The translations under genes and the position numbers were made by a program. The notes beneath the pieces are model-generated. The model ran no database searches, had not been told where the DNA came from, and was given only the letters and a program-made list of their open reading frames with translations. Of a stretch of 62,810 nt of DNA, positions 1-62,810 are shown piece after piece. How positions within the stretch are numbered: position 1 is the first letter of the stretch; each line of letters opens with the position of its first letter. Source of the stretch: a virus (Duplodnaviria; Caudoviricetes); the IMG/VR virus record IMGVR_UViG_3300037722_000563, positions 1 through 62,810 of that record. The stretch is one strand, 5' to 3'.

Positions 1-55
1 TGCCCTGCCCTGCCCTGCCCTGCCCTGCCCTGCCCTGCCCTGCCCTGCCCTGCCC
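1..55. repeat. (TGCCC)11 tandem microsatellite at window/contig end
   Basis: 11 perfect TGCCC units followed by GGCCC. Confidence 0.95.
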
Positions 56-59
56 GGCC

Positions 60-800
60 CTAGCCTGTTATTGGTGTCTTATGGTTAATGGTGAAGTCAT
101 GACTGGGGACTACAAAGGCTTAACTGGGAATCGGTTAACTATATGATTAAAACAAATAATTAATATATAAGGTTAATCAATAGGTTAGCAATAGTGCCTG
201 TTTTGAGGCGAAATTAACCATATAAGTGTTTGATTTATATGGCTGAATCGCACTTTTTTATTTTGAGATTAATCATATTTATTAATTAATATTATTATAA
301 TAAATTAATTTCAAGGTTAAAATTGTAATTATGTTGCGTATATCGTGGTTAAATTGTAATTATGTTGCGTTAATTAATGTTAATTAGTTAACTAAGTTTG
401 TTAAGGCTAACCTTGGACCAGCCTGCGTTAACCATATTTATTAATTAATATTAATTAACGTGATTCCTGTTAACCATATTTGTTAAGGTTAATCAATGAG
501 TTAATTCATGCCGGGTGGAACAAAACGTGAACATTAACCTTGGGCCATGGTGCGTTAACCATATTTATTAATTAATATTAATGAATATTAATATATTAAC
601 CATGTTTATTAGGGTTAACGTCCCCCCTCATTAACCAAGTTCGTTAAGGTTAACGGGCGGGGTGGGGTTCCCCCCAGATTCATGGTAGCCTTTAATCCTG
701 GACTATTTTTGACCACGGGGGCACCCCCTACTTAATTATACCTGGATTAAATATTAAACATAAATGCCGCTTTTTCTGGTATTTTTCGCCATTTTTGCAA
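60..800. repeat. AT-rich non-coding region with many GGTTAA/TTAACC motifs and direct repeats (origin- or regulator-binding array)
   Basis: No ORFs in track; TTAACCAT at 214, 428, 470, 555, 596 and reverse at 81; direct repeat GGTTAAA(A)TTGTAATTATGTTGCGT at ~315 and ~347. Confidence 0.7.
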
Positions 801-844
801 TTCGGAGTTTGACCAAGACGGCAGTAACCTAACCATATTTCTAC

Positions 845-873
845 TTGACTTTGATGGCGAAAGGTGATATGTT
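845..873 (+). promoter_or_regulatory. sigma70-type promoter, predicted start close to ATG 880 (possibly leaderless)
   Basis: TTGACT-N17-TATGTT. Confidence 0.6.
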
Positions 874-879
874 GCCGTC

Positions 880-1200
880 ATGATAGATGAAAAAGTGGCA
901 GAATACCTGGAGAAAAGTCCGAATCTGTTAGTGCCGTGGTACCTGATTACGTCTTATGCGTACTACGTGTTGGATGAGATGATCATTTCAGACGGGCTTT
1001 ATGATAGCATTTGCAAGTGGTTACTTGGGGCTCTTCGCGCTGGCAAAGTAGACCACATGCATGCATATTTGTGCAACGAAGAAGCCCTGGCTGCCGGAAC
1101 GGCCTACCACATCGCGGCTTATGAGTATCCATCGCGAGCGGTAGTCGCCGCGCACCAATTCTCCGATATGGCCATGACGGAAAAACTGATACCATGGTGA
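880..1200 (+). CDS. NAD-dependent DNA ligase N-terminal (domain Ia)-like small protein
   Basis: SYAYYVLDEMIISDGLYD resembles the LigA Ia motif YYxxDxPxISDxEYD. Confidence 0.55.
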   Translation: MIDEKVAEYLEKSPNLLVPWYLITSYAYYVLDEMIISDGLYDSICKWLLGALRAGKVDHMHAYLCNEEALAAGTAYHIAAYEYPSRAVVAAHQFSDMAMTEKLIPW

Positions 1201-1204
1201 TAAC

Positions 1205-1660
1205 ATGAGCATTATAAAGCGTATATATGGGCGGGATAGCATGCATTCCACATGTTATCTTACGCGGATCAAGCTGACCCCCAAAACGCGGTGGGGCCAG
1301 CTATACTTCCATATTTTCCATAGAGCCGATAATGACCGCCACCCACATGATCACCCATACGATTTCTGGACGTTTCCATTGACCACATATTACGAAATGG
1401 TGTTCGATCCCATATCAGGTAAATTTTCCTTGAATGAAGTAACCCGCTTCAAGCTGCATTTCAGGCCAGCGGAGTATTCCCACATAATGCTGGGAAATAA
1501 GCAGTTCGGTCGCAATATCGACAGCAGTCCTGGGCTTACCCTGGTCTGGCACAAGCCAGTGCGGCGAGACTGGGGTTTTTGGACTGTGTATGCAGCCGAC
1601 ATATATGGTAGATGGAAAGATTTCAAGTGGGTTCCGTGGGACAAGTACCTTTATTCATGA
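1205..1660 (+). CDS. Cupin-like phage protein
   Basis: HIFHRADNDRHPHDHPYDF His-rich motif and WGFW. Confidence 0.5.
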   Translation: MSIIKRIYGRDSMHSTCYLTRIKLTPKTRWGQLYFHIFHRADNDRHPHDHPYDFWTFPLTTYYEMVFDPISGKFSLNEVTRFKLHFRPAEYSHIMLGNKQFGRNIDSSPGLTLVWHKPVRRDWGFWTVYAADIYGRWKDFKWVPWDKYLYS

Positions 1661-1670
1661 GGATTATGCT

Positions 1671-1919
1671 ATGAAATTTACATTTGAAATTGAGCCATAT
1701 CCCGGCGAGGCTGCATTATTTGTGGCCGGAGTTACTTTAGAATATAAGCAGCCATCCAAAAAGGGATATTGGGGTTTGCATATAACGTGGTGGTTGCTTA
1801 AAAATTGGCGTGATTGGTTGTGGAGTCGCCAGTGGGACGCTGGTTATGAAGACGGCTGGTCCCTCTATGCTACGCGGCTGCTCGGTTTCGAGGTAAGTTG
1901 GGAGAGAAGACGGGTATGA
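1671..1919 (+). CDS. Hypothetical protein
   Basis: GAGGA RBS before ATG 1671; in operon. Confidence 0.5.
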   Translation: MKFTFEIEPYPGEAALFVAGVTLEYKQPSKKGYWGLHITWWLLKNWRDWLWSRQWDAGYEDGWSLYATRLLGFEVSWERRRV

Positions 1920-2221
1920 TAGAAGGTTGGGTCAGGGACGGCACCATAGTAAGTTCGAGTGGCACCGAGATAGACATCCGTTGCGATGAAGACGGTGAGA
2001 CCTGGATTACCGTAAAAAGCAACGATATTAAAGCTGAAAGAATAGCCGCTTTGGTGCTGGCAGCCCCTAAGATGCTTAAAGCTCTTGAAGAGTTACTACG
2101 GGAGGGTCAGGTGCCCGCACCAGGACCGCATTGGCGCTGGCACGATGAGCATTATGCCGCGTTCAGTACAGCACGAGCCTTGGTTCTGGATATGAGTTTG
2201 GAATTGGGCAGAAGGCCATGA
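1916..2221 (+). CDS. Hypothetical protein
   Basis: ATGA overlap with upstream gene; AAPKMLKALE motif common in phage proteins. Confidence 0.55.
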   Translation: MIEGWVRDGTIVSSSGTEIDIRCDEDGETWITVKSNDIKAERIAALVLAAPKMLKALEELLREGQVPAPGPHWRWHDEHYAAFSTARALVLDMSLELGRRP

Positions 2222-2580
2222 GTACGGAGAATAAGAGGGGAGTACCCTGGATTGGGGTAGATTTGGATGGAACCCTGGCGCACTATGACGGGTGGAATGA
2301 TAAAACACATATCGGTCTGCCCATTCAGATCATGGTTGATCGTGTGCAGAGATGGATTTTCATGGGGTATGACGTTCGTATATTCACCGCACGTGTAAGT
2401 GAACCGGATGCGGCGGTACGGGAGGCAATTCAAGATTGGTGTTATAAATATATCGGTGTACGTTTACCAGTTACTAATGTGAAAGATTTCGATATGTTGG
2501 AACTTTGGGATGACCGGGCTGTGCAGGTGACTAAAAATACAGGAATTCCTGTTGGTGAGTCCACAAGAGGGTTGTCATGA
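2218..2580 (+). CDS. HAD-family phosphatase (PNK 3'-phosphatase-like)
   Basis: GVDLDGTLA, FTAR and WDDRA motifs. Confidence 0.8.
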   Translation: MSTENKRGVPWIGVDLDGTLAHYDGWNDKTHIGLPIQIMVDRVQRWIFMGYDVRIFTARVSEPDAAVREAIQDWCYKYIGVRLPVTNVKDFDMLELWDDRAVQVTKNTGIPVGESTRGLS

Positions 2581-2696
2581 TGTCTAGTGCAATTGTTGTT
2601 ACAATGTTGAATTTTCTCAGTATGTTCCTACTCGGACTTTGGTTTATAGCCATGGTGATTCTTATCTTTTTGATATGGAGAGAACGTCGTGGGTGA
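2577..2696 (+). CDS. Small single-pass membrane peptide (39 aa, below track cut-off)
   Basis: MMSSAIVVTMLNFLSMFLLGLWFIAMVILIFLIWRERRG; ATGA overlap. Confidence 0.5.
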   Translation: MMSSAIVVTMLNFLSMFLLGLWFIAMVILIFLIWRERRG

Positions 2697-2862
2697 TATT
2701 TCCTCTGCTTTCATAGAATACAGCAGTGGTTTTATCACATTCCCGTCAATACGAGCCTTTGTCATGGCACGATGAGGTTGAATGGCTCATGAGCGTTCAT
2801 GGGCTTTCCAGAAGGGAAGCCGAGGAAATCGCTAACATCGGACTATCGCGTAAGTAAAGAAA

Positions 2863-3162
2863 ATGATTTTGCTTCCTGGTCGTATCATAGACAAGATAGC
2901 TTTTTGCCCAATAACCGGTTGTTGGTTTTGGTTGGGATGGGATAGTGGAAACGGTTATGGAAAGGTCTGGTGGGAAGGCCGTGGGGAGATGGCGCATCGG
3001 ATCGTATATAGATTGCTGGTGGGATACATACCGGAGGGCCATGTATTGGACCATCTATGCCGTATGCGCCTTTGCTGCAACCCCCATCATTTGGAGCCGG
3101 TCACCGTGGCTGAGAATACTCAGCGTGGCACAGCCGTCTTGTTCCCTAAGGCTCTGAATTGA
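2863..3162 (+). CDS. HNH endonuclease (HNH_3-type)
   Basis: CWFWLG...AHR...LDHLCRMRLCCNPHHLEPVTVAEN. Confidence 0.85.
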   Translation: MILLPGRIIDKIAFCPITGCWFWLGWDSGNGYGKVWWEGRGEMAHRIVYRLLVGYIPEGHVLDHLCRMRLCCNPHHLEPVTVAENTQRGTAVLFPKALN

Positions 3163-3211
3163 CTCGGTAGAGAGTGTAGAGTATTCTTACAAAGTCATCG
3201 TCAACTCCTCT

Positions 3212-3255
3212 TGGCCGAGTTTCTGTGTGATGCAGAAACCGGCCTTTTTATTTTT
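3212..3255 (+). terminator. Intrinsic terminator between convergent genes
   Basis: GGCCG..TTTCTG/CAGAAA..CGGCC stem followed by a T-tract. Confidence 0.65.
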
Positions 3256-3449
3256 CAGGTCTTAACAGGGCATGCGTTCTGGGCTGGACAAATACCACAG
3301 CCAGTCTTATGGACCACTTCTTTGCCTTTTATAAGTCCATACCCTAGTGCTTCACGAGCATCTATGGCATCTTCGTGAGTGGGATAATATTTATTTTCAA
3401 AGACTTCGCCAGATAGATAGTCTTCAACCCACCATATAAAATCAGGCAT
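3255..3449 (-). CDS. Hypothetical protein
   Basis: ATG 3449 overlaps the stop of the upstream minus-strand ORF. Confidence 0.5.
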   Translation of the reverse strand: MPDFIWWVEDYLSGEVFENKYYPTHEDAIDAREALGYGLIKGKEVVHKTGCGICPAQNACPVKT

Positions 3450-3705
3450 CTCGTTTCCTATATTCTGACTTCCAAAAGGTGTGATTTTCTGCTTTCTTGA
3501 CCAGAGCGGTATATGCTTGGTCACGACGGTTTTCCGTTTCATACCGAGTGTAGGTAGACCAGTTGGTCCACCGAAAAAACATCTCCGGGTTACGAATGCT
3601 CAGACGATACTCAATTATAAATGGACGACGGCGCTTACCCTTGGGTTTGAGCCTTCGTCCATTGTCTGTTTGATCGTCATAAGCGTTATTTGGGATATAA
3701 GTCAT
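3442..3705 (-). CDS. Hypothetical basic protein
   Basis: ORF with AGGA RBS downstream of the tRNA cluster. Confidence 0.55.
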   Translation of the reverse strand: MTYIPNNAYDDQTDNGRRLKPKGKRRRPFIIEYRLSIRNPEMFFRWTNWSTYTRYETENRRDQAYTALVKKAENHTFWKSEYRKRDA

Positions 3706-3787
3706 GATTCCTATGTCCGTGGGGGCCTGCTTGCTCTCCTGTTAGGAGCTTTTCTAAGGGCAGGACCAACTCCCCCACGGCACATCT

Positions 3788-3862
3788 TGGAGCGGACGAC
3801 GAGGATCGAACTCGCGCGCATGGGGTGGAAGCCCATTGCTCTACCTACTGAGCTACATCCGC
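3788..3862 (-). tRNA. tRNA-Gly(UCC)
   Basis: Cloverleaf GCGGATG...ATGGG CT TCC AC CCCAT...TTCGAT...CCA. Confidence 0.9.
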
Positions 3863-3970
3863 GTAATGAATTGTGGTTGGTTTTATTAGGAGACCCGGAT
3901 TATCAGCAATGCCGAGGTCCTCACCTATCCAACGGAAGGGAATCCGCCCGAAGGCCACAAACCTAAAAAT

Positions 3971-4045
3971 TGGAGCGGCTAGAGGGGATTGAACCCTCGA
4001 CCTTCTGCTTGGCAAGCAGACGCTCTCCCGCTGAGCTACAGCCGC
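3971..4045 (-). tRNA. tRNA-Gly(GCC)
   Basis: TCTGC TT GCC AA GCAGA anticodon arm; encoded CCA. Confidence 0.92.
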
Positions 4046-4103
4046 AATTGCAATCCTTGGGATCAGGTGGGCGCTAAATCGTAGCCTGATGCGATAAGGC
4101 CCC

Positions 4104-4139
4104 CTCCATTTATTAATTAATATTAATTAATAAATGGAG
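4104..4139. repeat. Perfect 36-bp palindrome
   Basis: CTCCATTTATTAATTAAT|ATTAATTAATAAATGGAG. Confidence 0.95.
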
Positions 4140-4159
4140 CCCAAAGACTGATATAATAA

Positions 4160-4234
4160 TGGAGAACCAGGAGGGAATCGAACCCCCGTAACCCGCTTTG
4201 CAGGCGGGAACATAAGCCACTCTGCCACTGGTTC
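4160..4234 (-). tRNA. tRNA-Cys(GCA)
   Basis: CCCGC CT GCA AA GCGGG; U73 discriminator; CCA. Confidence 0.9.
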
Positions 4235-4240
4235 ATTTTC

Positions 4241-4283
4241 ACTATATCAGGGCTTGACAAATAAGTCAAGTAGTATATTATAG
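4241..4283. promoter_or_regulatory. Overlapping divergent sigma70 promoters
   Basis: Minus: TTGACT(4269-64)-N17-TATAGT(4246-41); plus: TTGACA 4254-59; the two -35 boxes form the inverted repeat CTTGAC-N6-GTCAAG. Confidence 0.65.
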
Positions 4284-4367
4284 TTAATGATTGATGACTA
4301 AACTTGGGTTTTCACGTGAGGTGGAGACCCCATTGGACGAAGCGATTTCGGGCCTGAAGGAGATATC

Positions 4368-4658
4368 ATGGTAAAGAATACGAATAAAGTTTCACAAAAG
4401 CAGTGGCAAAAGTGGAACGCACAACAGCAAGCACTATTCAATGGTGTTTACAAAGACATAATGCAGATCGGTTTCGATCTATTCTTACATCCCGTAACAG
4501 TTCAACGCAAACTCTCCGACAAGGAGTTTAGAACTATTGCATGGAATGCGGCTTTTACCGCAGCTACTATGCTGAAGAACTCGTTCACGGATGAAATCCA
4601 TACTCTTTATAAGGGCGAAGTAATCGCTGTAGATCGCATCCCACGCCGTGCAGCGTAA
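4368..4658 (+). CDS. Hypothetical protein
   Basis: AAGGAG RBS; AWNAA motif. Confidence 0.65.
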   Translation: MVKNTNKVSQKQWQKWNAQQQALFNGVYKDIMQIGFDLFLHPVTVQRKLSDKEFRTIAWNAAFTAATMLKNSFTDEIHTLYKGEVIAVDRIPRRAA

Positions 4659-4978
4659 TGGGAGATTTGGTAACTGCGGATATAGTGGATATCCGTCCAG
4701 ACCGATTCCTCCGAGTAATGCGGGATACCGGTGATTGGTATGAGTCATGCAAACAATCTGGCATGACTTCAGAGGAAGTTAGCATGTTGTGTCAAGATAA
4801 CCCTAAGTATGATCTGGCGACTATCGAATGCCAACTTGAATACCATGAGGAGCAAATGATTAAAGTAACTGAACAAGCTATAGAAAGGCTTAGGGTAGAA
4901 CGCACTGAACGGTTTAATGCACTTCGTCAGCAAGCTATGCATGATTTTCATGCAAGGCATAAGGATATAGGATCATGA
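4658..4978 (+). CDS. HTH protein, TerS-like N-terminal fold
   Basis: FLRVMRDTGDWYESCKQSGM..DNPKY pattern resembles the N-terminus of 11942-12469. Confidence 0.45.
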   Translation: MGDLVTADIVDIRPDRFLRVMRDTGDWYESCKQSGMTSEEVSMLCQDNPKYDLATIECQLEYHEEQMIKVTEQAIERLRVERTERFNALRQQAMHDFHARHKDIGS

Positions 4979-5292
4979 TGGGTTTTCCACAGACGCAGAT
5001 GGATTCTCGTCATGCCCATTCGAAAGATCAAGCTTGGCGTAGTTATGCAACTGTCTGTTCACGTCCTACTCTGGAAGAAATTCAGGAGTTTAATCGTGAA
5101 GCAAATAGGCGGGCTTTGTACGCAATTCAGCGTCGGAAGAAGCAGCGTGCATATTCTGATCGTGTACATCTCAAGATGTTATTCACGGTGAGAGGATTTA
5201 CCTTGGCTATTCAATACTTCTTGTGGCGTTGGGAAAATCGTCGGTGGAAACATCCTGATCTTCAACAGGTTTGCAGCAAAGACAGCAAATAG
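4975..5292 (+). CDS. Hypothetical protein
   Basis: Coupled ORF before terminase. Confidence 0.5.
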   Translation: MMGFPQTQMDSRHAHSKDQAWRSYATVCSRPTLEEIQEFNREANRRALYAIQRRKKQRAYSDRVHLKMLFTVRGFTLAIQYFLWRWENRRWKHPDLQQVCSKDSK

Positions 5293-5313
5293 TATTCTTA
5301 AGGAAAGTTAAGT

Positions 5314-7902
5314 ATGGCCAAGGCCGAAACCATTATAGATAAGAAAATTGTTGCTGAAGATGCTATAGGCAATGAAATGGCATGGCTGTTGATAAGAGAT
5401 GACGATACTATGGATTCTGCCTGGAAGGCACGTGTAACATACGCCAACGGGAAAAGAGAGTGGCCGGTTTGGATGCCGCTACCCGGTAGTCAATATACTT
5501 TCTTGGAATGCCCAATTTTTGAAGCTATGTATGAGGGCACTCGTGGGCCTGGGAAACGCGTAGGAAATCAAGAACTTATCCTCACAAACTCTGGCTGGAA
5601 GCAAGTCGGCGATGTGACGATGCGAGACAGGCTTGTGGCGCCTGATGGCACCTACACAAAGATCAAGGGTATCTATCCGCACGAATCGGGTACAATGTAT
5701 TGCATGACATTTGACGATGGTGCATCTATTGAGTGCGACGGGGACCACCTTTGGACTGTCCGCAGTGCCAAGAATTCAGCCCGTGACGGCTGGTTGGTCC
5801 GGGACACCAATCAGCTTATCGAATTGCTCAAGCAGTCTGAAGGCAAGAACCGGAGTGAGAAGAATTCCTGGTATATTCCGACGATGAGTGCCCCTGCTCC
5901 TGGAAATGATTGGACTGGTTTTGATCCATATGCTATTGGTCTCTTGCTCGGTGATGGAACGACAGGTGGTAAGCTCATGACCCTGTACACCTGTGATGAC
6001 TGGATCAGGGACTATATGGTCGAAAAGCACGATTGGTTGGCCTACGACTATCGCCCAAAGCAGAATGCTATGATGGTTCAGTCTCGCTGTGGTGTTTCCG
6101 ATGAATGGAAGGATGCTGTAGGGAGGCACAAGGGCGCAGACAAGAGGATTCCGACCGGTCTTCTTGAAGCCGATCCTGCCGCACGGTTGGCTTGTCTTCA
6201 GGGTTTGATGGACTCTGATGGGTCTATCGACAAAGAAGGGCGTTGCTCTCTCACTTCGATCTCCAGGCATCTGGCGGAGGGAGTTCAGTATATCGTCCGT
6301 TCGCTTGGGGGTAAGAGCACGGTATCCTGGGATGACCGGGAGCCCACTGAAAAGGGTGGGCAGGCTGGACGCTGGCGGGTTCGCATTATGCACTGCAACA
6401 AGTTCAATCCTTTCAGGCTGCCTCGTAAGGCAGAACGTGTTAAGCTCATGAAGGGTGTGGACCGTCGCATCGTATCCATCAATCCTGTGGAAGACGGACC
6501 CGCAACTTGTTTTGAAGTGGAACATCCATCTCGTTTGTTCGTCTGCCAGGACTTCATCGTAACGCACAACACATTGACTCTAATTATGGATTTTGCTAAG
6601 GACGTGGGTAAAGGCTACGGGAAAGCATGGCGTGGTATAATGTTTCGACAAAAGCTAGGAGACCTTGACGACGTTATCCGTAAAATTGAAGAGTGGATGC
6701 CAAAATTATATCCCGGTTTTCGATTTCGAAAGTCAAAAGCCGATTATTCCGCTGTCTGGCCAACCGGTGAGGAACTATTGTTGCGCCACATGGAGGACGA
6801 GCGGGTTTACGGCGAGTACCATGGGCATGAATATCCGTGGATTGGCTGGGAGGAGTTGACCCAATGGGCGACAGACAGTGCATACAAACTAATGATGTCA
6901 TGCTGTCGTCCTCCAGCCCCTGGTATTCCATGCCGTATTAGAGCAACAACAAACCCTTTTGGCCCAGGACATAATTGGGTAAAACGTAGGTTCCAGTTAC
7001 CGCAGATGCGTGGTAAGGTTATCCGAAAAGCGGGTGAACTACCCCGAGTGGCTATCCACGGTACTTTATCTGAGAATTTCATATTATTGCATGATATACC
7101 GAATTACCCATTGCAAGTACGGGAGGCCGCTACAAGCCCGGCGCAGGCCCTAGCATGGCTTGAGGGACGATGGGATATTACGGCTGGCGGCATGATAGAT
7201 GATCTATGGGATTTGTTATATCATATGTTACCGTCTATTCCAGTGGATAAAATACCCTCGGGTTGGGTTATGACGCGTGCGTATGACCACGGGCAAAGTA
7301 GTCCTTTTTCAGTGGGTTGGTTCTTGGAAAGTAATGGAGAACCTATTGTAATAGAAGGCCGCTTGATAGGAAACGTTAGAGGTGATATAATACTGTGGCA
7401 AGAGTGGTACGGAACTACGGGTGAAGTGAATAGTGGTGTTCGCCTTCCTGCTCGAAAGATAGCCGCAGGTATATATGACCGAGAGGTTGAATGGGGCTTG
7501 CGAAATCCGGTACATGGGCGTTCTAGAGTATATCCTGGTCCCGCAGATACGGAAATCTTCAATAAGATATCCGATAGAGACGGGCGGTGTCCTGCGGATG
7601 ACATGGAAGATGAAGGTGTCGATTGGGAAAGAGCCGACAAATCTTCCGGTTCTAGAAAGCGTGGATGGGAGATGCTGCGGACTAAATTGTCCAATGCCAT
7701 TCCGAATCCGGATGGAACCCGTGAAGAGCCTGGATTTTTTGTAACAAAAGATTGTTTTTGGTGGCTAGAATTGTGTCCACCTATGCCACGGGATGATAAA
7801 GATATGGATGAGGTTCCATCAAATTACGAAGATCACGCGGCTGATATGACGAGGTATAGGCTCAATTGGGAGCTACCCGGTATGACTCGGCGGTCCTTCT
7901 GA
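5314..7902 (+). CDS. terL: Terminase large subunit with intein
   Basis: Walker A GTRGPGK|T, Walker B IGWEELTQW, ATTNP coupling motif, nuclease AYDHG...EDHAADMTRY. Confidence 0.92.
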   Translation: MAKAETIIDKKIVAEDAIGNEMAWLLIRDDDTMDSAWKARVTYANGKREWPVWMPLPGSQYTFLECPIFEAMYEGTRGPGKRVGNQELILTNSGWKQVGDVTMRDRLVAPDGTYTKIKGIYPHESGTMYCMTFDDGASIECDGDHLWTVRSAKNSARDGWLVRDTNQLIELLKQSEGKNRSEKNSWYIPTMSAPAPGNDWTGFDPYAIGLLLGDGTTGGKLMTLYTCDDWIRDYMVEKHDWLAYDYRPKQNAMMVQSRCGVSDEWKDAVGRHKGADKRIPTGLLEADPAARLACLQGLMDSDGSIDKEGRCSLTSISRHLAEGVQYIVRSLGGKSTVSWDDREPTEKGGQAGRWRVRIMHCNKFNPFRLPRKAERVKLMKGVDRRIVSINPVEDGPATCFEVEHPSRLFVCQDFIVTHNTLTLIMDFAKDVGKGYGKAWRGIMFRQKLGDLDDVIRKIEEWMPKLYPGFRFRKSKADYSAVWPTGEELLLRHMEDERVYGEYHGHEYPWIGWEELTQWATDSAYKLMMSCCRPPAPGIPCRIRATTNPFGPGHNWVKRRFQLPQMRGKVIRKAGELPRVAIHGTLSENFILLHDIPNYPLQVREAATSPAQALAWLEGRWDITAGGMIDDLWDLLYHMLPSIPVDKIPSGWVMTRAYDHGQSSPFSVGWFLESNGEPIVIEGRLIGNVRGDIILWQEWYGTTGEVNSGVRLPARKIAAGIYDREVEWGLRNPVHGRSRVYPGPADTEIFNKISDRDGRCPADDMEDEGVDWERADKSSGSRKRGWEMLRTKLSNAIPNPDGTREEPGFFVTKDCFWWLELCPPMPRDDKDMDEVPSNYEDHAADMTRYRLNWELPGMTRRSF
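5557..6570 (+). mobile_element. Class 3 intein with LAGLIDADG homing endonuclease (338 aa) in TerL Walker A
   Basis: Block B CDGDHLW, block F ATCFEV, block G IVTHN|T; LLLGDG and LQGLMDSDG motifs. Confidence 0.88.
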
Positions 7903-8062
7903 TGATTTGTGGGCTTTATATGCTTAGGTTTCCTGATGGTTCTGAATATATTGGAATCAGGTATGATACGTTGACGCTGGCAGCGAAAGCGCATGATACT
8001 AGTGTAGGATGTGTTCCTAATCGCGCGCTTAGCCGTCATTGGCCGAATTGGAGTTTTTAGCG

Positions 8063-9886
8063 ATGCCTCTTTTTCTTTTGACACATAGCACCAATAAGTC
8101 CGGAGATACTTTTGTCAATGGTATTGGTTCTGCTTTAGTTGAGGCGGTTAACGAGGCAGATGCTTACATTGAAGCACAAGCTCTTTCTTCTAAATTCCAC
8201 AAAAATTATTGGCTAAATGCGGATGTTTTACAAATAACGTCAGAAGAAAGTGATTTTACTGGAGCATTGATTGGCCGTGCTTCTTCAGTAGGAACTCTAT
8301 CGCAAGCTATAGGTGGGCTTGGTGTTCTTGAATCTATTATAGATTTGAATGGACCTGTTTTTGGATTTGATTATTCTGATAATTTTACCGAAGGTGGTCC
8401 TGCTGTTTTAGCAGTAGCTGCTTCAGCAACTATAACAGGACCTATGGGTCTGACACTTAGTGAAATAACTGTAGAAATAACTAACCTTCAGGATGCTGGT
8501 GAAGAGATTTTAGATGCTGATGTAGGTGCCACAGGGATCACAAAGGATTACGTAGCACCCACTCTCACATTAACTGGTCCAGCCACCCTAGCGGAGTTTC
8601 AGGAGGTCCTGCGCACCGTGACCTATGAGAACACATCCGATGCTCCGACTGTTGGTATCAGGAGCATCCAATTTGCGGGCAGCGTCACGGCAGCGGTCAG
8701 CAATATGCCAGTGGCGTCCATAACTGTGATCCCAGTGAACGACGCTCCGGTGATCGACCTGAATGGTGCGGGTGGAGGGGCTGACTTCGCCGCCGACTTT
8801 ACCGAGGGCGGTCCTGCGGTCTCCATAGTAGACGCTACCGCGACCCTTACCGATGCCGACAGCACTACCCTGACTTCGTTGACTGTTACACTAACCGGGC
8901 TTGTGGATACCGGGGAGGAAGTCCTGGATGCTAACGTAGGCGCCACCGGCATTACCAAGTCATATGTAGCTCCGACGCTCACCCTAACGGGTCCGGCGTC
9001 CGTGGCTGACTTCCAGCAGGTGCTGCGCACCGTCACCTACGAGAACACCATGACCACGCCTACCGAGGGTGACAGGACCATCAAGTTCTCCGCCACCGAC
9101 GGCACGAATGCCAGCAACATGCCACAGACCGTCGTCACGGTTATCGCACTTCCAACGGGTCCCGGGGAAGTCGTGGTAAACGCCGTGAACTTCGACGGCA
9201 CGAACGACTACCTGATCAGGGGTGGTGCACTTACAGGCGCCGCATCCGGTAAGGAGATGAGTTGTTCATTCTGGCTGAAGTCTGGGGTGGACGGCGGGGC
9301 CCAGCACACGTATCAGGGCGCCGACGACCCAGGTGCTGGTGGTAATATAAACCCGATAACCAGGCAGGTCAACAACAAGCTGAACACGACATGGGTGACG
9401 TCCGGTGGTACGGCTGTCTGGCTAGCGACCACGGACGAGGCTATACTGGTAGCCGACGGTTGGGTAAACGTGCTGGTCTCGGTCAACTCTGCGACAGGCG
9501 CACGGTCCATATACCTGAACGACATGCCTGCCACCCTCGGCTCGGACACCTTCGTGGCTGACGCACTGATTGATTGGGACACTGTCACGAACTGGGCTAT
9601 TGGTGCTCAAGCCAGCGGCTTTGCCAGCAAGTTCAATGGGGATATGGCGGAGTTCTGGCTCGACGACAACTTCATAGACTTCACGGTCGAGGCCAACCGC
9701 CGCAAGTTCATCTCGATCGGCGGCAAGCCGGTGGAGCTGGGTGCGAACGGCCAGGACCCGCTTGGCGCGGCCCCGCTAGTATACTTCTCAGGCCCAACGG
9801 TCGACTGGCACACGAACAAGGGCTCCGGCGGCGGCTTCACCGAGAACGGTGCCCTTACCGACGCAACAACCAGCCCGAGTGATTAA
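8063..9886 (+). CDS. Virion decoration/adhesin-like protein: two cadherin/Ig-like repeats plus C-terminal LamG-like domain
   Basis: Duplicated LDAxVGATGITKxYVAPTLTLTGPA...QVLRTVTYENT; VNDAPVIDLNG; FDGTNDYL...FNGDMAEFW. Confidence 0.65.
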   Translation: MPLFLLTHSTNKSGDTFVNGIGSALVEAVNEADAYIEAQALSSKFHKNYWLNADVLQITSEESDFTGALIGRASSVGTLSQAIGGLGVLESIIDLNGPVFGFDYSDNFTEGGPAVLAVAASATITGPMGLTLSEITVEITNLQDAGEEILDADVGATGITKDYVAPTLTLTGPATLAEFQEVLRTVTYENTSDAPTVGIRSIQFAGSVTAAVSNMPVASITVIPVNDAPVIDLNGAGGGADFAADFTEGGPAVSIVDATATLTDADSTTLTSLTVTLTGLVDTGEEVLDANVGATGITKSYVAPTLTLTGPASVADFQQVLRTVTYENTMTTPTEGDRTIKFSATDGTNASNMPQTVVTVIALPTGPGEVVVNAVNFDGTNDYLIRGGALTGAASGKEMSCSFWLKSGVDGGAQHTYQGADDPGAGGNINPITRQVNNKLNTTWVTSGGTAVWLATTDEAILVADGWVNVLVSVNSATGARSIYLNDMPATLGSDTFVADALIDWDTVTNWAIGAQASGFASKFNGDMAEFWLDDNFIDFTVEANRRKFISIGGKPVELGANGQDPLGAAPLVYFSGPTVDWHTNKGSGGGFTENGALTDATTSPSD

Positions 9887-9888
9887 TC

Positions 9889-10185
9889 ATGATGAAAATT
9901 AATAGAAAAAATGTTGATATATGCTGGCTTTATCTGGACGCAGTACACCCAGAATATAATAATATTTTACAGAAACTAAAGACGGTTCATCAGGCTAAAG
10001 ATCGCGTATTGAGTGTTAATATTGATAAAACAAATTCGTATTCTTTAGTTAAGTTGCTTGGTACTATGCCTGTTTTAACTTCTGAAGAGTTGTCAGCCGT
10101 GTTACGTGTATTTACCTATTTGGACCATTCTGAGGCTATTAGTATGGTTACAAATTTCAACTGGCGTGAAGAAGAAAGCGAATAA
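9889..10185 (+). CDS. Hypothetical protein
   Basis: ORF coupled to portal. Confidence 0.55.
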   Translation: MMKINRKNVDICWLYLDAVHPEYNNILQKLKTVHQAKDRVLSVNIDKTNSYSLVKLLGTMPVLTSEELSAVLRVFTYLDHSEAISMVTNFNWREEESE

Positions 10186-11723
10186 TGGCACATTTGAAGA
10201 CACGCGATAAGGACCCAAAGAATCCATCCACAACATCATTTGAATGGGATTCCATGATTGGGACATGGGCGATGATAAACACATTGCTCGGTGGTACAGC
10301 GTCTATGCGTGAAGCTGGCTCAGATTATTTGCCTCAGCATACAGAAGAGAGTGACGGAAACTATAACGAGCGTTTATATGTTAATATTCTATTTAACGCT
10401 ATGGAAATAACACTAGATCACTTTGTTGGACGGCCATTTAGCGATCCAGTACGCTTAAATAGTGATGTGCCTGAGGTTATTGCTGATCAAGCTAAAAATA
10501 TTGATCTTCAGGGCAACAATATTACCAATTTCTGTCGCGAATGGTTCCGTCAGGGTATATCGAAAGGTTTCTGCCACGTATTAGTTGATATGCCAGCTTT
10601 GTCCCAGGAAGCACGCATAGGACGTACACGTGCCGATGACTTACAAGAGGGTCGTCGTCCATTCTGGCAGTTGATACGGCCAGAAAATATGATTTTTGCG
10701 GAAGCGCAAGTCGTTGTTGATCCAAAATCTGGTGAACTACGAGAGAATTTTACCCATGTTCGGCTTCATGAAGTGGTTGTTGAGCGGGTGGGCTTTGCCC
10801 AAGTGGTTCGTGAACGTATTCGTGTGCTGGAACCTGGATTTTATGAAGTATTTGAGAAGCGTAAGGTCAGGGGCCGTAAAGAAACATGGGTTTCAATTGA
10901 GAGTGGCGAAACAGGTATAGACTTTGTTCCAATTGTAACGTATTATGCACATCGTGACGGCTTTTTGCTAACAAAACCACCATTGGAAGACCTTGCTCAT
11001 TTGAATATCCGGCATTGGCAAAGCATGAGCGACCAGATAAATATTTTGACAGTTGTGCGCTTCCCTATGCTTGCGGTAGCCGGTGCTACTGACCAATCTG
11101 GACAGACCATGCGCATTGGGCCACGCCAGTTACTTGCTACAAAAGACCCTAATGGGCGGTTCTACTACATAGAGCATCAAGGTAAAGCCATTGATAGTGG
11201 ATGGAAGGAACTGGAGAAGTTAGAGCAAAGTATGGAATCGTACGGCGCTGCCTTCTTACGTAAAGAGCCCGGCAATACCACTGCAACCGGTCGAGCCCTG
11301 GATAGCGCCGAAAGTGTAACATCACTTCAGGATATGACAGTACGTTTTATAGATACAGTGAATAACGCTTTAGATATTCATGCGTATTGGTTGGGACAGA
11401 AAGACGGCGGTACTGTGACCATAACTACTGACTTTGGCCCTGAGGAAGTTACGAAAGAAGATGCTGGTATCCTAAGGGAATTGAGAAAAGGTCGCGATAT
11501 CAGCCGAATTGCCTTTATTAAGGAGGCTCAGCGGCGTGGAGTTGTATCTGAAGAATATGATGCAGAAGCTGATTTCTTGCTTATGCAGGAAGAGGATAAG
11601 GTTCTTAAACCGCTTCAACCTCAAATTCCGGGTACTTTTGATCCTACGTTAGGTCCGCAGTCCAATGCTCCTGTGAAAGATAGGGCTGTGACGGAACCGA
11701 AACCTAGAGCGGAGGATGACTAG
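10185..11723 (+). CDS. Portal protein (DUF4055-type)
   Basis: LLGGTASMREAG..YLP, PPLEDLAHLNIRHWQS; 512 aa after TerL. Confidence 0.85.
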   Translation: MAHLKTRDKDPKNPSTTSFEWDSMIGTWAMINTLLGGTASMREAGSDYLPQHTEESDGNYNERLYVNILFNAMEITLDHFVGRPFSDPVRLNSDVPEVIADQAKNIDLQGNNITNFCREWFRQGISKGFCHVLVDMPALSQEARIGRTRADDLQEGRRPFWQLIRPENMIFAEAQVVVDPKSGELRENFTHVRLHEVVVERVGFAQVVRERIRVLEPGFYEVFEKRKVRGRKETWVSIESGETGIDFVPIVTYYAHRDGFLLTKPPLEDLAHLNIRHWQSMSDQINILTVVRFPMLAVAGATDQSGQTMRIGPRQLLATKDPNGRFYYIEHQGKAIDSGWKELEKLEQSMESYGAAFLRKEPGNTTATGRALDSAESVTSLQDMTVRFIDTVNNALDIHAYWLGQKDGGTVTITTDFGPEEVTKEDAGILRELRKGRDISRIAFIKEAQRRGVVSEEYDAEADFLLMQEEDKVLKPLQPQIPGTFDPTLGPQSNAPVKDRAVTEPKPRAEDD

Positions 11724-11942
11724 ATGGATATATTCTCATTGTTAATGGGTGCAAAGGTTGTGGATTTAGATGGTGCCGAGTATAATGAAGTTGTAGAGTT
11801 TTATTACACAAATGGACGGCTTACCCTTGTTCTTGGGGTTGACTACGAAGAAGATGATGACGACCCAGACAAGGAGAAAATTTCACCGCCAACAATAAAC
11901 GAAAATATAATGGCGCTTTCACGTAGTAAGAAGGTAAAATAG
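11724..11942 (+). CDS. Small acidic hypothetical protein
   Basis: GGAGG RBS; abuts neighbours. Confidence 0.55.
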   Translation: MDIFSLLMGAKVVDLDGAEYNEVVEFYYTNGRLTLVLGVDYEEDDDDPDKEKISPPTINENIMALSRSKKVK

Positions 11943-12469
11943 TGGCACGAGGTATCACACGTACTGAGTTATCTAAAAAGAAGCGTAGATTGTTTCTTGA
12001 TATCTTATCTAAAACTGGGCAGGTTACTGAAGCTGCGCGGGCAGTTGGTTATACATCCACACAATACCTTCACTTGTTACGCCGTAATGACGAGGAATTT
12101 GCCGAACAATGGGCTCTTGCTGTCGAGGGAGCTAAAGATGTACTTGAAGCGGAGGCTGTTCGTCGCGCACATGAGGGTGTTTTGGAACCGGATTATTACA
12201 AAGGATCGGTAGTTGGGTATACGCCAAAATACAGTGATACTTTATTGATGTTTGTACTAAAGAAGCTTGATCCAGCTTATCGTGATACGGGACGCAGTGG
12301 CGACGTTAATGTAAATTTCGGTGTGGCGATCATGCCGATGCAAGCCAAAGATGATAATGCTTGGGAAGCCCGTGCGATTGAGATGCACAGCAACCAGAAA
12401 ATTATTACTTTGGAAGAAAAGCCCAAAGAAAATCATATGATTCGGGCAAGTATTACTAGAGGTGATTAA
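11942..12469 (+). CDS. terS: Terminase small subunit
   Basis: N-terminal HTH and LEAEAVRRAHEGV..KYSDTLLMFVLK motif typical of TerS. Confidence 0.75.
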   Translation: MARGITRTELSKKKRRLFLDILSKTGQVTEAARAVGYTSTQYLHLLRRNDEEFAEQWALAVEGAKDVLEAEAVRRAHEGVLEPDYYKGSVVGYTPKYSDTLLMFVLKKLDPAYRDTGRSGDVNVNFGVAIMPMQAKDDNAWEARAIEMHSNQKIITLEEKPKENHMIRASITRGD

Positions 12470-12692
12470 GATGACTAGTGTTTTGAAAGGATGCCGTTAT
12501 GTGCCTGGGTGGGAAAGAACATTTTTACAGGCGCTAGAGAACGGTTACAGCGAAAGAACAGCGGCAAGTGCTGCTGGCATAGGTACTGGTAATATAAAAG
12601 ATCGGTGTGATAAAGACCCGGTATTCAAAGAACGATACGAGTTTGCTCTTGCTAACAAAAGACCAAGGCCAATCGGGGGTGGACTTTTTTAG
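12462..12692 (+). CDS. Small HTH protein (TerS-HTH-like)
   Basis: FLQALENGYSERTAASAAGIG...DPVFKERY. Confidence 0.55.
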   Translation: MIKMTSVLKGCRYVPGWERTFLQALENGYSERTAASAAGIGTGNIKDRCDKDPVFKERYEFALANKRPRPIGGGLF

Positions 12693-12707
12693 ACAAGGAA
12701 TAAAAAT

Positions 12708-12926
12708 GTGGATGCTGTAGGTTTGATCAAAGTCTTAATGTTGGTGGGACTTTTTACCCATGGACATATAGTAGGCAAACGATCATATGTGGTTACTATA
12801 CTACAATGTCGCATGGTTCAACAAAATGCTGAAGATTATAACAACAGATTTCAGCTTTTTTGGGCTAAAGACAATAAGGATTTGAAGGTATTGTGCCTTG
12901 AATATCCCGGTAACCAAGAAGCATAG
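12708..12926 (+). CDS. Small hypothetical protein with hydrophobic N-terminus and two Cys
   Basis: AAGGA RBS; signal-like N-terminus. Confidence 0.45.
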   Translation: MDAVGLIKVLMLVGLFTHGHIVGKRSYVVTILQCRMVQQNAEDYNNRFQLFWAKDNKDLKVLCLEYPGNQEA

Positions 12927-12932
12927 GAGTCT

Positions 12933-13484
12933 ATGACGATGCTCAAGAATCTTCTTATATACCGATTTAGTTTATTCAACGGAGCCGCTGGTGCTTTGTT
13001 AGGGTATCTATCTTTCAAAGGATATGTAGTTGCGGCTTTTGCCGCTGATCCAACGGGAATTACAGCACTGATATGCTTATTGTTTGCTATGCTCTTAGGT
13101 TCCACCACGTATCGTGTGTGGAAAACTGCTAAAGCACTAAATGTAGTAAAAACTGGTAAATGTATTGATCCTAGTAAGCATAGTAAGCGTCTAGCAAAGA
13201 TAGCACATATAAACGATGGTGCTGCTTGGCTAGCATACCTTGGACTTATTGGTACAGTGGTTGGATTTATCATATCTCTAAGCGGTGTCGATATCGGTGC
13301 TCTATCCACGGCTCAAGGTGTACAGGCCATGATCCCTTCGCTAATGAATGGTATGAAGATAGCGCTTTACACTACTTTGTCAGGGTCTTTCTTCGGTATC
13401 TGGACAGAATTCAATTATAGGATGCTACATACCGCAACTCACTGCTTAGTGGAGGACGAAAAGATGGTGATTTGCAATGAATAG
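12933..13484 (+). CDS. MotA/TolQ/ExbB proton-channel family membrane protein
   Basis: LGLIGTVVGFI and GMKIALYTTLSG signature helices. Confidence 0.85.
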   Translation: MTMLKNLLIYRFSLFNGAAGALLGYLSFKGYVVAAFAADPTGITALICLLFAMLLGSTTYRVWKTAKALNVVKTGKCIDPSKHSKRLAKIAHINDGAAWLAYLGLIGTVVGFIISLSGVDIGALSTAQGVQAMIPSLMNGMKIALYTTLSGSFFGIWTEFNYRMLHTATHCLVEDEKMVICNE

Positions 13485-14064
13485 AACGACTTTTAGAGAT
13501 TTACTTATGATTATGCTGCTCGGTTTTGTGTTCATGATCATTGCCATGATCCCTCATCTAAATCCACCAGCAACTGATGATAAGGCGGTACCACCGGGTA
13601 ATGTGATTGCCGCTATTGAATGGCCCCCCGGAGATACGGATGTCGATCTGTGGGTCATGGGACCGGGCGAGGTACACCCCGTTGGATACTCTAATAAGGG
13701 TGGCCTTCTATGGAACCTTTTACGAGATGATCTAGGATCGAGCCCAGATGCGACAGATTCCAACTATGAGAATTCGTATACACGTGGTATCACGCCGGGT
13801 GAATATATAATCAATGTTCATTGCTATCGTTGCCCAATTCTCCCTGTACCAGTTAATGTGGAGATAAGTATAAATAGCGGTGATAATAGTAAGGGGTCTA
13901 TTAAGGTCATAGCTACTACTCGCGTTGTTCTTCATCAGAATAAAGAAGAAGCTACCGCTATACGATTTAAGCTTACGAAAAAGGGTGAGTTAGTATCGGG
14001 TACTGTAAATCATGTATTTAGACAGTTAAGAGCAGCAAACAAAAATATGGATAGCCACCCATGA
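13477..14064 (+). CDS. MotB/ExbD-like partner: N-terminal TM helix with Asp, periplasmic YfaP/DUF2135-like domain
   Basis: TFRDLLMIMLLGFVFMII; WPPGDTDVDLWV..P...LLRDD..NYEN...GEYIINVH. Confidence 0.65.
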   Translation: MNRTTFRDLLMIMLLGFVFMIIAMIPHLNPPATDDKAVPPGNVIAAIEWPPGDTDVDLWVMGPGEVHPVGYSNKGGLLWNLLRDDLGSSPDATDSNYENSYTRGITPGEYIINVHCYRCPILPVPVNVEISINSGDNSKGSIKVIATTRVVLHQNKEEATAIRFKLTKKGELVSGTVNHVFRQLRAANKNMDSHP

Positions 14065-14561
14065 TATTTGAATCATTAGCTCTGATAGGTGTGGTCGGTG
14101 TAGCCCTTTTAGCCACTGCCACAATTTGGTCCCGTAAGAACACCTGGATACGTGGTGCGGCAGTTGCAGCATTTTTTGCTTTGACACCCATTATAGGGGG
14201 TGCATCCATATTTGCGTTGAGTCATCCGGCTCCATATATACCTGGAATTCTTACACCAGGAGGAGAGCACTCAGTATTGGAAGTCAAACTGGTTCAAGAT
14301 GAAGCTATATACATTTTACTGGATTTTGGTATAAGCCATCCAAGATACTTTGCACTTCCTTGGAATAATCTTTTGGCCAATGAGTTGCAGGACCTTATGG
14401 ATCAGCAGAGAAGAGGAGATATTCCGGGATTTGATATGGTTATTCCATATGAATTTTCGTGGGATGGGCACCCTCCGCAATTTCACCCAAAACCCCAGCC
14501 AATTGTACCGATCCCTAAGCGTCGGAACGATAATCCCCTACGTTATGAGAGGGGTGCCTAA
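14061..14561 (+). CDS. Two-TM membrane protein, third gene of the MotA-like module
   Basis: Two hydrophobic helices; ATGA overlap. Confidence 0.6.
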   Translation: MIFESLALIGVVGVALLATATIWSRKNTWIRGAAVAAFFALTPIIGGASIFALSHPAPYIPGILTPGGEHSVLEVKLVQDEAIYILLDFGISHPRYFALPWNNLLANELQDLMDQQRRGDIPGFDMVIPYEFSWDGHPPQFHPKPQPIVPIPKRRNDNPLRYERGA

Positions 14562-14666
14562 GCCAAACTTGACAAGCAAGGCAAGTATGGTACTTTTATA
14601 ACCGTGTACGGCGTGAGGCTGTACTATAGATATGGCGAGATGCCGTAATACAAAGGAGTAGAAACG

Positions 14667-15503
14667 ATGGATTTTGATTTCGAAAAGAACTCAACAGTGG
14701 ATAGCCTTGATGTGGTACCAGAGAAATACCGTGAGCTATTTACTGAAGGCGATGAGGGTAAGTTTGTTGTAGCAGGTCATGCCAAAGGTATTGTGGCAGA
14801 CTACATTGGCACAGCAAAAGCTTTAGCCGGTGCTCGCCAGGAGAAGAAAAAGGCTAGTGATGAGAGTGCATCGCGTAGACTTAACCTGAAAGCTGTAGAA
14901 GATTTTGCTACGTCACTGGGTTTGGAGGTAGGTGAGGCCGGTGTTACATTGGCACTTGAGTCTTTTGTTAAAGACCTTCAGGATCAGGTTAAGGGTGGTA
15001 AACAGATCAAGATAGACCTGGACAAGATTAAGGCTGAGTTCGATAAACGCTTGAGTGAGACTGTTGCTACCAAGGATAAACAGATTGGGGAACGTGATTC
15101 AGCCTTGGCAAAGCACCTTATCTCTAACGTAGCTACCGGTGCATTGGCAAAGCATAAAGGGTCTGTAGACTTGCTTCTTCCACATGTACAATCTCAGGCT
15201 GAAGTTGTTCGAGATGATGAGGGGACTTATAGCGTTCGCGTAAAGGATGCAGATGGTTCTCATCGTATGAACGGCTCCGGTGGTTGGATGGGTGTTGATG
15301 AGCTAGTTGCGGAGATGAAGACAAAAGAGGCATTTGCCCGCGCATTTGAGAGTGAAGTGGCAGGTGGTACGGGTTCCAGACCGGGTTCAATGCGTAGAGA
15401 AGCCCCTAGACAAGCAAATCGCGAACTTTCAGCAATAGAGAAAATTAGCGCTGGTCTAAAGAAGGGTCAACACCAGTCAGGGCGGGGGTCAGCGGCTCGC
15501 TAA
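14667..15503 (+). CDS. Capsid scaffolding protein
   Basis: Coiled-coil protein directly before MCP; GGTGS and EKISAGL C-terminus; AAGGAG RBS. Confidence 0.75.
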   Translation: MDFDFEKNSTVDSLDVVPEKYRELFTEGDEGKFVVAGHAKGIVADYIGTAKALAGARQEKKKASDESASRRLNLKAVEDFATSLGLEVGEAGVTLALESFVKDLQDQVKGGKQIKIDLDKIKAEFDKRLSETVATKDKQIGERDSALAKHLISNVATGALAKHKGSVDLLLPHVQSQAEVVRDDEGTYSVRVKDADGSHRMNGSGGWMGVDELVAEMKTKEAFARAFESEVAGGTGSRPGSMRREAPRQANRELSAIEKISAGLKKGQHQSGRGSAAR

Positions 15504-15685
15504 GAGCCACTCTATTGCCCAAACTTGACAAAGTGCATTTTCTTGTAGAGAATGCTTAATGAGATTTCGGCGTGACCCATTTTAGGTGAGATACCTATAC
15601 GGAAATCACGAGGTACAGGTGACGAGAGGTTACCCCTCATGCCGGTTAACAATGTTCAACACGGACATAATAGGAGGATGTATCC

Positions 15686-16660
15686 ATGAGTTCCGTAACC
15701 CTGGCCGAAAGTGCCAAACTCGCACAGGACGAGTTGGTTGCTGGTGTGATCGAGTCGATTGTCACTGTCAACCGTATGTTTGAGATTCTTCCGTTCGATG
15801 GTATCGACGGCAACGCTCTTAAGTACAATCGTGAGTCTGCCCTTGGCCCAGTAGCAACTGTTGGTGTCGGTGACACTGATGGTGTGATTGGTTCAAGTGC
15901 TGCTGCTGGTTCCAACCTAGCGGAACGTCAGGCAGCTAAGAATGCAGCGACATTCACCGAAGTAACAGCATCTCTGACCACAATCATGGGTGACGCTGAG
16001 GTGAACGGCCTTATACAGGCAACCCGTTCTTCGGACGGTAACGACCAGACCGAGGTGCAGATTGCATCCAAGGCGAAGTCTGCTGGCCGTAAGTATCAGG
16101 ACATGTTGATCAATGGTGATGGTACCAATGAGACCTTCCCAGGTCTTCTTGCGCTTGTTCCAGGCAGTCAGACTGTAGCTGCTGTGGGTGCTGGCGGTGA
16201 TCCACTATCCTTCGAGGTAATGGATGCTGTTATGGACCTTGTTATCGACAAGGACGGTCAGGTAGACTATCTAGCCATGAATCAGCGGACTATTCGTTCT
16301 TGGAAGTCCCTGCTCCGTGGTCTAGGCGGTGCCTCTATCAACGAGGTTATCGAACTGCCATCCGGCGCAATGGTTCCTGCGTACAGTGGCGTTCCAATGT
16401 TCCGTAATGACTATATTCCAACCAACCAGACAACTGGTGGTAACAACACAACTACAACCTTCTTCGCAGGTACGCTTGACGAGGGTGGACGCCAGCACGG
16501 TATTGCTGGATTGACAGCATCTCAGGCTGCTGGTTTAAGTGTGGTTGATGTGGGTGAGTCCGAGACGAAGGACGAGCGCATCTGGCGTGTGAAGTGGTAC
16601 AGCGGTCTGGCATTGTTCTCTGAACTTGGTCTGGCAGCAGCCTCCGGAATCACCAACTAA
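15686..16660 (+). CDS. Major capsid protein (HK97 fold)
   Basis: TLAESAKL, INGDG..FPGL, RVKWYSGLALFS; strong RBS; followed by terminator. Confidence 0.9.
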   Translation: MSSVTLAESAKLAQDELVAGVIESIVTVNRMFEILPFDGIDGNALKYNRESALGPVATVGVGDTDGVIGSSAAAGSNLAERQAAKNAATFTEVTASLTTIMGDAEVNGLIQATRSSDGNDQTEVQIASKAKSAGRKYQDMLINGDGTNETFPGLLALVPGSQTVAAVGAGGDPLSFEVMDAVMDLVIDKDGQVDYLAMNQRTIRSWKSLLRGLGGASINEVIELPSGAMVPAYSGVPMFRNDYIPTNQTTGGNNTTTTFFAGTLDEGGRQHGIAGLTASQAAGLSVVDVGESETKDERIWRVKWYSGLALFSELGLAAASGITN

Positions 16661-16673
16661 GTATGGGTTATAG

Positions 16674-16699
16674 ATGGGGCTAGTTTAGGCTAGCCCCAC
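16674..16699 (+). terminator. Stem-loop after MCP
   Basis: TGGGGCTAG-tttagg-CTAGCCCCA. Confidence 0.55.
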
Positions 16700-16734
16700 T
16701 ACCCACTCGGTTAACTTTTTAGGAGGATTGTAAC

Positions 16735-17601
16735 ATGCCTGCATATCTAGTAGAACTACCGGAACATCGCCGGGTTAATGATGCCAATGCATTAGTGATA
16801 TTCGCTGCTAATGAGGCGGGTGCTCGTTCTGCTGCGGCTGGTCGCTTCGATGGTGATGCTGCTGCTCTTTGGAACACTGTTGCTACAGTAACTGAAGTTG
16901 TGGCTGGCACCACGTTAGCTCATGCTGGTCATGACAATTGGTCTGCGTATGCCAGAATTTCTGGTGCCGCTGCTCAAGTTCAAGACCCAATTGTAGTAAC
17001 AGCAGATGGTAAGAGCCGCAATCAAGCCGCAGGTCGGCTTGGTGCAGTTCGTAAACACTTGAATGGAGCCCTAAATGACGGTGGCACGGCTACTTACATT
17101 GTGGACGAAATTCTTACTGCCGCTGGAGGTACATTTACTCGTGCGGCTACCTTCCGAGTTACTACAGTAAATACTGGTGTCATTACGGGCTTAGAGTTAG
17201 TGGACCCTGGTGAGTACAGCGTTCTACCTGCTACAATGACCGCTAATCCGGTAACTGGTGGCAGTGGAACAGACGCCTTGGTTGATTTGTCTGAGTTTGC
17301 AGAAAATAGCTACGAAGCTATCCTGGCACAAGTACTTACAGGTCTTTTGGCCCAGGGTGAACTGGCAGGAGCAGAACTTGATTTATCTGAAGCTGCTTCT
17401 GGGGCTCGACTACTTACTGTGGCGGCTATTGGTGATGGTGTCGGTGATGCCACTCTGGAATTTGAGATTCGACAGAATGGTACCGCTTTTGCTCCTCTTG
17501 TAAGCACGATTGTAGATGAGGGTATCGCGGGAGCCGTATTGACGGTTGCTATTCCAGCATCTCCGATTGCTCCTCCAAGAACTGTAGCGCTCAAGTCGTA
17601 A
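16735..17601 (+). CDS. Head decoration/structural protein
   Basis: Ala/Gly/Thr-rich, follows MCP, AGGAGG RBS. Confidence 0.6.
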   Translation: MPAYLVELPEHRRVNDANALVIFAANEAGARSAAAGRFDGDAAALWNTVATVTEVVAGTTLAHAGHDNWSAYARISGAAAQVQDPIVVTADGKSRNQAAGRLGAVRKHLNGALNDGGTATYIVDEILTAAGGTFTRAATFRVTTVNTGVITGLELVDPGEYSVLPATMTANPVTGGSGTDALVDLSEFAENSYEAILAQVLTGLLAQGELAGAELDLSEAASGARLLTVAAIGDGVGDATLEFEIRQNGTAFAPLVSTIVDEGIAGAVLTVAIPASPIAPPRTVALKS

Positions 17602-17646
17602 ATTTGGTAGGGGGCCATAAGAGCCCCCACCATTCTTTTCTAGGAT

Positions 17647-18303
17647 ATGATGATGTCTCAAGTAATGCAATACGAGTTTAGGTTGTTTGGTGGCCGAGCT
17701 AATAAAACACTAGTAATCAATGGACACAAATTTGTCCAAGGAATTTGCCGTAAGGTGGTAGCACCAATACAAGCGGCTACCCTAATTAAGGTTTTAGGTT
17801 ACTATGGCGCATATGCCAAGGGAACGCCACAATACGATAAAGCACTGGAGGCGGAAAATGGCGGAAGTAAGGTTCGCAAGGATGCCGAACGTAGGGCGGC
17901 AGAAACTGTACAAGGTGACAGAGGACCGGTTGGGTCCGAGCTTACCGGTTTATCCGCAGACGATAGGGTCGGAACAGTTGAAAATTCGTCCGTTGGCGCC
18001 GGGAGTGGCGCCCTTGGGGGTGGACTCCAGGACACCGGGATCATTAAGTTCGAGGAATCGGCTAATATCCCGAAGCCGTCTGAGCCGCAATCCGTAGCAA
18101 GTGACGATGTTAAAAGAGCTATTCTGAAGCTAGACCCAGAAAATGATGGTCACTGGGTTAACACTGGAGCGTATAAGGGTAAGCCTAAATTAGCTGCGGT
18201 TGAAGAGGCTTTCGGTCGGGCTGGACTGACTCGTAAAGATTTGGAGGCAGCCCTCCCAAATTGGTCACGGGATAACGCTCTGGAGACCGCACTAGAGGGT
18301 TAG
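17647..18303 (+). CDS. Hypothetical morphogenesis-region protein
   Basis: C-terminal LDPENDGHW..GKPKL..LTRKD motif. Confidence 0.55.
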   Translation: MMMSQVMQYEFRLFGGRANKTLVINGHKFVQGICRKVVAPIQAATLIKVLGYYGAYAKGTPQYDKALEAENGGSKVRKDAERRAAETVQGDRGPVGSELTGLSADDRVGTVENSSVGAGSGALGGGLQDTGIIKFEESANIPKPSEPQSVASDDVKRAILKLDPENDGHWVNTGAYKGKPKLAAVEEAFGRAGLTRKDLEAALPNWSRDNALETALEG

Positions 18304-18379
18304 TCACCAACTTGCACTAACATGGGTTGTCATGTACACTGGTGACATAATACGATATTCAACAAAGGAGTTATGAGTA

Positions 18380-18664
18380 ATGGCTGAAGCATTATTTTTG
18401 GTACGTCGTACATCACAAGGTGTAAATGACGACAGAAACAGAGTCCGTGAGGTCCTAGTAAATAATGATGATGGTGACGCAGATGCCGTTATCATGCAAA
18501 ATGTTGTTGATCTATTGAACGTAGCACACCCGGCAGGCGGTGAGGCTGTTTATCCGGTAGGTTACTTCGATACTGTTGAAGTGGTAGCAGTTTCATCTGG
18601 TCCGCTATCTACAGATGGCGATTTTATCGCGTATTCACCTCGCGTAGCGGCTGTGGTAACTTAA
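18380..18664 (+). CDS. Small structural/hypothetical protein
   Basis: AAGGAG RBS. Confidence 0.55.
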   Translation: MAEALFLVRRTSQGVNDDRNRVREVLVNNDDGDADAVIMQNVVDLLNVAHPAGGEAVYPVGYFDTVEVVAVSSGPLSTDGDFIAYSPRVAAVVT

Positions 18665-18681
18665 TCTAAGGAGATTATACA

Positions 18682-18873
18682 ATGGCTGGTGGAGCATATG
18701 GTACTGTTGTGAATTCTGGTCGGGCGCATATGGCGTCCGGCAAGATGTCCCGTCGTGGCCCCGGAAAGCACAAGATTCAGTCCTCGCGCGTTTCTAAGCC
18801 TAATCCTGCTGGTGAGGTGCGCTCTATGGCTGGGTCTATAAAAGGCCCTGATAAGGGAGCAGGCGGTCGGTAA
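18682..18873 (+). CDS. Small basic Gly/Arg-rich protein
   Basis: AAGGAG RBS; 63 aa. Confidence 0.55.
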   Translation: MAGGAYGTVVNSGRAHMASGKMSRRGPGKHKIQSSRVSKPNPAGEVRSMAGSIKGPDKGAGGR

Positions 18874-18892
18874 CGGCTCCTGATCGGGAGTT

Positions 18893-19534
18893 ATGCCAAC
18901 CATTATTGCCACTCCAAGTGCAGATAATGCGAATGCTTATGCTGACCTCGCTTTCGTTGATACACATCATTTAGATCGCGGTAATACAGCCTGGGCTACT
19001 TTTATTCAGGCTGACCGCGAATCTGCTATAATTCGTGCAACCGATTACATAGACAAGCGATTTGGTAAGAAATTTCGTGGTATTCGACAAACAAAAGGTC
19101 AGTCACTTGAATGGCCTCGTCTAGACGCATTTGACGACGACGGATATCTACTTTCCGGCGTTGATGAAATCCCTCGTAATTTGCAAAAAGCCTCAGCAGA
19201 GTACGCATTGCGTGCTTTGATATACATGACATTGGCTCCAGACCCATCATTGCCCGTTCCCGCACAGGATATGACCGATCCAACATTCACACGTGAAACT
19301 GATGTGATTACAGGAGAGGTTACTCGTAAAAGAGATAAGGTTGGGCCTCTTGAGGAGGAGCGTTGGTACGAGACTCGTGCCCAGGTTATTGCCCGTAGAT
19401 TAGCCGCTGGTAGTCGATCACTTCAGTCTACATTACTTAATGACTTCAATATCCCCGAGTATCCCGAAGCTGATCTATGGATAGAGGAGTTGATTCGGTC
19501 TTCTATGAATATTCGGCTGGCAAGAGGCGATTAG
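18893..19534 (+). CDS. Head-tail adaptor (DnaT-like family)
   Basis: ANAYAD..AIIRATDYID..QSLEWPR..IP..LQKASAEYA. Confidence 0.75.
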   Translation: MPTIIATPSADNANAYADLAFVDTHHLDRGNTAWATFIQADRESAIIRATDYIDKRFGKKFRGIRQTKGQSLEWPRLDAFDDDGYLLSGVDEIPRNLQKASAEYALRALIYMTLAPDPSLPVPAQDMTDPTFTRETDVITGEVTRKRDKVGPLEEERWYETRAQVIARRLAAGSRSLQSTLLNDFNIPEYPEADLWIEELIRSSMNIRLARGD

Positions 19535-19537
19535 CTA

Positions 19538-19930
19538 ATGGCCCTTAACTACCCACAATTTCAACTTCTGGCAGAACGTCTTATAAACGAGAATGGCAGG
19601 TCCTTGGTTCTTATACGAAAAGATCAGGGTAACCCTGTTGATCCGTTAAAGCCATGGCGATCAAGTGACGATACGGACGAAATATCTTTTTCGGTGGTGG
19701 GGGTTTTCATAGACTTTGATAAGGAAGATGTTGACGGCACTATAGTAAAACGAGGGGATAAACGAGTTCTTATATCAGCCAAGGATATAGACGATGAGGC
19801 GCCAGCTAACCCCAATATAGAAGATTACGACATTATAACGGATGGTTCTATAAATTGGCGAATAATGAATTCAAACATTATAGAGCCGGGAAATCTACGT
19901 ATAATGTACGATTTACATGCGAGACATTAG
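19538..19930 (+). CDS. Head closure/stopper protein
   Basis: Position; DGTIVKRGDKRVL motif. Confidence 0.65.
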   Translation: MALNYPQFQLLAERLINENGRSLVLIRKDQGNPVDPLKPWRSSDDTDEISFSVVGVFIDFDKEDVDGTIVKRGDKRVLISAKDIDDEAPANPNIEDYDIITDGSINWRIMNSNIIEPGNLRIMYDLHARH

Positions 19931-19933
19931 TAC

Positions 19934-20374
19934 ATGCCCATTGATACTATTCAAGAGGCTAGGGATGAGATTTTAGAGCATTTCACCACTGCGTGGAATG
20001 CCCAGGCGAGCCCCCCTATTTTACTGTATGATGACAAGCCCAGGGATTTGCCTAACACAGCATCTTATGCTAGGGTGACTGTACAACATGGCTTTTTTAG
20101 CCAAAAGACGATTGGGGGCAAGAAGGCCCTAGGCGGATGCGGCCAGAGATTTAGACGTACTGGTGTTGTAACTGTCCAGATTTTCACACCTTTTGGCGAT
20201 GGTTTGACAATTGCTGATCCTCTGATAGACTTAGTTCTGGACACTTTTGAAGGAGAAAGTACTGGTTCGGACAGGATCGAGTTCCGCAATGTGACCGCAA
20301 ATGAGGTTGGTAATGACGGTACATGGTACCAGACAAACATCGTTGCTGACTTCGATTATGACCGAATTAAGTAA
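19934..20374 (+). CDS. Tail terminator protein
   Basis: GVVTVQIFTP..G, WYQTNI; precedes tail tube. Confidence 0.7.
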   Translation: MPIDTIQEARDEILEHFTTAWNAQASPPILLYDDKPRDLPNTASYARVTVQHGFFSQKTIGGKKALGGCGQRFRRTGVVTVQIFTPFGDGLTIADPLIDLVLDTFEGESTGSDRIEFRNVTANEVGNDGTWYQTNIVADFDYDRIK

Positions 20375-20391
20375 GACGGAGGACAACTTAC

Positions 20392-22272
20392 ATGGTATGC
20401 GTATCCCAAAAGATTGATTCTAATGTTACCGGCCTTCGGTACCAGGAAGAGGAATGTATTGGTGAGCCCAATACAGCCAATCCGTGGGTTCCGATGGAGC
20501 CAAACAGCTACGATAACTTTGGTGGTGAATTCACTACGGTTGCCCGTAATCCTATTAATGCAAGCCGTCAACGCCAAAAGGGTGTTCTGGTGGATTTGGA
20601 CGCGGCTGGAGGCCTTCAGTCTGATTTGACCCAGGATAACCTTCAGGACATACTTCAGGGGTTTTTCTTTGCGGACTTACGGCGTAAGGCTGATGTTGGT
20701 TTTGACAGGCAACCTCGACGTGCGGGTAACTTCGGCCAGTACGAAGACTACCTTATCACTGATATAGACACAACCGCTGATACTATAACGGTAGATAGCC
20801 GAGTGGCTGTATCCGCTGCGGTTGTGGTGGGGGGCACGGGTTATGCAGTGGGTGATGTTGTTCAAGTAACGGATGCTAATGCCACAGTGAACGCTAGGTT
20901 TATTGTAACCGGTGTAACTGGCGGTGTAGTTGATACAGTTGCTTTGGTGCTAACCGGATTTACCGGTGGACTAGAAGGTCGTACTCACACGGATACTGGT
21001 GTGGGCGCTGCTACAACTGTGATAAGTGGTAGTGGTGATGCCGCACTGACGTTAACATTAACATATGGAAACGGCATTACTTGGCAGGCTGGCAATCTAC
21101 TGTGGCTTGCTGGCAATAACGATGCTGCTAATGATGGTTTGAAGTCTGTTGCTTCGGTATCAGATAACGAGATTACTACTAATGAGAACCTAGTTACCGA
21201 TGCTACACCGGCTGCCACTGCAACCATGAGCACTGTTGGTGTTCAGGCTACAGGTGGAGACTTGGATGTAGATGCAGCCGGTGTTCTTCCCGCACTTACT
21301 AGCACCACTCTTAACTTCATGACATTGGGTCTAATTCCTGGTGAATGGATTTTCATAGGTGGTGACCTAGCTGCCGAGGCATTTACTAATGTAGATGGTC
21401 TAGGCAACGAAGTAAATAACGGCCTCGTACGTATTTTCTCTATTGCGGCTAATCGTCTAGAATTTGATAAGACAACTTATACTATGACAACTGAAGCCTC
21501 TACAACTGAGACGGTTCGACTTTGGTTCGGTCGTGTTCTAAAGAATGAGGCTGATCCTACTTTGCAAATTCGTCGCACCTATCAGTTGGAGCGTACGCTT
21601 GGCACGCCGGACGTAACCCTGCCTAACGAAATTCAGGCAGAGTACCTTACTGGTTGGACACCGAATGAAATAACGTTTAATTTTGCTACTGCTGATAAGA
21701 TCACAGTGGATTTGAGCGGTATTGCTACAGATGTTGATACCGTAGATGGTCCTACCCCGCTAAAGGCGGGTTCTCGTCCAGACTTAGTATCCGGTGATGC
21801 CTTCAACACTTCAAATGATATAGCTCGGTTGAAGCTATCGGTTCTTGATCGTACCCTAGGGTCTTCACCTTCAGCCTTGTTTGCTTTCTTAACTGAGTTC
21901 ACAGTGAACATCAACAATAACATAAGTCCAAACAAGGCTATCTCAGTACTTGGTGCTTTTGATGTTACTGCTGGCCAGTTCAATGTAGAAGGCGCAATGA
22001 CTGCATACTTTGCAAATATTGCGGCTGTATCATCTATTCGTAATAACGATGATATTACACTTGATTTTGCCATGGTGAAGGGGGCTACAGGCCAGAAGGT
22101 TGGTGTTCTGGGTGATATTCCTCTGATCACTTTGGGTGACGGACGGCTTAATGTCGAACAAGATTCTGCCATCACTTTGCCATTGAACATCCCTGCCGGT
22201 GCAGATAGAGTATTCAACCATACGGCTTTGATGGTTTTCTTTGATCATTTACCAAATCGCGCTGATGCATAA
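20392..22272 (+). CDS. Major tail tube protein with inserted domains
   Basis: KIDSNVTGLRY, ARNPINASRQRQKG; precedes chaperones and TMP. Confidence 0.8.
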   Translation: MVCVSQKIDSNVTGLRYQEEECIGEPNTANPWVPMEPNSYDNFGGEFTTVARNPINASRQRQKGVLVDLDAAGGLQSDLTQDNLQDILQGFFFADLRRKADVGFDRQPRRAGNFGQYEDYLITDIDTTADTITVDSRVAVSAAVVVGGTGYAVGDVVQVTDANATVNARFIVTGVTGGVVDTVALVLTGFTGGLEGRTHTDTGVGAATTVISGSGDAALTLTLTYGNGITWQAGNLLWLAGNNDAANDGLKSVASVSDNEITTNENLVTDATPAATATMSTVGVQATGGDLDVDAAGVLPALTSTTLNFMTLGLIPGEWIFIGGDLAAEAFTNVDGLGNEVNNGLVRIFSIAANRLEFDKTTYTMTTEASTTETVRLWFGRVLKNEADPTLQIRRTYQLERTLGTPDVTLPNEIQAEYLTGWTPNEITFNFATADKITVDLSGIATDVDTVDGPTPLKAGSRPDLVSGDAFNTSNDIARLKLSVLDRTLGSSPSALFAFLTEFTVNINNNISPNKAISVLGAFDVTAGQFNVEGAMTAYFANIAAVSSIRNNDDITLDFAMVKGATGQKVGVLGDIPLITLGDGRLNVEQDSAITLPLNIPAGADRVFNHTALMVFFDHLPNRADA

Positions 22273-22485
22273 TGGATAGGGGAGAACAACTTCCCGTTCC
22301 ATTTTTCTTTCTAAGTGCATGCTGGTAATGTTTATAGCTGTACATATATCCCCTCGCTTCTTATAGAACAACCTTTGTTCATAATAGAGTAAGATTCTGG
22401 TCCCTTATCGGCTAGGACTGGAATGACTCGCTGAAAAGCGGGTGAGATACCTTTGCCGAATAAATCAAACAAGGAGATGTGACCG

Positions 22486-22893
22486 ATGACAGATATGTAT
22501 GCAATGTTCGAGACTGATAAAACTATAGAGAAGGCTGGTTTCTGGTATGCTTTTAGTAAAAGTACTCGTTACCTATTGGCACGTGCTGGCGGATCAAACA
22601 TACGTTTCGCCAAGGTATTAGAAGCTAAAACTCGTCCACATCGTCGTCAGCTTGACGATAACAGTATGGACACTGATTTAGCAAATAGCCTGCTGATAGA
22701 AGCTTTTGTTGATGCAGTATTACTAGATTGGGAAGGTGTTACAGGCAAAGACAGACAACCTTTAGAGTATAGCAAGGCGAATGCCGTAAAGCTACTTACA
22801 GACTTGCCTGATTTGTTTACAGAACTTCGTACTGAGGCTACTCGCTTAGCAAACTTTCTGGTTAAACAAGTTGAGGATGACTCGGGAAACTAA
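22486..22893 (+). CDS. Tail assembly chaperone (gpG-like)
   Basis: LARAGGSN, VLLDWEGV, LLTDLPDLF; ends in slippery site. Confidence 0.8.
   Translation: MTDMYAMFETDKTIEKAGFWYAFSKSTRYLLARAGGSNIRFAKVLEAKTRPHRRQLDDNSMDTDLANSLLIEAFVDAVLLDWEGVTGKDRQPLEYSKANAVKLLTDLPDLFTELRTEATRLANFLVKQVEDDSGN
22884..22890 (+). promoter_or_regulatory. -1 programmed ribosomal frameshift site G GGA AAC
   Basis: X XXY YYZ heptamer in frame just before TAA; the -1 frame runs open into 22905-23309. Confidence 0.85.
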
Positions 22894-22904
22894 TAGCTGT
22901 CCTG

Positions 22905-23309
22905 TTGTATGAGTTACAGCAGGGCGCTAACGAGGCGAAGATCGTAGAGCAGGCTAAGAAGCTAAGAATGCCTCTTCCTGAAAAAATAGCAAATAAGCCT
23001 AAGTTACATATTGGCTTAGATATATACTGGCGTGCTTTTTGGGAGTGTTCTACGGACAGAGGCATAGGCATGGCTGAAGGCCCGATACCTTGGTCTGTTA
23101 TGGATCGGTGGGCACTTCGTTACGGAATCGAAGGAGATGATTTTGATCGTTTCGTACTCTTGCTTAAGGCTATGGACTTAGCGTATATTGAGGAGCGCAC
23201 AAAATCCAATAAGAAACACATGGATAGAGCTATGACATCAAAAGAGAGTCTTACTAAGAGTAGTAGCGTTTCTCGTAAAGGCGCCGTTCGTACAAGGAGC
23301 AAAATGTGA
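22905..23309 (+). CDS. Tail assembly chaperone C-terminal frameshift extension (gpT-like)
   Basis: -1 frame; AFWECSTDR..GPIPWS; no good RBS of its own. Confidence 0.75.
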   Translation: MYELQQGANEAKIVEQAKKLRMPLPEKIANKPKLHIGLDIYWRAFWECSTDRGIGMAEGPIPWSVMDRWALRYGIEGDDFDRFVLLLKAMDLAYIEERTKSNKKHMDRAMTSKESLTKSSSVSRKGAVRTRSKM

Positions 23310-23755
23310 TGGCTAGCCCCTTTTCTTTATTGCCGTTGGTTTTGACGCGCCGTGAAAATCAGTTTTTTAATGGTATAAATCGTATTGCACGTGACGCGGC
23401 CCAGGCTGCTGGAAGAACCGCAGTAGAAAGTACACAGGTAGATACTGGTTTAGCAAGATCGAATTGGATTGCTACAACAGGTACACCTTCCTCATCTGTA
23501 CGGCCCCCGTATGCTCCAGGTTCAAAGCTAGGTACGGGTGAACGTGGCAACGCTATAGGGGCAGCTACACAGCATCGTATTGCCCTAGCATCGTGGAACG
23601 CAGCAAGAGGCCGAGTATTTTACATAACAAATAACGTTTCATATATCGCGCTTCTAAATTTTGGTGGACCTCGGGTGGGTCCTGGTAATATGTTAGCTTT
23701 GGCTCGGCAAGCATGGTTACTATCTATAAAAACACCACGTAGGATTCTCCGTTAA
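23306..23755 (+). CDS. HK97 gp10-like tail completion protein
   Basis: TQVDTGLARSNW, ITNNVSYIALLN. Confidence 0.75.
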   Translation: MMASPFSLLPLVLTRRENQFFNGINRIARDAAQAAGRTAVESTQVDTGLARSNWIATTGTPSSSVRPPYAPGSKLGTGERGNAIGAATQHRIALASWNAARGRVFYITNNVSYIALLNFGGPRVGPGNMLALARQAWLLSIKTPRRILR

Positions 23756-26700
23756 TGGCTACTGAGAGACTTATTCTAGATATACGAACAACCGGTACCC
23801 GACAGGTTAGCCGGAATATTGGTCTTATCAAAAAAGAGGCTCAAGGCGCTAATAGAACTCTAGCCCTTTTGCGATCTACTCTGGTTGTCGTGGCCGGTGC
23901 TCGCGTTATTACAGGCTTCCTAGAACTCTCTGATACTCTAACAAATATACGTAATAGATTGCGGTTGGTTACAACATCTACCGAGCAACTTAACGCAGTT
24001 CAGACTAAGTTGTTTCAGATTTCTCAAGAAACACGATCATCTTTCGAAGATAACGCCATATTATTCAATCGTCTTGCTCGATCTACGGACGGGCTAGGTT
24101 TGTCGTTTACCCAGCTTCTAGATATTACGCGTGGTATAAATCAAGCTATAGCTATTGCCGGTGCAACATCTCAAGAAGCACGTAATTCTCTCATTCAGTT
24201 TAGCCAGGGTCTTGCGGCTGGCGCTTTGCGAGGCGATGAACTTAGATCAGTGGTTGAGCAGTTGCCAACGTTGGCTAGTGCTATCGCAAAAGAATTTGGC
24301 AAAGTCGGATTGGATACGGCTCGTTCATTGGGTGTTACAGAGGAAGCGTTACGGGACGCACAGAAGACTACCGGTGATTTAGCGGGTGGAGCCCTAGTGG
24401 CTTTTGCTAAGGCCAATGACGGTATTCTGAAAACGCCAGGGATCATTAAAGCAATCCAAAACGCTCTTGTTGATTTTGGTAGAGACTTCTCAAAGATAGA
24501 TGTTACGGTTGGACAGGCTTTTATTAGATTTCAGAACAATCTAACCCTGTTTATTGGTGGGCTTTCAAATTCAGTAAAGCTGGGTAAGCAGGTTGACATC
24601 GTTCTTACTTTTATTGCTCAAAATCTAGACAAAATCGCAATCTCCTTAGCAGCCCTTTTAGCCATAGGCGCTTTCAATCTAATAACTAGTCAAGTACTAC
24701 GTTTAGGTGGTGCTGTACGAGGACTTCTTGGGTTTCTTACTGCCGGTTTTACTTCGATACTTAAACTGTTTGGCCTAGTATTTAGTCCGCTAATCGTTGG
24801 TGCGCGGGTAGCCGCTCAAGGTGCGTTACTACTAACCACATTTTATGCAAGTGCCGTTAGAGTAATATTTGCTCAGCTTACACTGCTGGGGGCTAGGTTT
24901 GGCTTACTACGGTTAGCGGTGGTGAATGCGTGGGGCGGTGCTATGGCCTTCATGCGAGCTACCGCTGTAGTTACATCCAGCTTTATTGTACGCGCTCTGT
25001 CCGTGATACCAGCCACTTTTGCGCTTATTGTTGGAGGAGCACGAGCCGCAACTGTCGGTATGCTCACTCTAGCCTCGGTTACCGGTGGTGCAAGTGCCGC
25101 TTTCACTGTATTGGCCGGTGCGGCTAAAGCATCTATAGGATTTCTAGCAACAGGGTTAGTTCGTATCATACCTGTAATTTTGACGGTAGGTGTCGCTGTA
25201 TTATCTGCATTGCTTCCAGGTATAGTCATTGTGGGTGCATTGGTGGCAGGATTTTTCGCCGTACGAGCGGCAGTACAAGCACTAGAGAAAACTTTCGGGG
25301 ACCTGGGTATAATCTTCAAAAAGGTTGTGGGTGGTATTTTCGGATTAGTAGACGGACTAGTAGAGTCTTTTAGTTTGCTGGATGATGCTATAGCAGATAT
25401 AGCTATAACAGCGGCTAATAATCTTATCTCTGGATTCGAACAAGGTATAAATGGAGTTATCGCATTATTAAATGCAATTCCCGGTATAGATATAACTCCA
25501 GCCGACTTGAGCCAATTTGAGAATGAGTTTGAAGGGGCAGCGATTAGGGTTAAGGACATACTAGCTCGTAACATAAATGAGGGCGTTCAAGAGGGTTTCG
25601 ACAACACAGAAACATTCAAAACACTTGAAGGAGTTTTTGACCAAATAAAGGGACTTCTTTCTGGCGGGCTACTTCCAGCAGATTTTGATGACGCTAAACT
25701 AAAAACATTGTTGGATCAGATAAGTGGTTCTACTGAAGCTGCACAAGAGTTTAACGCTGAAGCAGGTAAAGCCGCTACATCTATTAGGAATATAAGAGCG
25801 TCTGTTGACCCGGCTGCGGCAGCATTCAAAAAGATCAATAATGCTTTTGAGGCATTTTCAAAAATCAATAAGGATAGCTTTAAGGATACTGAATTTGCTC
25901 GTGAGACGCTTCGATTGCTTGCTGAAGACATACTTAATGTGAAAGATGCAGAGTTTAGGTATGCTCAGCAATTAGAAATTGTGACTGTCGCGCAAGAGAA
26001 ATTAGGACTCAGTGCAGAGAGGGCTGCGTTAGCTCGTCAACAATTTGCGCTCGAAGCAAGACAAGACCTCGATAATACGTTAAGTGGTGTATTCCCACTT
26101 ATTCGTGCTGAAGGTCAACTTCTGAAGATTGAAACCGATTTACAAAGATTGCGCGTTAATGGTGTTATTACCACAGAACAGTCTGCTGTGGCCCAACAGC
26201 GGTTGGCTCGTGAAGCTTTCGGATTAGGCCAAACGGTTGAGCAAGTTAATGAGCAAATAACAGCATTACGAATGAACCAGAAATTGTTAGGTCTATCTAC
26301 ATCTGAGTTAGAAGCAGAAGTTCGTAAGTTGGATATCGCTTTCTTGGATACGCAACGTGATGCTGGTAGTGGTATAAATCGTGCGTTCTTGAAGCTTACA
26401 GACGATGCTACTAATGCGGCTAAATTTACGGAACAAGTATTTACTGATGCGTTTAAGGCCATTGAAGACCAAGTAGTAAGTTTCGTACAGACTGGAAAGT
26501 TTTCTTTCAATGAATTTTTCCGCAGTGTGTCTGAACAACTAATTCGTTTAGGTACCCAGCAAGCTATAGCAGGTCTTGGTGGGTTCGGCACTAATCTTTT
26601 GGGCGGTCAAGGTGGTTTTGGAGGAGGGGGACCTTCCGGTAACAGTATAGCCGGTATAGGCGGGCTGGTTACAAGTGGATTGGGTAGCCTCTTTGGCTTT

Positions 26701-26958
26701 CAAAATGGCGGCAGCTTTACTGTAGGGGCCAATACTGCGGCGGCAGCTATTCCCGGTATAGACAATAGACTGATTATGTTCAGAGCTAAGGATGGTGAGG
26801 ATGTTTCGGTAACCCCAAGGGGTGGACAGGTTACAGAGGCACCTGTTAATCAGATTTTCAATATTCAGACTAAGGATGCTGATAGTTTTAGACGCTCGCA
26901 AACGCAAATCCAAAACAGAGCACTTGCAGGTATCAATCAAGCTCGTAGGAGACGATAA
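23755..26958 (+). CDS. Tape measure protein
   Basis: QFSQGLAAGALRGDELRSVVEQ motif; 1067 aa, helical. Confidence 0.9.
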   Translation: MATERLILDIRTTGTRQVSRNIGLIKKEAQGANRTLALLRSTLVVVAGARVITGFLELSDTLTNIRNRLRLVTTSTEQLNAVQTKLFQISQETRSSFEDNAILFNRLARSTDGLGLSFTQLLDITRGINQAIAIAGATSQEARNSLIQFSQGLAAGALRGDELRSVVEQLPTLASAIAKEFGKVGLDTARSLGVTEEALRDAQKTTGDLAGGALVAFAKANDGILKTPGIIKAIQNALVDFGRDFSKIDVTVGQAFIRFQNNLTLFIGGLSNSVKLGKQVDIVLTFIAQNLDKIAISLAALLAIGAFNLITSQVLRLGGAVRGLLGFLTAGFTSILKLFGLVFSPLIVGARVAAQGALLLTTFYASAVRVIFAQLTLLGARFGLLRLAVVNAWGGAMAFMRATAVVTSSFIVRALSVIPATFALIVGGARAATVGMLTLASVTGGASAAFTVLAGAAKASIGFLATGLVRIIPVILTVGVAVLSALLPGIVIVGALVAGFFAVRAAVQALEKTFGDLGIIFKKVVGGIFGLVDGLVESFSLLDDAIADIAITAANNLISGFEQGINGVIALLNAIPGIDITPADLSQFENEFEGAAIRVKDILARNINEGVQEGFDNTETFKTLEGVFDQIKGLLSGGLLPADFDDAKLKTLLDQISGSTEAAQEFNAEAGKAATSIRNIRASVDPAAAAFKKINNAFEAFSKINKDSFKDTEFARETLRLLAEDILNVKDAEFRYAQQLEIVTVAQEKLGLSAERAALARQQFALEARQDLDNTLSGVFPLIRAEGQLLKIETDLQRLRVNGVITTEQSAVAQQRLAREAFGLGQTVEQVNEQITALRMNQKLLGLSTSELEAEVRKLDIAFLDTQRDAGSGINRAFLKLTDDATNAAKFTEQVFTDAFKAIEDQVVSFVQTGKFSFNEFFRSVSEQLIRLGTQQAIAGLGGFGTNLLGGQGGFGGGGPSGNSIAGIGGLVTSGLGSLFGFQNGGSFTVGANTAAAAIPGIDNRLIMFRAKDGEDVSVTPRGGQVTEAPVNQIFNIQTKDADSFRRSQTQIQNRALAGINQARRRR

Positions 26959-27659
26959 TGGGTAGCTACCTTGTTGGCATTCGTTTGAATGAGAATATAG
27001 AACGAGGGGCATTAGGCGGTGCTCGTTTTAACACCTCTGTTTTAGAATTGGACAGTGGTTTTGAAAAACGGAATATCAATTGGTCTGTACCTCGTGGTGA
27101 GTGGGATGTTGGTTTTGGTTTGCTACTTAAGTTTCAATCGGACCCGTCTGACATGATGCTAGACTTGGATGAGTTGATCAATTTTTTCTATATAGTTCGA
27201 GGTAAGGCGTTCTCTTTTCGTTTCAAAGATTGGTCAGACTACGAAATCGGATACGAAAATGAAACAGCCATAGACCCTCAGCTTTTAGCTTTGGGTGATG
27301 GGGTGACCGCCCAATTTCAGGCATTCAAACGTTACGCATACGGATCACAAACATTTGATCGTGTGCTAACCAAGTTAGTAGACGATGGGACCTTACAAGT
27401 TTTCTTGGATGGAGTTTTACAGACGATAACTACACACTATACAGTGGATTTTGATCGAGGACTTATTACATTCCTAACTCCGCCAGCAGCAACAGGAGGA
27501 ACTGGTCCGGGTGGTGTTCAGCTAGTTAATTTTAGAGCAATGTTTGATAATCATGTTCGCTTGGACACCGATGACTTGAAAGTAAATATGGAGATATTTA
27601 ACGCGGGTTCTTGGCCAAATGTGCCGATAGTAGAACTGCGTGGCAATGGAATTGATTAA
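26958..27659 (+). CDS. Distal tail protein (DUF2460, RcGTA-like)
   Basis: SGFEKRNINW, RGKAFSFRFKDWSDY, FDNHVRLDTD. Confidence 0.85.
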   Translation: MGSYLVGIRLNENIERGALGGARFNTSVLELDSGFEKRNINWSVPRGEWDVGFGLLLKFQSDPSDMMLDLDELINFFYIVRGKAFSFRFKDWSDYEIGYENETAIDPQLLALGDGVTAQFQAFKRYAYGSQTFDRVLTKLVDDGTLQVFLDGVLQTITTHYTVDFDRGLITFLTPPAATGGTGPGGVQLVNFRAMFDNHVRLDTDDLKVNMEIFNAGSWPNVPIVELRGNGID

Positions 27660-29503
27660 TGGCAAAAAATACAACAGGACCTATGGATACTCACTTACTT
27701 CAAGAAGTGACATCCTTAGCCATGGCTGTAATAATTCAGCGTACAGATGGTATTAAATTTCACTTAACTACATCTGCTGAGGATATAGATATAGACGTTG
27801 GAGACGGTGATGGTGTACAAACGTATTCAGCTTCTGAAGGTGTTGGTCGCACTAACATTGAAAATGACTCGGAATTAAATGTTGATAATCTGGATGTGCT
27901 GGGTGTGTTTGATAGTGTTCTTCTGAAAGAAGTAGAGCTAAGACGCGGTTTGTTCGATTTTGCTGATTTCAAAATATTTGTATTTAATCACCAAAATATA
28001 AGTGATGGTATAGTGAGAATTTTCCGTGGTCAACTTGGAGAAGTTATTACGACGCCGTTAGGTTTTTTCCGTGTGACAGTTCGATCTCTTGTACAAGTAT
28101 ACAATAAAGAGACAGGCGAGCATTATAGCAAGGATTGCCGCGCTGACTTAGGTGATATAAGATGTGGTGTACCCATAAATCCTGCTGTAGTGGGTCGTAA
28201 CACCCCCATTAATGTTGGTGAGTTCTATAAGGCGTCACCCGCTCTTGAGGGGGTACCAGCTTCTATTATGTTGGTTCATGGTGAGAATAATGCTGAGGAT
28301 ATTGGTGTTTATGGTGGTACACCGACGTTCGGAACACAGGCAGCGATTAACACGACTACAGTCAAATTTGGCCCAGATTCTATTGAGTTTTCTCCTTCTG
28401 GTTCGGTTGATCCATCGCAAGCGTTCGTGAGTTATCCTGATAATGATCTTCTTACTATCGGCGCAAATGATTTTACAATTGAAGGCTGGATTCGGTTTAA
28501 GGACCTTACAGCCTCTGATCAGACATTCGCTTCGCACCAGAATACTAGCGGCAATAATACTGCATGGCGAATGGCGCGGCGGGGTGGGAACATTAGTATC
28601 TTTTTGTCGGATGACGGCTCCTCTAGTGCCCCAGCGACATTTGTTGAGGGCGTGTTTACCCCTGGGTGGGTTGTTGATACATGGTACCACGTGGCTGTTA
28701 CTCGTGATTCGAGCAATGATGTTCGCCTGTTTGTTGATGGAATACAGTATGGTGTAGATACTACCATATCTTTTGCCATTTTTAACAGTACTGCGCCCCT
28801 TCTTTTGGGTAAGTGCCGTCGTGTGGGTTTTGACGACTTCCCACTCCATGGTTTCGTTGAAGACTTCCGCTTCACAATTGGCGCTGCACTCTATACGATT
28901 AACTTTACCCCACCAGACCGTCATGTTTCTATTTCGGAAGTCCTCGATAGTTTGATCTGGGAAGATTTTGAGGATAGAATTTACGAAGTAACCATTGCGG
29001 GTACTACGTCTTCTATACAACCAGCTTACGATATAACTGTTGGTAATCCTACAGTAGATGGAACCGCAACGCTCGTCGCTCATCATTCTTGGATGCGCTT
29101 TGCCGAAGTATCGGCAGTTGATGTATCCAATGCAAGACGTATATTTACGGTTACCGAGCTTACTCCGACTTCAGGACAGGCGGTTGGGCCAAGTAGAACA
29201 CCAACGTCTTTAGGATTTCCTAATGATTGGTTTAATGGGGGTGGGGCGTATTTTGAGACAGGGGACAATGCAGGCCGCGTAAAAGAAGTACGTGATTTCA
29301 TCGAGGGAGTTAGTACCCAAGATATAGAATTATTCGAAGATTTGCCTTTTGACATCCAAATTGGCGATAAACTACGCATATTCCCAGGTTGTGATAAAAC
29401 TAATGCAATATGCATATCTAAATTTAACAATGGTATAAACTTTGTTGGTGAGCCGTACGTTCCCGGCGAAGATATATTTGGGCAATATCCAGATGCACAC
29501 TAG
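27659..29503 (+). CDS. Baseplate hub (DUF2163/BR0599) with LamG-like insertion
   Basis: CRADLGDIRC, PGCDK..C..KFNN..NF.GEPYVPG; internal DFTIEGW..WYHVAVTR..RLFVDG. Confidence 0.85.
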   Translation: MAKNTTGPMDTHLLQEVTSLAMAVIIQRTDGIKFHLTTSAEDIDIDVGDGDGVQTYSASEGVGRTNIENDSELNVDNLDVLGVFDSVLLKEVELRRGLFDFADFKIFVFNHQNISDGIVRIFRGQLGEVITTPLGFFRVTVRSLVQVYNKETGEHYSKDCRADLGDIRCGVPINPAVVGRNTPINVGEFYKASPALEGVPASIMLVHGENNAEDIGVYGGTPTFGTQAAINTTTVKFGPDSIEFSPSGSVDPSQAFVSYPDNDLLTIGANDFTIEGWIRFKDLTASDQTFASHQNTSGNNTAWRMARRGGNISIFLSDDGSSSAPATFVEGVFTPGWVVDTWYHVAVTRDSSNDVRLFVDGIQYGVDTTISFAIFNSTAPLLLGKCRRVGFDDFPLHGFVEDFRFTIGAALYTINFTPPDRHVSISEVLDSLIWEDFEDRIYEVTIAGTTSSIQPAYDITVGNPTVDGTATLVAHHSWMRFAEVSAVDVSNARRIFTVTELTPTSGQAVGPSRTPTSLGFPNDWFNGGGAYFETGDNAGRVKEVRDFIEGVSTQDIELFEDLPFDIQIGDKLRIFPGCDKTNAICISKFNNGINFVGEPYVPGEDIFGQYPDAH

Positions 29504-29915
29504 GGCTAATGAGATAGTTACTGCGGCAAAATCTTTCCTTGATGTGAAATACCGTCATCAGGGTAGGACTAGCGCTGGTTTGGATTGTGTAGGTTTGTTA
29601 ATTTGTATAGCACATACCATTGGGCTTTCCACTTTTGATACTATCCAGTATTCTAATCGTCCAAATGTGAATGAGTTTACCCGAGAAATAATACGGTCTG
29701 GATGCGTGCAAATACCCATATCTAGTGTTGGCAATGGAGACATACTACGACTTACATCTCACGGCTGGCCAGTACACTTGGCAATATTTGAAATTGATGA
29801 TAACGGTAACATGTGGTACATACATGCATATCTCCCACATAAAAAAGTAACTCGTGACCCGATGACCCCGGAAGTTTGGGCCAGGGTGAGTTCAGTTTGG
29901 AGGTTCCCCGAATGA
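29493..29915 (+). CDS. NlpC/P60 tail-associated peptidase
   Basis: YRHQGR...GLDCVGL...HLAI...IHAY. Confidence 0.85.
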   Translation: MHTRANEIVTAAKSFLDVKYRHQGRTSAGLDCVGLLICIAHTIGLSTFDTIQYSNRPNVNEFTREIIRSGCVQIPISSVGNGDILRLTSHGWPVHLAIFEIDDNGNMWYIHAYLPHKKVTRDPMTPEVWARVSSVWRFPE

Positions 29916-30415
29916 GCACAACTGCTCGGGAGAAAGCCCTTAATCGTGAGAGGACTAATCGGTGGCGTAGGCGGAATCCTGAACTTGCGCGTCAGCGGAT
30001 CAGGGATTGGCGAAAGAATAATCCTGAACGAATTAAGGAGATTGAGGATAAGGCGGCTCGCAAGAAATATATTAAGTATCGTAAAAAGATAAAAGCCCGA
30101 AATGCAGATTGGAAAAAGAATAATCCGGAAAAGTGTCAGGCTCATAGGGAAAATTACAGGGCAAGGAAATTAGGAGCAGAGGGACATTATACTACGGCAG
30201 ATATCCAGCATATTTTACTTTCTCAGAATGGGATTTGTGCCGCTCCATTTTGTTTGAATTATGTAGTTGAGAACGGTCATGTGGATCATATCAAGGCTCT
30301 TAGCCGAGGTGGGTCTAACTGGCCACATAATCTTCAGGTTCTTTGTCCTTCTTGCAATAGAAGTAAGGGTGCTAAAGATTATGAGGATTGGATTAACGAA
30401 CGAAAGAGTCCTTAA
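29912..30415 (+). CDS. Free-standing HNH homing endonuclease
   Basis: HVDHIKALSRGGSNWPHNLQVLCPSCNRSKG; basic N-terminal repeats. Confidence 0.88.
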   Translation: MSTTAREKALNRERTNRWRRRNPELARQRIRDWRKNNPERIKEIEDKAARKKYIKYRKKIKARNADWKKNNPEKCQAHRENYRARKLGAEGHYTTADIQHILLSQNGICAAPFCLNYVVENGHVDHIKALSRGGSNWPHNLQVLCPSCNRSKGAKDYEDWINERKSP

Positions 30416-30417
30416 CA

Positions 30418-33400
30418 ATGGCTACACTACTTATTGGAGCAGCAGTTAATATTGGCGTCGGTCTTCTACTTAATACATTATTTCCGCCGCCAGATATTCA
30501 ACAAGAAGGTCCTCGTCTAGCCGACTTGGGCTTTACATCTGCTTCCTATGGAAAATTTGTAAATATTCTATTTGGTACGGATAGAATTGATGGAAATGTC
30601 ATAGATACTACCGATCCGGCTATAGAAGAAGTGGTGAACATTGAGAGTTCGAGTGCGGGAGGAAAAGGTGGTGGTCAGCAGATAAGCAATAAAACGTACA
30701 CTTACTTTTTTACTGGGCGTGTATCCTTCTGTATAGAGGGGGCTGATGCTCTAATACGTTTATGGGGTGATGGAAAACTCATATATGATGTTTCGGGAAC
30801 CGGACAGATTGTTCGTGGAAATGGAGACATATTATTTTATCCGGGTGGTGAAATACAAATTCAAGACCCAGAGGAAGTTTCTCGACGTGGTTCTGACATA
30901 CCGGCATATAGACATTTGACGACTATAAAAATAAATCGTATGTTATTGGCGGATTTCGGTAATCGTATACCTAACTTCACAGCAGAAATAACTTTCAATT
31001 CTGAAACTACAGTTCCTGTATTAAATCTTGTTGAAGTTGCCGGTATGCAAGTACCTGCAACTCCGGCAGGCGAAGCTTATATGAGTGTCAACCTTGACCG
31101 AAATGAAGTATACTCATTAAGGAATAGTGCCACTGGTATGTGGTCTGCCACTGCTTCAGATTTAGTATTTAAGACAATGTTGGCGGGTGCGGGATTTTCT
31201 CACCCCACTGTAGGTCGAGATAATTTTGCTTATTCTCAATCTGGTGGTGGCAACTCATCCCCTCTTAAGAAAATGGATTTAGATTCTGGAGCGGTTGTGG
31301 GCACGTTTGGAGAAGTGACTCTAAGCACAACCGATGCAAGTGACCGATTTGGCAATTCTGGAACATGGTATCAGCTTAATTTTAGTCAACCGGGATTAGG
31401 TGTTAAGAGTGTCGTATTTCATATGAATACATTTGGGGATTCTAACGGTTCTGTTGTTGATCCAGATTTAATACCATTGCCACCTGGGGTTTCTACGGCA
31501 GTTGTTCACAATTTCTCCGTCGCTGATGGTTTTCCTAGTCAGCAGTTTGCTGGTTTTGGTTTACCTGATCATGACCGTAATCGGTTCTTTATATTTATCC
31601 AGAATACCGCAAACTCTTCATATGATCTATTCAAAGTTACTCCTATCTTTGCTATAGGTACAGGAGGATTCGCCCTCAATGATGTAGAAATAGAACTCGT
31701 AAGACAGTTTACTCGTGGTACGGCACCTGACGACTTTGTAACAGGTACCGGAAGTCCACAGGGCTGGGCAATTAATAGAACTACCGGTGATCTTATTTTA
31801 AGTAACGGGTCTTCTGCTATTTTATATAACCCTGATACGGATACGTTATTGGCCAAGTCAGGCTCGATTAATTTTGTTGGGCGTAACAACTATTATTCGG
31901 GAAATATAATTGCTTATGGTATAACAAATATAACCAACGGCACTATTCGTGTTTTCGATACTAGAACATTAGCCATAGTTAAAGATATAAAGACAGATGA
32001 CATACCATGGCCTAGCGGTGCAGATGGTGAGATATCCGAACCATCTTGTGTATGGGACGATAGAGTTGATGCCCTATTTTTGTCTCGGGCGACAGCTAGT
32101 TCCGGTGCAGCTACAGACTTTCGTATTCTGAAGGTATTTGTAAATCGTGTTAGTTCTTTGGGCATTGGGTTGGACGAAGTGGTATCTGCGTTATCAACCA
32201 GCTATCAAAGACAAACTATGGCCGGGCTTGAACCCGCCGATATAGATGTAACGGAATTAGCAAGCGATACCGTTTTGGGTTATACTATAAATCGCAAAAG
32301 CACCATGCGTTCTGCGTTAGAGCCTCTTCGCCAACGCTATTTCTTCGATGGCGTACAATCTGATTGGATAGTGAAGTTTCCTAAAAGGGGGCAAACATCA
32401 GTATTGACTATACCAGAAGAACACGTAGGACAATTAAAGCGCGGTAGAGACCAGACAGATGAGCCCGCTATTCGAGAATTAAGACAAGATGACATGTCAT
32501 TACCTATGTCATTGGCCATCCGGTATAGAAACAAGGATAGCGACTATCAAGTAGACTATGAGATAGATAAACGACATCTATTCCCTGATCCAACAATGCG
32601 ATCTAAATCAGAATTGACGTTAAACCTGCCACTTGTAGATGTGTCAACTGACATCAAACAAACTGCACAAAAGCAGCTTTTCACTATGTGGAACGAGCGG
32701 GTATCCTACAAGACAGTTATACCTTGGACGTACTTGAAATTGGATGCTACAGACGTATTCGAACTTGGTGTCTTCGGTGAAACAGTTCAGCTTCGTATGG
32801 CCGAGAATGACCTTGGGGCTGGATGGGCCGTGGAGTTAACCGGCGTTGTGGAAGATACTAAATCCTTCTCCTCCACATTAGGTGGCGGATTAAGCCTGGG
32901 CCATATTTCACCAAATGTTCCATCAAGTTTGCCTACACAAATAGTACCGTTAGATGCGCCTATACTGGATGTGCAAGATTTTCTATTAACTCCGGTATCG
33001 AATGCGTATATCGCTTCAGCCGGATACGAAAGTTCATGGCCCGGAGCTACACTATTTAAGTCCGTGGATGACTCAGCATTTGTACCAACTGGAACAACAC
33101 AAACTGAAGCAGTTCTGGCTTCGGTACGAACAGCCCCAGGTGTTTGGGCCTCTATTGAAGGTGATTTCCCTAATCGCATACAAGAAGTAGTTGACGGCGG
33201 TTCGATGGTTGTAGCTTCTATCAGAGGTGTTTCTTTTTGGGCATCTACCACTGAATTCAACATGCTAACTCTAGGTAGCAATGCTATAGCTGTTATTGGA
33301 ACAGACGGGGAAGTAGAGATAATAAATTACATAGACGTAATAGATAATGGGGATAATACGTTTACATTACAACGTTTACTAAGGGGTAGGCTTGGCACAG

Positions 33401-34626
33401 AAGATGTAGCTGACGGCGGTGTAAACGTTGGTGACAAGGTGGTCGGCCTTAAGGACTCAAATGGATTTAAGCAGGATGCGAGTATAAATAAACAAGATAT
33501 ACCATTATCTCAGTTAAATACTAGCTTGTTCTTTAGAGGTGTTACGACTGGAACATTATTGGAAGATGCTGATTCAGTATCTTTCACATATACCGGTAGA
33601 GACATAAAGCCATTCAGCGTGGCTCATATGAATGCCGTGGCAAGTGGAGAAGCTGTACATGTATCTTGGGATCGCCGTACCCGTGGACCATTTGGTGGAG
33701 AGTGGTTAGATGGCACTGGTAGTGTACCTTTGAATGAAATCATAGAACAATTTGAAGCCAGCATAACAGACGGTATAAATACTATAACCAGAGTTGTCGA
33801 TGATGAATATACTCTTACTTTTTCACCCAATGAACTATCTACTGCAAACATAGATATAAATACTCCTGGTTCTATAGTTACAGTACAACAGGTGAGCGGG
33901 GCCTCCGATCTTATTAAATCCCCGGCAATAGATAAAACATTAGCTGCACCGTTGGTGGCTGCGATAAATCCAACGTTCTCTAATGTTATTCTTCTCACCG
34001 GGTTTGATCTATCTGACGGCAATCAAACAGCCTTCGTTGAGGAAAGTTCAGTTGGACGTACTATTAGCTTCGTCAATCAGGGCCAGCCAGATACAGACGT
34101 AAAGAAGTTTGGTAGGGCGTCTTACCTAGGAGATGGTGTAGCGGATGCATGTTCGGTACCTCAACACGCAGACTTCGATTTAGGTACGGACTTGTTTACG
34201 ATAGAGTGTTGGGCTAAATGGATTGCCGGTACAGACAAAGGCATATTTGGGCGATCTTCCGGTGGTGCAGATAGGTACACCTTATTTATGGATGCTAATG
34301 GTAATATGGAGTTTTACGCAACTGCATCTGGTTTGACTTTGCAGGGCACTAGCGATTTTAGAACTGGAAGCTGGATGCACTTGGCTGTTGTAAGAGATGC
34401 TGGTAATGTGTTTAGACTATATGTGAATGGAATCAGAGAGCATCAGGTCACGGTTGCAAGGAATATTGGGGCGTCCGTGGACCCATTTTTCATAGGAACA
34501 GACCCAGCATCATTCTCTGCTCGTAGTTGGAACGGCTGGATAGATGAATTTAGATTTACAAGAGGTGAAGCCTTATATAGTGCAGCAACTATTGTTCCAC
34601 CCATAGGCGCTTTTGCCCGATCTTAG
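30418..34626 (+). CDS. Central tail tip/host-specificity protein (RcGTA megatron-like) with C-terminal LamG-like domain
   Basis: EGPRL, PAYR, FGNRIPNFTAE, LLRGRLGTE, WDRRTR; C-terminal FTIECW..WMHLAVVR..WIDEFRFT. Confidence 0.85.
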   Translation: MATLLIGAAVNIGVGLLLNTLFPPPDIQQEGPRLADLGFTSASYGKFVNILFGTDRIDGNVIDTTDPAIEEVVNIESSSAGGKGGGQQISNKTYTYFFTGRVSFCIEGADALIRLWGDGKLIYDVSGTGQIVRGNGDILFYPGGEIQIQDPEEVSRRGSDIPAYRHLTTIKINRMLLADFGNRIPNFTAEITFNSETTVPVLNLVEVAGMQVPATPAGEAYMSVNLDRNEVYSLRNSATGMWSATASDLVFKTMLAGAGFSHPTVGRDNFAYSQSGGGNSSPLKKMDLDSGAVVGTFGEVTLSTTDASDRFGNSGTWYQLNFSQPGLGVKSVVFHMNTFGDSNGSVVDPDLIPLPPGVSTAVVHNFSVADGFPSQQFAGFGLPDHDRNRFFIFIQNTANSSYDLFKVTPIFAIGTGGFALNDVEIELVRQFTRGTAPDDFVTGTGSPQGWAINRTTGDLILSNGSSAILYNPDTDTLLAKSGSINFVGRNNYYSGNIIAYGITNITNGTIRVFDTRTLAIVKDIKTDDIPWPSGADGEISEPSCVWDDRVDALFLSRATASSGAATDFRILKVFVNRVSSLGIGLDEVVSALSTSYQRQTMAGLEPADIDVTELASDTVLGYTINRKSTMRSALEPLRQRYFFDGVQSDWIVKFPKRGQTSVLTIPEEHVGQLKRGRDQTDEPAIRELRQDDMSLPMSLAIRYRNKDSDYQVDYEIDKRHLFPDPTMRSKSELTLNLPLVDVSTDIKQTAQKQLFTMWNERVSYKTVIPWTYLKLDATDVFELGVFGETVQLRMAENDLGAGWAVELTGVVEDTKSFSSTLGGGLSLGHISPNVPSSLPTQIVPLDAPILDVQDFLLTPVSNAYIASAGYESSWPGATLFKSVDDSAFVPTGTTQTEAVLASVRTAPGVWASIEGDFPNRIQEVVDGGSMVVASIRGVSFWASTTEFNMLTLGSNAIAVIGTDGEVEIINYIDVIDNGDNTFTLQRLLRGRLGTEDVADGGVNVGDKVVGLKDSNGFKQDASINKQDIPLSQLNTSLFFRGVTTGTLLEDADSVSFTYTGRDIKPFSVAHMNAVASGEAVHVSWDRRTRGPFGGEWLDGTGSVPLNEIIEQFEASITDGINTITRVVDDEYTLTFSPNELSTANIDINTPGSIVTVQQVSGASDLIKSPAIDKTLAAPLVAAINPTFSNVILLTGFDLSDGNQTAFVEESSVGRTISFVNQGQPDTDVKKFGRASYLGDGVADACSVPQHADFDLGTDLFTIECWAKWIAGTDKGIFGRSSGGADRYTLFMDANGNMEFYATASGLTLQGTSDFRTGSWMHLAVVRDAGNVFRLYVNGIREHQVTVARNIGASVDPFFIGTDPASFSARSWNGWIDEFRFTRGEALYSAATIVPPIGAFARS

Positions 34627-34641
34627 AATGGAGTAACGAAG

Positions 34642-35529
34642 ATGGCTACAGAAAACCTTCAAATACCTGATATCCAATCAGGTCAGCTAAGTAAAGAAGT
34701 TACGGCTAACGCCGCTCATAACTTGCTGGATCGTGCTATGAATGGAAACGGCACTTTCCAGAAAGTCATAACAGTAAGCACCAGCTTCACAAATACTGAA
34801 GTGCGTGAGAACCCAGTTATAGAGCTTACAGGTACGCCGGGCGCTCCTTTCACCGTAAATATGCCTAGTCTATTCAGGCGTTGGTTGACTGTTGTCAATA
34901 GCACTGATGGTGAGGCCACTATACGGAACTCTACGGGCGCTGGTTCAAATCAACCTGTGATACCAATTGGTACCGCTGCTACTTTCTACTATACGGGTAC
35001 AGATTTTATACGTATATCGTCTCTTTTAGTTGCTGGGATAGGAAATTTATACGTTCCGGCAGAAGTAATGTATGGGGCCACGGGCGCTCCCGCTCTTGCA
35101 ACCGCTGCATTATCTGCCGGTAATCCTGTAATTCGATCATGGGACCTAGATCAAACTACTCCTGAAACAGTACAGTTTTCTGTTGTTATGCCAAGAGATT
35201 GGAATCTAGGAACTATAGACGTGCAAGTGTATTGGAGTCATGCTACCGGTGGTTCATTATTTGGATTGGTATTAGGGGCATCAGCCGTGGCTATAGCAGA
35301 TGACGGGGCACAAGATGTAGCCTTTGGAACTCAGATAACCGATACCGATACTGGTGGCACTGCCGATGACTTGTACATATCAACCATTTTAGGTATAACC
35401 GTTGCGGGCACTCCTACTGACGGAAAACTGGTGCATTTTGAAATCGAACGTGTGGCCGGAGATGGCGCGGATACCCTCGATCTTGATGCTCGCATACAGG
35501 GTGCTCGAATAGTATACACAAAAGCATAA
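34642..35529 (+). CDS. Tail fibre/receptor-binding associated protein
   Basis: Q.SKEVTAN.A...LD N-terminus typical of DUF2793-like tail proteins. Confidence 0.6.
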   Translation: MATENLQIPDIQSGQLSKEVTANAAHNLLDRAMNGNGTFQKVITVSTSFTNTEVRENPVIELTGTPGAPFTVNMPSLFRRWLTVVNSTDGEATIRNSTGAGSNQPVIPIGTAATFYYTGTDFIRISSLLVAGIGNLYVPAEVMYGATGAPALATAALSAGNPVIRSWDLDQTTPETVQFSVVMPRDWNLGTIDVQVYWSHATGGSLFGLVLGASAVAIADDGAQDVAFGTQITDTDTGGTADDLYISTILGITVAGTPTDGKLVHFEIERVAGDGADTLDLDARIQGARIVYTKA

Positions 35530-35593
35530 TTTGCATCGTATAAACAGTCCTGTTAGAATAGTTATCCCTAAGGAAACATAAGGAGAAAGGCCG

Positions 35594-35773
35594 ATGCTGA
35601 CGTTTCTAACTAGTGCCCTCGGGCTGGCTACAGTGGGTTGCTACCTATATGTAGCTGTAATGTTCGGTGCTGCAAGCCGCAGAGCCGGAAATAACTGGGG
35701 TCGAGTAGCAGTAGATGCCGCAACTTGGCCTGTAATGGGGTGGAGAGCCCTAGAGGACTTGTATAACGTCTAA
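35594..35773 (+). CDS. Small membrane protein (59 aa, below track cut-off)
   Basis: AGGAG RBS; MLTFLTSALGLATVGCYLYVAVMFG. Confidence 0.55.
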   Translation: MLTFLTSALGLATVGCYLYVAVMFGAASRRAGNNWGRVAVDAATWPVMGWRALEDLYNV

Positions 35774-35793
35774 TCGAAGGGGGTGATCGGGTC

Positions 35794-36048
35794 ATGTTGG
35801 GAAAGTACTTTAGGAATGTGTTGATCGCTATCGACCAGTTCTTCAACACAATCCTAGCTGGTAATCCCGATGAGACCATCTCCGGACGCATGGGCCGCTG
35901 GCATTCTATGGGTGGATGGCGGGCCAAGGTTGCTAAGCCTATGTGCTGGCTCTTAGATTTATTAGACCCTGATCACTGCATACTATGTGCAAAACAAGAA
36001 AAAGAGATGGAACCCAAAAATGGACGGAATCAACTGGAAGAAAATTAG
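35794..36048 (+). CDS. Conserved phage hypothetical protein
   Basis: LIAIDQFFNTILAGNPDETISGR...DPDHC motif. Confidence 0.65.
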   Translation: MLGKYFRNVLIAIDQFFNTILAGNPDETISGRMGRWHSMGGWRAKVAKPMCWLLDLLDPDHCILCAKQEKEMEPKNGRNQLEEN

Positions 36049-36382
36049 CATGATCGCAGCTTTTGTGGGCGCAACCCTTGGTATTATGGTTTCATGGGAG
36101 AAGCTAGAGTTTCTGCCCAGATGGGCATGGCATGGTGAGGTTGTAGCCGTTGAAAAGCTTGTCATTCAAAAAGTGTCCAATGTTGAGCAGTTTGCCCAAG
36201 GAACTCGTAGAATTGTTTTGAACCAAGAGTGGTTCCGGCTTACGGCTGATATAAAACAACTACAAGCAGAACTTAATGAAAACCCTAGAAATCGTGAATT
36301 GATTGAGAAATTAACTAAGATGGAACAACAGCTTAGGGATGTAAACTCACAACTTGATGCTCTAAAAGGGTCTTCTCTGTAA
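36020..36382 (+). CDS. TM plus coiled-coil lysis-region protein
   Basis: N-terminal TM helix; in lysis cassette. Confidence 0.5.
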   Translation: MDGINWKKISMIAAFVGATLGIMVSWEKLEFLPRWAWHGEVVAVEKLVIQKVSNVEQFAQGTRRIVLNQEWFRLTADIKQLQAELNENPRNRELIEKLTKMEQQLRDVNSQLDALKGSSL

Positions 36383-36392
36383 GGGTGTTTAC

Positions 36393-36629
36393 ATGGAAGA
36401 AATAGATCGTTCAAGACGGCTGGCTAGACGACGTATGGCCTGGGTTAGCTTCGCCGCCCTCCTAGTAGAATCTGCTATTTTGATGACCGGCCTTTTTGTG
36501 GCTGGGCCTGCTTTTGCCCTGAATATGGCTTCTGTGGCCCCCGTCCTATCGGGACTGTTTTGGGCTCAAGCTGCTATAGTTGGTGCGTACCTGGGCGTGA
36601 GCCTTACCGAGGCTATAAAAGGGCATTAA
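36393..36629 (+). CDS. Holin candidate
   Basis: RRRMAW, two TM helices, IVGAYLG. Confidence 0.6.
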   Translation: MEEIDRSRRLARRRMAWVSFAALLVESAILMTGLFVAGPAFALNMASVAPVLSGLFWAQAAIVGAYLGVSLTEAIKGH

Positions 36630-36659
36630 CCATAAAGGGCCTCAGATGGCCCAGGAGCG

Positions 36660-37133
36660 ATGACAATGGGTTTCGTTAGTCTAATACCATCCGGTATCAA
36701 GATGGCCATCCTGGCGGCTCTGGTGGCGGCTGTAGCCGTATTCTATTGGCACTATACCGGGGTCAAGGCCGACCGGGATACTGCCCTGGCTAAAGTGGGT
36801 GCTTTGGAAGTGACAATAGCCACACAAAATGCTACTATAGACACCCAATCTAGCACCTTGAGTGACTGGAAAGCCCATGCTGAACAGTTCCAAGCCGCCC
36901 TTAATGCCATGGCTATAGCCCAATCTGAGGCCAATACCCAGGCTAGGAAATTGAATAATGTCCTTTCAAAACATGATCTTGAGCGTCTTTCGCTCGCCAA
37001 ACCGGGTCTTATTGAGCGCCGGATTAACGGTGGTACTGCTGATGTCCTCGGCATGTTCGAGTCTACCACAAATCGAGGTAAGGACGGCCCAGGTGGACGT
37101 GCCCAGGCCGGAAGCACACCCGGCAGTCCCTAA
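36660..37133 (+). CDS. Inner-membrane spanin (Rz-like)
   Basis: N-terminal TM, coiled coil, LAKPGLIERRIN. Confidence 0.75.
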   Translation: MTMGFVSLIPSGIKMAILAALVAAVAVFYWHYTGVKADRDTALAKVGALEVTIATQNATIDTQSSTLSDWKAHAEQFQAALNAMAIAQSEANTQARKLNNVLSKHDLERLSLAKPGLIERRINGGTADVLGMFESTTNRGKDGPGGRAQAGSTPGSP

Positions 37134-37353
37134 CCCTGAACCTGTCCAAATAGCACCGATTGAATGGAAAGTGATAACTAGAGACAGGTTGCCAGAGGGT
37201 GAATTCGTGCTGTATGGCTTGACTCCTAGACAATATGAGACTTTGGCCCGAAATATGGCTGATATATTACGTTGGGTAAAGGAAGCTCAATGGCGCCTGG
37301 AATATTACCGGGGCGATGGGCAGCTTGATGGTAAGAAGGATGTGGCCCCATGA
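36958..37353 (+). CDS. Outer-membrane spanin lipoprotein (Rz1-like); start uncertain
   Basis: Overlaps Rz in another frame; lipobox LLMSSA-C; Pro-rich. Confidence 0.75.
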   Translation: MSFQNMILSVFRSPNRVLLSAGLTVVLLMSSACSSLPQIEVRTAQVDVPRPEAHPAVPNPEPVQIAPIEWKVITRDRLPEGEFVLYGLTPRQYETLARNMADILRWVKEAQWRLEYYRGDGQLDGKKDVAP

Positions 37354-37760
37354 CATTCGTACTAGGACAACGATCAATAGCTCGACTTTCTGGTGTTCAC
37401 CCGGCTCTTATTGCTGTGATAAGACGAGCCATAGAGATATCAGATGTTGACTTTACAGTGCTTGAAGGTGTACGATCCATGGAGCGTCAGAAGATACTGT
37501 TCGATGGTGGTGCATCTAAGACTATGAATTCGAGACATTTAACTGGGCACGCTGTCGATCTAGGGGCCTATGTTGGTGGTGAGGTTCGATGGGAATGGGC
37601 TCTGTATCAGCGTATCGCCAAGGCTGTGAATGCTGCGGCTGACGAGTTAGCCGTAGATATAGTCTGGGGCGGTGATTGGGATGACGACGGTAGTGAAGCC
37701 GATGAGAAGGGCTTACGAGACGGCCCACATTTTCAACTTAAGCGCAGTAAATATCCATAA
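37350..37760 (+). CDS. Endolysin, M15 L-Ala-D-Glu peptidase
   Basis: EGVRS..RQ, SRHLTGHAVD, WGGDW, DGPHFQL. Confidence 0.9.
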   Translation: MTFVLGQRSIARLSGVHPALIAVIRRAIEISDVDFTVLEGVRSMERQKILFDGGASKTMNSRHLTGHAVDLGAYVGGEVRWEWALYQRIAKAVNAAADELAVDIVWGGDWDDDGSEADEKGLRDGPHFQLKRSKYP

Positions 37761-37911
37761 GGAGAATAATATGAAAGAGCATGCGGACATATATGGTCTT
37801 GGTGAAATTATATGTGGTATAAAGCCGGGAACTGTTGATGGCCCCTTCCCTTGGGAAGATGATCCTCTCGATGACGACGATATAGAACATCCTAAGGATA
37901 CAATTTAGGTG

Positions 37912-37940
37912 TTGACATATCCGATACAGTCTGGTATACT
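37912..37940 (+). promoter_or_regulatory. sigma70 promoter of the tRNA array
   Basis: TTGACA-N17-TATACT. Confidence 0.85.
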
Positions 37941-37965
37941 GTTTATCGAAATGATGGAAAGAACC

Positions 37966-38076
37966 ATGAATCATCTGAGTGAAATATCCTATAAGCTGAC
38001 GCAGTATCACCCCATTGTGGTGAACGCGCGCTGGGACAATACCACCCAGATGGGTGACGGGGGTTCATTGATTTAA
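37966..38076 (+). CDS. Putative attenuator leader peptide (36 aa)
   Basis: MNHLSEISYKLTQYHPIVVNARWDNTTQMGDGGSLI*; GGAAAG RBS; in-frame upstream ATGs at 37951/37954. Confidence 0.6.
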   Translation: MNHLSEISYKLTQYHPIVVNARWDNTTQMGDGGSLI

Positions 38077-38102
38077 GGATCATGAACATATAGTCTACGA
38101 TA

Positions 38103-38145
38103 GACCCCCTGGATGCCAAGCAACTAGGGGGTTTTATTTTTTTTT
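38103..38145 (+). terminator. Intrinsic terminator between promoter and first tRNA
   Basis: GACCCCCTGG/CTAGGGGGTT stem plus ~13-nt T-tract. Confidence 0.85.
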
Positions 38146-38217
38146 CAGGGAAGGCACGGGGTGTGCCGGGTGGCTGTTAACCATTTGAGCTAGGTTCGAC
38201 TCCTAGTCCTGAAGCCA
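38144..38217 (+). tRNA. tRNA-Asn(GUU), atypical D arm
   Basis: GGTGG CT GTT AA CCATT; D arm GGCAC/GTGCC. Confidence 0.8.
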
Positions 38218-38273
38218 AAACAAAATTGTGGCTTGAATACGCTTGAGTTCCATAACAGCCGTGCCGCAATTTA

Positions 38274-38346
38274 CGCAGGGGAACATGGGTTCCTCGGGCT
38301 TTCATACGGCCCAGAGTGGTGGGTTCGACTCCCCCTCCTGCGACCA
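38274..38346 (+). tRNA. tRNA-CAU (Met/Ile2-type), shortened D arm
   Basis: GGGCT TT CAT AC GGCCC; TTCGA; CCA. Confidence 0.6.
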
Positions 38347-38355
38347 TACAATTGA

Positions 38356-38432
38356 TGCGGGTTAGACTGGAGGAGGTTCCAGCTTGGTCTCATACGCCAA
38401 AGACACAGGTTCGATTCCTGTACCCGCTACCA
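38356..38432 (+). tRNA. tRNA-fMet-like (CAU)
   Basis: U1:U72 mismatch; TTGGT CT CAT AC GCCAA. Confidence 0.75.
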
Positions 38433-38437
38433 AATAT

Positions 38438-38515
38438 GGGAGTGTAGCTCAGTCCGGATAGAGCAGCGGTCTCCAAAATCGTGTGTCGTGGGTTCGAATC
38501 CTACCTCTCCCGCCA
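38438..38515 (+). tRNA. tRNA-Trp(CCA)
   Basis: GCGGT CT CCA AA ATCGT. Confidence 0.9.
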
Positions 38516-38521
38516 AATTAT

Positions 38522-38596
38522 CCTTCTGTCGTCCAGCGGACAGGACGCCCGCCCGATAAGCGGGAAACCGGGGTTCGAATCCCTGCGGAAGGACCA
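38522..38596 (+). tRNA. tRNA-Ile(GAU)
   Basis: CCCGC CC GAT AA GCGGG (C33). Confidence 0.85.
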
Positions 38597-38655
38597 AAAA
38601 TTAGTATATGAGACCATGGGTATAGTGATTCCCAAGGCTGAACTGTCTCATATAT

Positions 38656-38733
38656 CTGAGCGTAGGAAAGCCAGGCTAATCCGCCTCCCTTGGAAGGAGG
38701 AGAACGTCCGTTCGAATCGGACCGCTCAGACCA
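38656..38733 (+). tRNA. tRNA-Pro(UGG)
   Basis: CCTCC CT TGG AA GGAGG. Confidence 0.9.
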
Positions 38734-38739
38734 AATTAT

Positions 38740-38818
38740 GGTGAGTAATGACCAACCGGTTGTTGGCTCCTGTCTGTGAAACAGGAAAGGGTGGGTTCGA
38801 CCCCCACTGCTCACCCCA
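38740..38818 (+). tRNA. tRNA-His(GUG) with G-1:C73
   Basis: CCTGT CT GTG AA ACAGG; 8-bp acceptor stem. Confidence 0.85.
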
Positions 38819-38823
38819 GTTGT

Positions 38824-38898
38824 GTGGCGGTCGTCTACAGGAAGGACCCTTGGTTCTCAGCCAGGATAACGCGGGTTCGAATCCCGTTCGCCACTCCA
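38824..38898 (+). tRNA. tRNA-Glu(CUC)
   Basis: CTTGG TT CTC AG CCAGG. Confidence 0.88.
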
Positions 38899-38946
38899 GT
38901 TCATGTTTTGTTAACAGATTGTGTGCTAATATTACGATCTGTTTAT

Positions 38947-39021
38947 GGGCCGATAGCTTAATGGGAGAGCGACTGCCTTGCAAGCAGTTAGGTGAGGGTT
39001 CGAATCCCTTTTGGTCCACCA
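38947..39021 (+). tRNA. tRNA-Ala(UGC)
   Basis: G3:U70; ACTGC CT TGC AA GCAGT. Confidence 0.92.
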
Positions 39022-39048
39022 AATACGTCGTCAGACGACAAAGGTTAT

Positions 39049-39123
39049 GCTCGGTTAGCTCAGTGGTAGAGCGTTGGTGTTACATACCAAGCGTCGGGAG
39101 TTCGAATCTCTCACCGAGTACCA
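39049..39123 (+). tRNA. tRNA-Val(UAC)
   Basis: TTGGT GT TAC AT ACCAA. Confidence 0.9.
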
Positions 39124-39129
39124 AGTTAA

Positions 39130-39206
39130 GGGTAGCGGTACTGGTTGGCATCAGGTCCCGCCTGTAAAGCGGCGTAAATCAGGTTCAATTCCTGGGCTAC
39201 CCACCA
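39130..39206 (+). tRNA. tRNA-Tyr(GUA), short variable arm
   Basis: CCGC CT GTA AA GCGG; acceptor GGGTAGC/GCTACCC. Confidence 0.75.
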
Positions 39207-39212
39207 AATTAT

Positions 39213-39289
39213 TGATCCGTAGCTCAACTGGACTGAGCACCACCCTGCGAAGGTGGAGGATGCAAGTTCGAATCTTGTCGGGTCAACCA
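39213..39289 (+). tRNA. tRNA-Arg(GCG)
   Basis: CCACC CT GCG AA GGTGG. Confidence 0.85.
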
Positions 39290-39293
39290 ATAT

Positions 39294-39374
39294 GCTTCCG
39301 TATGCCCTCTGGCTTCGAACCAGTGGAAAGGCTAACTGGACCACATGCGGGTTCGAATCCTGCCGGGAGCGCCA
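39294..39374 (+). tRNA. Non-cloverleaf tRNA-Arg(UCG)-like RNA with rearranged arms
   Basis: Acceptor and T arms normal; anticodon arm CTGG CT TCG AA CCAG follows the acceptor 5' strand; D-loop-like TAACTGGA lies 3' of it. Confidence 0.65.
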
Positions 39375-39378
39375 AGAT

Positions 39379-39455
39379 CGGTCTGTAGCTCAAATGGACA
39401 GAGCGCCCGGCTTCGAACCGGGAGGTTGTGGGTTCCAATCCTGTCAGACCGGCCA
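39379..39455 (+). tRNA. tRNA-Arg(UCG)
   Basis: CCCGG CT TCG AA CCGGG. Confidence 0.85.
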
Positions 39456-39459
39456 AAAT

Positions 39460-39545
39460 GGATGATTGGCAGAGTGGTAATGCAGCGGTTTGCTAAACCG
39501 TAGAACCGAAAGGTTCCGAGGGTTCGAATCCTTCATCATCCGCCA
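39460..39545 (+). tRNA. tRNA-Ser(GCU)
   Basis: GCGGT TT GCT AA ACCGT; long variable arm. Confidence 0.92.
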
Positions 39546-39612
39546 AAATCGGTATGCACTGACGTTAGGTGCAGATAGCCGCAAGGTCGTTCTTGCGCGC
39601 CGACGATATAAT

Positions 39613-39689
39613 GTGCTGTTAGAGGAGGGGCCGTCCTCGCTGCCCTGTCACGGCGGAAATCACGGGTTCGAATCCCGTACAGCACGCCA
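39613..39689 (+). tRNA. tRNA-Asp(GUC)
   Basis: CTGCC CT GTC AC GGCGG. Confidence 0.9.
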
Positions 39690-39693
39690 ATAT

Positions 39694-39766
39694 GTTCGGG
39701 TAGTTTAAGATTAGAATGCCACTCATTAGAGTGGAGATGGAGGTTCAAGTCCTTCCCTGATCGCCA
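39694..39766 (+). ncRNA. tRNA-like RNA lacking a canonical 7-nt anticodon loop
   Basis: D arm, T arm and CCA present; anticodon arm CCACTC-ATTA-GAGTGG. Confidence 0.6.
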
Positions 39767-39770
39767 ATAT

Positions 39771-39845
39771 GCTGTGGTAGCTCAGTGGCAGAGCATCTGC
39801 TTGGTACGCAGGAGGTCGAGGGTTCAATTCCTTCTCACAGCACCA
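39771..39845 (+). tRNA. tRNA-Thr(GGU)
   Basis: TCTGC TT GGT AC GCAGG. Confidence 0.9.
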
Positions 39846-39851
39846 TATTAC

Positions 39852-39926
39852 GCCGCTCTAGCTCAACTGGTAGAGTCCTCCCTTGTAAGGAGCGAGATAG
39901 GGGTTCGAGACCTCTGGGTGGCACCA
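39852..39926 (+). tRNA. tRNA-Thr(UGU)
   Basis: CTCC CT TGT AA GGAG. Confidence 0.85.
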
Positions 39927-39942
39927 ATTTAAGGAACTAGAC

Positions 39943-40077
39943 ATGACTAAAAATGAAGAAGAAAAGCTATACGATGCTATCTATACTGCGGTATTATACG
40001 CATTGAATCAGATTGATTACAAAAAATTGTCATGTTTTAGTCAATGGAAAGAATATAAGACACAAACGGACCGGTAG
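39943..40077 (+). CDS. Small ORF within tRNA array (44 aa)
   Basis: AAGGA RBS; MTKNEEEKLYDAIYTAVLYALNQ... Confidence 0.45.
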   Translation: MTKNEEEKLYDAIYTAVLYALNQIDYKKLSCFSQWKEYKTQTDR

Positions 40078-40143
40078 CTCAGAGGCCAGAGCGCGGGGCT
40101 CTTAATCCCGGCGTCGTGGGTTCAAATCCCACTCGGTCCTCCA
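40068..40143 (+). tRNA. tRNA-Lys(CUU)
   Basis: CGGGG CT CTT AA TCCCG. Confidence 0.9.
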
Positions 40144-40159
40144 TACTAAGGAGAGCGTC

Positions 40160-40666
40160 ATGAACAGCCCAAAGTTGGACTATGACCGTATTAACGAGTA
40201 TATCCGTAGCAGTCATGCAGAGAGTGTGGTGATGATCGGTTGCGACTCGGTACGGAAGGAGGTCCATGGTAAGGCTCATGCATTGTATTCCGCCGTTGTC
40301 TGCATTCGAAAGGCAAGTGGCGAGGGGGTATTTCATGGTTGCAAGGTCTTCGGTGGTTCTGTACGGTTGCCTGATTATGGTAAGGTGATCAAGAGTGGTA
40401 AGCTTGCGAACTTGCGTATGCGTTTGATGCAAGAGGTTACATTCGCCATAGAGGCTTTCGAGAATGTGTACGAGGCTATTGGTGATCGTCCATTCGAAAT
40501 TCACCTCGACATCAACGGTCGCCCAGATGCTGAAAGTTATGTGGCATTGGCAGAAGCGCGTGGATATGTTATGGGTGTTACTGGTGGTATTGCACCAGAG
40601 TTCAAACCTAATGCTTTGGCGGCTAGCTTTGCTGCCGATCACTGGGCGCATGGCTTTATGAGCTAG
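40160..40666 (+). CDS. RNase H-like YkuK/DUF458 family protein
   Basis: IGCDS, RLMQEV, EIHLDIN, KPNALAASFAADH; AAGGAG RBS. Confidence 0.8.
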   Translation: MNSPKLDYDRINEYIRSSHAESVVMIGCDSVRKEVHGKAHALYSAVVCIRKASGEGVFHGCKVFGGSVRLPDYGKVIKSGKLANLRMRLMQEVTFAIEAFENVYEAIGDRPFEIHLDINGRPDAESYVALAEARGYVMGVTGGIAPEFKPNALAASFAADHWAHGFMS

Positions 40667-40675
40667 GAGAAAATT

Positions 40676-40852
40676 GTGTTGAAGAAGCAAGTACGTGACT
40701 ATGACAAGACGTTCAGCGCATGGGATGCGATCCTTAGGCATCTTCGACGTAAGGAACCATCAGATAGATGCGCTTTCTTTGTCGAGGAACTGTCCGATGA
40801 GCAAATCTCCGCGATTGAGCGGGCTAAAGTCCCTCCACATACACCAAGTTAA
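40676..40852 (+). CDS. Small protein (58 aa), antitoxin-tail-like
   Basis: AGGAG RBS; ...HLRRKEPSDRCAFFVEELSDEQISAIERAKVPPH. Confidence 0.5.
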   Translation: MLKKQVRDYDKTFSAWDAILRHLRRKEPSDRCAFFVEELSDEQISAIERAKVPPHTPS

Positions 40853-40929
40853 GCCGGTGTGGGCAAATGGCAAAGTCGCTCGGTTCAAATCCGAGAGTTC
40901 TGTGGGTTCGAGTCCCACCTCCGGCACCA
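40853..40929 (+). tRNA. tRNA-Leu(CAA), short variable arm
   Basis: CTCGG TT CAA AT CCGAG. Confidence 0.85.
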
Positions 40930-40935
40930 AGTTTA

Positions 40936-41028
40936 CGTAGCGTAGTTTAACGGTAAAACACCCGGCTTATACCCGGCATGTCTCTAGATTAGAGAGCAAT
41001 GTAGGTTCGAATCCTACCGCTATGACCA
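40936..41028 (+). tRNA. tRNA-Ile(UAU) with long variable arm
   Basis: CCGG CT TAT AC CCGG; extra arm TCTCTAGATTAGAGA. Confidence 0.75.
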
Positions 41029-41034
41029 AACTAT

Positions 41035-41111
41035 GCCCTCGTAGCCCAACAGGTAGAGGCGGCTGCCTTAGAAGCAGTCTAGTGTAGGTTCGAATCCTAT
41101 CGAGGGTACCA
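41035..41111 (+). tRNA. tRNA-Leu(UAG), short variable arm
   Basis: GCTGC CT TAG AA GCAGT. Confidence 0.88.
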
Positions 41112-41115
41112 ATAT

Positions 41116-41207
41116 GGAAGGATGGCCGAGTGGACTAAGGCGCACGCCTGGAAAGCGTGTAAACGAATCAAACCGTTTCGTGGGTTCGAATCCGACTCCT
41201 TCCGCCA
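41116..41207 (+). tRNA. tRNA-Ser(GGA)
   Basis: CACGC CT GGA AA GCGTG; long variable arm. Confidence 0.92.
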
Positions 41208-41208
41208 T

Positions 41209-41306
41209 GGATGGCTAAGCCGAAAGATTCTGGGTAACGGCACCCGTCTTGAAAACGGTAGGCCCCTAAGAGGGGTGTGTGGGTTCGAATCCTACGCCAT
41301 CCGCCA
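41209..41306 (+). tRNA. tRNA-Ser(UGA), enlarged D loop
   Basis: CCGT CT TGA AA ACGG; long variable arm. Confidence 0.85.
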
Positions 41307-41358
41307 ATGTTGCGTATAGTGATCATTGTTGCGTATAATGCCAATGATATTGCGCATA
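41307..41358 (+). promoter_or_regulatory. Internal promoter with three TTGCGYATA direct repeats
   Basis: TTGCGT-N18-TATAAT; repeats at 41307, 41326, 41347. Confidence 0.5.
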
Positions 41359-41368
41359 GGAGGTAAGA

Positions 41369-41518
41369 TTGCATAAGAAGCGCGGTAAACCAAAGAGTGG
41401 TAGAGCAGGCTGTCTCCTTTGTAAGCCTCATAAGAGACAAGGTTCTAAGTGTGCAGATAGACAAAAGCATTCTGAAAACCGAAGACTTGAGAGTACAAAA
41501 GAACAATTGCTGGGATAG
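41369..41518 (+). CDS. Small basic CxxC peptide (49 aa)
   Basis: AGGAGG RBS, TTG start; HKKRGKPKSGRAGCLLCKPHK. Confidence 0.65.
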   Translation: MHKKRGKPKSGRAGCLLCKPHKRQGSKCADRQKHSENRRLESTKEQLLG

Positions 41519-41584
41519 CTCAGTTGGTAGAGCGGCGTCCTGAAAAGGCGCGCGTCGGGGGTTCGAAACCCTCTCCTAGCACCA
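41509..41584 (+). tRNA. tRNA-Phe(GAA)
   Basis: GCGTC CT GAA AA GGCGC. Confidence 0.92.
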
Positions 41585-41585
41585 T

Positions 41586-41660
41586 GCCATCGTAGTATAG
41601 CGGCATTACAGCGCCCTCGTAAGGCGTCAAACCGGGGTTCAAATCCTCGCGGTGGCACCA
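41586..41660 (+). tRNA. tRNA-Thr(CGU)
   Basis: GCGCC CT CGT AA GGCGT. Confidence 0.9.
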
Positions 41661-41665
41661 ATTAA

Positions 41666-41739
41666 TGCTGGATAGTTTAGTGGTAGAACGCTTGGCTCTG
41701 AACCAAGTAGCAAGGGTTCGAATCCTTTTCCGGCATCCA
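41666..41739 (+). tRNA. tRNA-Gln(CUG)
   Basis: CTTGG CT CTG AA CCAAG. Confidence 0.9.
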
Positions 41740-41744
41740 ATTAA

Positions 41745-41820
41745 CGGCACGTGGCTCGAATGGATAGGCACCCGGCTTCTAACTGGGACGATGTGGGTTC
41801 GAATCCTACCGTGCTGGCCA
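41745..41820 (+). tRNA. tRNA-Arg(UCU)
   Basis: CCCGG CT TCT AA CTGGG. Confidence 0.9.
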
Positions 41821-41825
41821 ATATC

Positions 41826-41900
41826 GCTGGCTTAGTTCAGTGGCAGAACCGGGCGCTCATAACGCTCTTGTCGGGGGTCCGATTCCTCCAGCCAGCACCA
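41826..41900 (+). tRNA. tRNA-CAU (Ile2 or elongator Met)
   Basis: GGGCG CT CAT AA CGCTC. Confidence 0.85.
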
Positions 41901-41907
41901 AGTTAAT

Positions 41908-41982
41908 GGATCAGTGGCTTGACAGGGAAGCATCGGACTTTTAATCCGTGATATGTGGGTTCGAATCCCACCTGATCCCCCA
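41908..41982 (+). tRNA. tRNA-Lys(UUU)
   Basis: CGGA CT TTT AA TCCG. Confidence 0.85.
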
Positions 41983-41986
41983 TAAT

Positions 41987-42063
41987 GCTCCTGTAGCCCA
42001 ATCGGCAGAGGCGTCGGCTTTAAGTCCCGATCAGTGTGGGTTCGAATCCCTCCAGGAGTACCA
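41987..42063 (+). tRNA. tRNA-Leu(UAA), short variable arm
   Basis: TCGGC TT TAA GT CCCGA; Leu-type D arm. Confidence 0.8.
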
Positions 42064-42069
42064 ATTTGT

Positions 42070-42143
42070 TGCCGAGTCGTCTAACGGTAGGACCTCTGCC
42101 TTTGAAACAGAATACGATGGTTCGAATCCATCCTCGGCATCCA
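42070..42143 (+). tRNA. tRNA-Gln(UUG)
   Basis: TCTGC CT TTG AA ACAGA. Confidence 0.88.
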
Positions 42144-42147
42144 ATAT

Positions 42148-42225
42148 GCGGCGGTCGTCTAAATGGCCTAGGACCTCTGACTTTCAATCAGGGCAATACG
42201 GGTTCGAATCCCGTTCGCCGCTCCA
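42148..42225 (+). tRNA. tRNA-Glu(UUC)
   Basis: TCTGA CT TTC AA TCAGG. Confidence 0.9.
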
Positions 42226-42253
42226 TTATCTTCCATTACCTTTCATTAACTAT

Positions 42254-42331
42254 CGTCCCGTAGCTCAGTTGGACTAGAGCGTCTGCCTCCTAAGCGGAAG
42301 ATCGCAGGTTCGAGTCCTGCCGGGACGACCA
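42254..42331 (+). tRNA. tRNA-Arg(CCU)
   Basis: TCTGC CT CCT AA GCGGA. Confidence 0.92.
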
Positions 42332-42397
42332 ATTTTTCTCTTGACTTTTGCGGCATATTGCGATATGCTATATCCACAATCAAAAGGAGTGATGACG

Positions 42398-44107
42398 ATG
42401 AATGCTCAATCCAGCGTCTTGGCTTTGTTCAATTGCCTTGTGGTGGCCCCTCATCAGAAGCGTAATACTCCATTTGTGGAACTTATTGGCCAGGGTGTTG
42501 TTACCAATTTCAATCCAAGTGCAGAACAGCGGGATATTTTTCGCAGCGTTCTTAAGCCTTTGGATATGCGTACTTTATTCAGCCGTGAGGAGCGAGAGAA
42601 TGCGCCCCTAGCTGACTTGCTTACTAAGCAATTCCTGCACTATATCGAGGTGTACGGTCTCGGTATGCCGGGTCTGTTCGATTTAGAAGTTGACAACGGT
42701 AGCATTGTGTCCTTGCGCTATGTGCATGGTATTACAGTGGCTGAGTTGGAAGAGATGGTATGTGATTTGCTGGATGCTAATGCACCGGTTAAGGACGCCA
42801 AGCAACTTCAAAACATAATCGAACATTACGGCCTTACTTTTAATATAAATGGTGTGGTCAACAATGAACTGCGTGTTCTTCTATGGAGCGAGAGACAGGG
42901 GTCTTTCACATCTGGAGATGATGCGGTGCGCTATATGTGCGCCAAAGCAACTGGTGATGCCCTTTTGATCAAGTCGAAAGAGGTGCTCGCGGCTGTGAAG
43001 GCGCACAAGTTCCCTGCATCGTTCTTTGAGCAGCATGAAGACGTATTGGCTCAAGTGTTTAACCGCCACAAGCGAATTATCCTGTCTGCCAAGAACAAGG
43101 CTACGGCTGCGGCTATCAACCGGATCACTCGCCTAAGCAAGACAAAGCATGTACCGGTTCGCGAATCCATTGCCAAGACATTTATTCATAAGGCGTTAAT
43201 GGGCGAAGCCGATGCAAGTGCCCTTGAGAAAGTGTCTGTGCGTGACAAGTTCAAATATCTAAATCTCTTGGCTACAAAGCGGCTCGGAAACGGTAACGTC
43301 GTTTTCAAGATTCGCAATGGAAAAGTATACTATCGTAACGATATGCAAGTGTATCCATTGGATGTCATTAGCCGAGTAGAAAGCATGGTGATAGATAGTC
43401 TTGCAAAGGACCTTGAGCATCTAAAAGATACTACCATTCTGCTCGATGAGAATGTGGACTATGGTTTGCCAACTTCGCGCAAACAAACCCTTGGTCAGCT
43501 ACCATTCGGCACTAAAGTAACCAGCACGGCCAACGAGATTTCTTCTGGAATCTATTGGGAGAATGGCTGGGGTGCTCACGATCTGGACTTGAGTGGTATC
43601 AATCTTGATGGTGAGCGTGTAGGTTGGGGTTCGTACCGTGGATACAACGATAGCGGCATCGTATTCTCTGGTGACGTAGTAGATGCGCATAATGGTGCCA
43701 TGGAGTTCTTAACGTCTAGAACCACCGAGTATGGCATCGTTGTAAACATCTTCAATGGCCGAGAAGGTTCTGAAATGGAATTGGTGGTTGGCCGAAACAC
43801 GGGCCGGACACGGTGGCTTAGCGAGACCCTGGTGCGAGAGCGTCACAAGCTGGAGTCACGTAATTGCTTGCTAGGGTTCGTGAAGGGTAAGACTTTTGTG
43901 GTCTATACTGGCCGTATGGACAACCGTCGTGTATCGGATACTAACCCAACTCTCCAGGCCATGAAGACGAATTTCTGGACAGTTCATAGACTCTTGACTA
44001 CGCTAGGTATAAACTTCGATGTTGAACCTCAGGATGGGTTCAAATATACTCACGATTTAAGCTACAACTCATTTAGTTTCGATAAGTTGGAGGCCCTTTT
44101 TAAGTAA
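42398..44107 (+). CDS. Large helical protein with C-terminal TerD-like domain
   Basis: QFLHYIEVYG, VFNRHK, GQLPFGT, GIYWEN..DLDLS..FSGDVVDA..GAMEF; own promoter at 42341 and AAAGGAG RBS. Confidence 0.7.
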   Translation: MNAQSSVLALFNCLVVAPHQKRNTPFVELIGQGVVTNFNPSAEQRDIFRSVLKPLDMRTLFSREERENAPLADLLTKQFLHYIEVYGLGMPGLFDLEVDNGSIVSLRYVHGITVAELEEMVCDLLDANAPVKDAKQLQNIIEHYGLTFNINGVVNNELRVLLWSERQGSFTSGDDAVRYMCAKATGDALLIKSKEVLAAVKAHKFPASFFEQHEDVLAQVFNRHKRIILSAKNKATAAAINRITRLSKTKHVPVRESIAKTFIHKALMGEADASALEKVSVRDKFKYLNLLATKRLGNGNVVFKIRNGKVYYRNDMQVYPLDVISRVESMVIDSLAKDLEHLKDTTILLDENVDYGLPTSRKQTLGQLPFGTKVTSTANEISSGIYWENGWGAHDLDLSGINLDGERVGWGSYRGYNDSGIVFSGDVVDAHNGAMEFLTSRTTEYGIVVNIFNGREGSEMELVVGRNTGRTRWLSETLVRERHKLESRNCLLGFVKGKTFVVYTGRMDNRRVSDTNPTLQAMKTNFWTVHRLLTTLGINFDVEPQDGFKYTHDLSYNSFSFDKLEALFK

Positions 44108-44114
44108 TCTATCG

Positions 44115-44239
44115 CTGCAAAAAGTGTTCCTTATTAGCCCTCTCGGGGGCATCATTGAAAATTACACTTCGCAGGTTTATACCCCGTCGCAAACAGTGTT
44201 CCTTGCATATCCCCTTATAGGAAAATTACACTGCGCGAC
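44115..44239 (+). ncRNA. Two tandem copies of a bulged-stem RNA motif
   Basis: 44115-44174 and 44186-44239: GC-AAA-MAGTGT-TCCTT-[variable]-GAAAATT-ACACTK-C-GC with compensatory stem changes. Confidence 0.65.
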
Positions 44240-44253
44240 TTTTATATTGGCCC

Positions 44254-44282
44254 TTGACACGGGTGGTGTGTCTTGTTATAGT
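44254..44282 (+). promoter_or_regulatory. sigma70 promoter of tmRNA
   Basis: TTGACA-N17-TATAGT. Confidence 0.8.
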
Positions 44283-44288
44283 AAGTGT

Positions 44289-44613
44289 CTGAGTTCGATG
44301 AAGCGGAACGAAAGACGATCAGGACCGGGGGGCAGTGCCCCGCGCCTCCACCATAAGTACATTCACGGGCAACAGATTGTGTGACGAATCAGGATCGTAT
44401 GCCTGCGTGGACACGCCAAAGTGAATGTACTTTTGATGGGGGCGAACTAGGTTCGACTGGCGGCAAGTAGGGATGTCGAGGACTCCGGGATGATACCCAC
44501 GTAGCGGATCAAAACATCTAAACGCAAATGACAACGTAGCGTTCGAGGACATGGCTCTAGCAGCCTAGGTCTCATAGGGTTTCGGGGGACGACCTAGTAA
44601 CAGAAGGTCCCCC
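44289..44613 (+). ncRNA. ssrA: Circularly permuted two-piece tmRNA (alphaproteobacterial type)
   Basis: Acceptor piece with GGCAGTG T-loop ends CGCCTCCACCA (44353); coding piece starts GGGGGCGAA (44438); tag ANDNVAFEDMALAA* at 44524-44568. Confidence 0.92.
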
Positions 44614-44682
44614 ACCCCCATTTGACTAGTCATGCGAGTCTGAGTATAATTCAGGCTCGTTCATGATTCATAGGAGACCAGA

Positions 44683-44793
44683 ATGATCGCTCAGCTTCAA
44701 GCCATAGCTACTGCCTTGCAGGAGATTCTAACGTTGGTTCCGCAGGTTACGACTGCGTTAACCAGCTTTCAAACCTTTCTCAATACCCTATAG
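44683..44793 (+). CDS. Small amphipathic peptide (36 aa)
   Basis: Promoter TTGACT-N17-TATAAT (44622-50); AGGAG RBS; MIAQLQAIATALQEILTLVPQVTTALTSFQTFLNTL. Confidence 0.6.
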   Translation: MIAQLQAIATALQEILTLVPQVTTALTSFQTFLNTL

Positions 44794-45038
44794 TTGTATC
44801 GCTATATGGGATAATAGGGCTCAAGGGATTTTTGGGGCTAGGGATGCTTTGGCCGCAATGCTGGCGTGTCTTCTGGCAATCGCCATGGCAATTAAAGTAC
44901 GTCATGATTTCATATCGTTAAACGAACTGGATGTAAAACTGGAAGCTCGTCTTAGCGACGGTTGGGAAATTGTATTCTCAAATTTCGTCACAGCTAGCCC
45001 AGGTCATCTGAATTCTGAGGCGAAGATGCTATTCATAT

Positions 45039-45329
45039 TTAAGAAGACAACATCTTAGCTGCCCAAGCTGCGGCCTGTTCAAGCACGTCCCCATGACAAG
45101 CCATAGGTTTACAACAGCACACGAGGTCCTTCCCGTGTAACTCAGCCAATTCCTGTAACTTAATGTCGTCGTGGATGATCTTTCGCCACAGGTCTTCACG
45201 ATATGCGGATATAGCTTGTTCGCGCGTGGTTCCTGGTTCGATTCTGTGCGCGTTACTCCATTTGGATGGACGCATTATAACGACGGCATCCTTAGGTATG
45301 CGGTGGCGCCGAACGTTAAGAACGGTCAT
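45039..45329 (-). CDS. DUF4326 domain protein
   Basis: RPSKWSN, LHGKDLVCCCKPMACHGDVL. Confidence 0.85.
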   Translation of the reverse strand: MTVLNVRRHRIPKDAVVIMRPSKWSNAHRIEPGTTREQAISAYREDLWRKIIHDDIKLQELAELHGKDLVCCCKPMACHGDVLEQAAAWAAKMLSS

Positions 45330-45466
45330 CCTTGACCTTGATACTTTTTGAATTGCCGACGCTTCGACTTGTTGGTCGGTCGAGTGTTAGACGATTGGCC
45401 GATGCTTGTACGGCGATGCGGTGTAACATTCACCCGCTCTTTATTTTTGCTCATTGCTCTTGCCAT
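45326..45466 (-). CDS. Small basic peptide (46 aa) ending KRRQFKKYQGQG
   Basis: AAGGAG RBS; coupled to both neighbours. Confidence 0.65.
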   Translation of the reverse strand: MARAMSKNKERVNVTPHRRTSIGQSSNTRPTNKSKRRQFKKYQGQG

Positions 45467-45801
45467 TATCTATCTCCTTTATAATCTGAAACTCGTACAT
45501 GCGGGTATACTTCTTGAATCTCTTTAAGTACGTTGACGTAATCTTCACCTATGTCGTCAAGGGCCACATCAGCTAAAATATCACGTAACAGATGCAGGAA
45601 ATTTCTGTGGCCGCTACGTACTGTGCCATCAGGCAAATGCTTGGCTATGCTACCATTAATGTAATGCCAGCCGTCTTCTCCTTTATATGAGACTTCATAT
45701 ACGTGCCTGTCGTACTTGGAATGTACACGCATGGACCCAAACTCAATTGGTTCAGCCGTATACCCGAATGGATGGATATTGAAGTTAAATGTCATTGCCA
45801 T
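45466..45801 (-). CDS. Hypothetical protein
   Basis: GAGGAG RBS. Confidence 0.6.
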   Translation of the reverse strand: MAMTFNFNIHPFGYTAEPIEFGSMRVHSKYDRHVYEVSYKGEDGWHYINGSIAKHLPDGTVRSGHRNFLHLLRDILADVALDDIGEDYVNVLKEIQEVYPHVRVSDYKGDR

Positions 45802-46040
45802 CGGTTGTTCTCCTCGTAATGCTTAGTTGAGCACCCAGCACCACAAAATGGTTTGGAATATGGTGGTATGAATAAATTTGGAATTCGATTTTCATCACCA
45901 AAAATAGATAGAAGATGTGGCCGCACTGCTTTCCATACGGAACTTGGTAAAGGGGTCCAATATTTAGAACCCTCTGCAATCCCACCACATTGTACACAAT
46001 CTCCTGTGGCTGTCTCGTATAGATTCATTCGTTTTTCCAA
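45792..46040 (-). CDS. Small Zn-finger-like protein
   Basis: CVQCG ... FCGAGC. Confidence 0.55.
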   Translation of the reverse strand: MEKRMNLYETATGDCVQCGGIAEGSKYWTPLPSSVWKAVRPHLLSIFGDENRIPNLFIPPYSKPFCGAGCSTKHYEENNRWQ

Positions 46041-49000
46041 CTAAATTATATCACAAATACCTGCTGAGCAAGCCAGTTCTCGGGTATTGTTTGTGTTGTC
46101 TTCGCTTTCGTACTTGCTTAGCCCACTCCAGTCTATCTCAGGCATAGCCGCAAGTACTTCCTGATACTTCTCCTTGGTTATTTCCTGGTATGGAGCTTGT
46201 TTGTAGGTATGATCTGTGTGCGGTAGGAAGGCCAGCCCACCAGCCGAATCGAAATTATCCCACACCCATGCCCCAACAGACGGCCACTCTTTTTCTCGCA
46301 CATATACAGTTATGGATGGGTTATGCTCACACCAGTTATCGTGAAACACTTTCCAGTGTTCAAGCTGTTCAAGGGCACTCATGTCATTACGCAAAACAGA
46401 ACCTTCTGGACTTTCCGCAGGGAACGAGAAAACTACATTTTCTTTATTCATTACGTCTATTTCATAAGGCACCCCCTGATCTATCATCATCTGGGTAAGT
46501 GGGTCCTTAGCATCCTGGCGCACAGTACGTATATAATATTTAGAAAAAGCCGTATGCATGCCGCTAGGTGTGTTCACAAGCTGGCTGGACGTACCTTCTG
46601 GTTTTATGCAAGTTACAGCCGCACTCTGAGGAATGCCTAGTCGTTCAGCCCACTCCTTATTAGTGGATATGGCAACCTCTTTTAGACGCAGTAATAGATT
46701 AGCTGTTCCACCAAGGCCGCTAGCAGAACGACCATTGAGCAAAGGATTAGCCATTATACCCGTCATGCTTACACCAAGAAGCCGCTCTTCCTCACAGTTA
46801 TCCTGCCATTTCTTTGTAAGATACCTGAATTTAGTAAGAGTGGATTGCCATGTTCCAAGAATAGTTGCTAGGCGTACTTTCTCTTCCAATGTATCTGGAT
46901 TGTCGTCAGGTCGAACTACAACTGTGCTTAAATTACAAAATTGCTTTGGCCGTAGAATAATCTCACCGCAGTTTCCTGTGACGATTCCGTTAAACGTCCC
47001 CCTGTTCGCCAACGAATCGGTAAAGCAGAAAGTCTCGTGTGGTCCGGCGTCATATACTGAAATGACGCGAACAAATTGGCGGGCATCCCTTTGTGGAATC
47101 TGTCCGTCATGTTCAAGCCGAGAAAGTTGAAGTCCCTTAGAAATAAGGTACGCGGAATCGGTGTTGCCAATCAACAGCCGCCAAGTTTTTTGACAATAGT
47201 ATGTTCCACCCGGCATGTCCTTTTCGCGGCTCTCGTGGCCTCGGACTACTTTCGCACGAATGCCGAGACGTGTAAGCATCAATTGAGTATGCAATAGAAA
47301 AGTCTTGTCAATAGATGTGATCTGAAAGCCTGATCCTTGTTTGTCTTTTGTAACGGTTCCATCCGAATCCAGTAAACCAGCAAGCCATTCCAGGCAATAA
47401 GCCGACGTAGCCTTGACAGGAACGAATCGCCGGTCAAGCATAGGTCCATGGGTCCACCGTTTACGCAGGCGATCCCCATCTTTTTTTATGTCTCCGACCA
47501 GCCGAGCCGCACAGGAGTATTTAGGCTCATAAAGCCAAGAATGGTTCAATCCGTGGTTTCCGTCTCCCGCATAAAATCCTTGAGAGTATCCGTCGATGTT
47601 AGGATCGCTGCCCTCGTTAACAAAAGGCATATCGTATTTAGTCAATTTATCTCCTGGACGTAAATCCTCTGCGCATACCCTACGCTCGTTTCCTCCCCGA
47701 GACCACCCATCCCATACAAGAAACATATGATATGGCGTGCAATGAAGACTTGTGCCATCAGAAAAAGTTACGATAACAGTTTCGTTCATCCCTGTACTAA
47801 ACGGGACCACGGAAGACCATTGTTCTCCATTCCAAATCTGGACAGGCTGATCCACTAGATCGGAAATCTCATAATATCCGTGCGACGTAAGGATAGGCGT
47901 ATCACCGGAAACGCAAGGATTCGTTCCAAAATCAATAGCACGAGGTTCAATACCATTTGACAGGTTGCCCTTACGTCGCTCATTTTTCATAGCCTGTATG
48001 CGTGCAGCTTCGCGATTGAAGATACCGCGCTCGCCTGACTTAGACGCATAAAGGGACATCCATTCTTCCATATATTGCCCAACTTCAGGTTGCTCTGTGT
48101 AAGCCACTGAGTTATTTGCAATGCGTCTCTGTGGCTCCAATACCCACCATTCGCCTGATTTGGCATCTCTCATACGCTGATCGCTTAGGTTGGATAGGCT
48201 AATCAGTGCAGACCGGCGAACACCACCCACTACGACACATTCACCGATCATGCATATGATATCATGACATTGAATACTTGTAAGCTTTCTTTGGCCGTTC
48301 TCTATAGCATTTTGAAACAAACGGATAGTGTGTGTAAATAGGTCAATCAACGGTTGGGGTCCACTAGCGCGGCCACCCATGGTTTTTAGACGCGCACCGG
48401 CAGGCCGCACCTTAGACGTATCCCATTTGGGTATGCGCCCAGCATAGAGGAGGCTGAGGAGTTCCCGGTATGCCTCAGCCCAGCCTCTCTTGGAGTCACG
48501 CACAGCAATTGTAATCCCAGACTCCTCAAGGCGCTCGGGAAGCGCAGGAAGCTGGTTTACGTACTGGCGTTCCACCGAGAAGCCAACTCCTGTAGCGCAC
48601 ATCAGCACGAACAGGATTTCATCGAATGCACGAATATCATCTACCGGACGGTATGCACAGTTTCCGGTAACAAGTCCCTTGTTGAGTACAAATGTGTTTG
48701 TATCGGGGACCTCAGCACAGTAAACGGGCTCCACCCGTCCAGTAGGTTCCACGGATACGACCACGTAATGGGATTCAAGGGGGCGAAACCGCTCCCGTTT
48801 CCGTTCGATGAGGAAATCGTCCGCCAACAGGGACGACCGGCTGAGGAATACGACCCACGAATGGCTCTTGCGTTCTCCGAGATTTGTCCGGTTTGACTGC
48901 TGTGTAGCCCTCTGTACAACAAAGCCGACCTTCGAAGCAATATGCTCCAGCCACCACTTACCGGCCTCCTTTGTGCAAATAGACACCTGTCCTGCTGCAC

Positions 49001-49874
49001 TGATATATCCATCAGCAGCCATCCACCCGCGAAGGAACCCCACAAGGTAGCTGTCGGTCTCGTCCACGGAGGGGAGAGTTTTTAAACTGTGCGTCTTGGC
49101 GAACCCATCATACAGCATCACCACAGGGTCACCGTTGGCTGACGGGGGATAGCATACGGGATACCCGTCGAACCACGGGAGCAGGTCCGCCGCGTCGGAG
49201 CACAGCCTGATATGGTATCCCTTAGCCCGCTTACAGGAGTATACAGCGGTACCGTCGCCATATACCAGACCATGGATCACCCCCAGCCGGTAGTCTTCGT
49301 CATCTGTAGACGGACGTTCTGCTGCTACAAAGGGTACCCTGTCCCCGGAACGCAGGAATTCAGTGGGCACCACACGGCCACCCTCAAGGAGCCAGCGGTG
49401 GTTGGCTGTGCAATCTACAGAATTCAATGTATTCGAATTCAACTTAAGGCTGACGGTGTGTGTGTCTTGGCTGCCATAACAGTTAAACTCTGCGGCGGTC
49501 CATCGGCTGTCCTTATTCAGGACCGTGGCCGTAGAGCCGCTCAACTGTTCGATAGGAACCAGGCCGTGCTCATGGGTGAGAACAAGTGTGGAGCCCGCTA
49601 CCGGATTATATCCAGATACATGATCACGGCCTAGAGCATTGCCAGCAGCCATGAGACAACGCATGGACGGCATAACATCAAGTTTTTGTACAGCATCTTT
49701 GATAGGTAAATATTCCTGAGGGGCGATAGAACCGTGGTTTTCACGTAGATAGGGTATGAAGAAATCAAAATACCGCTGAACTGTCTCATCCCAAGTCTCT
49801 CTGCGACCTTCGTTTTCGTTCCAACGGGCATAACGGCTAGCATGAATGAATCGTTGATAGTCTGTCTTAAACAT
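46041..49874 (-). CDS. nrdJ: Class II (B12-dependent) ribonucleotide reductase with two inteins
   Basis: SRYARW, MPSMR, YN|CAY, GGVRRSA, GTNP|CGEI, TCIKPEGT, C-terminal ACSAGICD. Confidence 0.92.
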   Translation of the reverse strand: MFKTDYQRFIHASRYARWNENEGRRETWDETVQRYFDFFIPYLRENHGSIAPQEYLPIKDAVQKLDVMPSMRCLMAAGNALGRDHVSGYNPVAGSTLVLTHEHGLVPIEQLSGSTATVLNKDSRWTAAEFNCYGSQDTHTVSLKLNSNTLNSVDCTANHRWLLEGGRVVPTEFLRSGDRVPFVAAERPSTDDEDYRLGVIHGLVYGDGTAVYSCKRAKGYHIRLCSDAADLLPWFDGYPVCYPPSANGDPVVMLYDGFAKTHSLKTLPSVDETDSYLVGFLRGWMAADGYISAAGQVSICTKEAGKWWLEHIASKVGFVVQRATQQSNRTNLGERKSHSWVVFLSRSSLLADDFLIERKRERFRPLESHYVVVSVEPTGRVEPVYCAEVPDTNTFVLNKGLVTGNCAYRPVDDIRAFDEILFVLMCATGVGFSVERQYVNQLPALPERLEESGITIAVRDSKRGWAEAYRELLSLLYAGRIPKWDTSKVRPAGARLKTMGGRASGPQPLIDLFTHTIRLFQNAIENGQRKLTSIQCHDIICMIGECVVVGGVRRSALISLSNLSDQRMRDAKSGEWWVLEPQRRIANNSVAYTEQPEVGQYMEEWMSLYASKSGERGIFNREAARIQAMKNERRKGNLSNGIEPRAIDFGTNPCVSGDTPILTSHGYYEISDLVDQPVQIWNGEQWSSVVPFSTGMNETVIVTFSDGTSLHCTPYHMFLVWDGWSRGGNERRVCAEDLRPGDKLTKYDMPFVNEGSDPNIDGYSQGFYAGDGNHGLNHSWLYEPKYSCAARLVGDIKKDGDRLRKRWTHGPMLDRRFVPVKATSAYCLEWLAGLLDSDGTVTKDKQGSGFQITSIDKTFLLHTQLMLTRLGIRAKVVRGHESREKDMPGGTYYCQKTWRLLIGNTDSAYLISKGLQLSRLEHDGQIPQRDARQFVRVISVYDAGPHETFCFTDSLANRGTFNGIVTGNCGEIILRPKQFCNLSTVVVRPDDNPDTLEEKVRLATILGTWQSTLTKFRYLTKKWQDNCEEERLLGVSMTGIMANPLLNGRSASGLGGTANLLLRLKEVAISTNKEWAERLGIPQSAAVTCIKPEGTSSQLVNTPSGMHTAFSKYYIRTVRQDAKDPLTQMMIDQGVPYEIDVMNKENVVFSFPAESPEGSVLRNDMSALEQLEHWKVFHDNWCEHNPSITVYVREKEWPSVGAWVWDNFDSAGGLAFLPHTDHTYKQAPYQEITKEKYQEVLAAMPEIDWSGLSKYESEDNTNNTRELACSAGICDII
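46971..47915 (-). mobile_element. Class 1 intein with LAGLIDADG domain (315 aa)
   Basis: CVSGDT...CTPYH...GIVTGN|C; WLAGLLDSDG. Confidence 0.9.
48660..49604 (-). mobile_element. Class 3 intein (Pro-start) with LAGLIDADG domain (315 aa)
   Basis: PVAGST...CTANHRW...VYCAEV...LVTGN|C; FLRGWMAADG. Confidence 0.88.
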
Positions 49875-50340
49875 TTAAGGAGTATCCTTTAGTTTTATTG
49901 TTAAGAGCACGGTAAATTGTCATAGTCGATACTCCAATATTACAAGATATATCTTTATATGATTTCCCCTGTTCTCTAAGTTTCTGTGCCGATTTTATTT
50001 CTTTTTCTTCTAATTTTAGTAAAGAAGGTTTGGAAAATATATTGAAAAGATTAACTGAATTATATTGTTTAAAAAGTTTCTGTTCTAATATATGTGCTTC
50101 TACCTTGGTTAATCCTTGTTGGATAATTTCTACAATATCCCCCATCGTGTAACCCATATCGAAAAGAGAATCTAACCATTTTTGATGATCTTTAGTACGA
50201 TTTCCGCGTTTTGGCCCGCCTTTACTAGACCAACCACAAGCCCAAGCCCGACCTTTAGAGCCAGCCCCCACATATCGAACTATATTTGTTATGGGATCGC
50301 GGTGAATATAGGTATAACGCTGATAATTGGTTGGCAGCAT
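49867..50340 (-). CDS. GIY-YIG-like homing endonuclease with C-terminal HTH
   Basis: YTYIHRDP...RYVGAG...R..E; SYKDISCNIGVSTMTIYR; AT-rich. Confidence 0.7.
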   Translation of the reverse strand: MLPTNYQRYTYIHRDPITNIVRYVGAGSKGRAWACGWSSKGGPKRGNRTKDHQKWLDSLFDMGYTMGDIVEIIQQGLTKVEAHILEQKLFKQYNSVNLFNIFSKPSLLKLEEKEIKSAQKLREQGKSYKDISCNIGVSTMTIYRALNNKTKGYSLNV

Positions 50341-50367
50341 GGGATTCTCCAGAGTTTTTTGGGATTA

Positions 50368-50404
50368 AAAAGAAGCCCTAATCATAACAGATTGGGGCTT
50401 CTTT
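50368..50404 (-). terminator. Intrinsic terminator
   Basis: AAAGAAGCCCTAATC/GATTGGGGCTTCTTT inverted repeat. Confidence 0.7.
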
Positions 50405-50420
50405 AGCAAGCTGCCGCATA

Positions 50421-50645
50421 CTACAAAGTGTACCTAGCTACCGTTTGTCCGTTGCCATTCATGACAAAAACATCACGAAAATTGGGATCACTTTTTTCTG
50501 TTAAACCTAGGTGTTCTGCTTCAACACCATTATTTATCAAGAGACCGGGTTCATCACCGGTACTAACGGGGATAAATTCTACAGAACTAGCTGGGATTAT
50601 AACTTCCCTACGGGTTTCTTTATATCGTATTAAAACTGTTAACAT
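50421..50645 (-). CDS. Hypothetical protein
   Basis: AGGAG RBS; VFVMNGNGQTVARY motif. Confidence 0.6.
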   Translation of the reverse strand: MLTVLIRYKETRREVIIPASSVEFIPVSTGDEPGLLINNGVEAEHLGLTEKSDPNFRDVFVMNGNGQTVARYTL

Positions 50646-50715
50646 ATCATTCACTCCTACTACTTCTATGTCACATCTACCGGAGTGACTACGGATATCC
50701 CCACTTGGGGTATCA

Positions 50716-51201
50716 CTATGAGGCTGGTACTTCCTCACCATATTCCGACCGCTGTACGATAGGCAGATATCTCTCTTCCCACCATTCATCTTCATAGTGT
50801 TTTGATGTGGGATAATCTCGGGTGTTTACCGCGCCGTTAAGATATGCATTCCTAGCTAAGAGCCGAGATTTTTGTTCTACTGAAGTCACAATCCAGTCTT
50901 CAGCCTTACCATACTGAGCAGGGTATCTAGCGCACAGTTTCGTTACATTTTGTGTCACAACCTCGTCAATGGATACGTCAAAAGCATTCAATGCGTGAAA
51001 GAAGTACCACAATACATCGCCAAGCTCTTTTATCAAATCATCTCTGTTTAATTCTTTACCGTGCAGTAGATGCTTCTTTATCAATTCAGAAACTTCACCA
51101 GCTTCTCCGTTTAGACCGAGAGCAGCTAAGAATTTTGCGTCACGCTCACCCTTTGTGAAGTTGCCTAGCTTTACAAATGCTTGGAATTTTTCAGTTTGCA
51201 T
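50716..51201 (-). CDS. MazG-like nucleotide pyrophosphohydrolase
   Basis: LGLNGEAGEV...KELGDVLWY...NVTKLCARYP. Confidence 0.88.
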   Translation of the reverse strand: MQTEKFQAFVKLGNFTKGERDAKFLAALGLNGEAGEVSELIKKHLLHGKELNRDDLIKELGDVLWYFFHALNAFDVSIDEVVTQNVTKLCARYPAQYGKAEDWIVTSVEQKSRLLARNAYLNGAVNTRDYPTSKHYEDEWWEERYLPIVQRSEYGEEVPAS

Positions 51202-51841
51202 TGATTTTCATCCCTAAGTCAGAAGTTGCGCTATTAACGCGATCAAATAGCTCAAGCTGTATGTTCTTTGGCAGATTATTCTTTCCTATACCCCTAACAT
51301 CGTACGACATTAAAGCTAGGATATTCCACGCTGCCATGGCGAGGTGATGGCAACCAGTTGTTCCTTTTTCTAAATCGAATTCTAGGCCGTCATATCGCTC
51401 GCCAGCCATGAATTTATTGACATGACGCTTTGCACAACCGATCATTATAGACCAGTCCATACCTTCTTCCCAATTTCGTTCAGCGTATTTTTTCGAACCT
51501 TGGGTAGACACATCGGCTAACGCCCACTCCCACTCTGGAGGAGTAAGTTCCATTCGAGTTTTACCCTTATTATAGCGCTTGCCGCCACCGTCAGCACCAA
51601 CGCCCAACTCTTCCTGTCGTTTAGATCGTTCCCCCATATCCCATTCTTCCGTTTTATCTAGAGGCCATTTCATTTCCCTGGAGTCTGACTCACCGAACCT
51701 GCCAGGAGCTATATCTTTTCGCTCTGGTTCTATGCGTCCTGCTACAAGAGTATGTTCTGGTTCTTCCTGAAAGCGGTTATGCAAGAAAGGTTCGCATTGG
51801 CATGGTGCTGAATTGCAATATCCGCACATCTCATGGCCCAT
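51191..51841 (-). CDS. dATP/dGTP diphosphohydrolase (DUF5664)
   Basis: GK.RMEL, GSKKYAERNWEEG, RH, HLAMAAWN. Confidence 0.82.
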   Translation of the reverse strand: MGHEMCGYCNSAPCQCEPFLHNRFQEEPEHTLVAGRIEPERKDIAPGRFGESDSREMKWPLDKTEEWDMGERSKRQEELGVGADGGGKRYNKGKTRMELTPPEWEWALADVSTQGSKKYAERNWEEGMDWSIMIGCAKRHVNKFMAGERYDGLEFDLEKGTTGCHHLAMAAWNILALMSYDVRGIGKNNLPKNIQLELFDRVNSATSDLGMKINAN

Positions 51842-51843
51842 GG

Positions 51844-52335
51844 CTATATTCCTGGCGTTAGAAGATGAGCAATAAGATGTAATCCTTCATCCAACGTATC
51901 AACACGATAACCCAGAACACGTGCTGCCATCAGATGAGACAAATTTGGATCGTCTTTATGTCCAATACCTACGATAGGAATCTGAAGGGCATGAGCGAAC
52001 CCATACTCCATAAAGGTTCCACCGGATAACCGGCCACCACTTTCAAGGAAGCAAGCAACCATGGCGTCTGCTGTTCTTACGTCATTGAAATCTCGTGTAG
52101 TAATACCGGCTGATGTAGACATAGCGTGGTCACTGTAGAGATTTTGGTCTGATCCCAACACACCAATACTGGCTAAAAATTCTTTGCCGCGCATGGGGCT
52201 GTTACAGTGTATATGATCAAGCCCTGATTCCTCAATCATATCTCGAAATTTTTGACGCCAGCCGTACCGGGCCTCATCGTGTGTAAGACCGGTAATGGGA
52301 CCGGCTAAGTATATTGTTCGCTTAGGATACGACAT
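51844..52335 (-). CDS. Nucleoside 2-deoxyribosyltransferase-like protein
   Basis: IYLAGPI, RD..DV..AD, GTFMEYGFA. Confidence 0.8.
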   Translation of the reverse strand: MSYPKRTIYLAGPITGLTHDEARYGWRQKFRDMIEESGLDHIHCNSPMRGKEFLASIGVLGSDQNLYSDHAMSTSAGITTRDFNDVRTADAMVACFLESGGRLSGGTFMEYGFAHALQIPIVGIGHKDDPNLSHLMAARVLGYRVDTLDEGLHLIAHLLTPGI

Positions 52336-52470
52336 CAGGTGCCTCCTTCAAGAATTCTTTACGTGCTTCTTCCTCCGTAATTCCACCCTCTTCGGCTCTT
52401 TGTTTAAGAGCACGTAAGTCAAGCCACGGTGGAATACGAATAGCTACAAAAGGTTTAATATCTCGTACCA

Positions 52471-52740
52471 TTATGGAAATAACTCTTCTGAGTAAACATC
52501 ACCATTTTCTGCGATCTTACTGTCCTCATAGGGAACAGCTATTCGCCTGTATAGCTCCATTTTTGCGCATTCTAACGCACCTATGGCCTCATTTATCGTT
52601 GAATAACTGAGGCCCTGGAGCACAAGAAAATCATTTATAGCTGCGGTGAACACGAAGTTCAACTCCCCAGCTTTACCTGGAGTAGTTTCCCGGTCACGAA
52701 GCATGTTTCGGGCCGCAAAAGTATCATTAATGTAAGGCAT
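52471..52740 (-). CDS. Conserved phage protein (DUF6899-like)
   Basis: MPYI, GELN, ELYRRIAVPYED.KI.ENGDVY. Confidence 0.7.
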   Translation of the reverse strand: MPYINDTFAARNMLRDRETTPGKAGELNFVFTAAINDFLVLQGLSYSTINEAIGALECAKMELYRRIAVPYEDSKIAENGDVYSEELFP

Positions 52741-52799
52741 AATACAACCCTTTATATGGTAAAACCTTAGCATAAATTGCCGCTAAAGTCAAGAGAAAA

Positions 52800-54500
52800 T
52801 TAGGCAGCTTCTCTGTAAGCCATGCTTGGGACCGGCTTCATACCAGCCCGCCACTTGCCATTCCAATGGGTTATAATGGTTCTCTTACCGTTGACATAGG
52901 TCAATATATCGCTATGTGACCAGGATGAAGGACCTCTATTATACCCCATGTCGAGGTTGCTAGACGTTCCCGCAGTGTATATACCATCATATATACCTGC
53001 TTGATGGGTATGGCCAACGTTAGCCTTACGGCCCATCTTGGCAAAAGCTGCGGCACCACCACGAGAACCATTTGGTCCTAGGTGACCGTGCATTCCACAT
53101 TCAATACCGCCATTTGCGTCTTCGCACAAGACAAATGATTCGTCTTCATCTAGAAACCGAACATTGGCGGAATGCTTTCCTATAAATGTCTCATACCAAT
53201 GCCGCATCATGTGGAACGTATCATCTTGTTCCTTAATAGAGCGGACCTTGGCAAGCGCAGATTGCATGAAGAATTCCATGTTAATCGGGTCTTCGCGCCA
53301 ATCGCTCTCACGTAACCATCTTTCTAATGCACGATCATGATTGCTGTCTGCCACAACATGCTGTACAGTATAGAACCTGCGAGAACGGTCCTCCAAATAG
53401 GTCATGGCTTTCCAAACTTCAGTAGATACATCTTCTTGACCTTTTACATGACGGTCCAATCGTTTGAAAGGGTCCTTCCGTTCATGATGATTTCTACTAC
53501 CGAAGTTAAGCAGATCATGATAAATTGCATAACTTGGATTTAGCGTATTCATTAGGTCTTCTTGAAGTTCAGCTACAACGTCGTCTTTCTCTTGTTCATG
53601 AATGTCACCAAAGTTCACCGCCTTAAGTTCATGACCGGTAGTAACTTGACAGTTCTCTACTTTAACATCCAGATCGTAGAACGTACCATCACTATCGGCG
53701 TTAATTTGACGCACAAACCAGTCACCATCGCTATCCACTTCTACTATCGCAGCACCATATCCGTGATGGAACGTGGCCTGTAAACCAGCGCCTTTCATGA
53801 TATAATTACGGTTGGTTATAGTACCAGTAGTGTAGTTGAACTTGGTGGGCTCGAACTTGGATGATGCTACAGATTGCATTTCAAACTTGGCATGCGGAAA
53901 GATGCCGGATTTTCGACCAGTGTACGTTTCATAGCCACTAAGCGGGCGTTTGGTTGTAGGAAGTCTCTGCCATTCGCCGCACCATACAAGACCGGGTGCT
54001 AACTCAATTCGTTCATCAGCTAAGTATGGCTCAATACGATCATCCCAGGCTATGGTATCTGCGGTATAAAGCTGCTCGGATTTCATAGGAGTAAATAGCG
54101 CTTTATCTCCTCCTACACCTAATCCACATTTTATATACGTATACCGAGCCACCATAAGCTTAGCTTCGTAATGTTCACGCAAAGCCAGTAGATTGTTCCA
54201 TAAATTATCGTGAAGATTGGTGTTGTTTTGTGCTGACGTTAGAATATATCGCTTAACACCACGTTTGGGTACAGCAAACTCAGCCGTGTGGGGTGCGTGA
54301 GCTACCCCTTTATGTAGCACGGCGGGCTTCTTAGTATCCTTATTGCTCTTTCTCCCCACTGACTGTGGTTCCATAAGTTGGTCCTTTACCGCGTGTAGAT
54401 ATAGGTTACGGGCTGCACGATATGTCAGATCAGTGTTGCGCGATACGGCTTTAACTGATCCGAATTTTTGGTAACTAGCTACAAATTGTTTAGGTGTCAT
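52800..54500 (-). CDS. Calcineurin-like metallophosphoesterase domain protein
   Basis: GDIHE, HDL, SNHD, HGH, GHTH motifs. Confidence 0.7.
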   Translation of the reverse strand: MTPKQFVASYQKFGSVKAVSRNTDLTYRAARNLYLHAVKDQLMEPQSVGRKSNKDTKKPAVLHKGVAHAPHTAEFAVPKRGVKRYILTSAQNNTNLHDNLWNNLLALREHYEAKLMVARYTYIKCGLGVGGDKALFTPMKSEQLYTADTIAWDDRIEPYLADERIELAPGLVWCGEWQRLPTTKRPLSGYETYTGRKSGIFPHAKFEMQSVASSKFEPTKFNYTTGTITNRNYIMKGAGLQATFHHGYGAAIVEVDSDGDWFVRQINADSDGTFYDLDVKVENCQVTTGHELKAVNFGDIHEQEKDDVVAELQEDLMNTLNPSYAIYHDLLNFGSRNHHERKDPFKRLDRHVKGQEDVSTEVWKAMTYLEDRSRRFYTVQHVVADSNHDRALERWLRESDWREDPINMEFFMQSALAKVRSIKEQDDTFHMMRHWYETFIGKHSANVRFLDEDESFVLCEDANGGIECGMHGHLGPNGSRGGAAAFAKMGRKANVGHTHQAGIYDGIYTAGTSSNLDMGYNRGPSSWSHSDILTYVNGKRTIITHWNGKWRAGMKPVPSMAYREAA

Positions 54501-54910
54501 TTTGAGTATTTTCCGGATTGTTGTACATCACATAAATTATGATACAAAAGATCATCCATGAACGTCTGAGTTACCTTTTGGACTTTGTATGCATAACGTC
54601 CTGCAAAATAAACTACTGCAACCCTACCATGCATAATTACAGTAGTGTATGCAGATGTCATGGCTTGTCCTCCGATACCACCAAATCCTAGAGCAGTACT
54701 ACCCCAAGTTTGGGGAAAGTGATATACTTCACATTCATGTCCGTAAGGGCGTCGTACTTTTGTTTTTATCTGCTTAGATGGTACAAGTGTTCGTCGTGCT
54801 TTATCATATTCATGATGCCCTACTTCATATTCCACATCAGGCAGGTCTTTGGCCACGGCAGTATAAAGAGCAGCCGCTAAAGATTCTACGCATAGTCCTG
54901 AAATCATCAT
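54497..54910 (-). CDS. Conserved phage hypothetical protein
   Basis: FPQTWGSTALGFGGIGGQAMTSAYT. Confidence 0.65.
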   Translation of the reverse strand: MMISGLCVESLAAALYTAVAKDLPDVEYEVGHHEYDKARRTLVPSKQIKTKVRRPYGHECEVYHFPQTWGSTALGFGGIGGQAMTSAYTTVIMHGRVAVVYFAGRYAYKVQKVTQTFMDDLLYHNLCDVQQSGKYSK

Positions 54911-55386
54911 GTTCCCTTTAGTTTATCATACCCGTATTTGGCGATAAGAGATGCCTCGGCCAAACCATCCCGAAGTCCACCCTTAGGGCCGTGAAACTGC
55001 CCGGCATTTTGGGGGAATAACTGGCTAGCCCGGATTACAGCACCTTCCTTAGATGCTTGAATTCCATAGTGTTTTTTCCATACGTTAGGAGTAACAAGAG
55101 ACACAGGAATTAGCTTAGCTGCAATAATACCACGAAGGCCACCGAATACCAAGCCAAACTTGAAGGCTGATGAGACACCCTCTCCTGGTCTTGACATTAC
55201 CCTCTCTAAGAACACGTGATCGGCCCAGAAGAACAGGTTATCCCACTCATGGTTAAGTGCAGACCAGTCTACTTCACGGCCCCGTCCGGTGGATTTCACG
55301 GTAGGTATCTCATATGTTATAAGACTTTTGCCGTCCCACTGTGCAAGGGCTCCACTCAAGCCTGGATCAATGCCTAGTACTTTCAT
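54907..55386 (-). CDS. RuvC-like Holliday junction resolvase
   Basis: LGIDPG, FLE, P..WKK, DGLAEASLIA. Confidence 0.85.
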   Translation of the reverse strand: MKVLGIDPGLSGALAQWDGKSLITYEIPTVKSTGRGREVDWSALNHEWDNLFFWADHVFLERVMSRPGEGVSSAFKFGLVFGGLRGIIAAKLIPVSLVTPNVWKKHYGIQASKEGAVIRASQLFPQNAGQFHGPKGGLRDGLAEASLIAKYGYDKLKGT

Positions 55387-55621
55387 GTCTGTGTATATCT
55401 GTATTCGGTTTGCCAGCATCAAACTTTTCCATACATAAGAGCAGCAAACGACGACCACACAAGAAGCCTGTTCTTAAATGTTGGCTCAATACCAGCATTC
55501 AGTAAATTTAATTGAGTTATACGTCGGCAAGCGCTAGCAACCTGAGGACTAATTGGTTTGGGCACAATAGTACCCGTATTGATTGCTTTTGCAACTTCAG
55601 AGGGCAACGTTATCAGAGGCT

Positions 55622-55882
55622 TCATGTACTAAACTCCGTTCTAACACGTACCAATTCGTCTAGCGCATCAACTAACGGATTCTTTGTATCAGGTTTTGGA
55701 TGGAGCGCGTGCCATGAAGTATTATTTTCATGTGTTATATACCTATCAGTGTCTCCGTCATGCCACGTTATGCTAGCTCGAACTCCCTCAGGAAAAATTT
55801 CTAGGGTAATCACATGTTCATTAGCATCCATCTTATCTACAATTCTAGCAGCTTCTCTTAGACGCTCAAGTCCGTTTTCCAT
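55622..55882 (-). CDS. Hypothetical protein
   Basis: AGGA RBS; in operon. Confidence 0.55.
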   Translation of the reverse strand: MENGLERLREAARIVDKMDANEHVITLEIFPEGVRASITWHDGDTDRYITHENNTSWHALHPKPDTKNPLVDALDELVRVRTEFST

Positions 55883-56152
55883 AAAATGATCCTATGTGAA
55901 TTATATTTTTTTCTTTGTACCAGACCCAGAGTGAATGTAGCGTTGCATAAATCTGAAACGTATTTTCTTTCATCTCAACGTCATGAAACGGAACCGTTGG
56001 AATACCGATGCCTATGGTCAGCCCATAAAAGTCCCAATACAATGAAAAGACAAAAGGTTTGTTCAAACTTATACACACGTATCGGCGTTTTCCGCGTATA
56101 AAGTTGTACGTGAATTCGTTATAAGCGAGATACTTATCTTTTCTTTGTTCGG

Positions 56153-58330
56153 TCATACCTTTTGATAACGTGTTATAACGCCGCCCTCCACCGCAATCGG
56201 ACAACCTTTTGCCCAGTCTGGGCATATAGCCATGATGCGTTCAAATTCTTTCTGGTCTTTTGTGCCTTTTAACGTTTCGGATATAATTTCGTCATGTACT
56301 GTAAGGATAATCGGGAAACCCGCTTTCTCAACTCGTATCATAGCCTCAGCCATAAGATCACGGGCGATTGCCTGTACGACGTTCTCGGTTAACATTCCAC
56401 CATAAGTACGGATACGTCCCCAGGCCCCACTCTTTTTATTGTCGCGACCCATATAGGATAAGGCATCTCGCATTTCACCCCATGACGTTTCAGCACGTTC
56501 TACAACTGGTTGGTAATACCAGAGGCGTCTGCCGTTTGGGAGAATACACGTTAGCCAACGGCCAGCGGCATCATCAACTAACTCATACACAATCTTACGA
56601 TAGCTATGGGGGTGGCCTGTCTTCACAGTCTCTATAGCGGCTTCTTGTAAACCGTACCAAAGCCAAGGCACTTCCTTGTATTTAGTACGATACAAATTCA
56701 CCATCTGTTGAGCCTGTTCGTCACTTACTATCGTATTATAATCTTTCTCAGCCTGAAACTGTAGTTTGCTCCAACCCATTTGATATCCGCAACCGAGCAC
56801 GGTAATCTTACCAAGCTGACGTTCATGGCTATGAAGGGCTTTCTTCACTTCAAAACCAACTAAGTCACTGGCAGTAACACAATAAATGTCTTCGCTTTCC
56901 TTGCGATCAGACGTATGAAAAACTTCTAGTCCAGTCATGCAATCGGCTACCCAAAAAGTTACACGAGCTTCAATGGCTGAGAAATCGCACACATGCATAA
57001 CATGTTCGGGTTTGGCTATAAACATACCACGCAACGAGCTAGATATGGCGTTCATAGAGCCACTACCTAAACGTGGCTCATTGCTGGTGCTACCATATAG
57101 ATAATCAAGTGTTTCATAGTCCTTACGCTTGATCATGTCCACTAATGTATCCATTTTTTCTTTAATTAATGAACGTGGAAAATTCTGTGGTTGAACAAGA
57201 CGACCAGCCCAACGGCCAGTGGATGCACCATGGTACTGAAGAAGACCCCGGATACGTCCATCCTGGGATACTGTCTGCATCATTTTCTCTAGCTTCTTTG
57301 TACTGGATTTGGCTAGAGCGACACGTATTTCCAGAGCACGAATTACATCAGCGCCAACGTTCCAAAGATTTACATATAAGCCTTCTGAATTTACCTTCAG
57401 TAGGTCTTCTATTGTTTCTTTAGTTAGGTTTGGAATAGATAGACCTCGGCTATGAAACCATTTGATTAGCCGATCACGTTGTGTGGCTTTTTCTACTTGG
57501 TTGTTTGTTATACCTCTCAACTCGGTGTTAAGTTTATCCTCAACTATAGAAATAACCTCAAGGGCCGACTGCACTGCGTCTATATCGAGTTGTACGCCAC
57601 GCTGATTTATGCGTTGATCCAGCATCCATAATCCGTATTCGGCTGGAGGAAGGTCGCCTATAGTTTCACCCAGGCACTCCTCGGAGTCAACATCTTGGTC
57701 ACAATAATCATAAAGCTCCTGCATCAAATCCCAATCTTCACGGTATACACGATCAGGCTCTTTCTTCGTACCCCATTTAGGTATACAAAGTGTTTGAAGC
57801 AGATATTTGCCACGCTTATCTTTTTGAATAGGCAGATTGAGAGCACGGCCAGCGTCATCGAGACTTAATGGGATACCTCTATGGGCACATGCAGCTAGCG
57901 TATCTTTCCAGAATTTAGGAATTGGTATACCAAAACGTCTATGCAATATCAAAATCCATATTGCACGTTCAAATTGCACATTGTGCGCTTCAAACATTCC
58001 ATCGGCTTTGATATGATCAATGACTTCCTTAGGAAACTCGTTGACTCCGGGCACCCATAAACCTCTTATGTCAGTACCCACAAATTTCCAGCCCATACAA
58101 AGAATTTCAGTTGAAGCATCCTCTGCATAACGCCATGCACCAGTATCTTTAATGCTTAGGTATGAGCGAGTTTCGAAGTCAACCATGCATGTTGGCATAT
58201 CGAATATCGTTCGTGCTGGTTTACCAGCATCAACAACATCCAATTTTGCCAATTCGGCAGAAGTAATAATGCGGTCATGTGCCGCTTCCCAATCCCGCCG
58301 AGCTTCGCTACTTGCAGTGACCCGACCCAT
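56153..58330 (-). CDS. polA: Family A DNA polymerase with 3'-5' exonuclease
   Basis: DFETRS, TGRWAG, DFSAIEARV, RQLGK...LGCGY, ENVVQAIARD, VHDE; start probably ATG 58330. Confidence 0.92.
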   Translation of the reverse strand: MGRVTASSEARRDWEAAHDRIITSAELAKLDVVDAGKPARTIFDMPTCMVDFETRSYLSIKDTGAWRYAEDASTEILCMGWKFVGTDIRGLWVPGVNEFPKEVIDHIKADGMFEAHNVQFERAIWILILHRRFGIPIPKFWKDTLAACAHRGIPLSLDDAGRALNLPIQKDKRGKYLLQTLCIPKWGTKKEPDRVYREDWDLMQELYDYCDQDVDSEECLGETIGDLPPAEYGLWMLDQRINQRGVQLDIDAVQSALEVISIVEDKLNTELRGITNNQVEKATQRDRLIKWFHSRGLSIPNLTKETIEDLLKVNSEGLYVNLWNVGADVIRALEIRVALAKSSTKKLEKMMQTVSQDGRIRGLLQYHGASTGRWAGRLVQPQNFPRSLIKEKMDTLVDMIKRKDYETLDYLYGSTSNEPRLGSGSMNAISSSLRGMFIAKPEHVMHVCDFSAIEARVTFWVADCMTGLEVFHTSDRKESEDIYCVTASDLVGFEVKKALHSHERQLGKITVLGCGYQMGWSKLQFQAEKDYNTIVSDEQAQQMVNLYRTKYKEVPWLWYGLQEAAIETVKTGHPHSYRKIVYELVDDAAGRWLTCILPNGRRLWYYQPVVERAETSWGEMRDALSYMGRDNKKSGAWGRIRTYGGMLTENVVQAIARDLMAEAMIRVEKAGFPIILTVHDEIISETLKGTKDQKEFERIMAICPDWAKGCPIAVEGGVITRYQKV

Positions 58331-58331
58331 A

Positions 58332-58622
58332 TTAGTATGTCTCGTCACTCTCGACTGGTTCCGGAAGGGTGTCGTCGCTATCCATGAATAATCCATCAGA
58401 CTTCTTATCGAATACATTTTCAACTTTGAATTCGAGAATAGACTTGACAATGTATTGCTGACAAGCATCCGACAGGTCTTCAAATTTGGCTGCGGTAATT
58501 ACATAACCTTCAGGACCGGCAGCCGTGGTTGATCCATCGAAAATTGTGCGTGCTATTTTACGAATTTCAGATTTGGTTATATGACCACCGGCCAATAGGT
58601 CTTTCAAATTCTTAGGCTTCAT
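58332..58622 (-). CDS. Hypothetical protein
   Basis: AGGAGA RBS before ATG 58622. Confidence 0.6.
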   Translation of the reverse strand: MKPKNLKDLLAGGHITKSEIRKIARTIFDGSTTAAGPEGYVITAAKFEDLSDACQQYIVKSILEFKVENVFDKKSDGLFMDSDDTLPEPVESDETY

Positions 58623-58760
58623 AGTATGTCTCCTAGAAAAAAAAAGGTGGAACCGGTTTTTAGCCAATCCCACCCATTGGTCTATCCGCTTCAGACGCGC
58701 TCGAAGCTGATCCATAGGATAGACCGCATTCCATTAAAGCTGTGCCCAGGCAGCCAAGGC

Positions 58761-59483
58761 TTAAAATGGAATCTCGTCGTCCAGATCATTATCCAATCCT
58801 TTAGTGGGATCGTAATCCGACTTGCCACCCTTGACACCGTACATACGTTCGATGTTTGAACCGCTACCGAGGCGGGTGCCTTCTTCTTGGAATACCACCG
58901 CGTTAACATAAAATGTAACGTATTTGCCCTGAGCCGTCTCACCTGCAACCGCATTAAGCTCAGCAGTACAAACAGCACCACCATAGAACTTCTGAGAAGC
59001 AAGCTGGTCACCTTGTGTTGTACCACGGATGACTCGTTCCACCGTCTTAGGTGTTTTTACCCATAGATCGGGAGAGTTTAGATTGCCGTTAATTTCGGCT
59101 AGGGCCTTTGCCCTCCAGAACTTTTTGTCGCGGTAGTGTTCACCCTTCTCGCCCTTATCGTCTGCTTTTTTGTCACCAGACTTGAACGGCCAAGACAAAC
59201 CACCGTGCTTGACTGCATCCTTAACTGAGAAGTCATTACCCCATTGCTCTTTTGCAAGGGCAACAAGACGCTTTTCCACGTTAATAGGATCAAACTCGCC
59301 GGTCTCACGATTGACCAAGAGCCAGTTTTCTAGAGAGTCGATGGCAGAAATGCCTTCGAAGCTATATTGTGGCTCGCCTTTTGGCTTACCGTTCTCTGTG
59401 TACGGTTCAGGCTTCATTAGCTTCGGATAAGAGAGGATAAAAGGTGCTGTAATAAACGTAACAGATGTAGTCTTATTCGCCAT
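58761..59483 (-). CDS. ssDNA-binding protein (DUF2815)
   Basis: LSYP.L.KP, FYGG, acidic DDEIPF tail. Confidence 0.82.
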   Translation of the reverse strand: MANKTTSVTFITAPFILSYPKLMKPEPYTENGKPKGEPQYSFEGISAIDSLENWLLVNRETGEFDPINVEKRLVALAKEQWGNDFSVKDAVKHGGLSWPFKSGDKKADDKGEKGEHYRDKKFWRAKALAEINGNLNSPDLWVKTPKTVERVIRGTTQGDQLASQKFYGGAVCTAELNAVAGETAQGKYVTFYVNAVVFQEEGTRLGSGSNIERMYGVKGGKSDYDPTKGLDNDLDDEIPF

Positions 59484-59602
59484 AGTGGTATCTCCTGATT
59501 TAATAGCTGGAATTGCATTACTTAGGCTAGATGTCAGACTGCTGAAATATCCATCTGACTTATAACCTATTAACATATAGTGCCGCTATTGTCAACTCTT
59601 TT

Positions 59603-60850
59603 TTAACCCTTACGAACCCCGTAAAGCCTCTCTATGTTGGGCCTAACCTCCATACGTTTGTCGGACATTTTGGCCAATGTCAATCCTTTATTAGGAGAAT
59701 ACGCCCATTGAGATGCAAAGTCATTACCTTTATCCAATTTCTCTATTTGTGCCGGGGACTTAAAGGCAGGATCAGTATATGCTTCTAGTCCAAATGCAGC
59801 CAACATTGCATCCATCACAGTCATTTCAATCATCTCATCGCTGTCTTCGGATGCCTTAATAGGCTGCTTATCCTTCCAGACACGGTTACCCTTCTGATTG
59901 ACCAGTTTACGACCGGGTATTTTTGCCCCTCCCCTGGCCCTACGCAGGGCCTCAGCTTCGAAAGTTGGCTGTGCCCTCACCAATGCATCCAACTTGACCA
60001 AGACCTCACCTAGCTCTTCATCAGCCAGATGGGCAGGGTCTATGCCTACTGGGAACTCAAAGACCTCTGCTTTGAGTGCAGGACAATGACCCTTGTTTGG
60101 GCAGAACCGGCAATGCTCTCCAATAGTGAGCGGGGCATCTTGCTTGTAAGTTTCCTGCATATCCGGTAGCAAATTGTTAAACCACCAGTCGGTAAGTTCT
60201 TTTGCACTGGTCATGTGACGCCGGATGGTACCATTGGGATGCGGAATGCGCGGTTGTGCAATCCAGCATTCGACCTGTTTCACTTCGTCTGGACTATCCA
60301 AATAATTTTCAACAGATAGGTATCCATAGTAGTAGTTCTGGTCGCTATCTGGTTCAACAGTAACCCCTCTGCCGTATTTGAAATCAACAATTATCAAACG
60401 GTCGCCAACGATATGGAGAATTATGTCACCAGTGCCGTAGGCATCATCGCTTGTAACCGACTCCATACCTTTTTCTATGTACAAACGAACTTCGAAACCG
60501 TCTTTCTTGGCTTGGGAGATACGATTACGTACCCAGTCTAAGCACTCTTGTACACCGGCCACCATCTCGTCATCTACAACAGATACCCAATCACCAACTT
60601 CGATGGTAACATCCTTCATTGATACAGCATCGTCACCGTCTTCAAGGCAGGTTGCTAGTACTAGGTGGGCTGCTGTTCCCTCTGCCGCAGGACGGCTAGT
60701 AAAGGATTTTATCTTACCATCGGCTATAAGTTTTTCAGTTAAATTAATACTACCAGCGCAATTACGCCAACGAGAAGCGGAAGAGGCACCCCGACTAGAA
60801 TGCCTTCCTTCTTCAACTACTACACGATCTGCTATTGCCACTGATGACAT
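59603..60850 (-). CDS. Cas4-like PD-(D/E)xK exonuclease (DUF2800)
   Basis: RWRNC, EGTAAH, GTGD, DFKYG, HCRFCP..CP. Confidence 0.85.
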   Translation of the reverse strand: MSSVAIADRVVVEEGRHSSRGASSASRWRNCAGSINLTEKLIADGKIKSFTSRPAAEGTAAHLVLATCLEDGDDAVSMKDVTIEVGDWVSVVDDEMVAGVQECLDWVRNRISQAKKDGFEVRLYIEKGMESVTSDDAYGTGDIILHIVGDRLIIVDFKYGRGVTVEPDSDQNYYYGYLSVENYLDSPDEVKQVECWIAQPRIPHPNGTIRRHMTSAKELTDWWFNNLLPDMQETYKQDAPLTIGEHCRFCPNKGHCPALKAEVFEFPVGIDPAHLADEELGEVLVKLDALVRAQPTFEAEALRRARGGAKIPGRKLVNQKGNRVWKDKQPIKASEDSDEMIEMTVMDAMLAAFGLEAYTDPAFKSPAQIEKLDKGNDFASQWAYSPNKGLTLAKMSDKRMEVRPNIERLYGVRKG

Positions 60851-60852
60851 AA

Positions 60853-61560
60853 TTACTTAGCCTTGTTAGCCTTTATGAAACTGTCGATCATAATCTTGGC
60901 TTTAGCAATTTTTGCTGGAGTATCTAGATCACGCACACGCGCAACCTTCATCTCGCTCTGCATCTGTTTGGCCTGCTTAACAGTCAATTCACCGTTCTTA
61001 ATAGAATCGTTGATATGCCTGTGCAAGTCTTCGGTGGTAAAGTCTTCGCCGCTTGTATCATTCTCACCAGCACTGGTCTCAATAGGCTTGTCATCTCCTG
61101 GGATATCATCGGTGTCATTCGGGTCTCTACGGTCTTCCGGGTTAGCACGAATGTTTGGCTCAACCTCACCATCATCACTTGGGATATCATCGTCAACAGT
61201 TTTCTTTTGTTTAGCTGTAGTACTTTTGCTTCCCTTTGGACGACCACGTATCGGTTTATCGGTTTCTGGTACATCATCAGTTTTCGTATCGGGTTTAGAT
61301 TGAACCTTGACTTCAATCTTTACGGTTTCCTCCGGCGTATCTATCTCTTTGGCAGAGTCAACAACCGATTTTGGTAGCCGTAGACCCAAATTCTCATAAA
61401 CTAATGCCCGACTATCTACAAGCAATTGCCGAGCCACATCCTTATGATTTTCGCCTTCAAAGACATTGCCGACAAACTCAACCTCAGCCGTTGCATTTCC
61501 GAATTGTTCGGGTTGAATACTGCGTTTACGAGTAACGCGAATTGTGGTAATCTGCGGCAT
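60853..61560 (-). CDS. Hypothetical replication-module protein with acidic linker
   Basis: Position before DUF2800; GRPKGS and DDDIP repeats. Confidence 0.6.
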   Translation of the reverse strand: MPQITTIRVTRKRSIQPEQFGNATAEVEFVGNVFEGENHKDVARQLLVDSRALVYENLGLRLPKSVVDSAKEIDTPEETVKIEVKVQSKPDTKTDDVPETDKPIRGRPKGSKSTTAKQKKTVDDDIPSDDGEVEPNIRANPEDRRDPNDTDDIPGDDKPIETSAGENDTSGEDFTTEDLHRHINDSIKNGELTVKQAKQMQSEMKVARVRDLDTPAKIAKAKIMIDSFIKANKAK

Positions 61561-61567
61561 GATTTAA

Positions 61568-61792
61568 TTACTCCTCAGTAAGCGCATGTAACTTTACCAG
61601 CACACTGCGTGCTCTAGTTGCTTCATACACATCATCCTTGGCCTTAACAAGTAAGACTTCAGCTTCGTAACGATGCTTAACCGCAAGATCATCTCTCTCA
61701 GTGGATACCTTTTCCAAATCAGTGATAATCTTGAGGAGTGGTGTCAAAACACCATCTACGGTTGTTAGTTTACCTGAAAATAGGCCCATCAT
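61568..61792 (-). CDS. Hypothetical protein
   Basis: AGGAG RBS. Confidence 0.6.
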   Translation of the reverse strand: MMGLFSGKLTTVDGVLTPLLKIITDLEKVSTERDDLAVKHRYEAEVLLVKAKDDVYEATRARSVLVKLHALTEE

Positions 61793-61868
61793 TAAACTCC
61801 TGTATTAACTATGTTTTATAATTATTTAACGGATGCTATCATATTCAGCCTTCAAAGTCAAGGGTTTT

Positions 61869-62468
61869 TTAACCATTAATCCTACGAAAAATACGATTTC
61901 TTGCAGCCGTTAATAGGTCCACCTGAGCCACACAATCGTAAACAGGTGTATGAGCAACACCAGGGATGTGGTTATAGTCATGATCTTTCGCTGAGTAAGC
62001 CGCTTCATTGACAACGGTCCTGACATCGTATTTCTGACGGTAAGACCATGGTATCTCATGGCCGAAGTTTTCAATCAAAGATTCGATAATAGGGAAATCG
62101 AAAGTTGATGGACTGGCCCAAAAGTGATTTACTCTATGTCCATCAACCCCTAACTCCGTCCATTTTTTTACGAAATCTGTAAGATCAGCAAGAGCCACAT
62201 CCATGGAATGACGTACCGGAGCAAAAGCCTCAGCCTTAGCTGTAGAATTCTGCTGTTGCCACCACAAAAGCGTACTTTCACTCATAGTGCGTAAAGCCAT
62301 GGTTTGTGGTTGGATAGCAGGAATACGCAAGAAATGTTCAGCTATCTCATACTCAAGCTCATTTTTTGCTGGATTGAACACCGTCTTCCATACAACAGCA
62401 CCTATTGAAAGAACTATCGCACTTGGACGGGTATCCAGTGTTTCCAAATCAATCATTATTTCGTACAT
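61869..62468 (-). CDS. DEDDh 3'-5' exonuclease (DUF5051-like)
   Basis: MIDLETL, FDFPI, DVRT, HTPVYD. Confidence 0.82.
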   Translation of the reverse strand: MYEIMIDLETLDTRPSAIVLSIGAVVWKTVFNPAKNELEYEIAEHFLRIPAIQPQTMALRTMSESTLLWWQQQNSTAKAEAFAPVRHSMDVALADLTDFVKKWTELGVDGHRVNHFWASPSTFDFPIIESLIENFGHEIPWSYRQKYDVRTVVNEAAYSAKDHDYNHIPGVAHTPVYDCVAQVDLLTAARNRIFRRING

Positions 62469-62526
62469 TGTTATTCTCCTTTAGGGCAAAAAACCCATCT
62501 TCAGTTAGAAGATTAAACACTGCTTG

Positions 62527-62810
62527 TTAGAGCCCAATAGAAACGAATTGGAGGCTACTTGTTGGAAAACTCATGTGATCAAAAGCTTCGTGAAACTTTT
62601 TCGGTTTGAATACACCACGGGCTGGATCATATATTTTGTTTTTGTTGTAAACCACCCAATGCCAATTGCGACTGAAATCCGCTGGTACTTTTACAAGACT
62701 ATTGTTTGCAATAAATGACCAAATTCGATAGTCTACGTTAGTACCGTTTTCTGTTACCCAACCTTCAGGCGGACGTATAACCTGAAGTTGATCATGTTTA
62801 GTTTCATACC
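62527..62810 (-). CDS. Partial CDS, peptidase C39-like C-terminus
   Basis: Open frame from window edge with WHWVVY..KIYDP. Confidence 0.45.
   Translation of the reverse strand, partial: YETKHDQLQVIRPPEGWVTENGTNVDYRIWSFIANNSLVKVPADFSRNWHWVVYNKNKIYDPARGVFKPKKFHEAFDHMSFPTSSLQFVSIGL

What the first reader, a model, noticed from the sequence alone, without database searches (positions are those of the whole stretch)
37912..38145. Putative all-amino-acid attenuator gating a 35-gene tRNA array
Seen: a strong promoter (TTGACA-N17-TATACT) is separated from the first tRNA by a clear intrinsic terminator (GACCCCCTGG/CTAGGGGGTT plus T-tract, 38103-38145). Between them lies a 36-codon ORF (37966-38076) with 18 of 20 amino acids (all but Cys and Phe), 17 of them in the first 24 codons, including rare AUA. 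Its last codons contain GGGGGTT (38059-65), complementary to the terminator 5' arm GACCCCC, and further helices (GTTCA.TGAT/ATCA.TGAAC, GTCTA/TAGAC) could stabilise an antiterminator. Established: trp/his-type attenuators use this layout but with runs of one amino acid. Inference: a ribosome reaching the stop codon covers GGGGG so the terminator forms; stalling at almost any codon frees GGGGG and allows read-through. The phage would then deploy its tRNAs only when host tRNAs are depleted or cleaved (anticodon-nuclease defence, starvation). tRNA-Cys is outside this array and tRNA-Phe lies behind a possible internal promoter.
Basis: partly seen in the sequence, partly recalled or inferred. Interest (0 to 1): 0.92.

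Follow-up and report, generated by a model that had tools for sequence, protein, structure and literature searches.

The report
Conserved leader gating phage tRNA array
A strong promoter, a conserved 40-codon mini-gene and a transcription stop signal sit directly in front of a phage's tRNA cluster, here and in a distant relative, so the phage may meter tRNA output by how well the mini-gene is translated; this is not shown, and the idea that it senses all amino acids is not supported.

Summary
The sequence features are real. They are a near-consensus sigma-70 promoter (37912-37940), a short ORF ending at 38076, and a strong intrinsic terminator (38103-38145) whose U-tract touches the first tRNA (Asn, 38144).

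New evidence: a metagenome contig (L009) with the same tRNA order has the same module. It has a perfect promoter, a start 7 nt after the -10 (leaderless type), a 40-codon ORF, a stem-loop, and a terminator abutting tRNA-Asn. The two ORFs share their last six residues through four synonymous differences. Three more peptide homologues exist in protein databases.

The last codons can pair with the 5' flank of the terminator in the same register in both phages. Two of those pairs show compensatory changes. In both phages this promoter is the only strong one ahead of the array.

Not supported:
- Amino-acid diversity is not above chance across the family (18, 19, 17, 16, 18 kinds).
- The G5:C5 pairing is not conserved as such.
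- In the window, the terminator dominates at equilibrium whatever the ribosome position.

Best reading (about 0.4): a translation-coupled attenuator with a conserved leaderless leader peptide. Main rival (about 0.3): a small protein gene followed by a leaky terminator. No expression data were available.

The parts
37912..37940 (+). Sigma-70-type promoter: -35 matches 6 of 6, 17-nt spacer, -10 matches 5 of 6, with TG before the -10
   Evidence: The homologous position in L009 (405-433) matches 12 of 12. It is the only + strand site scoring 10 of 12 or better between here and 44254.
37951..38076 (+). Leader ORF: 41 codons from the double ATG at 37951 (10 nt after the -10), or 36 codons from the ATG at 37966
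   Evidence: Homologues are L009:441-563, P0122/P0123, P0124 and weakly P0127. No Pfam or PHROG match.
38056..38076 (+). Conserved last six codons (Asp-Gly-Gly-Ser-Leu-Ile) plus the stop codon
   Evidence: Identical residues in L009 with 4 synonymous and 0 non-synonymous differences. The same ending occurs in P0122, and with Met for Leu in P0124.
38063..38087 (+). Local hairpin holding the Ser-Leu-Ile codons, with the stop codon in its loop (-6.4 kcal/mol)
38058..38111 (+). Candidate antiterminator: a three-way junction closed by 38058-38062 pairing with 38107-38111. In an alternative register, 38059-38070 pairs with 38098-38109 (11 of 12 pairs).
   Evidence: It is the minimum-energy fold of nascent RNA ending at 38112-38123. 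The same register is the best one in L009, with 2 double compensatory changes. On its own it is not beyond shuffles.
38093..38105 (+). Small 5-pair hairpin that shares three bases with the terminator's 5' arm
   Evidence: -2.1 kcal/mol.
38103..38145 (+). Intrinsic terminator: 10-pair stem with an inner 3-pair extension, then a 12-nt U-rich tract
   Evidence: -20.3 to -21.4 kcal/mol. The scan tool missed it because its loop limit is 8.
38144..38217 (+). tRNA-Asn (GUU), first gene of the array. Its first two bases overlap the U-tract.
   Evidence: ARAGORN. Not listed by Rfam at E <= 1. L009 has tRNA-Asn in the same place at 61.4 bits.
38144..42331 (+). tRNA array of 32 ARAGORN genes, with an RNase H-like ORF inside it at 40160-40666

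Best explanation
This is a translation-coupled transcription attenuator in front of the phage's tRNA array.

Host RNA polymerase starts at a near-consensus promoter. The transcript begins at, or within a few bases of, a double AUG, so the leader is read as a leaderless or near-leaderless mRNA encoding a conserved peptide of about 40 residues.

The last four or five codons form the 5' strand of a structure that captures the 5' side of the terminator stem. In the window this structure is a three-way junction. In L009 it is a long hairpin.

If a ribosome is on the last codons or the stop codon when the polymerase makes the terminator, that strand is buried. The terminator then folds, and the transcript ends one or two bases before tRNA-Asn. 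If no ribosome is there (poor initiation, slow elongation anywhere in the ORF, or tRNA shortage), the competing structure forms first and more polymerases run into the tRNA genes.

The conserved peptide ending may prolong ribosome occupancy at the stop codon.

Shown: the anatomy, its conservation, the coding constraint and the competing pairings. Inferred: translation of the ORF, the switch itself, its direction, and the role of the peptide ending.
For: 1. Module conservation. L009 has the same tRNA order and a permuted tmRNA, while its linked 569-aa protein is only 59% identical. It carries a promoter, a double ATG 7 nt after the -10, a 40-codon ORF, a stem-loop and a terminator abutting tRNA-Asn.
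2. Coding constraint. The last six residues are identical, with 4 of 4 differences synonymous (P about 0.0045). Three further peptide homologues keep the frame across insertions.
3. Placement. This is the only promoter scoring 10 of 12 or better upstream of the array in the window and in L009, and the terminator lies between it and the tRNAs. A terminator abutting a tRNA is rare: 6 of 367 tRNAs were flagged in the window plus 42 loci, including these two.
4. Competing pairing. The best register for pairing the last codons with the region between the stop codon and the terminator is the same in both phages: 11 of 12 pairs in the window and 9 of 12 in L009. Two pairs changed on both sides.
5. 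L009 energetics. Upstream sequestration of the terminator arm beats 99% of shuffles. The predicted probability of the full terminator is 0.27-0.92 with the ribosome P-site upstream (0.31-0.43 over the last codons before the switch), and 0.93-0.95 once the P-site is within the last eight codons.
6. Window nascent fold. The junction that captures the C-run is the minimum-energy fold of the nascent RNA before the 3' arm exists.
7. Spacing. The distance from the stop codon to the terminator arm is 26 nt here and 27 nt in L009. This is close to the roughly 30 bp beyond which a terminating ribosome no longer blocks a terminator in E. coli (PMC4824070, sections 9-10 read).
8. Contrast. The other stable-RNA promoters (before tRNA-Cys on the - strand at 4269, and before the tmRNA at 44254) have no leader ORF or terminator.
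Against: - DNA is available for only two leaders, so the covariation rests on one comparison.
- In the window the terminator is predicted at P about 0.97 for every ribosome position. The forced antiterminator is 12 kcal/mol less stable.
- The window's pairing is not beyond shuffles (P 0.34).
- The window's local hairpin competes for the same 5' strand.
- In L009 the long hairpin and a shortened terminator can coexist.
- Several peptide segments are conserved, not only the end. That fits a protein with its own function.
- One weak homologue (P0127, E 0.25) ends differently.
- There are no runs of regulatory codons.
- No RNA data were available.
Confidence: 0.4

Rival explanations
1. The ORF is an ordinary small-protein gene, a new family of about 40-55 residues, with its own promoter and terminator. 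The terminator is simply leaky. It also gives the small mRNA a protective 3' hairpin, and RNase P cutting at tRNA-Asn would produce the same 3' end. The tRNAs are made by constitutive read-through, with no sensing.
For: - Several peptide segments are conserved across 4-5 homologues: the double Met start, a Pro-Ile segment, and the ending.
- The last codons are under purifying selection.
- In the window the terminator is predicted to form regardless of ribosome position.
- The window's competing pairing is not beyond chance.
Against: - A very strong terminator between the only strong promoter and 31-32 tRNA genes in two diverged phages is costly if unregulated.
- The pairing register is conserved with two compensatory changes, and the stop-to-terminator spacing is conserved.
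- L009 shows a predicted ribosome-position dependence.
- No family, fold or function can be assigned to the peptide.
Confidence: 0.3
2. The terminator is overcome by processive antitermination, in the manner of the lambda late promoter and its terminator. The promoter fires constitutively and makes a roughly 190-nt RNA, until a phage factor or a cis-acting leader RNA makes the polymerase terminator-resistant. The ORF is secondary.
For: - A strong promoter is followed within about 200 nt by a strong terminator ahead of the genes it serves.
- The leader is highly structured (z -3.6).
Against: - No antiterminator gene was recognised among the 19 window proteins I scanned against Pfam. The record is only about 75% complete.
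- This model does not explain the conserved reading frame or the conserved peptide ending.
Confidence: 0.1
3. One reading: the leader is built to contain nearly every amino acid, so that shortage or cleavage of almost any tRNA stalls the ribosome and opens the array.
For: - The window peptide has 18 kinds and L009 has 19 kinds in 40-41 residues (P 0.20 and 0.04).
- Nearly all leader codons have a matching phage tRNA.
Against: - P0122 has 17 kinds in 43 residues (P 0.54) and P0124 has 16 in 50 (P 0.92).
- P0127 has 18 kinds in 55 residues by my count.
- Phe is present in L009, P0124 and P0127.
- Only Cys is absent from all members, which is expected for a residue at 0.8% frequency.
- What is conserved is motifs, not variety.
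Confidence: 0.07

Closest known systems
Leader-peptide transcription attenuators of amino-acid operons (trpL, hisL, pheL, and pheM before pheST); recalled knowledge, except pheL, which was seen in the abstract listing of PMC3082878
   Same: A promoter-proximal intrinsic terminator, a short translated leader ORF, and an ORF-proximal strand that can pair with the terminator's 5' side. A ribosome at the end of the ORF favours termination.
   Different: - There are no runs of one regulatory codon.
- There is no clear upstream partner hairpin that enforces termination without translation.
- The start is leaderless rather than Shine-Dalgarno-led.
- The peptide sequence itself is conserved.
- The regulated genes are tRNAs, not enzymes.
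Ribosome-mediated attenuators that sense general translation stress through leader peptides (for example bmrB-bmrCD, PMC4191407; mef/mel, PMC4335068; msrD leader, bioRxiv 10.1101/2021.11.29.470318). Only the search listing and abstracts were seen.
   Same: Read-through rises when the ribosome is slowed on a short leader ORF, whatever the amino acid. The output genes help translation cope.
   Different: Those respond to antibiotics and control transporters or ABC-F factors in bacteria. This one is in a phage, controls tRNA genes, and no ligand or stress is known.
Stop-codon arrest peptides such as TnaC (recalled, not checked in a paper here)
   Same: A conserved C-terminal motif lies immediately before the stop codon, with an aromatic residue 13-17 positions upstream in 3 of 4 full members. 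Downstream transcription termination is at stake.
   Different: TnaC stalling blocks Rho-dependent termination and turns genes on. Here a ribosome held at the stop codon would favour an intrinsic terminator. No arrest has been shown.
Lambda late promoter with its promoter-proximal terminator and Q antitermination (recalled)
   Same: A constitutive strong promoter, a short terminated RNA of about 190 nt, and downstream genes that depend on read-through.
   Different: That leader has no conserved ORF. No Q-like gene or engagement site was identified here.

Membership tests
Leader-peptide (ribosome-mediated) transcription attenuator | An intrinsic terminator between the promoter and the regulated genes | tested here: met
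   The same holds in L009.
Leader-peptide (ribosome-mediated) transcription attenuator | A short ORF in the leader that is translated | tested here: inconclusive
   The ORF is conserved with a coding signature. Translation itself is not testable, and no RNA or ribosome data exist.
Leader-peptide (ribosome-mediated) transcription attenuator | An antiterminator mutually exclusive with the terminator, with its 5' strand within ribosome reach of the ORF end | tested here: inconclusive
   - L009: a 3-4 nt overlap, beyond shuffles (P 0.009), and a predicted switch.
- Window: a 7-nt overlap and the minimum-energy fold of the nascent RNA, but not beyond shuffles, and the terminator dominates at equilibrium.
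Leader-peptide (ribosome-mediated) transcription attenuator | A cluster of codons for the sensed amino acid | tested here: not met
   No residue occurs more than three times, and there are no runs.
Arrest-peptide regulators (TnaC, SecM, Erm leader class) | A conserved peptide motif at the site of stalling | tested here: met
   The last six residues are shared by the window, L009 and P0122, with one conservative change in P0124. They are not shared by P0127.
Arrest-peptide regulators (TnaC, SecM, Erm leader class) | Demonstrated ribosome stalling | not testable with these tools
   Needs toeprinting or ribosome profiling.
Factor-dependent promoter-proximal antitermination (lambda Q type) | An antiterminator protein gene and its engagement site at the promoter | tested here: inconclusive
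   None was recognised among the 19 proteins scanned. The record is incomplete, and engagement sites were not searched.
Rho-independent terminator | A G+C-rich hairpin directly followed by a U-tract | tested here: met
   A 10-pair stem with five G-C pairs in a row and 11 U in the 12 nt after it.

The most novel reading that the evidence does not exclude
A family of environmental phages controls its whole tRNA arsenal through a leaderless, roughly 40-codon leader peptide with a conserved stop-proximal motif. Ribosome occupancy at the end of this peptide decides whether an intrinsic terminator abutting the first tRNA fires. The tRNA output is therefore fed back from the cell's translation capacity: tRNA depletion, anticodon nucleases or host shut-off would open the array, and restored decoding would close it. 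This would be the first attenuator known to gate tRNA genes.
Probability: 0.3. Interest if true: 0.8.

Novelty: new variant of a known kind. Interest (0 to 1): 0.6.

Why it matters
Why phages carry large tRNA sets, and when they use them, is an open question. Codon adaptation, compensation for host tRNA decay, and escape from anticodon nucleases are all debated. A cis-acting sensor that ties tRNA transcription to translation status would show that the phage deploys tRNAs on demand. It would also give a compact, testable element of about 230 nt.

My four literature searches found no paper describing a leader-peptide attenuator before tRNA genes. That covers only the open-access library searched.

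Even under the rival reading, the work defines a new conserved small-protein family tied to tRNA arrays, and an unusual terminator-tRNA junction.

Tried and rejected
**Searches for close relatives**
- GenBank phages gave no DNA match to the leader.
- The tRNA array gave only scattered tRNA matches.
- tblastn with the L009 peptide gave five weak hits at E >= 0.09, none credible.

**IMG/VR scans**
- The exact terminator found 0 loci.
- The 569-aa protein alone found 0.
- The degenerate peptide-ending pattern found 13 loci, all chance: none is a 35-60-codon ORF followed by a terminator-like hairpin in the 140 nt I printed; tRNA genes were not scanned for in these loci.
- The promoter-plus-double-ATG pattern found 8 loci, none homologous.
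- The longer ending pattern found 1 chance locus.
- P0124 as a query found 0.

**Other collections and tools**
- The GTDB genome scan returned one chance hit without tRNAs.
- RNAalifold on two sequences was uninformative because the terminators misaligned.
- Sequencing runs: no RNA holder was listed. Four DNA runs laid as contigs showed no variants, so they give no microdiversity.
- One contig in run X6 shows a terminator-like 3' arm and a T-tract directly before a related tRNA-Asn piece. Only 30 letters were visible, so this is a hint only.
- The DNA for P0122, P0123, P0124 and P0127 could not be fetched.

**The 569-aa neighbour**
- No Pfam or PHROG match.
- The AlphaFold model has pLDDT 83, but Foldseek found no PDB match at E <= 0.001.

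**Rejected readings**
- The - strand ORF 37943-38119: I did not examine it further; the L009 list shows long unrelated - strand ORFs over the region, and I made no comparison.
- An internal promoter before tRNA-Phe: no site scores 9 of 12 or better.

Full report
**What is there**

The window is a single IMG/VR virus record, estimated 75% complete. Its portal protein is 45-49% identical to those of YuA-like Pseudomonas and Bordetella siphoviruses. No close relative exists in GenBank phages.

The + strand carries structural genes, then a lysis cassette: two Rz-like spanin matches, and an endolysin at 37350-37760. The element in question follows, then the tRNA array, a 569-aa protein of unknown function, and a permuted alpha-type tmRNA. 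Replication genes lie on the - strand beyond 45 kb.

At the stated coordinates I confirm the following.
- The promoter at 37912-37940 matches 11 of 12 positions, with a TG before the -10.
- The ORF runs to 38076.
- The terminator stem is 38103-38112 paired with 38124-38133, followed by a 12-nt U-rich tract.
- ARAGORN's tRNA-Asn starts at 38144, inside that tract. Rfam did not list this tRNA at E <= 1.
- The leader folds better than all 200 shuffles (z -3.6).
- The terminator hairpin has the lowest hairpin energy in a whole-window scan (-21.4, against -20.8 for the one at 3245).

**Is the amino-acid variety special?**

No. Compared with the phage's own protein composition:
- 18 kinds in 36 residues has P 0.09 (independent draws) or 0.07 (real protein windows).
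- For the 41-codon form, P is 0.15-0.20.
- The '17 in the first 24' figure has P 0.013, or 0.04 once the free choice of prefix length is allowed for.

**Relatives**

The 569-aa protein downstream of the array has many metagenomic homologues: 335 at E <= 0.001 among the 8000 candidates scored. I aligned 50 of the 120 listed. Scans with that alignment gave 5 viral and 37 metagenome loci.

I ran ARAGORN on 24 of these 42 loci. Fourteen carry 8 or more tRNAs.

One contig, L009 (59% protein identity), has the same tRNA order as the window: Asn, Met, Trp, Ile, Pro, His, Glu, Ala, Val, Tyr, Arg, Arg, Ser, Asp and onward. It also has the same permuted tmRNA, and 617 nt lie upstream of its tRNA-Asn.

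That upstream region holds the same module:
- a 12-of-12 promoter at 405-433;
- a double ATG 7 nt after the -10;
- a 40-codon ORF at 441-563;
- a stem-loop;
- a G+C-rich hairpin with a U-tract ending at the first base of tRNA-Asn.

The genes further upstream differ from those of the window. Conservation therefore begins at the promoter.

**The ORF is a conserved coding sequence**

The window and L009 peptides share the double Met start, a Pro-Ile pair, a Trp, and the last six residues, Asp-Gly-Gly-Ser-Leu-Ile.

In those six codons all four nucleotide differences are synonymous. Only 14 of the 54 possible single changes are synonymous, so P is about 0.0045.

Protein searches found further members.
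- P0122 (43 aa) and its cluster mate P0123 have the same ending.
- P0124 ends with Met in place of Leu and carries an internal insertion that keeps the frame. The full HMMER scan of 1.84 billion representatives gave 5 hits at E <= 0.001, of which 3 are short peptides and 2 are long proteins I regard as spurious.
- P0127 is a weak hit (E 0.25). It shares the start and middle motifs but ends differently.

P0123, P0124 and P0127 begin with the three residues that L009 encodes between its -10 and the double ATG. This suggests the same promoter-to-start spacing in those phages.

The amino-acid kinds across the family are 18, 19, 17 and 16, and 18 by my count for P0127. There is no consistent excess. 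Phe is present in three of the four homologues, so the Cys/Phe argument fails.

**Start of translation**

The distance from the -10 to the double ATG is 7 nt in L009 and 10 nt in the window. The transcript should therefore begin at or within a few bases of the first AUG, as a leaderless-type mRNA.

The second ATG in the window (37966) is preceded only by a weak purine stretch. The neighbouring gene at 37771 has a clear ribosome-binding site.

**RNA structures**

In L009 the last four codons and the stop codon form the 5' arm of a long hairpin (-25.4 kcal/mol). Its 3' arm overlaps the base of the terminator stem by 3-4 nt.
- Sequestration of the terminator arm exceeds 99% of dinucleotide shuffles.
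- With positions under a ribosome forced unpaired, the predicted probability of the full 8-pair terminator ranges from 0.27 to 0.92 while the P-site is upstream. It is 0.31-0.43 over the last codons before the switch.
- It is 0.93-0.95 once the P-site is within the last eight codons.

In the window the picture is weaker.
- At equilibrium the terminator has P about 0.97 for every ribosome position.
- A forced antiterminator is 12 kcal/mol worse.
- Shuffles match the observed sequestration 34% of the time.
In it, 38058-38062 pairs with 38107-38111 and encloses the two local hairpins.

Equilibrium dominance of the terminator is also true of the classical trp attenuator (recalled). It therefore does not exclude a kinetic switch.

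Sliding the 12-nt strand made of the Gly-Gly-Ser-Leu codons over everything between the stop codon and the terminator gives the same best register in both phages. The window has 11 of 12 pairs and L009 has 9 of 12. Two pairs changed on both sides, and both changes involve synonymous third positions. Two further pairs changed on one side compatibly.

Spacing from the stop codon to the terminator arm is 26 nt in the window and 27 nt in L009. In E. coli, terminators closer than about 30 bp to a stop codon are variably repressed by the terminating ribosome, and those farther away work fully (PMC4824070, sections 9 and 10 read). A ribosome at this stop codon should therefore cover the competing strand without blocking the terminator.

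**Context**

In the window, the + strand promoter-like sites scoring 11 of 12 with a TG are 7363, 37912 and 44254 (the tmRNA promoter). A 10-of-12 site with TG on the - strand at 4269 directly precedes tRNA-Cys. Neither stable-RNA promoter has a leader ORF or terminator.

No site scoring 10 of 12 or better lies inside either array. In L009 the only three such sites are the leader promoter, one before the 569-aa gene, and one before the tmRNA.

A terminator-like hairpin with a T-tract abutting a tRNA 5' end was flagged for 6 of 367 tRNAs in the window plus 42 loci. The two Asn genes are among them. L003 and L034 are the same contig, and their hit and the L015 hit are weak.

So the terminator stands between the array and its only evident promoter, in two phages. 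This is the definition of an attenuator in the broad sense.

**Verdict**

The anatomy and its conservation argue for a regulatory leader. I favour translation-coupled attenuation that senses general ribosome progress, at about 0.4. The conserved peptide ending may hold the ribosome at the stop codon.

The chief rival, at about 0.3, is a genuine small protein with a leaky terminator. The two are not mutually exclusive. Factor-dependent antitermination gets about 0.1. The all-amino-acid design gets about 0.07.

Nothing here shows transcription, translation or switching. No RNA run was available.

My four searches of the held literature found no description of a leader-peptide attenuator before tRNA genes. 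I saw only listings and abstracts, apart from the paper cited above.

Noticed in passing
window 42341-44107 (likely start near 42398); loci L002-L043: A 569-aa protein family of unknown function sits next to tRNA arrays in many phage contigs. Of the 24 loci scanned, 14 carry 8 or more tRNAs. It has no Pfam or PHROG match. The AlphaFold model has pLDDT 83, but no PDB fold matches at E <= 0.001. Distant homologues occur in the tRNA-rich Synechococcus phages S-CRM01 and S-CBWM1.
   Followed up: partly
window 38274-38347; L009 about 700-770: A tRNA-like element with an acceptor stem, a T-arm, a CCA end and a CAU-type anticodon loop lies between tRNA-Asn and tRNA-Met in both phages. ARAGORN does not call it. 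The only Rfam signal is a weak tRNA-like hit (E 0.41). This was read by eye.
   Followed up: partly
window 44250-44659; L007, L009, L015: The phage encodes a permuted (two-piece, alpha-proteobacterial type) tmRNA with its own near-consensus promoter. It is conserved in three related contigs. This hints at an alphaproteobacterial host.
   Followed up: partly
window 40160-40666: An RNase H-like (PF04308) ORF lies inside the tRNA array. Homologues at about 39% identity occur in KVP40-like Vibrio phages and in roseophages.
   Followed up: partly
window 50716-51841 (- strand): Adjacent MazG and dATP/dGTP diphosphohydrolase N-terminal domain proteins. As I recall, such enzymes accompany 2-aminoadenine (Z-base) genomes. 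I did not look for purZ.
   Followed up: no
window 46041-49874 (- strand): A class II ribonucleotide reductase interrupted by an intein with a LAGLIDADG homing endonuclease domain.
   Followed up: no
L005 12768-13230 and 7234-7325; L003 about 1180-1660 and L005 about 3140-3620: L005 carries a GOLLD RNA (187 bits) just after its 569-aa homologue, and a skipping-rope RNA. L003 and L005 also share a conserved, apparently structured non-coding stretch upstream of their tRNA-Asn. No Rfam family matches that stretch at gathering score.
   Followed up: partly
window 39694-39766 and 40936-41028: ARAGORN reports a tRNA with a two-base anticodon call (undetermined type) and a 93-nt tRNA-Ile (UAU) that is unusually long. 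Both reach Rfam's tRNA threshold.
   Followed up: no
run X6, record 8, laid at window 38151-38183: A contig from a sediment metagenome matches the tRNA-Asn anticodon arm with 3 differences. Directly upstream it shows a terminator-like 3' arm and a T-rich tract, so it may be a third relative with the same junction. Only 30 letters were shown.
   Followed up: no

What the first reader, a model, noticed from the sequence alone, without database searches (positions are those of the whole stretch)
39294..39374. tRNA-Arg-like RNA with rearranged arm order
Seen: normal acceptor stem (GCTTCCG/CGGGAGC), T arm and CCA, but the UCG anticodon hairpin comes directly after a short GCC that pairs with GGC 3' of it, and a D-loop-like TAACTGGA (compare CAACTGGA in the neighbouring Arg tRNA, with the A20-like identity base) lies where the variable region should be. 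A canonical Arg(UCG) gene follows. Inference: an L-shape reached by different connectivity, acting as nuclease-resistant tRNA or decoy.
Basis: partly seen in the sequence, partly recalled or inferred. Interest (0 to 1): 0.7.

Follow-up and report, generated by a model that had tools for sequence, protein, structure and literature searches.

The report
Rewired arginine tRNA in phages
This phage gene encodes an arginine tRNA whose inner arms are joined in a different order from the usual cloverleaf, and it is one of hundreds of such unannotated genes in phage genomes, which questions the rule that tRNAs outside organelles are all cloverleaves.

Summary
Window 39294-39374 has a 7-bp acceptor stem, a T arm and CCA. 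The UCG anticodon hairpin follows a short GCC that pairs with a GGC 3' of it, and a D-loop-like UAACUGGA lies in the variable region. ARAGORN misses it, and Rfam's tRNA model gives 27.7 bits against a cut-off of 29.

It is not a one-off or a decayed gene. I found the same architecture in at least 201 places in IMG/VR viral contigs (135 distinct sequences, 134 with Arg anticodons). It is also present, with no feature listed under it, in 10 cultured phages of Stenotrophomonas, Xanthomonas, Rhizobium, Mesorhizobium and Microbacterium. A model built without the window scores the window element at 75.5 bits (E 4e-16), against at most 32.8 bits for its canonical tRNAs.

The acceptor, anticodon and T stems covary strongly, and the short helix covaries more modestly. 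These genes sit in tRNA arrays, and a canonical Arg tRNA with the same anticodon lies in the same stretch in only 5 of 201 cases.

My best reading is a working tRNA-Arg whose D/anticodon domain is circularly permuted. Folding, charging and decoding are inferred. Eight literature searches found no description of it.

The parts
39294..39300 (+). Acceptor stem, 5' strand.
   Evidence: Pairs 7 of 7 with 39364-39370. In the family all 7 pairs show changes on both sides and 99.8% of cells are paired.
39301..39302 (+). U8 A9 connector.
   Evidence: UA follows the acceptor stem in every family member listed, apart from two rows (L168, L323) that my script framed wrongly.
39304..39306 (+). GCC, the 5'-proximal strand of the short D' helix. 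It stands where the 3' strand of a D stem (about positions 22-25) would run into the anticodon stem.
   Evidence: It faces GGC 39330-39332. In subtype 2 the free partner of G11 is C in 70 of 70 distinct sequences. In type 1 the equivalent pair is C-G in 69 of 72.
39307..39307 (+). C14, a hinge nucleotide that probably pairs with G 39326.
   Evidence: C in 16 of 16 subtype-2b members, and the G two bases after the stem is invariant (16 of 16). The pairing is inferred.
39308..39324 (+). Anticodon arm: a U.U pair plus 4 bp, and the 7-nt loop 39313-39319 with anticodon UCG at 39315-39317.
   Evidence: The U.U (or U.C) on top of 4 perfect pairs is found in 16 of 16 subtype-2b members, so it is a subtype feature and not decay. 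In type 1, 5 of 5 stem pairs covary.
39325..39329 (+). Linker GG then AAA: a hinge and an A-rich bulge between the anticodon stem and the D' helix.
   Evidence: AAA was fixed by the search pattern in subtype 2. An AA bulge is present in type 1.
39330..39332 (+). GGC, the 3'-proximal strand of the D' helix. It stands where the 5' strand of a D stem (about positions 10-13) would lead into the D loop.
   Evidence: Contigs from runs X3, X4 and X5 carry C>G at 39332.
39333..39340 (+). D-loop-like octamer UAACUGGA, read as the equivalents of A14, A15, G18, G19 and A20.
   Evidence: It is the same as the D-loop motif of the neighbouring Arg(GCG). GG followed by A is kept in all 10 members from cultured phages, which were found by BLAST and the covariance model and not by a pattern.
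39341..39346 (+). Six-base linker ending in AU. The U is read as U48, the partner of A15.
   Evidence: AU directly before the T stem in 72 of 72 and 69 of 70 members. It was in neither search pattern.
39347..39363 (+). T arm: 5 bp and the loop UUCGAAU.
   Evidence: The T stem is 100% paired in the family.
39364..39374 (+). Acceptor stem 3' strand, discriminator G and encoded CCA.
39379..39455 (+). Canonical tRNA-Arg(UCG) directly downstream. It is context and not part of the element.
   Evidence: ARAGORN. Rfam tRNA 61.3 bits.

Best explanation
Window 39294-39374 is a working, structurally non-canonical tRNA-Arg(UCG). It belongs to a large phage-borne family in which the D/anticodon domain is circularly permuted. 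After U8-A9 the chain enters a short strand that stands for the 3' strand of a D stem, and from there it runs into the anticodon hairpin. After the hairpin the chain comes back as the equivalent of the D stem's 5' strand, and only then forms the D loop. A short linker ending in AU joins the D loop to the T stem. The secondary structure is therefore a three-way junction. One arm is the acceptor stem stacked on the T arm, and the other is a single long arm of D' helix plus anticodon stem, 9-10 layers as in a normal tRNA. I infer that the single-stranded D-loop segment still makes the usual core contacts (U8 with A14, A15 with U48, G18-G19 with the T loop). I also infer that it presents A20, which together with C35 and G36 is the identity set of bacterial ArgRS. 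On this reading the RNA is cut out of the tRNA array like its neighbours, charged with arginine and used to read CGA/CGG. What is shown: the architecture, its conservation and covariation, its restriction to Arg anticodons, its position in tRNA arrays, and the fact that elsewhere it is usually the only gene in the stretch with that anticodon. What is inferred: the tertiary fold, processing, charging and decoding.
For: Membership: model R2, built from 78 relatives without the window, scores the element 75.5 bits (E 4.3e-16), and the next best hit in the window scores 32.8 bits.

Of these, 111 have a full tRNA frame, with 65 distinct sequences. Pattern 2 gave 104 loci, 90 with a frame and 70 distinct. 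Anticodons: ACG 69, UCG 32, UCU 30, CCU 2, CCG 1, GAU 1, so 134 of 135 are Arg.

Cultured phages: 10 copies were confirmed with the model at 57-87 bits, in DLP6, BUDD, X1, RHph_I1_18, Xoo-sp13, XacN1, Zooman, Cp1R7A-A1, Pumpernickel and RAS14. No feature is listed under any of the 12 BLAST matches; one of those records has no annotation at all.

Covariation on 72 sequences: 90.7% of cells are paired against 68.7% in shuffles (0 of 500 shuffles reach the observed value), and sliding the partners gives 30-47%. Changes on both sides occur in 7 of 7 acceptor pairs and 5 of 5 anticodon-stem pairs.

D' helix: G14 goes with C38 in 8 of 8 cases, and a purine at 13 goes with U39 in 14 of 14. Pumpernickel has G-C where the others have C-G. 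G11 faces C in 70 of 70 subtype-2 sequences, against C11-G in 69 of 72 type-1 sequences.

Window copy: it matches subtype 2b at every scored position. Its interior 39301-39340 is identical, bar one indel, to L488:4563-4642.

Context: 108 of 110 and 68 of 91 instances lie in tRNA arrays. A canonical Arg with the same anticodon lies in the held stretch in only 4 of 110 and 1 of 91. In RHph_I1_18 it is the only Arg tRNA among 16 tRNAs in 35 kb. In X1 it is the only ACG among 41 tRNAs in 40 kb.

Virus-specific: the same pattern in one genome for each of 185,579 prokaryote species gave 104 hits, only 6 with a tRNA frame, and all 6 lie in dense tRNA arrays.

Arg identity (A20, C35, U/G36, A/G73) is taken from passages of PMC9976931.
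Against: There is no RNA evidence at all. No RNA run held more than 0.04 of the sampled words, so expression, processing and charging are untested.

Thermodynamic folding does not single out the proposed fold. The MFE z-score is -0.72, and with the acceptor and T arms fixed many folds lie within 2 kcal/mol of each other.

RNAalifold on the 72-sequence alignment predicts the three long stems but not the D' helix.

In type 1 the D' helix is only 65% paired. Pair 13:39 is unpaired in 58 of 72 rows and pair 10:45 in 48 of 72.

Much of the invariance of the D-loop motif comes from the search patterns. This applies to 65 of the 72 rows in the first alignment and to all of set 2.

The window is atypical in having a canonical Arg(UCG) directly behind the element. 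A strain variant changes the C that pairs with G11 (39332 C>G in three runs).

CCA is not encoded in 18 of 70 subtype-2 members.

One member carries an Ile anticodon.
Confidence: 0.62

Rival explanations
1. It is a working tRNA-Arg but not a permuted L-shape. It would behave like the D-armless mitochondrial tRNAs, with a flexible Y or boomerang shape. On this view the conserved octamer serves only as an ArgRS handle (A20) or as a spacer.
For: The D' helix is short and interrupted by bulges, RNAalifold does not predict it, and it is only 65% paired in type 1. E. coli translation accepts an engineered tRNA with no D arm at all (PMC11551756, abstract and passages).
Against: The T loop keeps the canonical UUCGA form where the pattern did not impose it (64 of 70 in set 2). 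GG, the two As before it, U8 and the AU before the T stem are all kept. That is the full set needed for the canonical elbow and core, and such conservation is lost in D-armless organelle tRNAs (general knowledge, recalled). The composite arm keeps 9-10 layers in all three subtypes, by my reading.
Confidence: 0.17
2. It is a tRNA mimic that is not used in translation. It might be a decoy or inhibitor for a host tRNA-directed nuclease or another tRNA-binding protein, or a processing signal in the array.
For: In the window, and in phages DLP6 and Zooman, a canonical Arg tRNA with the same anticodon is also present, so there the copy is not needed to cover the codon. Phage tRNAs are known to counter tRNA-cleaving defences (titles and abstracts of PMC10264068 and PMC12409363 in the listings).
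Against: The family has diversified over five Arg anticodons, and in 196 of 201 places no canonical gene with the same anticodon lies in the held stretch. A decoy has no need for that. The anticodon loop, the U33 position and the identity bases are all kept.
Confidence: 0.12
3. The window copy is a pseudogene: a family member, or a scrambled canonical Arg(UCG), that became dispensable once the canonical Arg(UCG) at 39379-39455 arrived.
For: The neighbour is redundant. In 5 of 12 close relatives the same array slot, with the same acceptor stem, holds a canonical Arg(UCG). There is a polymorphism at a paired base. Rfam scores it below its threshold.
Against: Every feature that looked like damage (the U.U pair, G11 and the extra C) is a conserved mark of subtype 2b, 16 of 16. 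All stems are intact and CCA is kept. It scores 75.5 bits with the independent model, within the 53.6-114.7 bit range that the 78 relatives score with model R1. The sequence is identical in a contig from another run.
Confidence: 0.07

Closest known systems
Canonical bacterial and phage tRNA-Arg (Rfam RF00005; for example the neighbours at 39213-39289 and 39379-39455).
   Same: A 7-bp acceptor stem, discriminator and CCA. A 5-bp T stem with the UUCGA loop. A 7-nt anticodon loop with Arg anticodons. The D-loop motif with GG followed by A. U8-A9. U before the T stem. A position inside tRNA arrays.
   Different: There is no D hairpin between position 9 and the anticodon arm. The D-loop sequence lies 3' of the anticodon arm. 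The junction is three-way instead of four-way. Rfam's gathering score misses it in 0 of 9 cultured-phage copies called, and 27.7 against 29 bits in the window. ARAGORN misses it in 197 of 201 places.
D-armless mitochondrial tRNAs (metazoan mt-tRNA-Ser, nematode and mite tRNAs), and the engineered mini HisT.
   Same: The anticodon arm follows the acceptor stem after a short connector, and no D hairpin is present.
   Different: Those tRNAs have lost the D loop and usually the conserved T loop, and they are flexible. This is taken from passages of the review PMC7609411 and from PMC11551756. Here the D-loop sequence is kept but moved, the T loop is canonical, and the hosts are bacteria and not organelles.
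Circularly permuted tRNA genes of Cyanidioschyzon merolae (PMC3978253, seen as title and abstract in the listing).
   Same: The order of tRNA segments in the gene differs from the canonical order.
   Different: There the whole gene is permuted (the 3' half comes before the 5' half) and RNA processing restores a normal cloverleaf. Here only the inner D/anticodon domain is permuted, the 5' and 3' ends are normal, and no simple cut-and-join would restore the canonical order. The mature RNA is therefore expected to keep the new connectivity.
allo-tRNAs and other tRNAs with novel cloverleaf structures (8/4 and 9/3 acceptor/T branches), found in bacteria and phages (PMC5389517, abstract seen).
   Same: They are non-standard tRNAs discovered in genome and metagenome data, partly in phages, and standard finders miss them.
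   Different: Those remain cloverleaves with arms of altered length. This family changes the order of the arms.

Membership tests
tRNA (Rfam RF00005, canonical cloverleaf) | Score at or above the curated gathering score of 29 bits. | tested here: not met
   27.7 bits, E 6e-4 in a 281-base search. 0 of 9 cultured-phage copies are listed at the gathering threshold.
tRNA (Rfam RF00005, canonical cloverleaf) | A D-arm hairpin between positions 9 and 26. | tested here: not met
   The model's 15 D-arm positions are matched by only 4 bases. Only 5-6 bases separate A9 from the anticodon stem.
tRNA (Rfam RF00005, canonical cloverleaf) | A 7-bp acceptor stem, a 5-bp T stem with a 7-nt loop, and an anticodon stem with a 7-nt loop. 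| tested here: met
   Covariation in the family is shown.
Permuted-D tRNA-Arg family (defined here, models R1 and R2) | A significant score with a covariance model built without the window. | tested here: met
   R2 gives 75.5 bits, E 4.3e-16. Canonical tRNAs of the window score at most 32.8 bits.
Permuted-D tRNA-Arg family (defined here, models R1 and R2) | The order acceptor, UA, short C-rich strand, anticodon hairpin, A-rich linker, G-rich strand, UAAYUGGA-like segment, linker ending in AU, T arm. | tested here: met
   parsed beside 16 subtype-2b members. All scored positions agree.
Permuted-D tRNA-Arg family (defined here, models R1 and R2) | An Arg anticodon. | tested here: met
   UCG at 39315-39317. 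134 of 135 distinct members carry Arg anticodons.
Functional elongator tRNA-Arg | A mature RNA that is processed, carries CCA and is arginylated. | not testable with these tools
   No RNA run holds the stretch. This needs tRNA sequencing and charging assays.
Functional elongator tRNA-Arg | The bacterial ArgRS identity set: A20 in the D loop, C35, U/G36, A/G73. | tested here: inconclusive
   C35, G36 and G73 are present. An A follows GG in the displaced D-loop motif, but whether ArgRS can reach it in this fold is unknown. The identity set is from PMC9976931.
tRNA pseudogene | Disrupted stems, lineage-specific damage and no conservation of the aberrant parts. | tested here: not met
   The stems are intact. 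The aberrant parts are conserved in 16 of 16 subtype-2b members and across the family.

The most novel reading that the evidence does not exclude
Phages carry a whole class of natural elongator tRNAs with a non-cloverleaf, circularly permuted core that works on bacterial ribosomes. The class persists because the rewired D region escapes host tRNA-directed defence nucleases, or the phage's own attack on host tRNAs, while ArgRS still recognises it. It would then be both the first non-organellar exception to the cloverleaf rule and a new counter-defence device.
Probability: 0.2. Interest if true: 0.95.

Novelty: new variant of a known kind. Interest (0 to 1): 0.88.

Why it matters

If these RNAs are charged and used, they are a natural counter-example that is abundant in phages. 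The L-shaped core could then be built with a different strand order.

This has practical consequences too. Standard tRNA finders undercount phage tRNA sets: an Arg isoacceptor is silently missing from the annotation of at least 10 cultured phages. Codon-usage and host-prediction studies inherit that error.

The family also offers a ready-made scaffold for orthogonal tRNA design, and a testable case for how ArgRS, RNase P, EF-Tu, TadA and the ribosome tolerate a rewired core.

Members occur in culturable phage-host pairs of Rhizobium, Microbacterium and Stenotrophomonas, so the question can be tested directly.

Tried and rejected
**Folding of the single sequence.** The MFE z-score is -0.72. With the acceptor and T arms fixed, many folds lie within 2 kcal/mol of each other. 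One is a canonical-order alternative: a mini hairpin plus a 5-bp stem with a 10-nt loop. I rejected it as the family's structure because only 16 of 65 and 11 of 65 distinct subtype-2 cores can form its two hairpins.

**My own first reading.** I first put 60% on a decaying orthologue of a canonical Arg(UCG). I dropped this once the family was found.

**Searches that found nothing.**
- Megablast of the array against GenBank phages gave only two short tRNA matches.
- Exact-word scans of IMG/VR gave 0 hits.
- The 588-aa neighbouring protein gave no related loci.

**A loose pattern.** It returned 117 loci, of which only 2 had a tRNA frame. Most hits were chance.

**Close relatives of this phage.** Among the loci found through the RNaseH-like gene, model R1 at E <= 1e-6 found no permuted copy. 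The one extra hit, L018:2009-2084 at 48.9 bits, was not inspected.

**RNAalifold.** It did not recover the D' helix.

**Local alignment of the insert to the window's own tRNAs.** The score is at chance level, with 237 of 500 shuffles as high.

**Expression.** No RNA run held more than 0.04 of the sampled words, so nothing can be said about transcription.

**Supplementary files of papers.** I did not consult them. They could hold tRNA lists of the cultured phages that mention these genes.

Full report
**Setting.** The window is a 62.8-kb IMG/VR viral contig. ARAGORN tRNA genes in it, 32 of them in an array at 38144-42331 on the + strand. A two-piece tmRNA lies at 44261-44659. The finding lies in an 89-base gap between tRNA-Arg(GCG) at 39213-39289 and tRNA-Arg(UCG) at 39379-39455.

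**The observation.**
- A 7-bp acceptor stem (39294-39300 with 39364-39370), discriminator G and CCA.
- A normal T arm (39347-39363).
- An anticodon hairpin with UCG (39308-39324) that starts only a few bases after U8-A9.
- GCC (39304-39306), which can pair with GGC (39330-39332) on the far side of that hairpin.
- The octamer UAACUGGA (39333-39340), in the place of the variable region.

ARAGORN does not call it. Rfam's tRNA model aligns the acceptor, anticodon and T arms, deletes the D arm and inserts 19 bases. It scores 27.7 bits, against a gathering score of 29. The DNA is not an assembly artefact: contigs from two sequencing runs cover it without a difference. A strain variant, C>G at 39332, is seen in three runs.

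**First lead, later revised.** Energy-based folding of the single sequence says little (z = -0.72; many near-equal folds). Close relatives of this phage were reached through an RNaseH-like (DUF458) gene that sits inside the array. They have the same order of tRNAs. In 5 of the 12 relatives that hold an Arg(UCG) in this region, the slot between Arg(GCG) and Ser(GCU) is taken by a canonical Arg(UCG). That gene has exactly the acceptor stem of the window element. This suggested a scrambled, redundant pseudogene.

**The family.** I wrote a scanner for acceptor stem plus T arm that ignores the interior. It found the same odd order in much more distant viral contigs, with anticodon ACG and an extra hairpin before the T arm.
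- A covariance model (R1) built from 8 such sequences picked up copies at 57-87 bits in 10 cultured phages, which BLAST had first located. These are Stenotrophomonas phages DLP6 and RAS14, Xanthomonas phages BUDD, X1, Xoo-sp13 and XacN1, Rhizobium phage RHph_I1_18, Mesorhizobium phage Cp1R7A-A1, and Microbacterium phages Zooman and Pumpernickel. Stenotrophomonas phage CM1 matched by BLAST only.
- No feature is listed under any of the 12 BLAST matches; one of those records has no annotation at all. Rfam's gathering threshold of the 9 copies tested.
- Two motif scans of IMG/VR followed. Of these, 111 have a full tRNA frame, with 65 distinct sequences. The second, aimed at the window's own subtype, returned 104 loci, 90 with a frame and 70 distinct.
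- Of the 135 distinct sequences, 134 carry Arg anticodons: ACG 69, UCG 32, UCU 30, CCU 2 and CCG 1. One carries GAU.
- The first motif run against one genome for each of 185,579 prokaryote species gave 104 hits. Only 6 have a tRNA frame, and all 6 sit in dense, phage-like tRNA arrays.
- ARAGORN of 110 and 4 of 91 of the viral instances.

**Membership of the window copy.** Model R2 was built from 78 relatives and not from the window. It scores 39294-39374 at 75.5 bits (E 4.3e-16), and the window's canonical tRNAs reach at most 32.8 bits. The copy belongs to a subtype I call 2b. The features that looked like damage are conserved marks of that subtype, in 16 of 16 distinct members:
- the U.U pair on top of a 4-bp anticodon stem;
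- G instead of C at position 11;
- an extra C that pairs with that G.

The interior, 39301-39340, is identical bar one indel to L488:4563-4642, which has a wholly different acceptor stem.

**Structure.** On a 72-sequence alignment, pair counts support the three long stems strongly.

| Measure | Result |
|---|---|
| Acceptor stem | 7 of 7 pairs with changes on both sides, 99.8% paired |
| Anticodon stem | 5 of 5 pairs with changes on both sides, 97.5% paired |
| T stem | 100% paired |
| Overall pairing | 90.7%, against 68.7% in shuffles (0 of 500 as high) |
| Overall pairing with partners slid | 30-47% |

The short helix that brackets the anticodon hairpin (the D' helix) has weaker but real support.
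- G14 goes with C38 in 8 of 8 cases, and C14 with G38 in 45 of 57.
- A purine at 13 goes with U39 in 14 of 14 cases.
- Pumpernickel has G-C where the others have C-G.
- Between subtypes, C11 faces G in 69 of 72 sequences, and G11 faces C in 70 of 70. In each case the base counted was left free by the search pattern.

Against this, RNAalifold does not predict the D' helix. In type 1, pair 13:39 is unpaired in 58 of 72 rows and pair 10:45 in 48 of 72. Much of the invariance of the octamer was imposed by my patterns. The members found by BLAST and the model keep GG followed by A, with one-base length variation. U8-A9 and the AU before the T stem were not imposed and are nearly invariant.

**Reading of the architecture (inference).**
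- The strand after U8-A9 runs straight into the 5' strand of the anticodon stem, as positions 22-25 do in a normal tRNA.
- The strand after the anticodon hairpin runs straight into the D-loop motif, as positions 10-13 do.
- The order is therefore 22-25, 26, 27-43, 44, 10-13, 14-21. This is a circular permutation of the D/anticodon domain with its new ends between 21 and 22.
- The result is a three-way junction whose long arm has 9-10 stacked layers in all three subtypes, like the 4+1+5 of a cloverleaf.
- All bases that form the canonical core and elbow are present: U8, A14, A15, G18, G19, U48 and the T loop.
- So is A20, the main bacterial ArgRS determinant (PMC9976931, passages read).

I recall, but did not check, that artificial circular permutations of yeast tRNA-Phe fold correctly.

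**Function.** The genes sit in arrays (108 of 110 and 68 of 91 instances). The median gap to the upstream tRNA is 8 nt in set 1 and 37 nt in set 2. A canonical Arg with the same anticodon lies in the held stretch in only 5 of 201 cases. In RHph_I1_18 the permuted gene is the only Arg tRNA among 16 tRNAs in 35 kb. In X1 it is the only ACG among 41 tRNAs. One contig carries two permuted genes in tandem with different anticodons. This pattern fits a decoding tRNA far better than a decoy. No RNA data could be brought to bear.

**The window itself.** The window is unusual in keeping a canonical Arg(UCG) next door. Its acceptor stem equals that of the canonical gene in its relatives, while its interior equals a subtype-2b gene from elsewhere. 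A chimera formed by recombination is the simplest story, but it is untested.

**Literature.** Eight full-text searches returned no description of a tRNA with this connectivity or of unannotated Arg tRNAs in these phages. I also looked up terms in four papers:
- the review of non-canonical tRNAs, PMC7609411;
- a paper on tRNA gene fragments, PMC9897764;
- the mini HisT paper, PMC11551756;
- the tRNA identity review, PMC9976931.

None of the looked-up passages in these four describes it. The library lacks most subscription journals, and supplements were closed, so an earlier report cannot be excluded.

**Verdict.** The element is a member of a large, virus-borne, previously unannotated class of arginine tRNAs with a permuted core.

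Noticed in passing
window 39694-39766: A tRNA that ARAGORN leaves unassigned ('???', anticodon 'tt'). It has a 6-nt anticodon loop, and Rfam's tRNA model gives 39.9 bits.
   Followed up: no
window 41209-41306: A class-II tRNA with a UGA (Ser) anticodon and an unusually long D arm. ARAGORN misses it. Rfam's tRNA-Sec model gives 30.5 bits, below its cut-off of 47. It is conserved in at least 9 related contigs.
   Followed up: partly
window 40160-40666 (+): An RNaseH-like DUF458/YkuK gene sits inside the tRNA array. All 120 listed homologues (of 212 hits) are 60-100% identical. A role in tRNA processing or repair is possible.
   Followed up: partly
window 44261-44659 (+): A two-piece (permuted) tmRNA with the tag ANDNVAFEDMALAA. 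Relatives carry one too.
   Followed up: no
window 46041-49874 (-): A ribonucleotide reductase gene interrupted by an intein with a LAGLIDADG homing endonuclease.
   Followed up: no
L034:5313-5427 and L017:2108-2221: A conserved spacer of about 115 nt between Arg(GCG) and Arg(UCG) in two relatives. It has paired ends and could be a small structured RNA.
   Followed up: no
L011:708-776, L013:5663-5731, L017:2477-2545; L011:2967-3038, L016:3523-3594: Other conserved tRNAs that ARAGORN misses in related arrays: a 69-nt Thr(UGU) with a miniature D arm, and an Arg(CCU) whose D region has no stem.
   Followed up: no
L220:190-271 (-): The only family member of 135 with a non-Arg anticodon, GAU (Ile). 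It has no encoded CCA.
   Followed up: no
L223:9399-9478 and 9488-9566 (-): Two permuted Arg tRNAs in tandem, one ACG type 1 and one UCG subtype 2a.
   Followed up: partly
L437:1802-2264 (Mesorhizobium phage Cp1R7A-A1): A GOLLD RNA (Rfam 193.5 bits) about 530 nt downstream of the permuted Arg tRNA.
   Followed up: no
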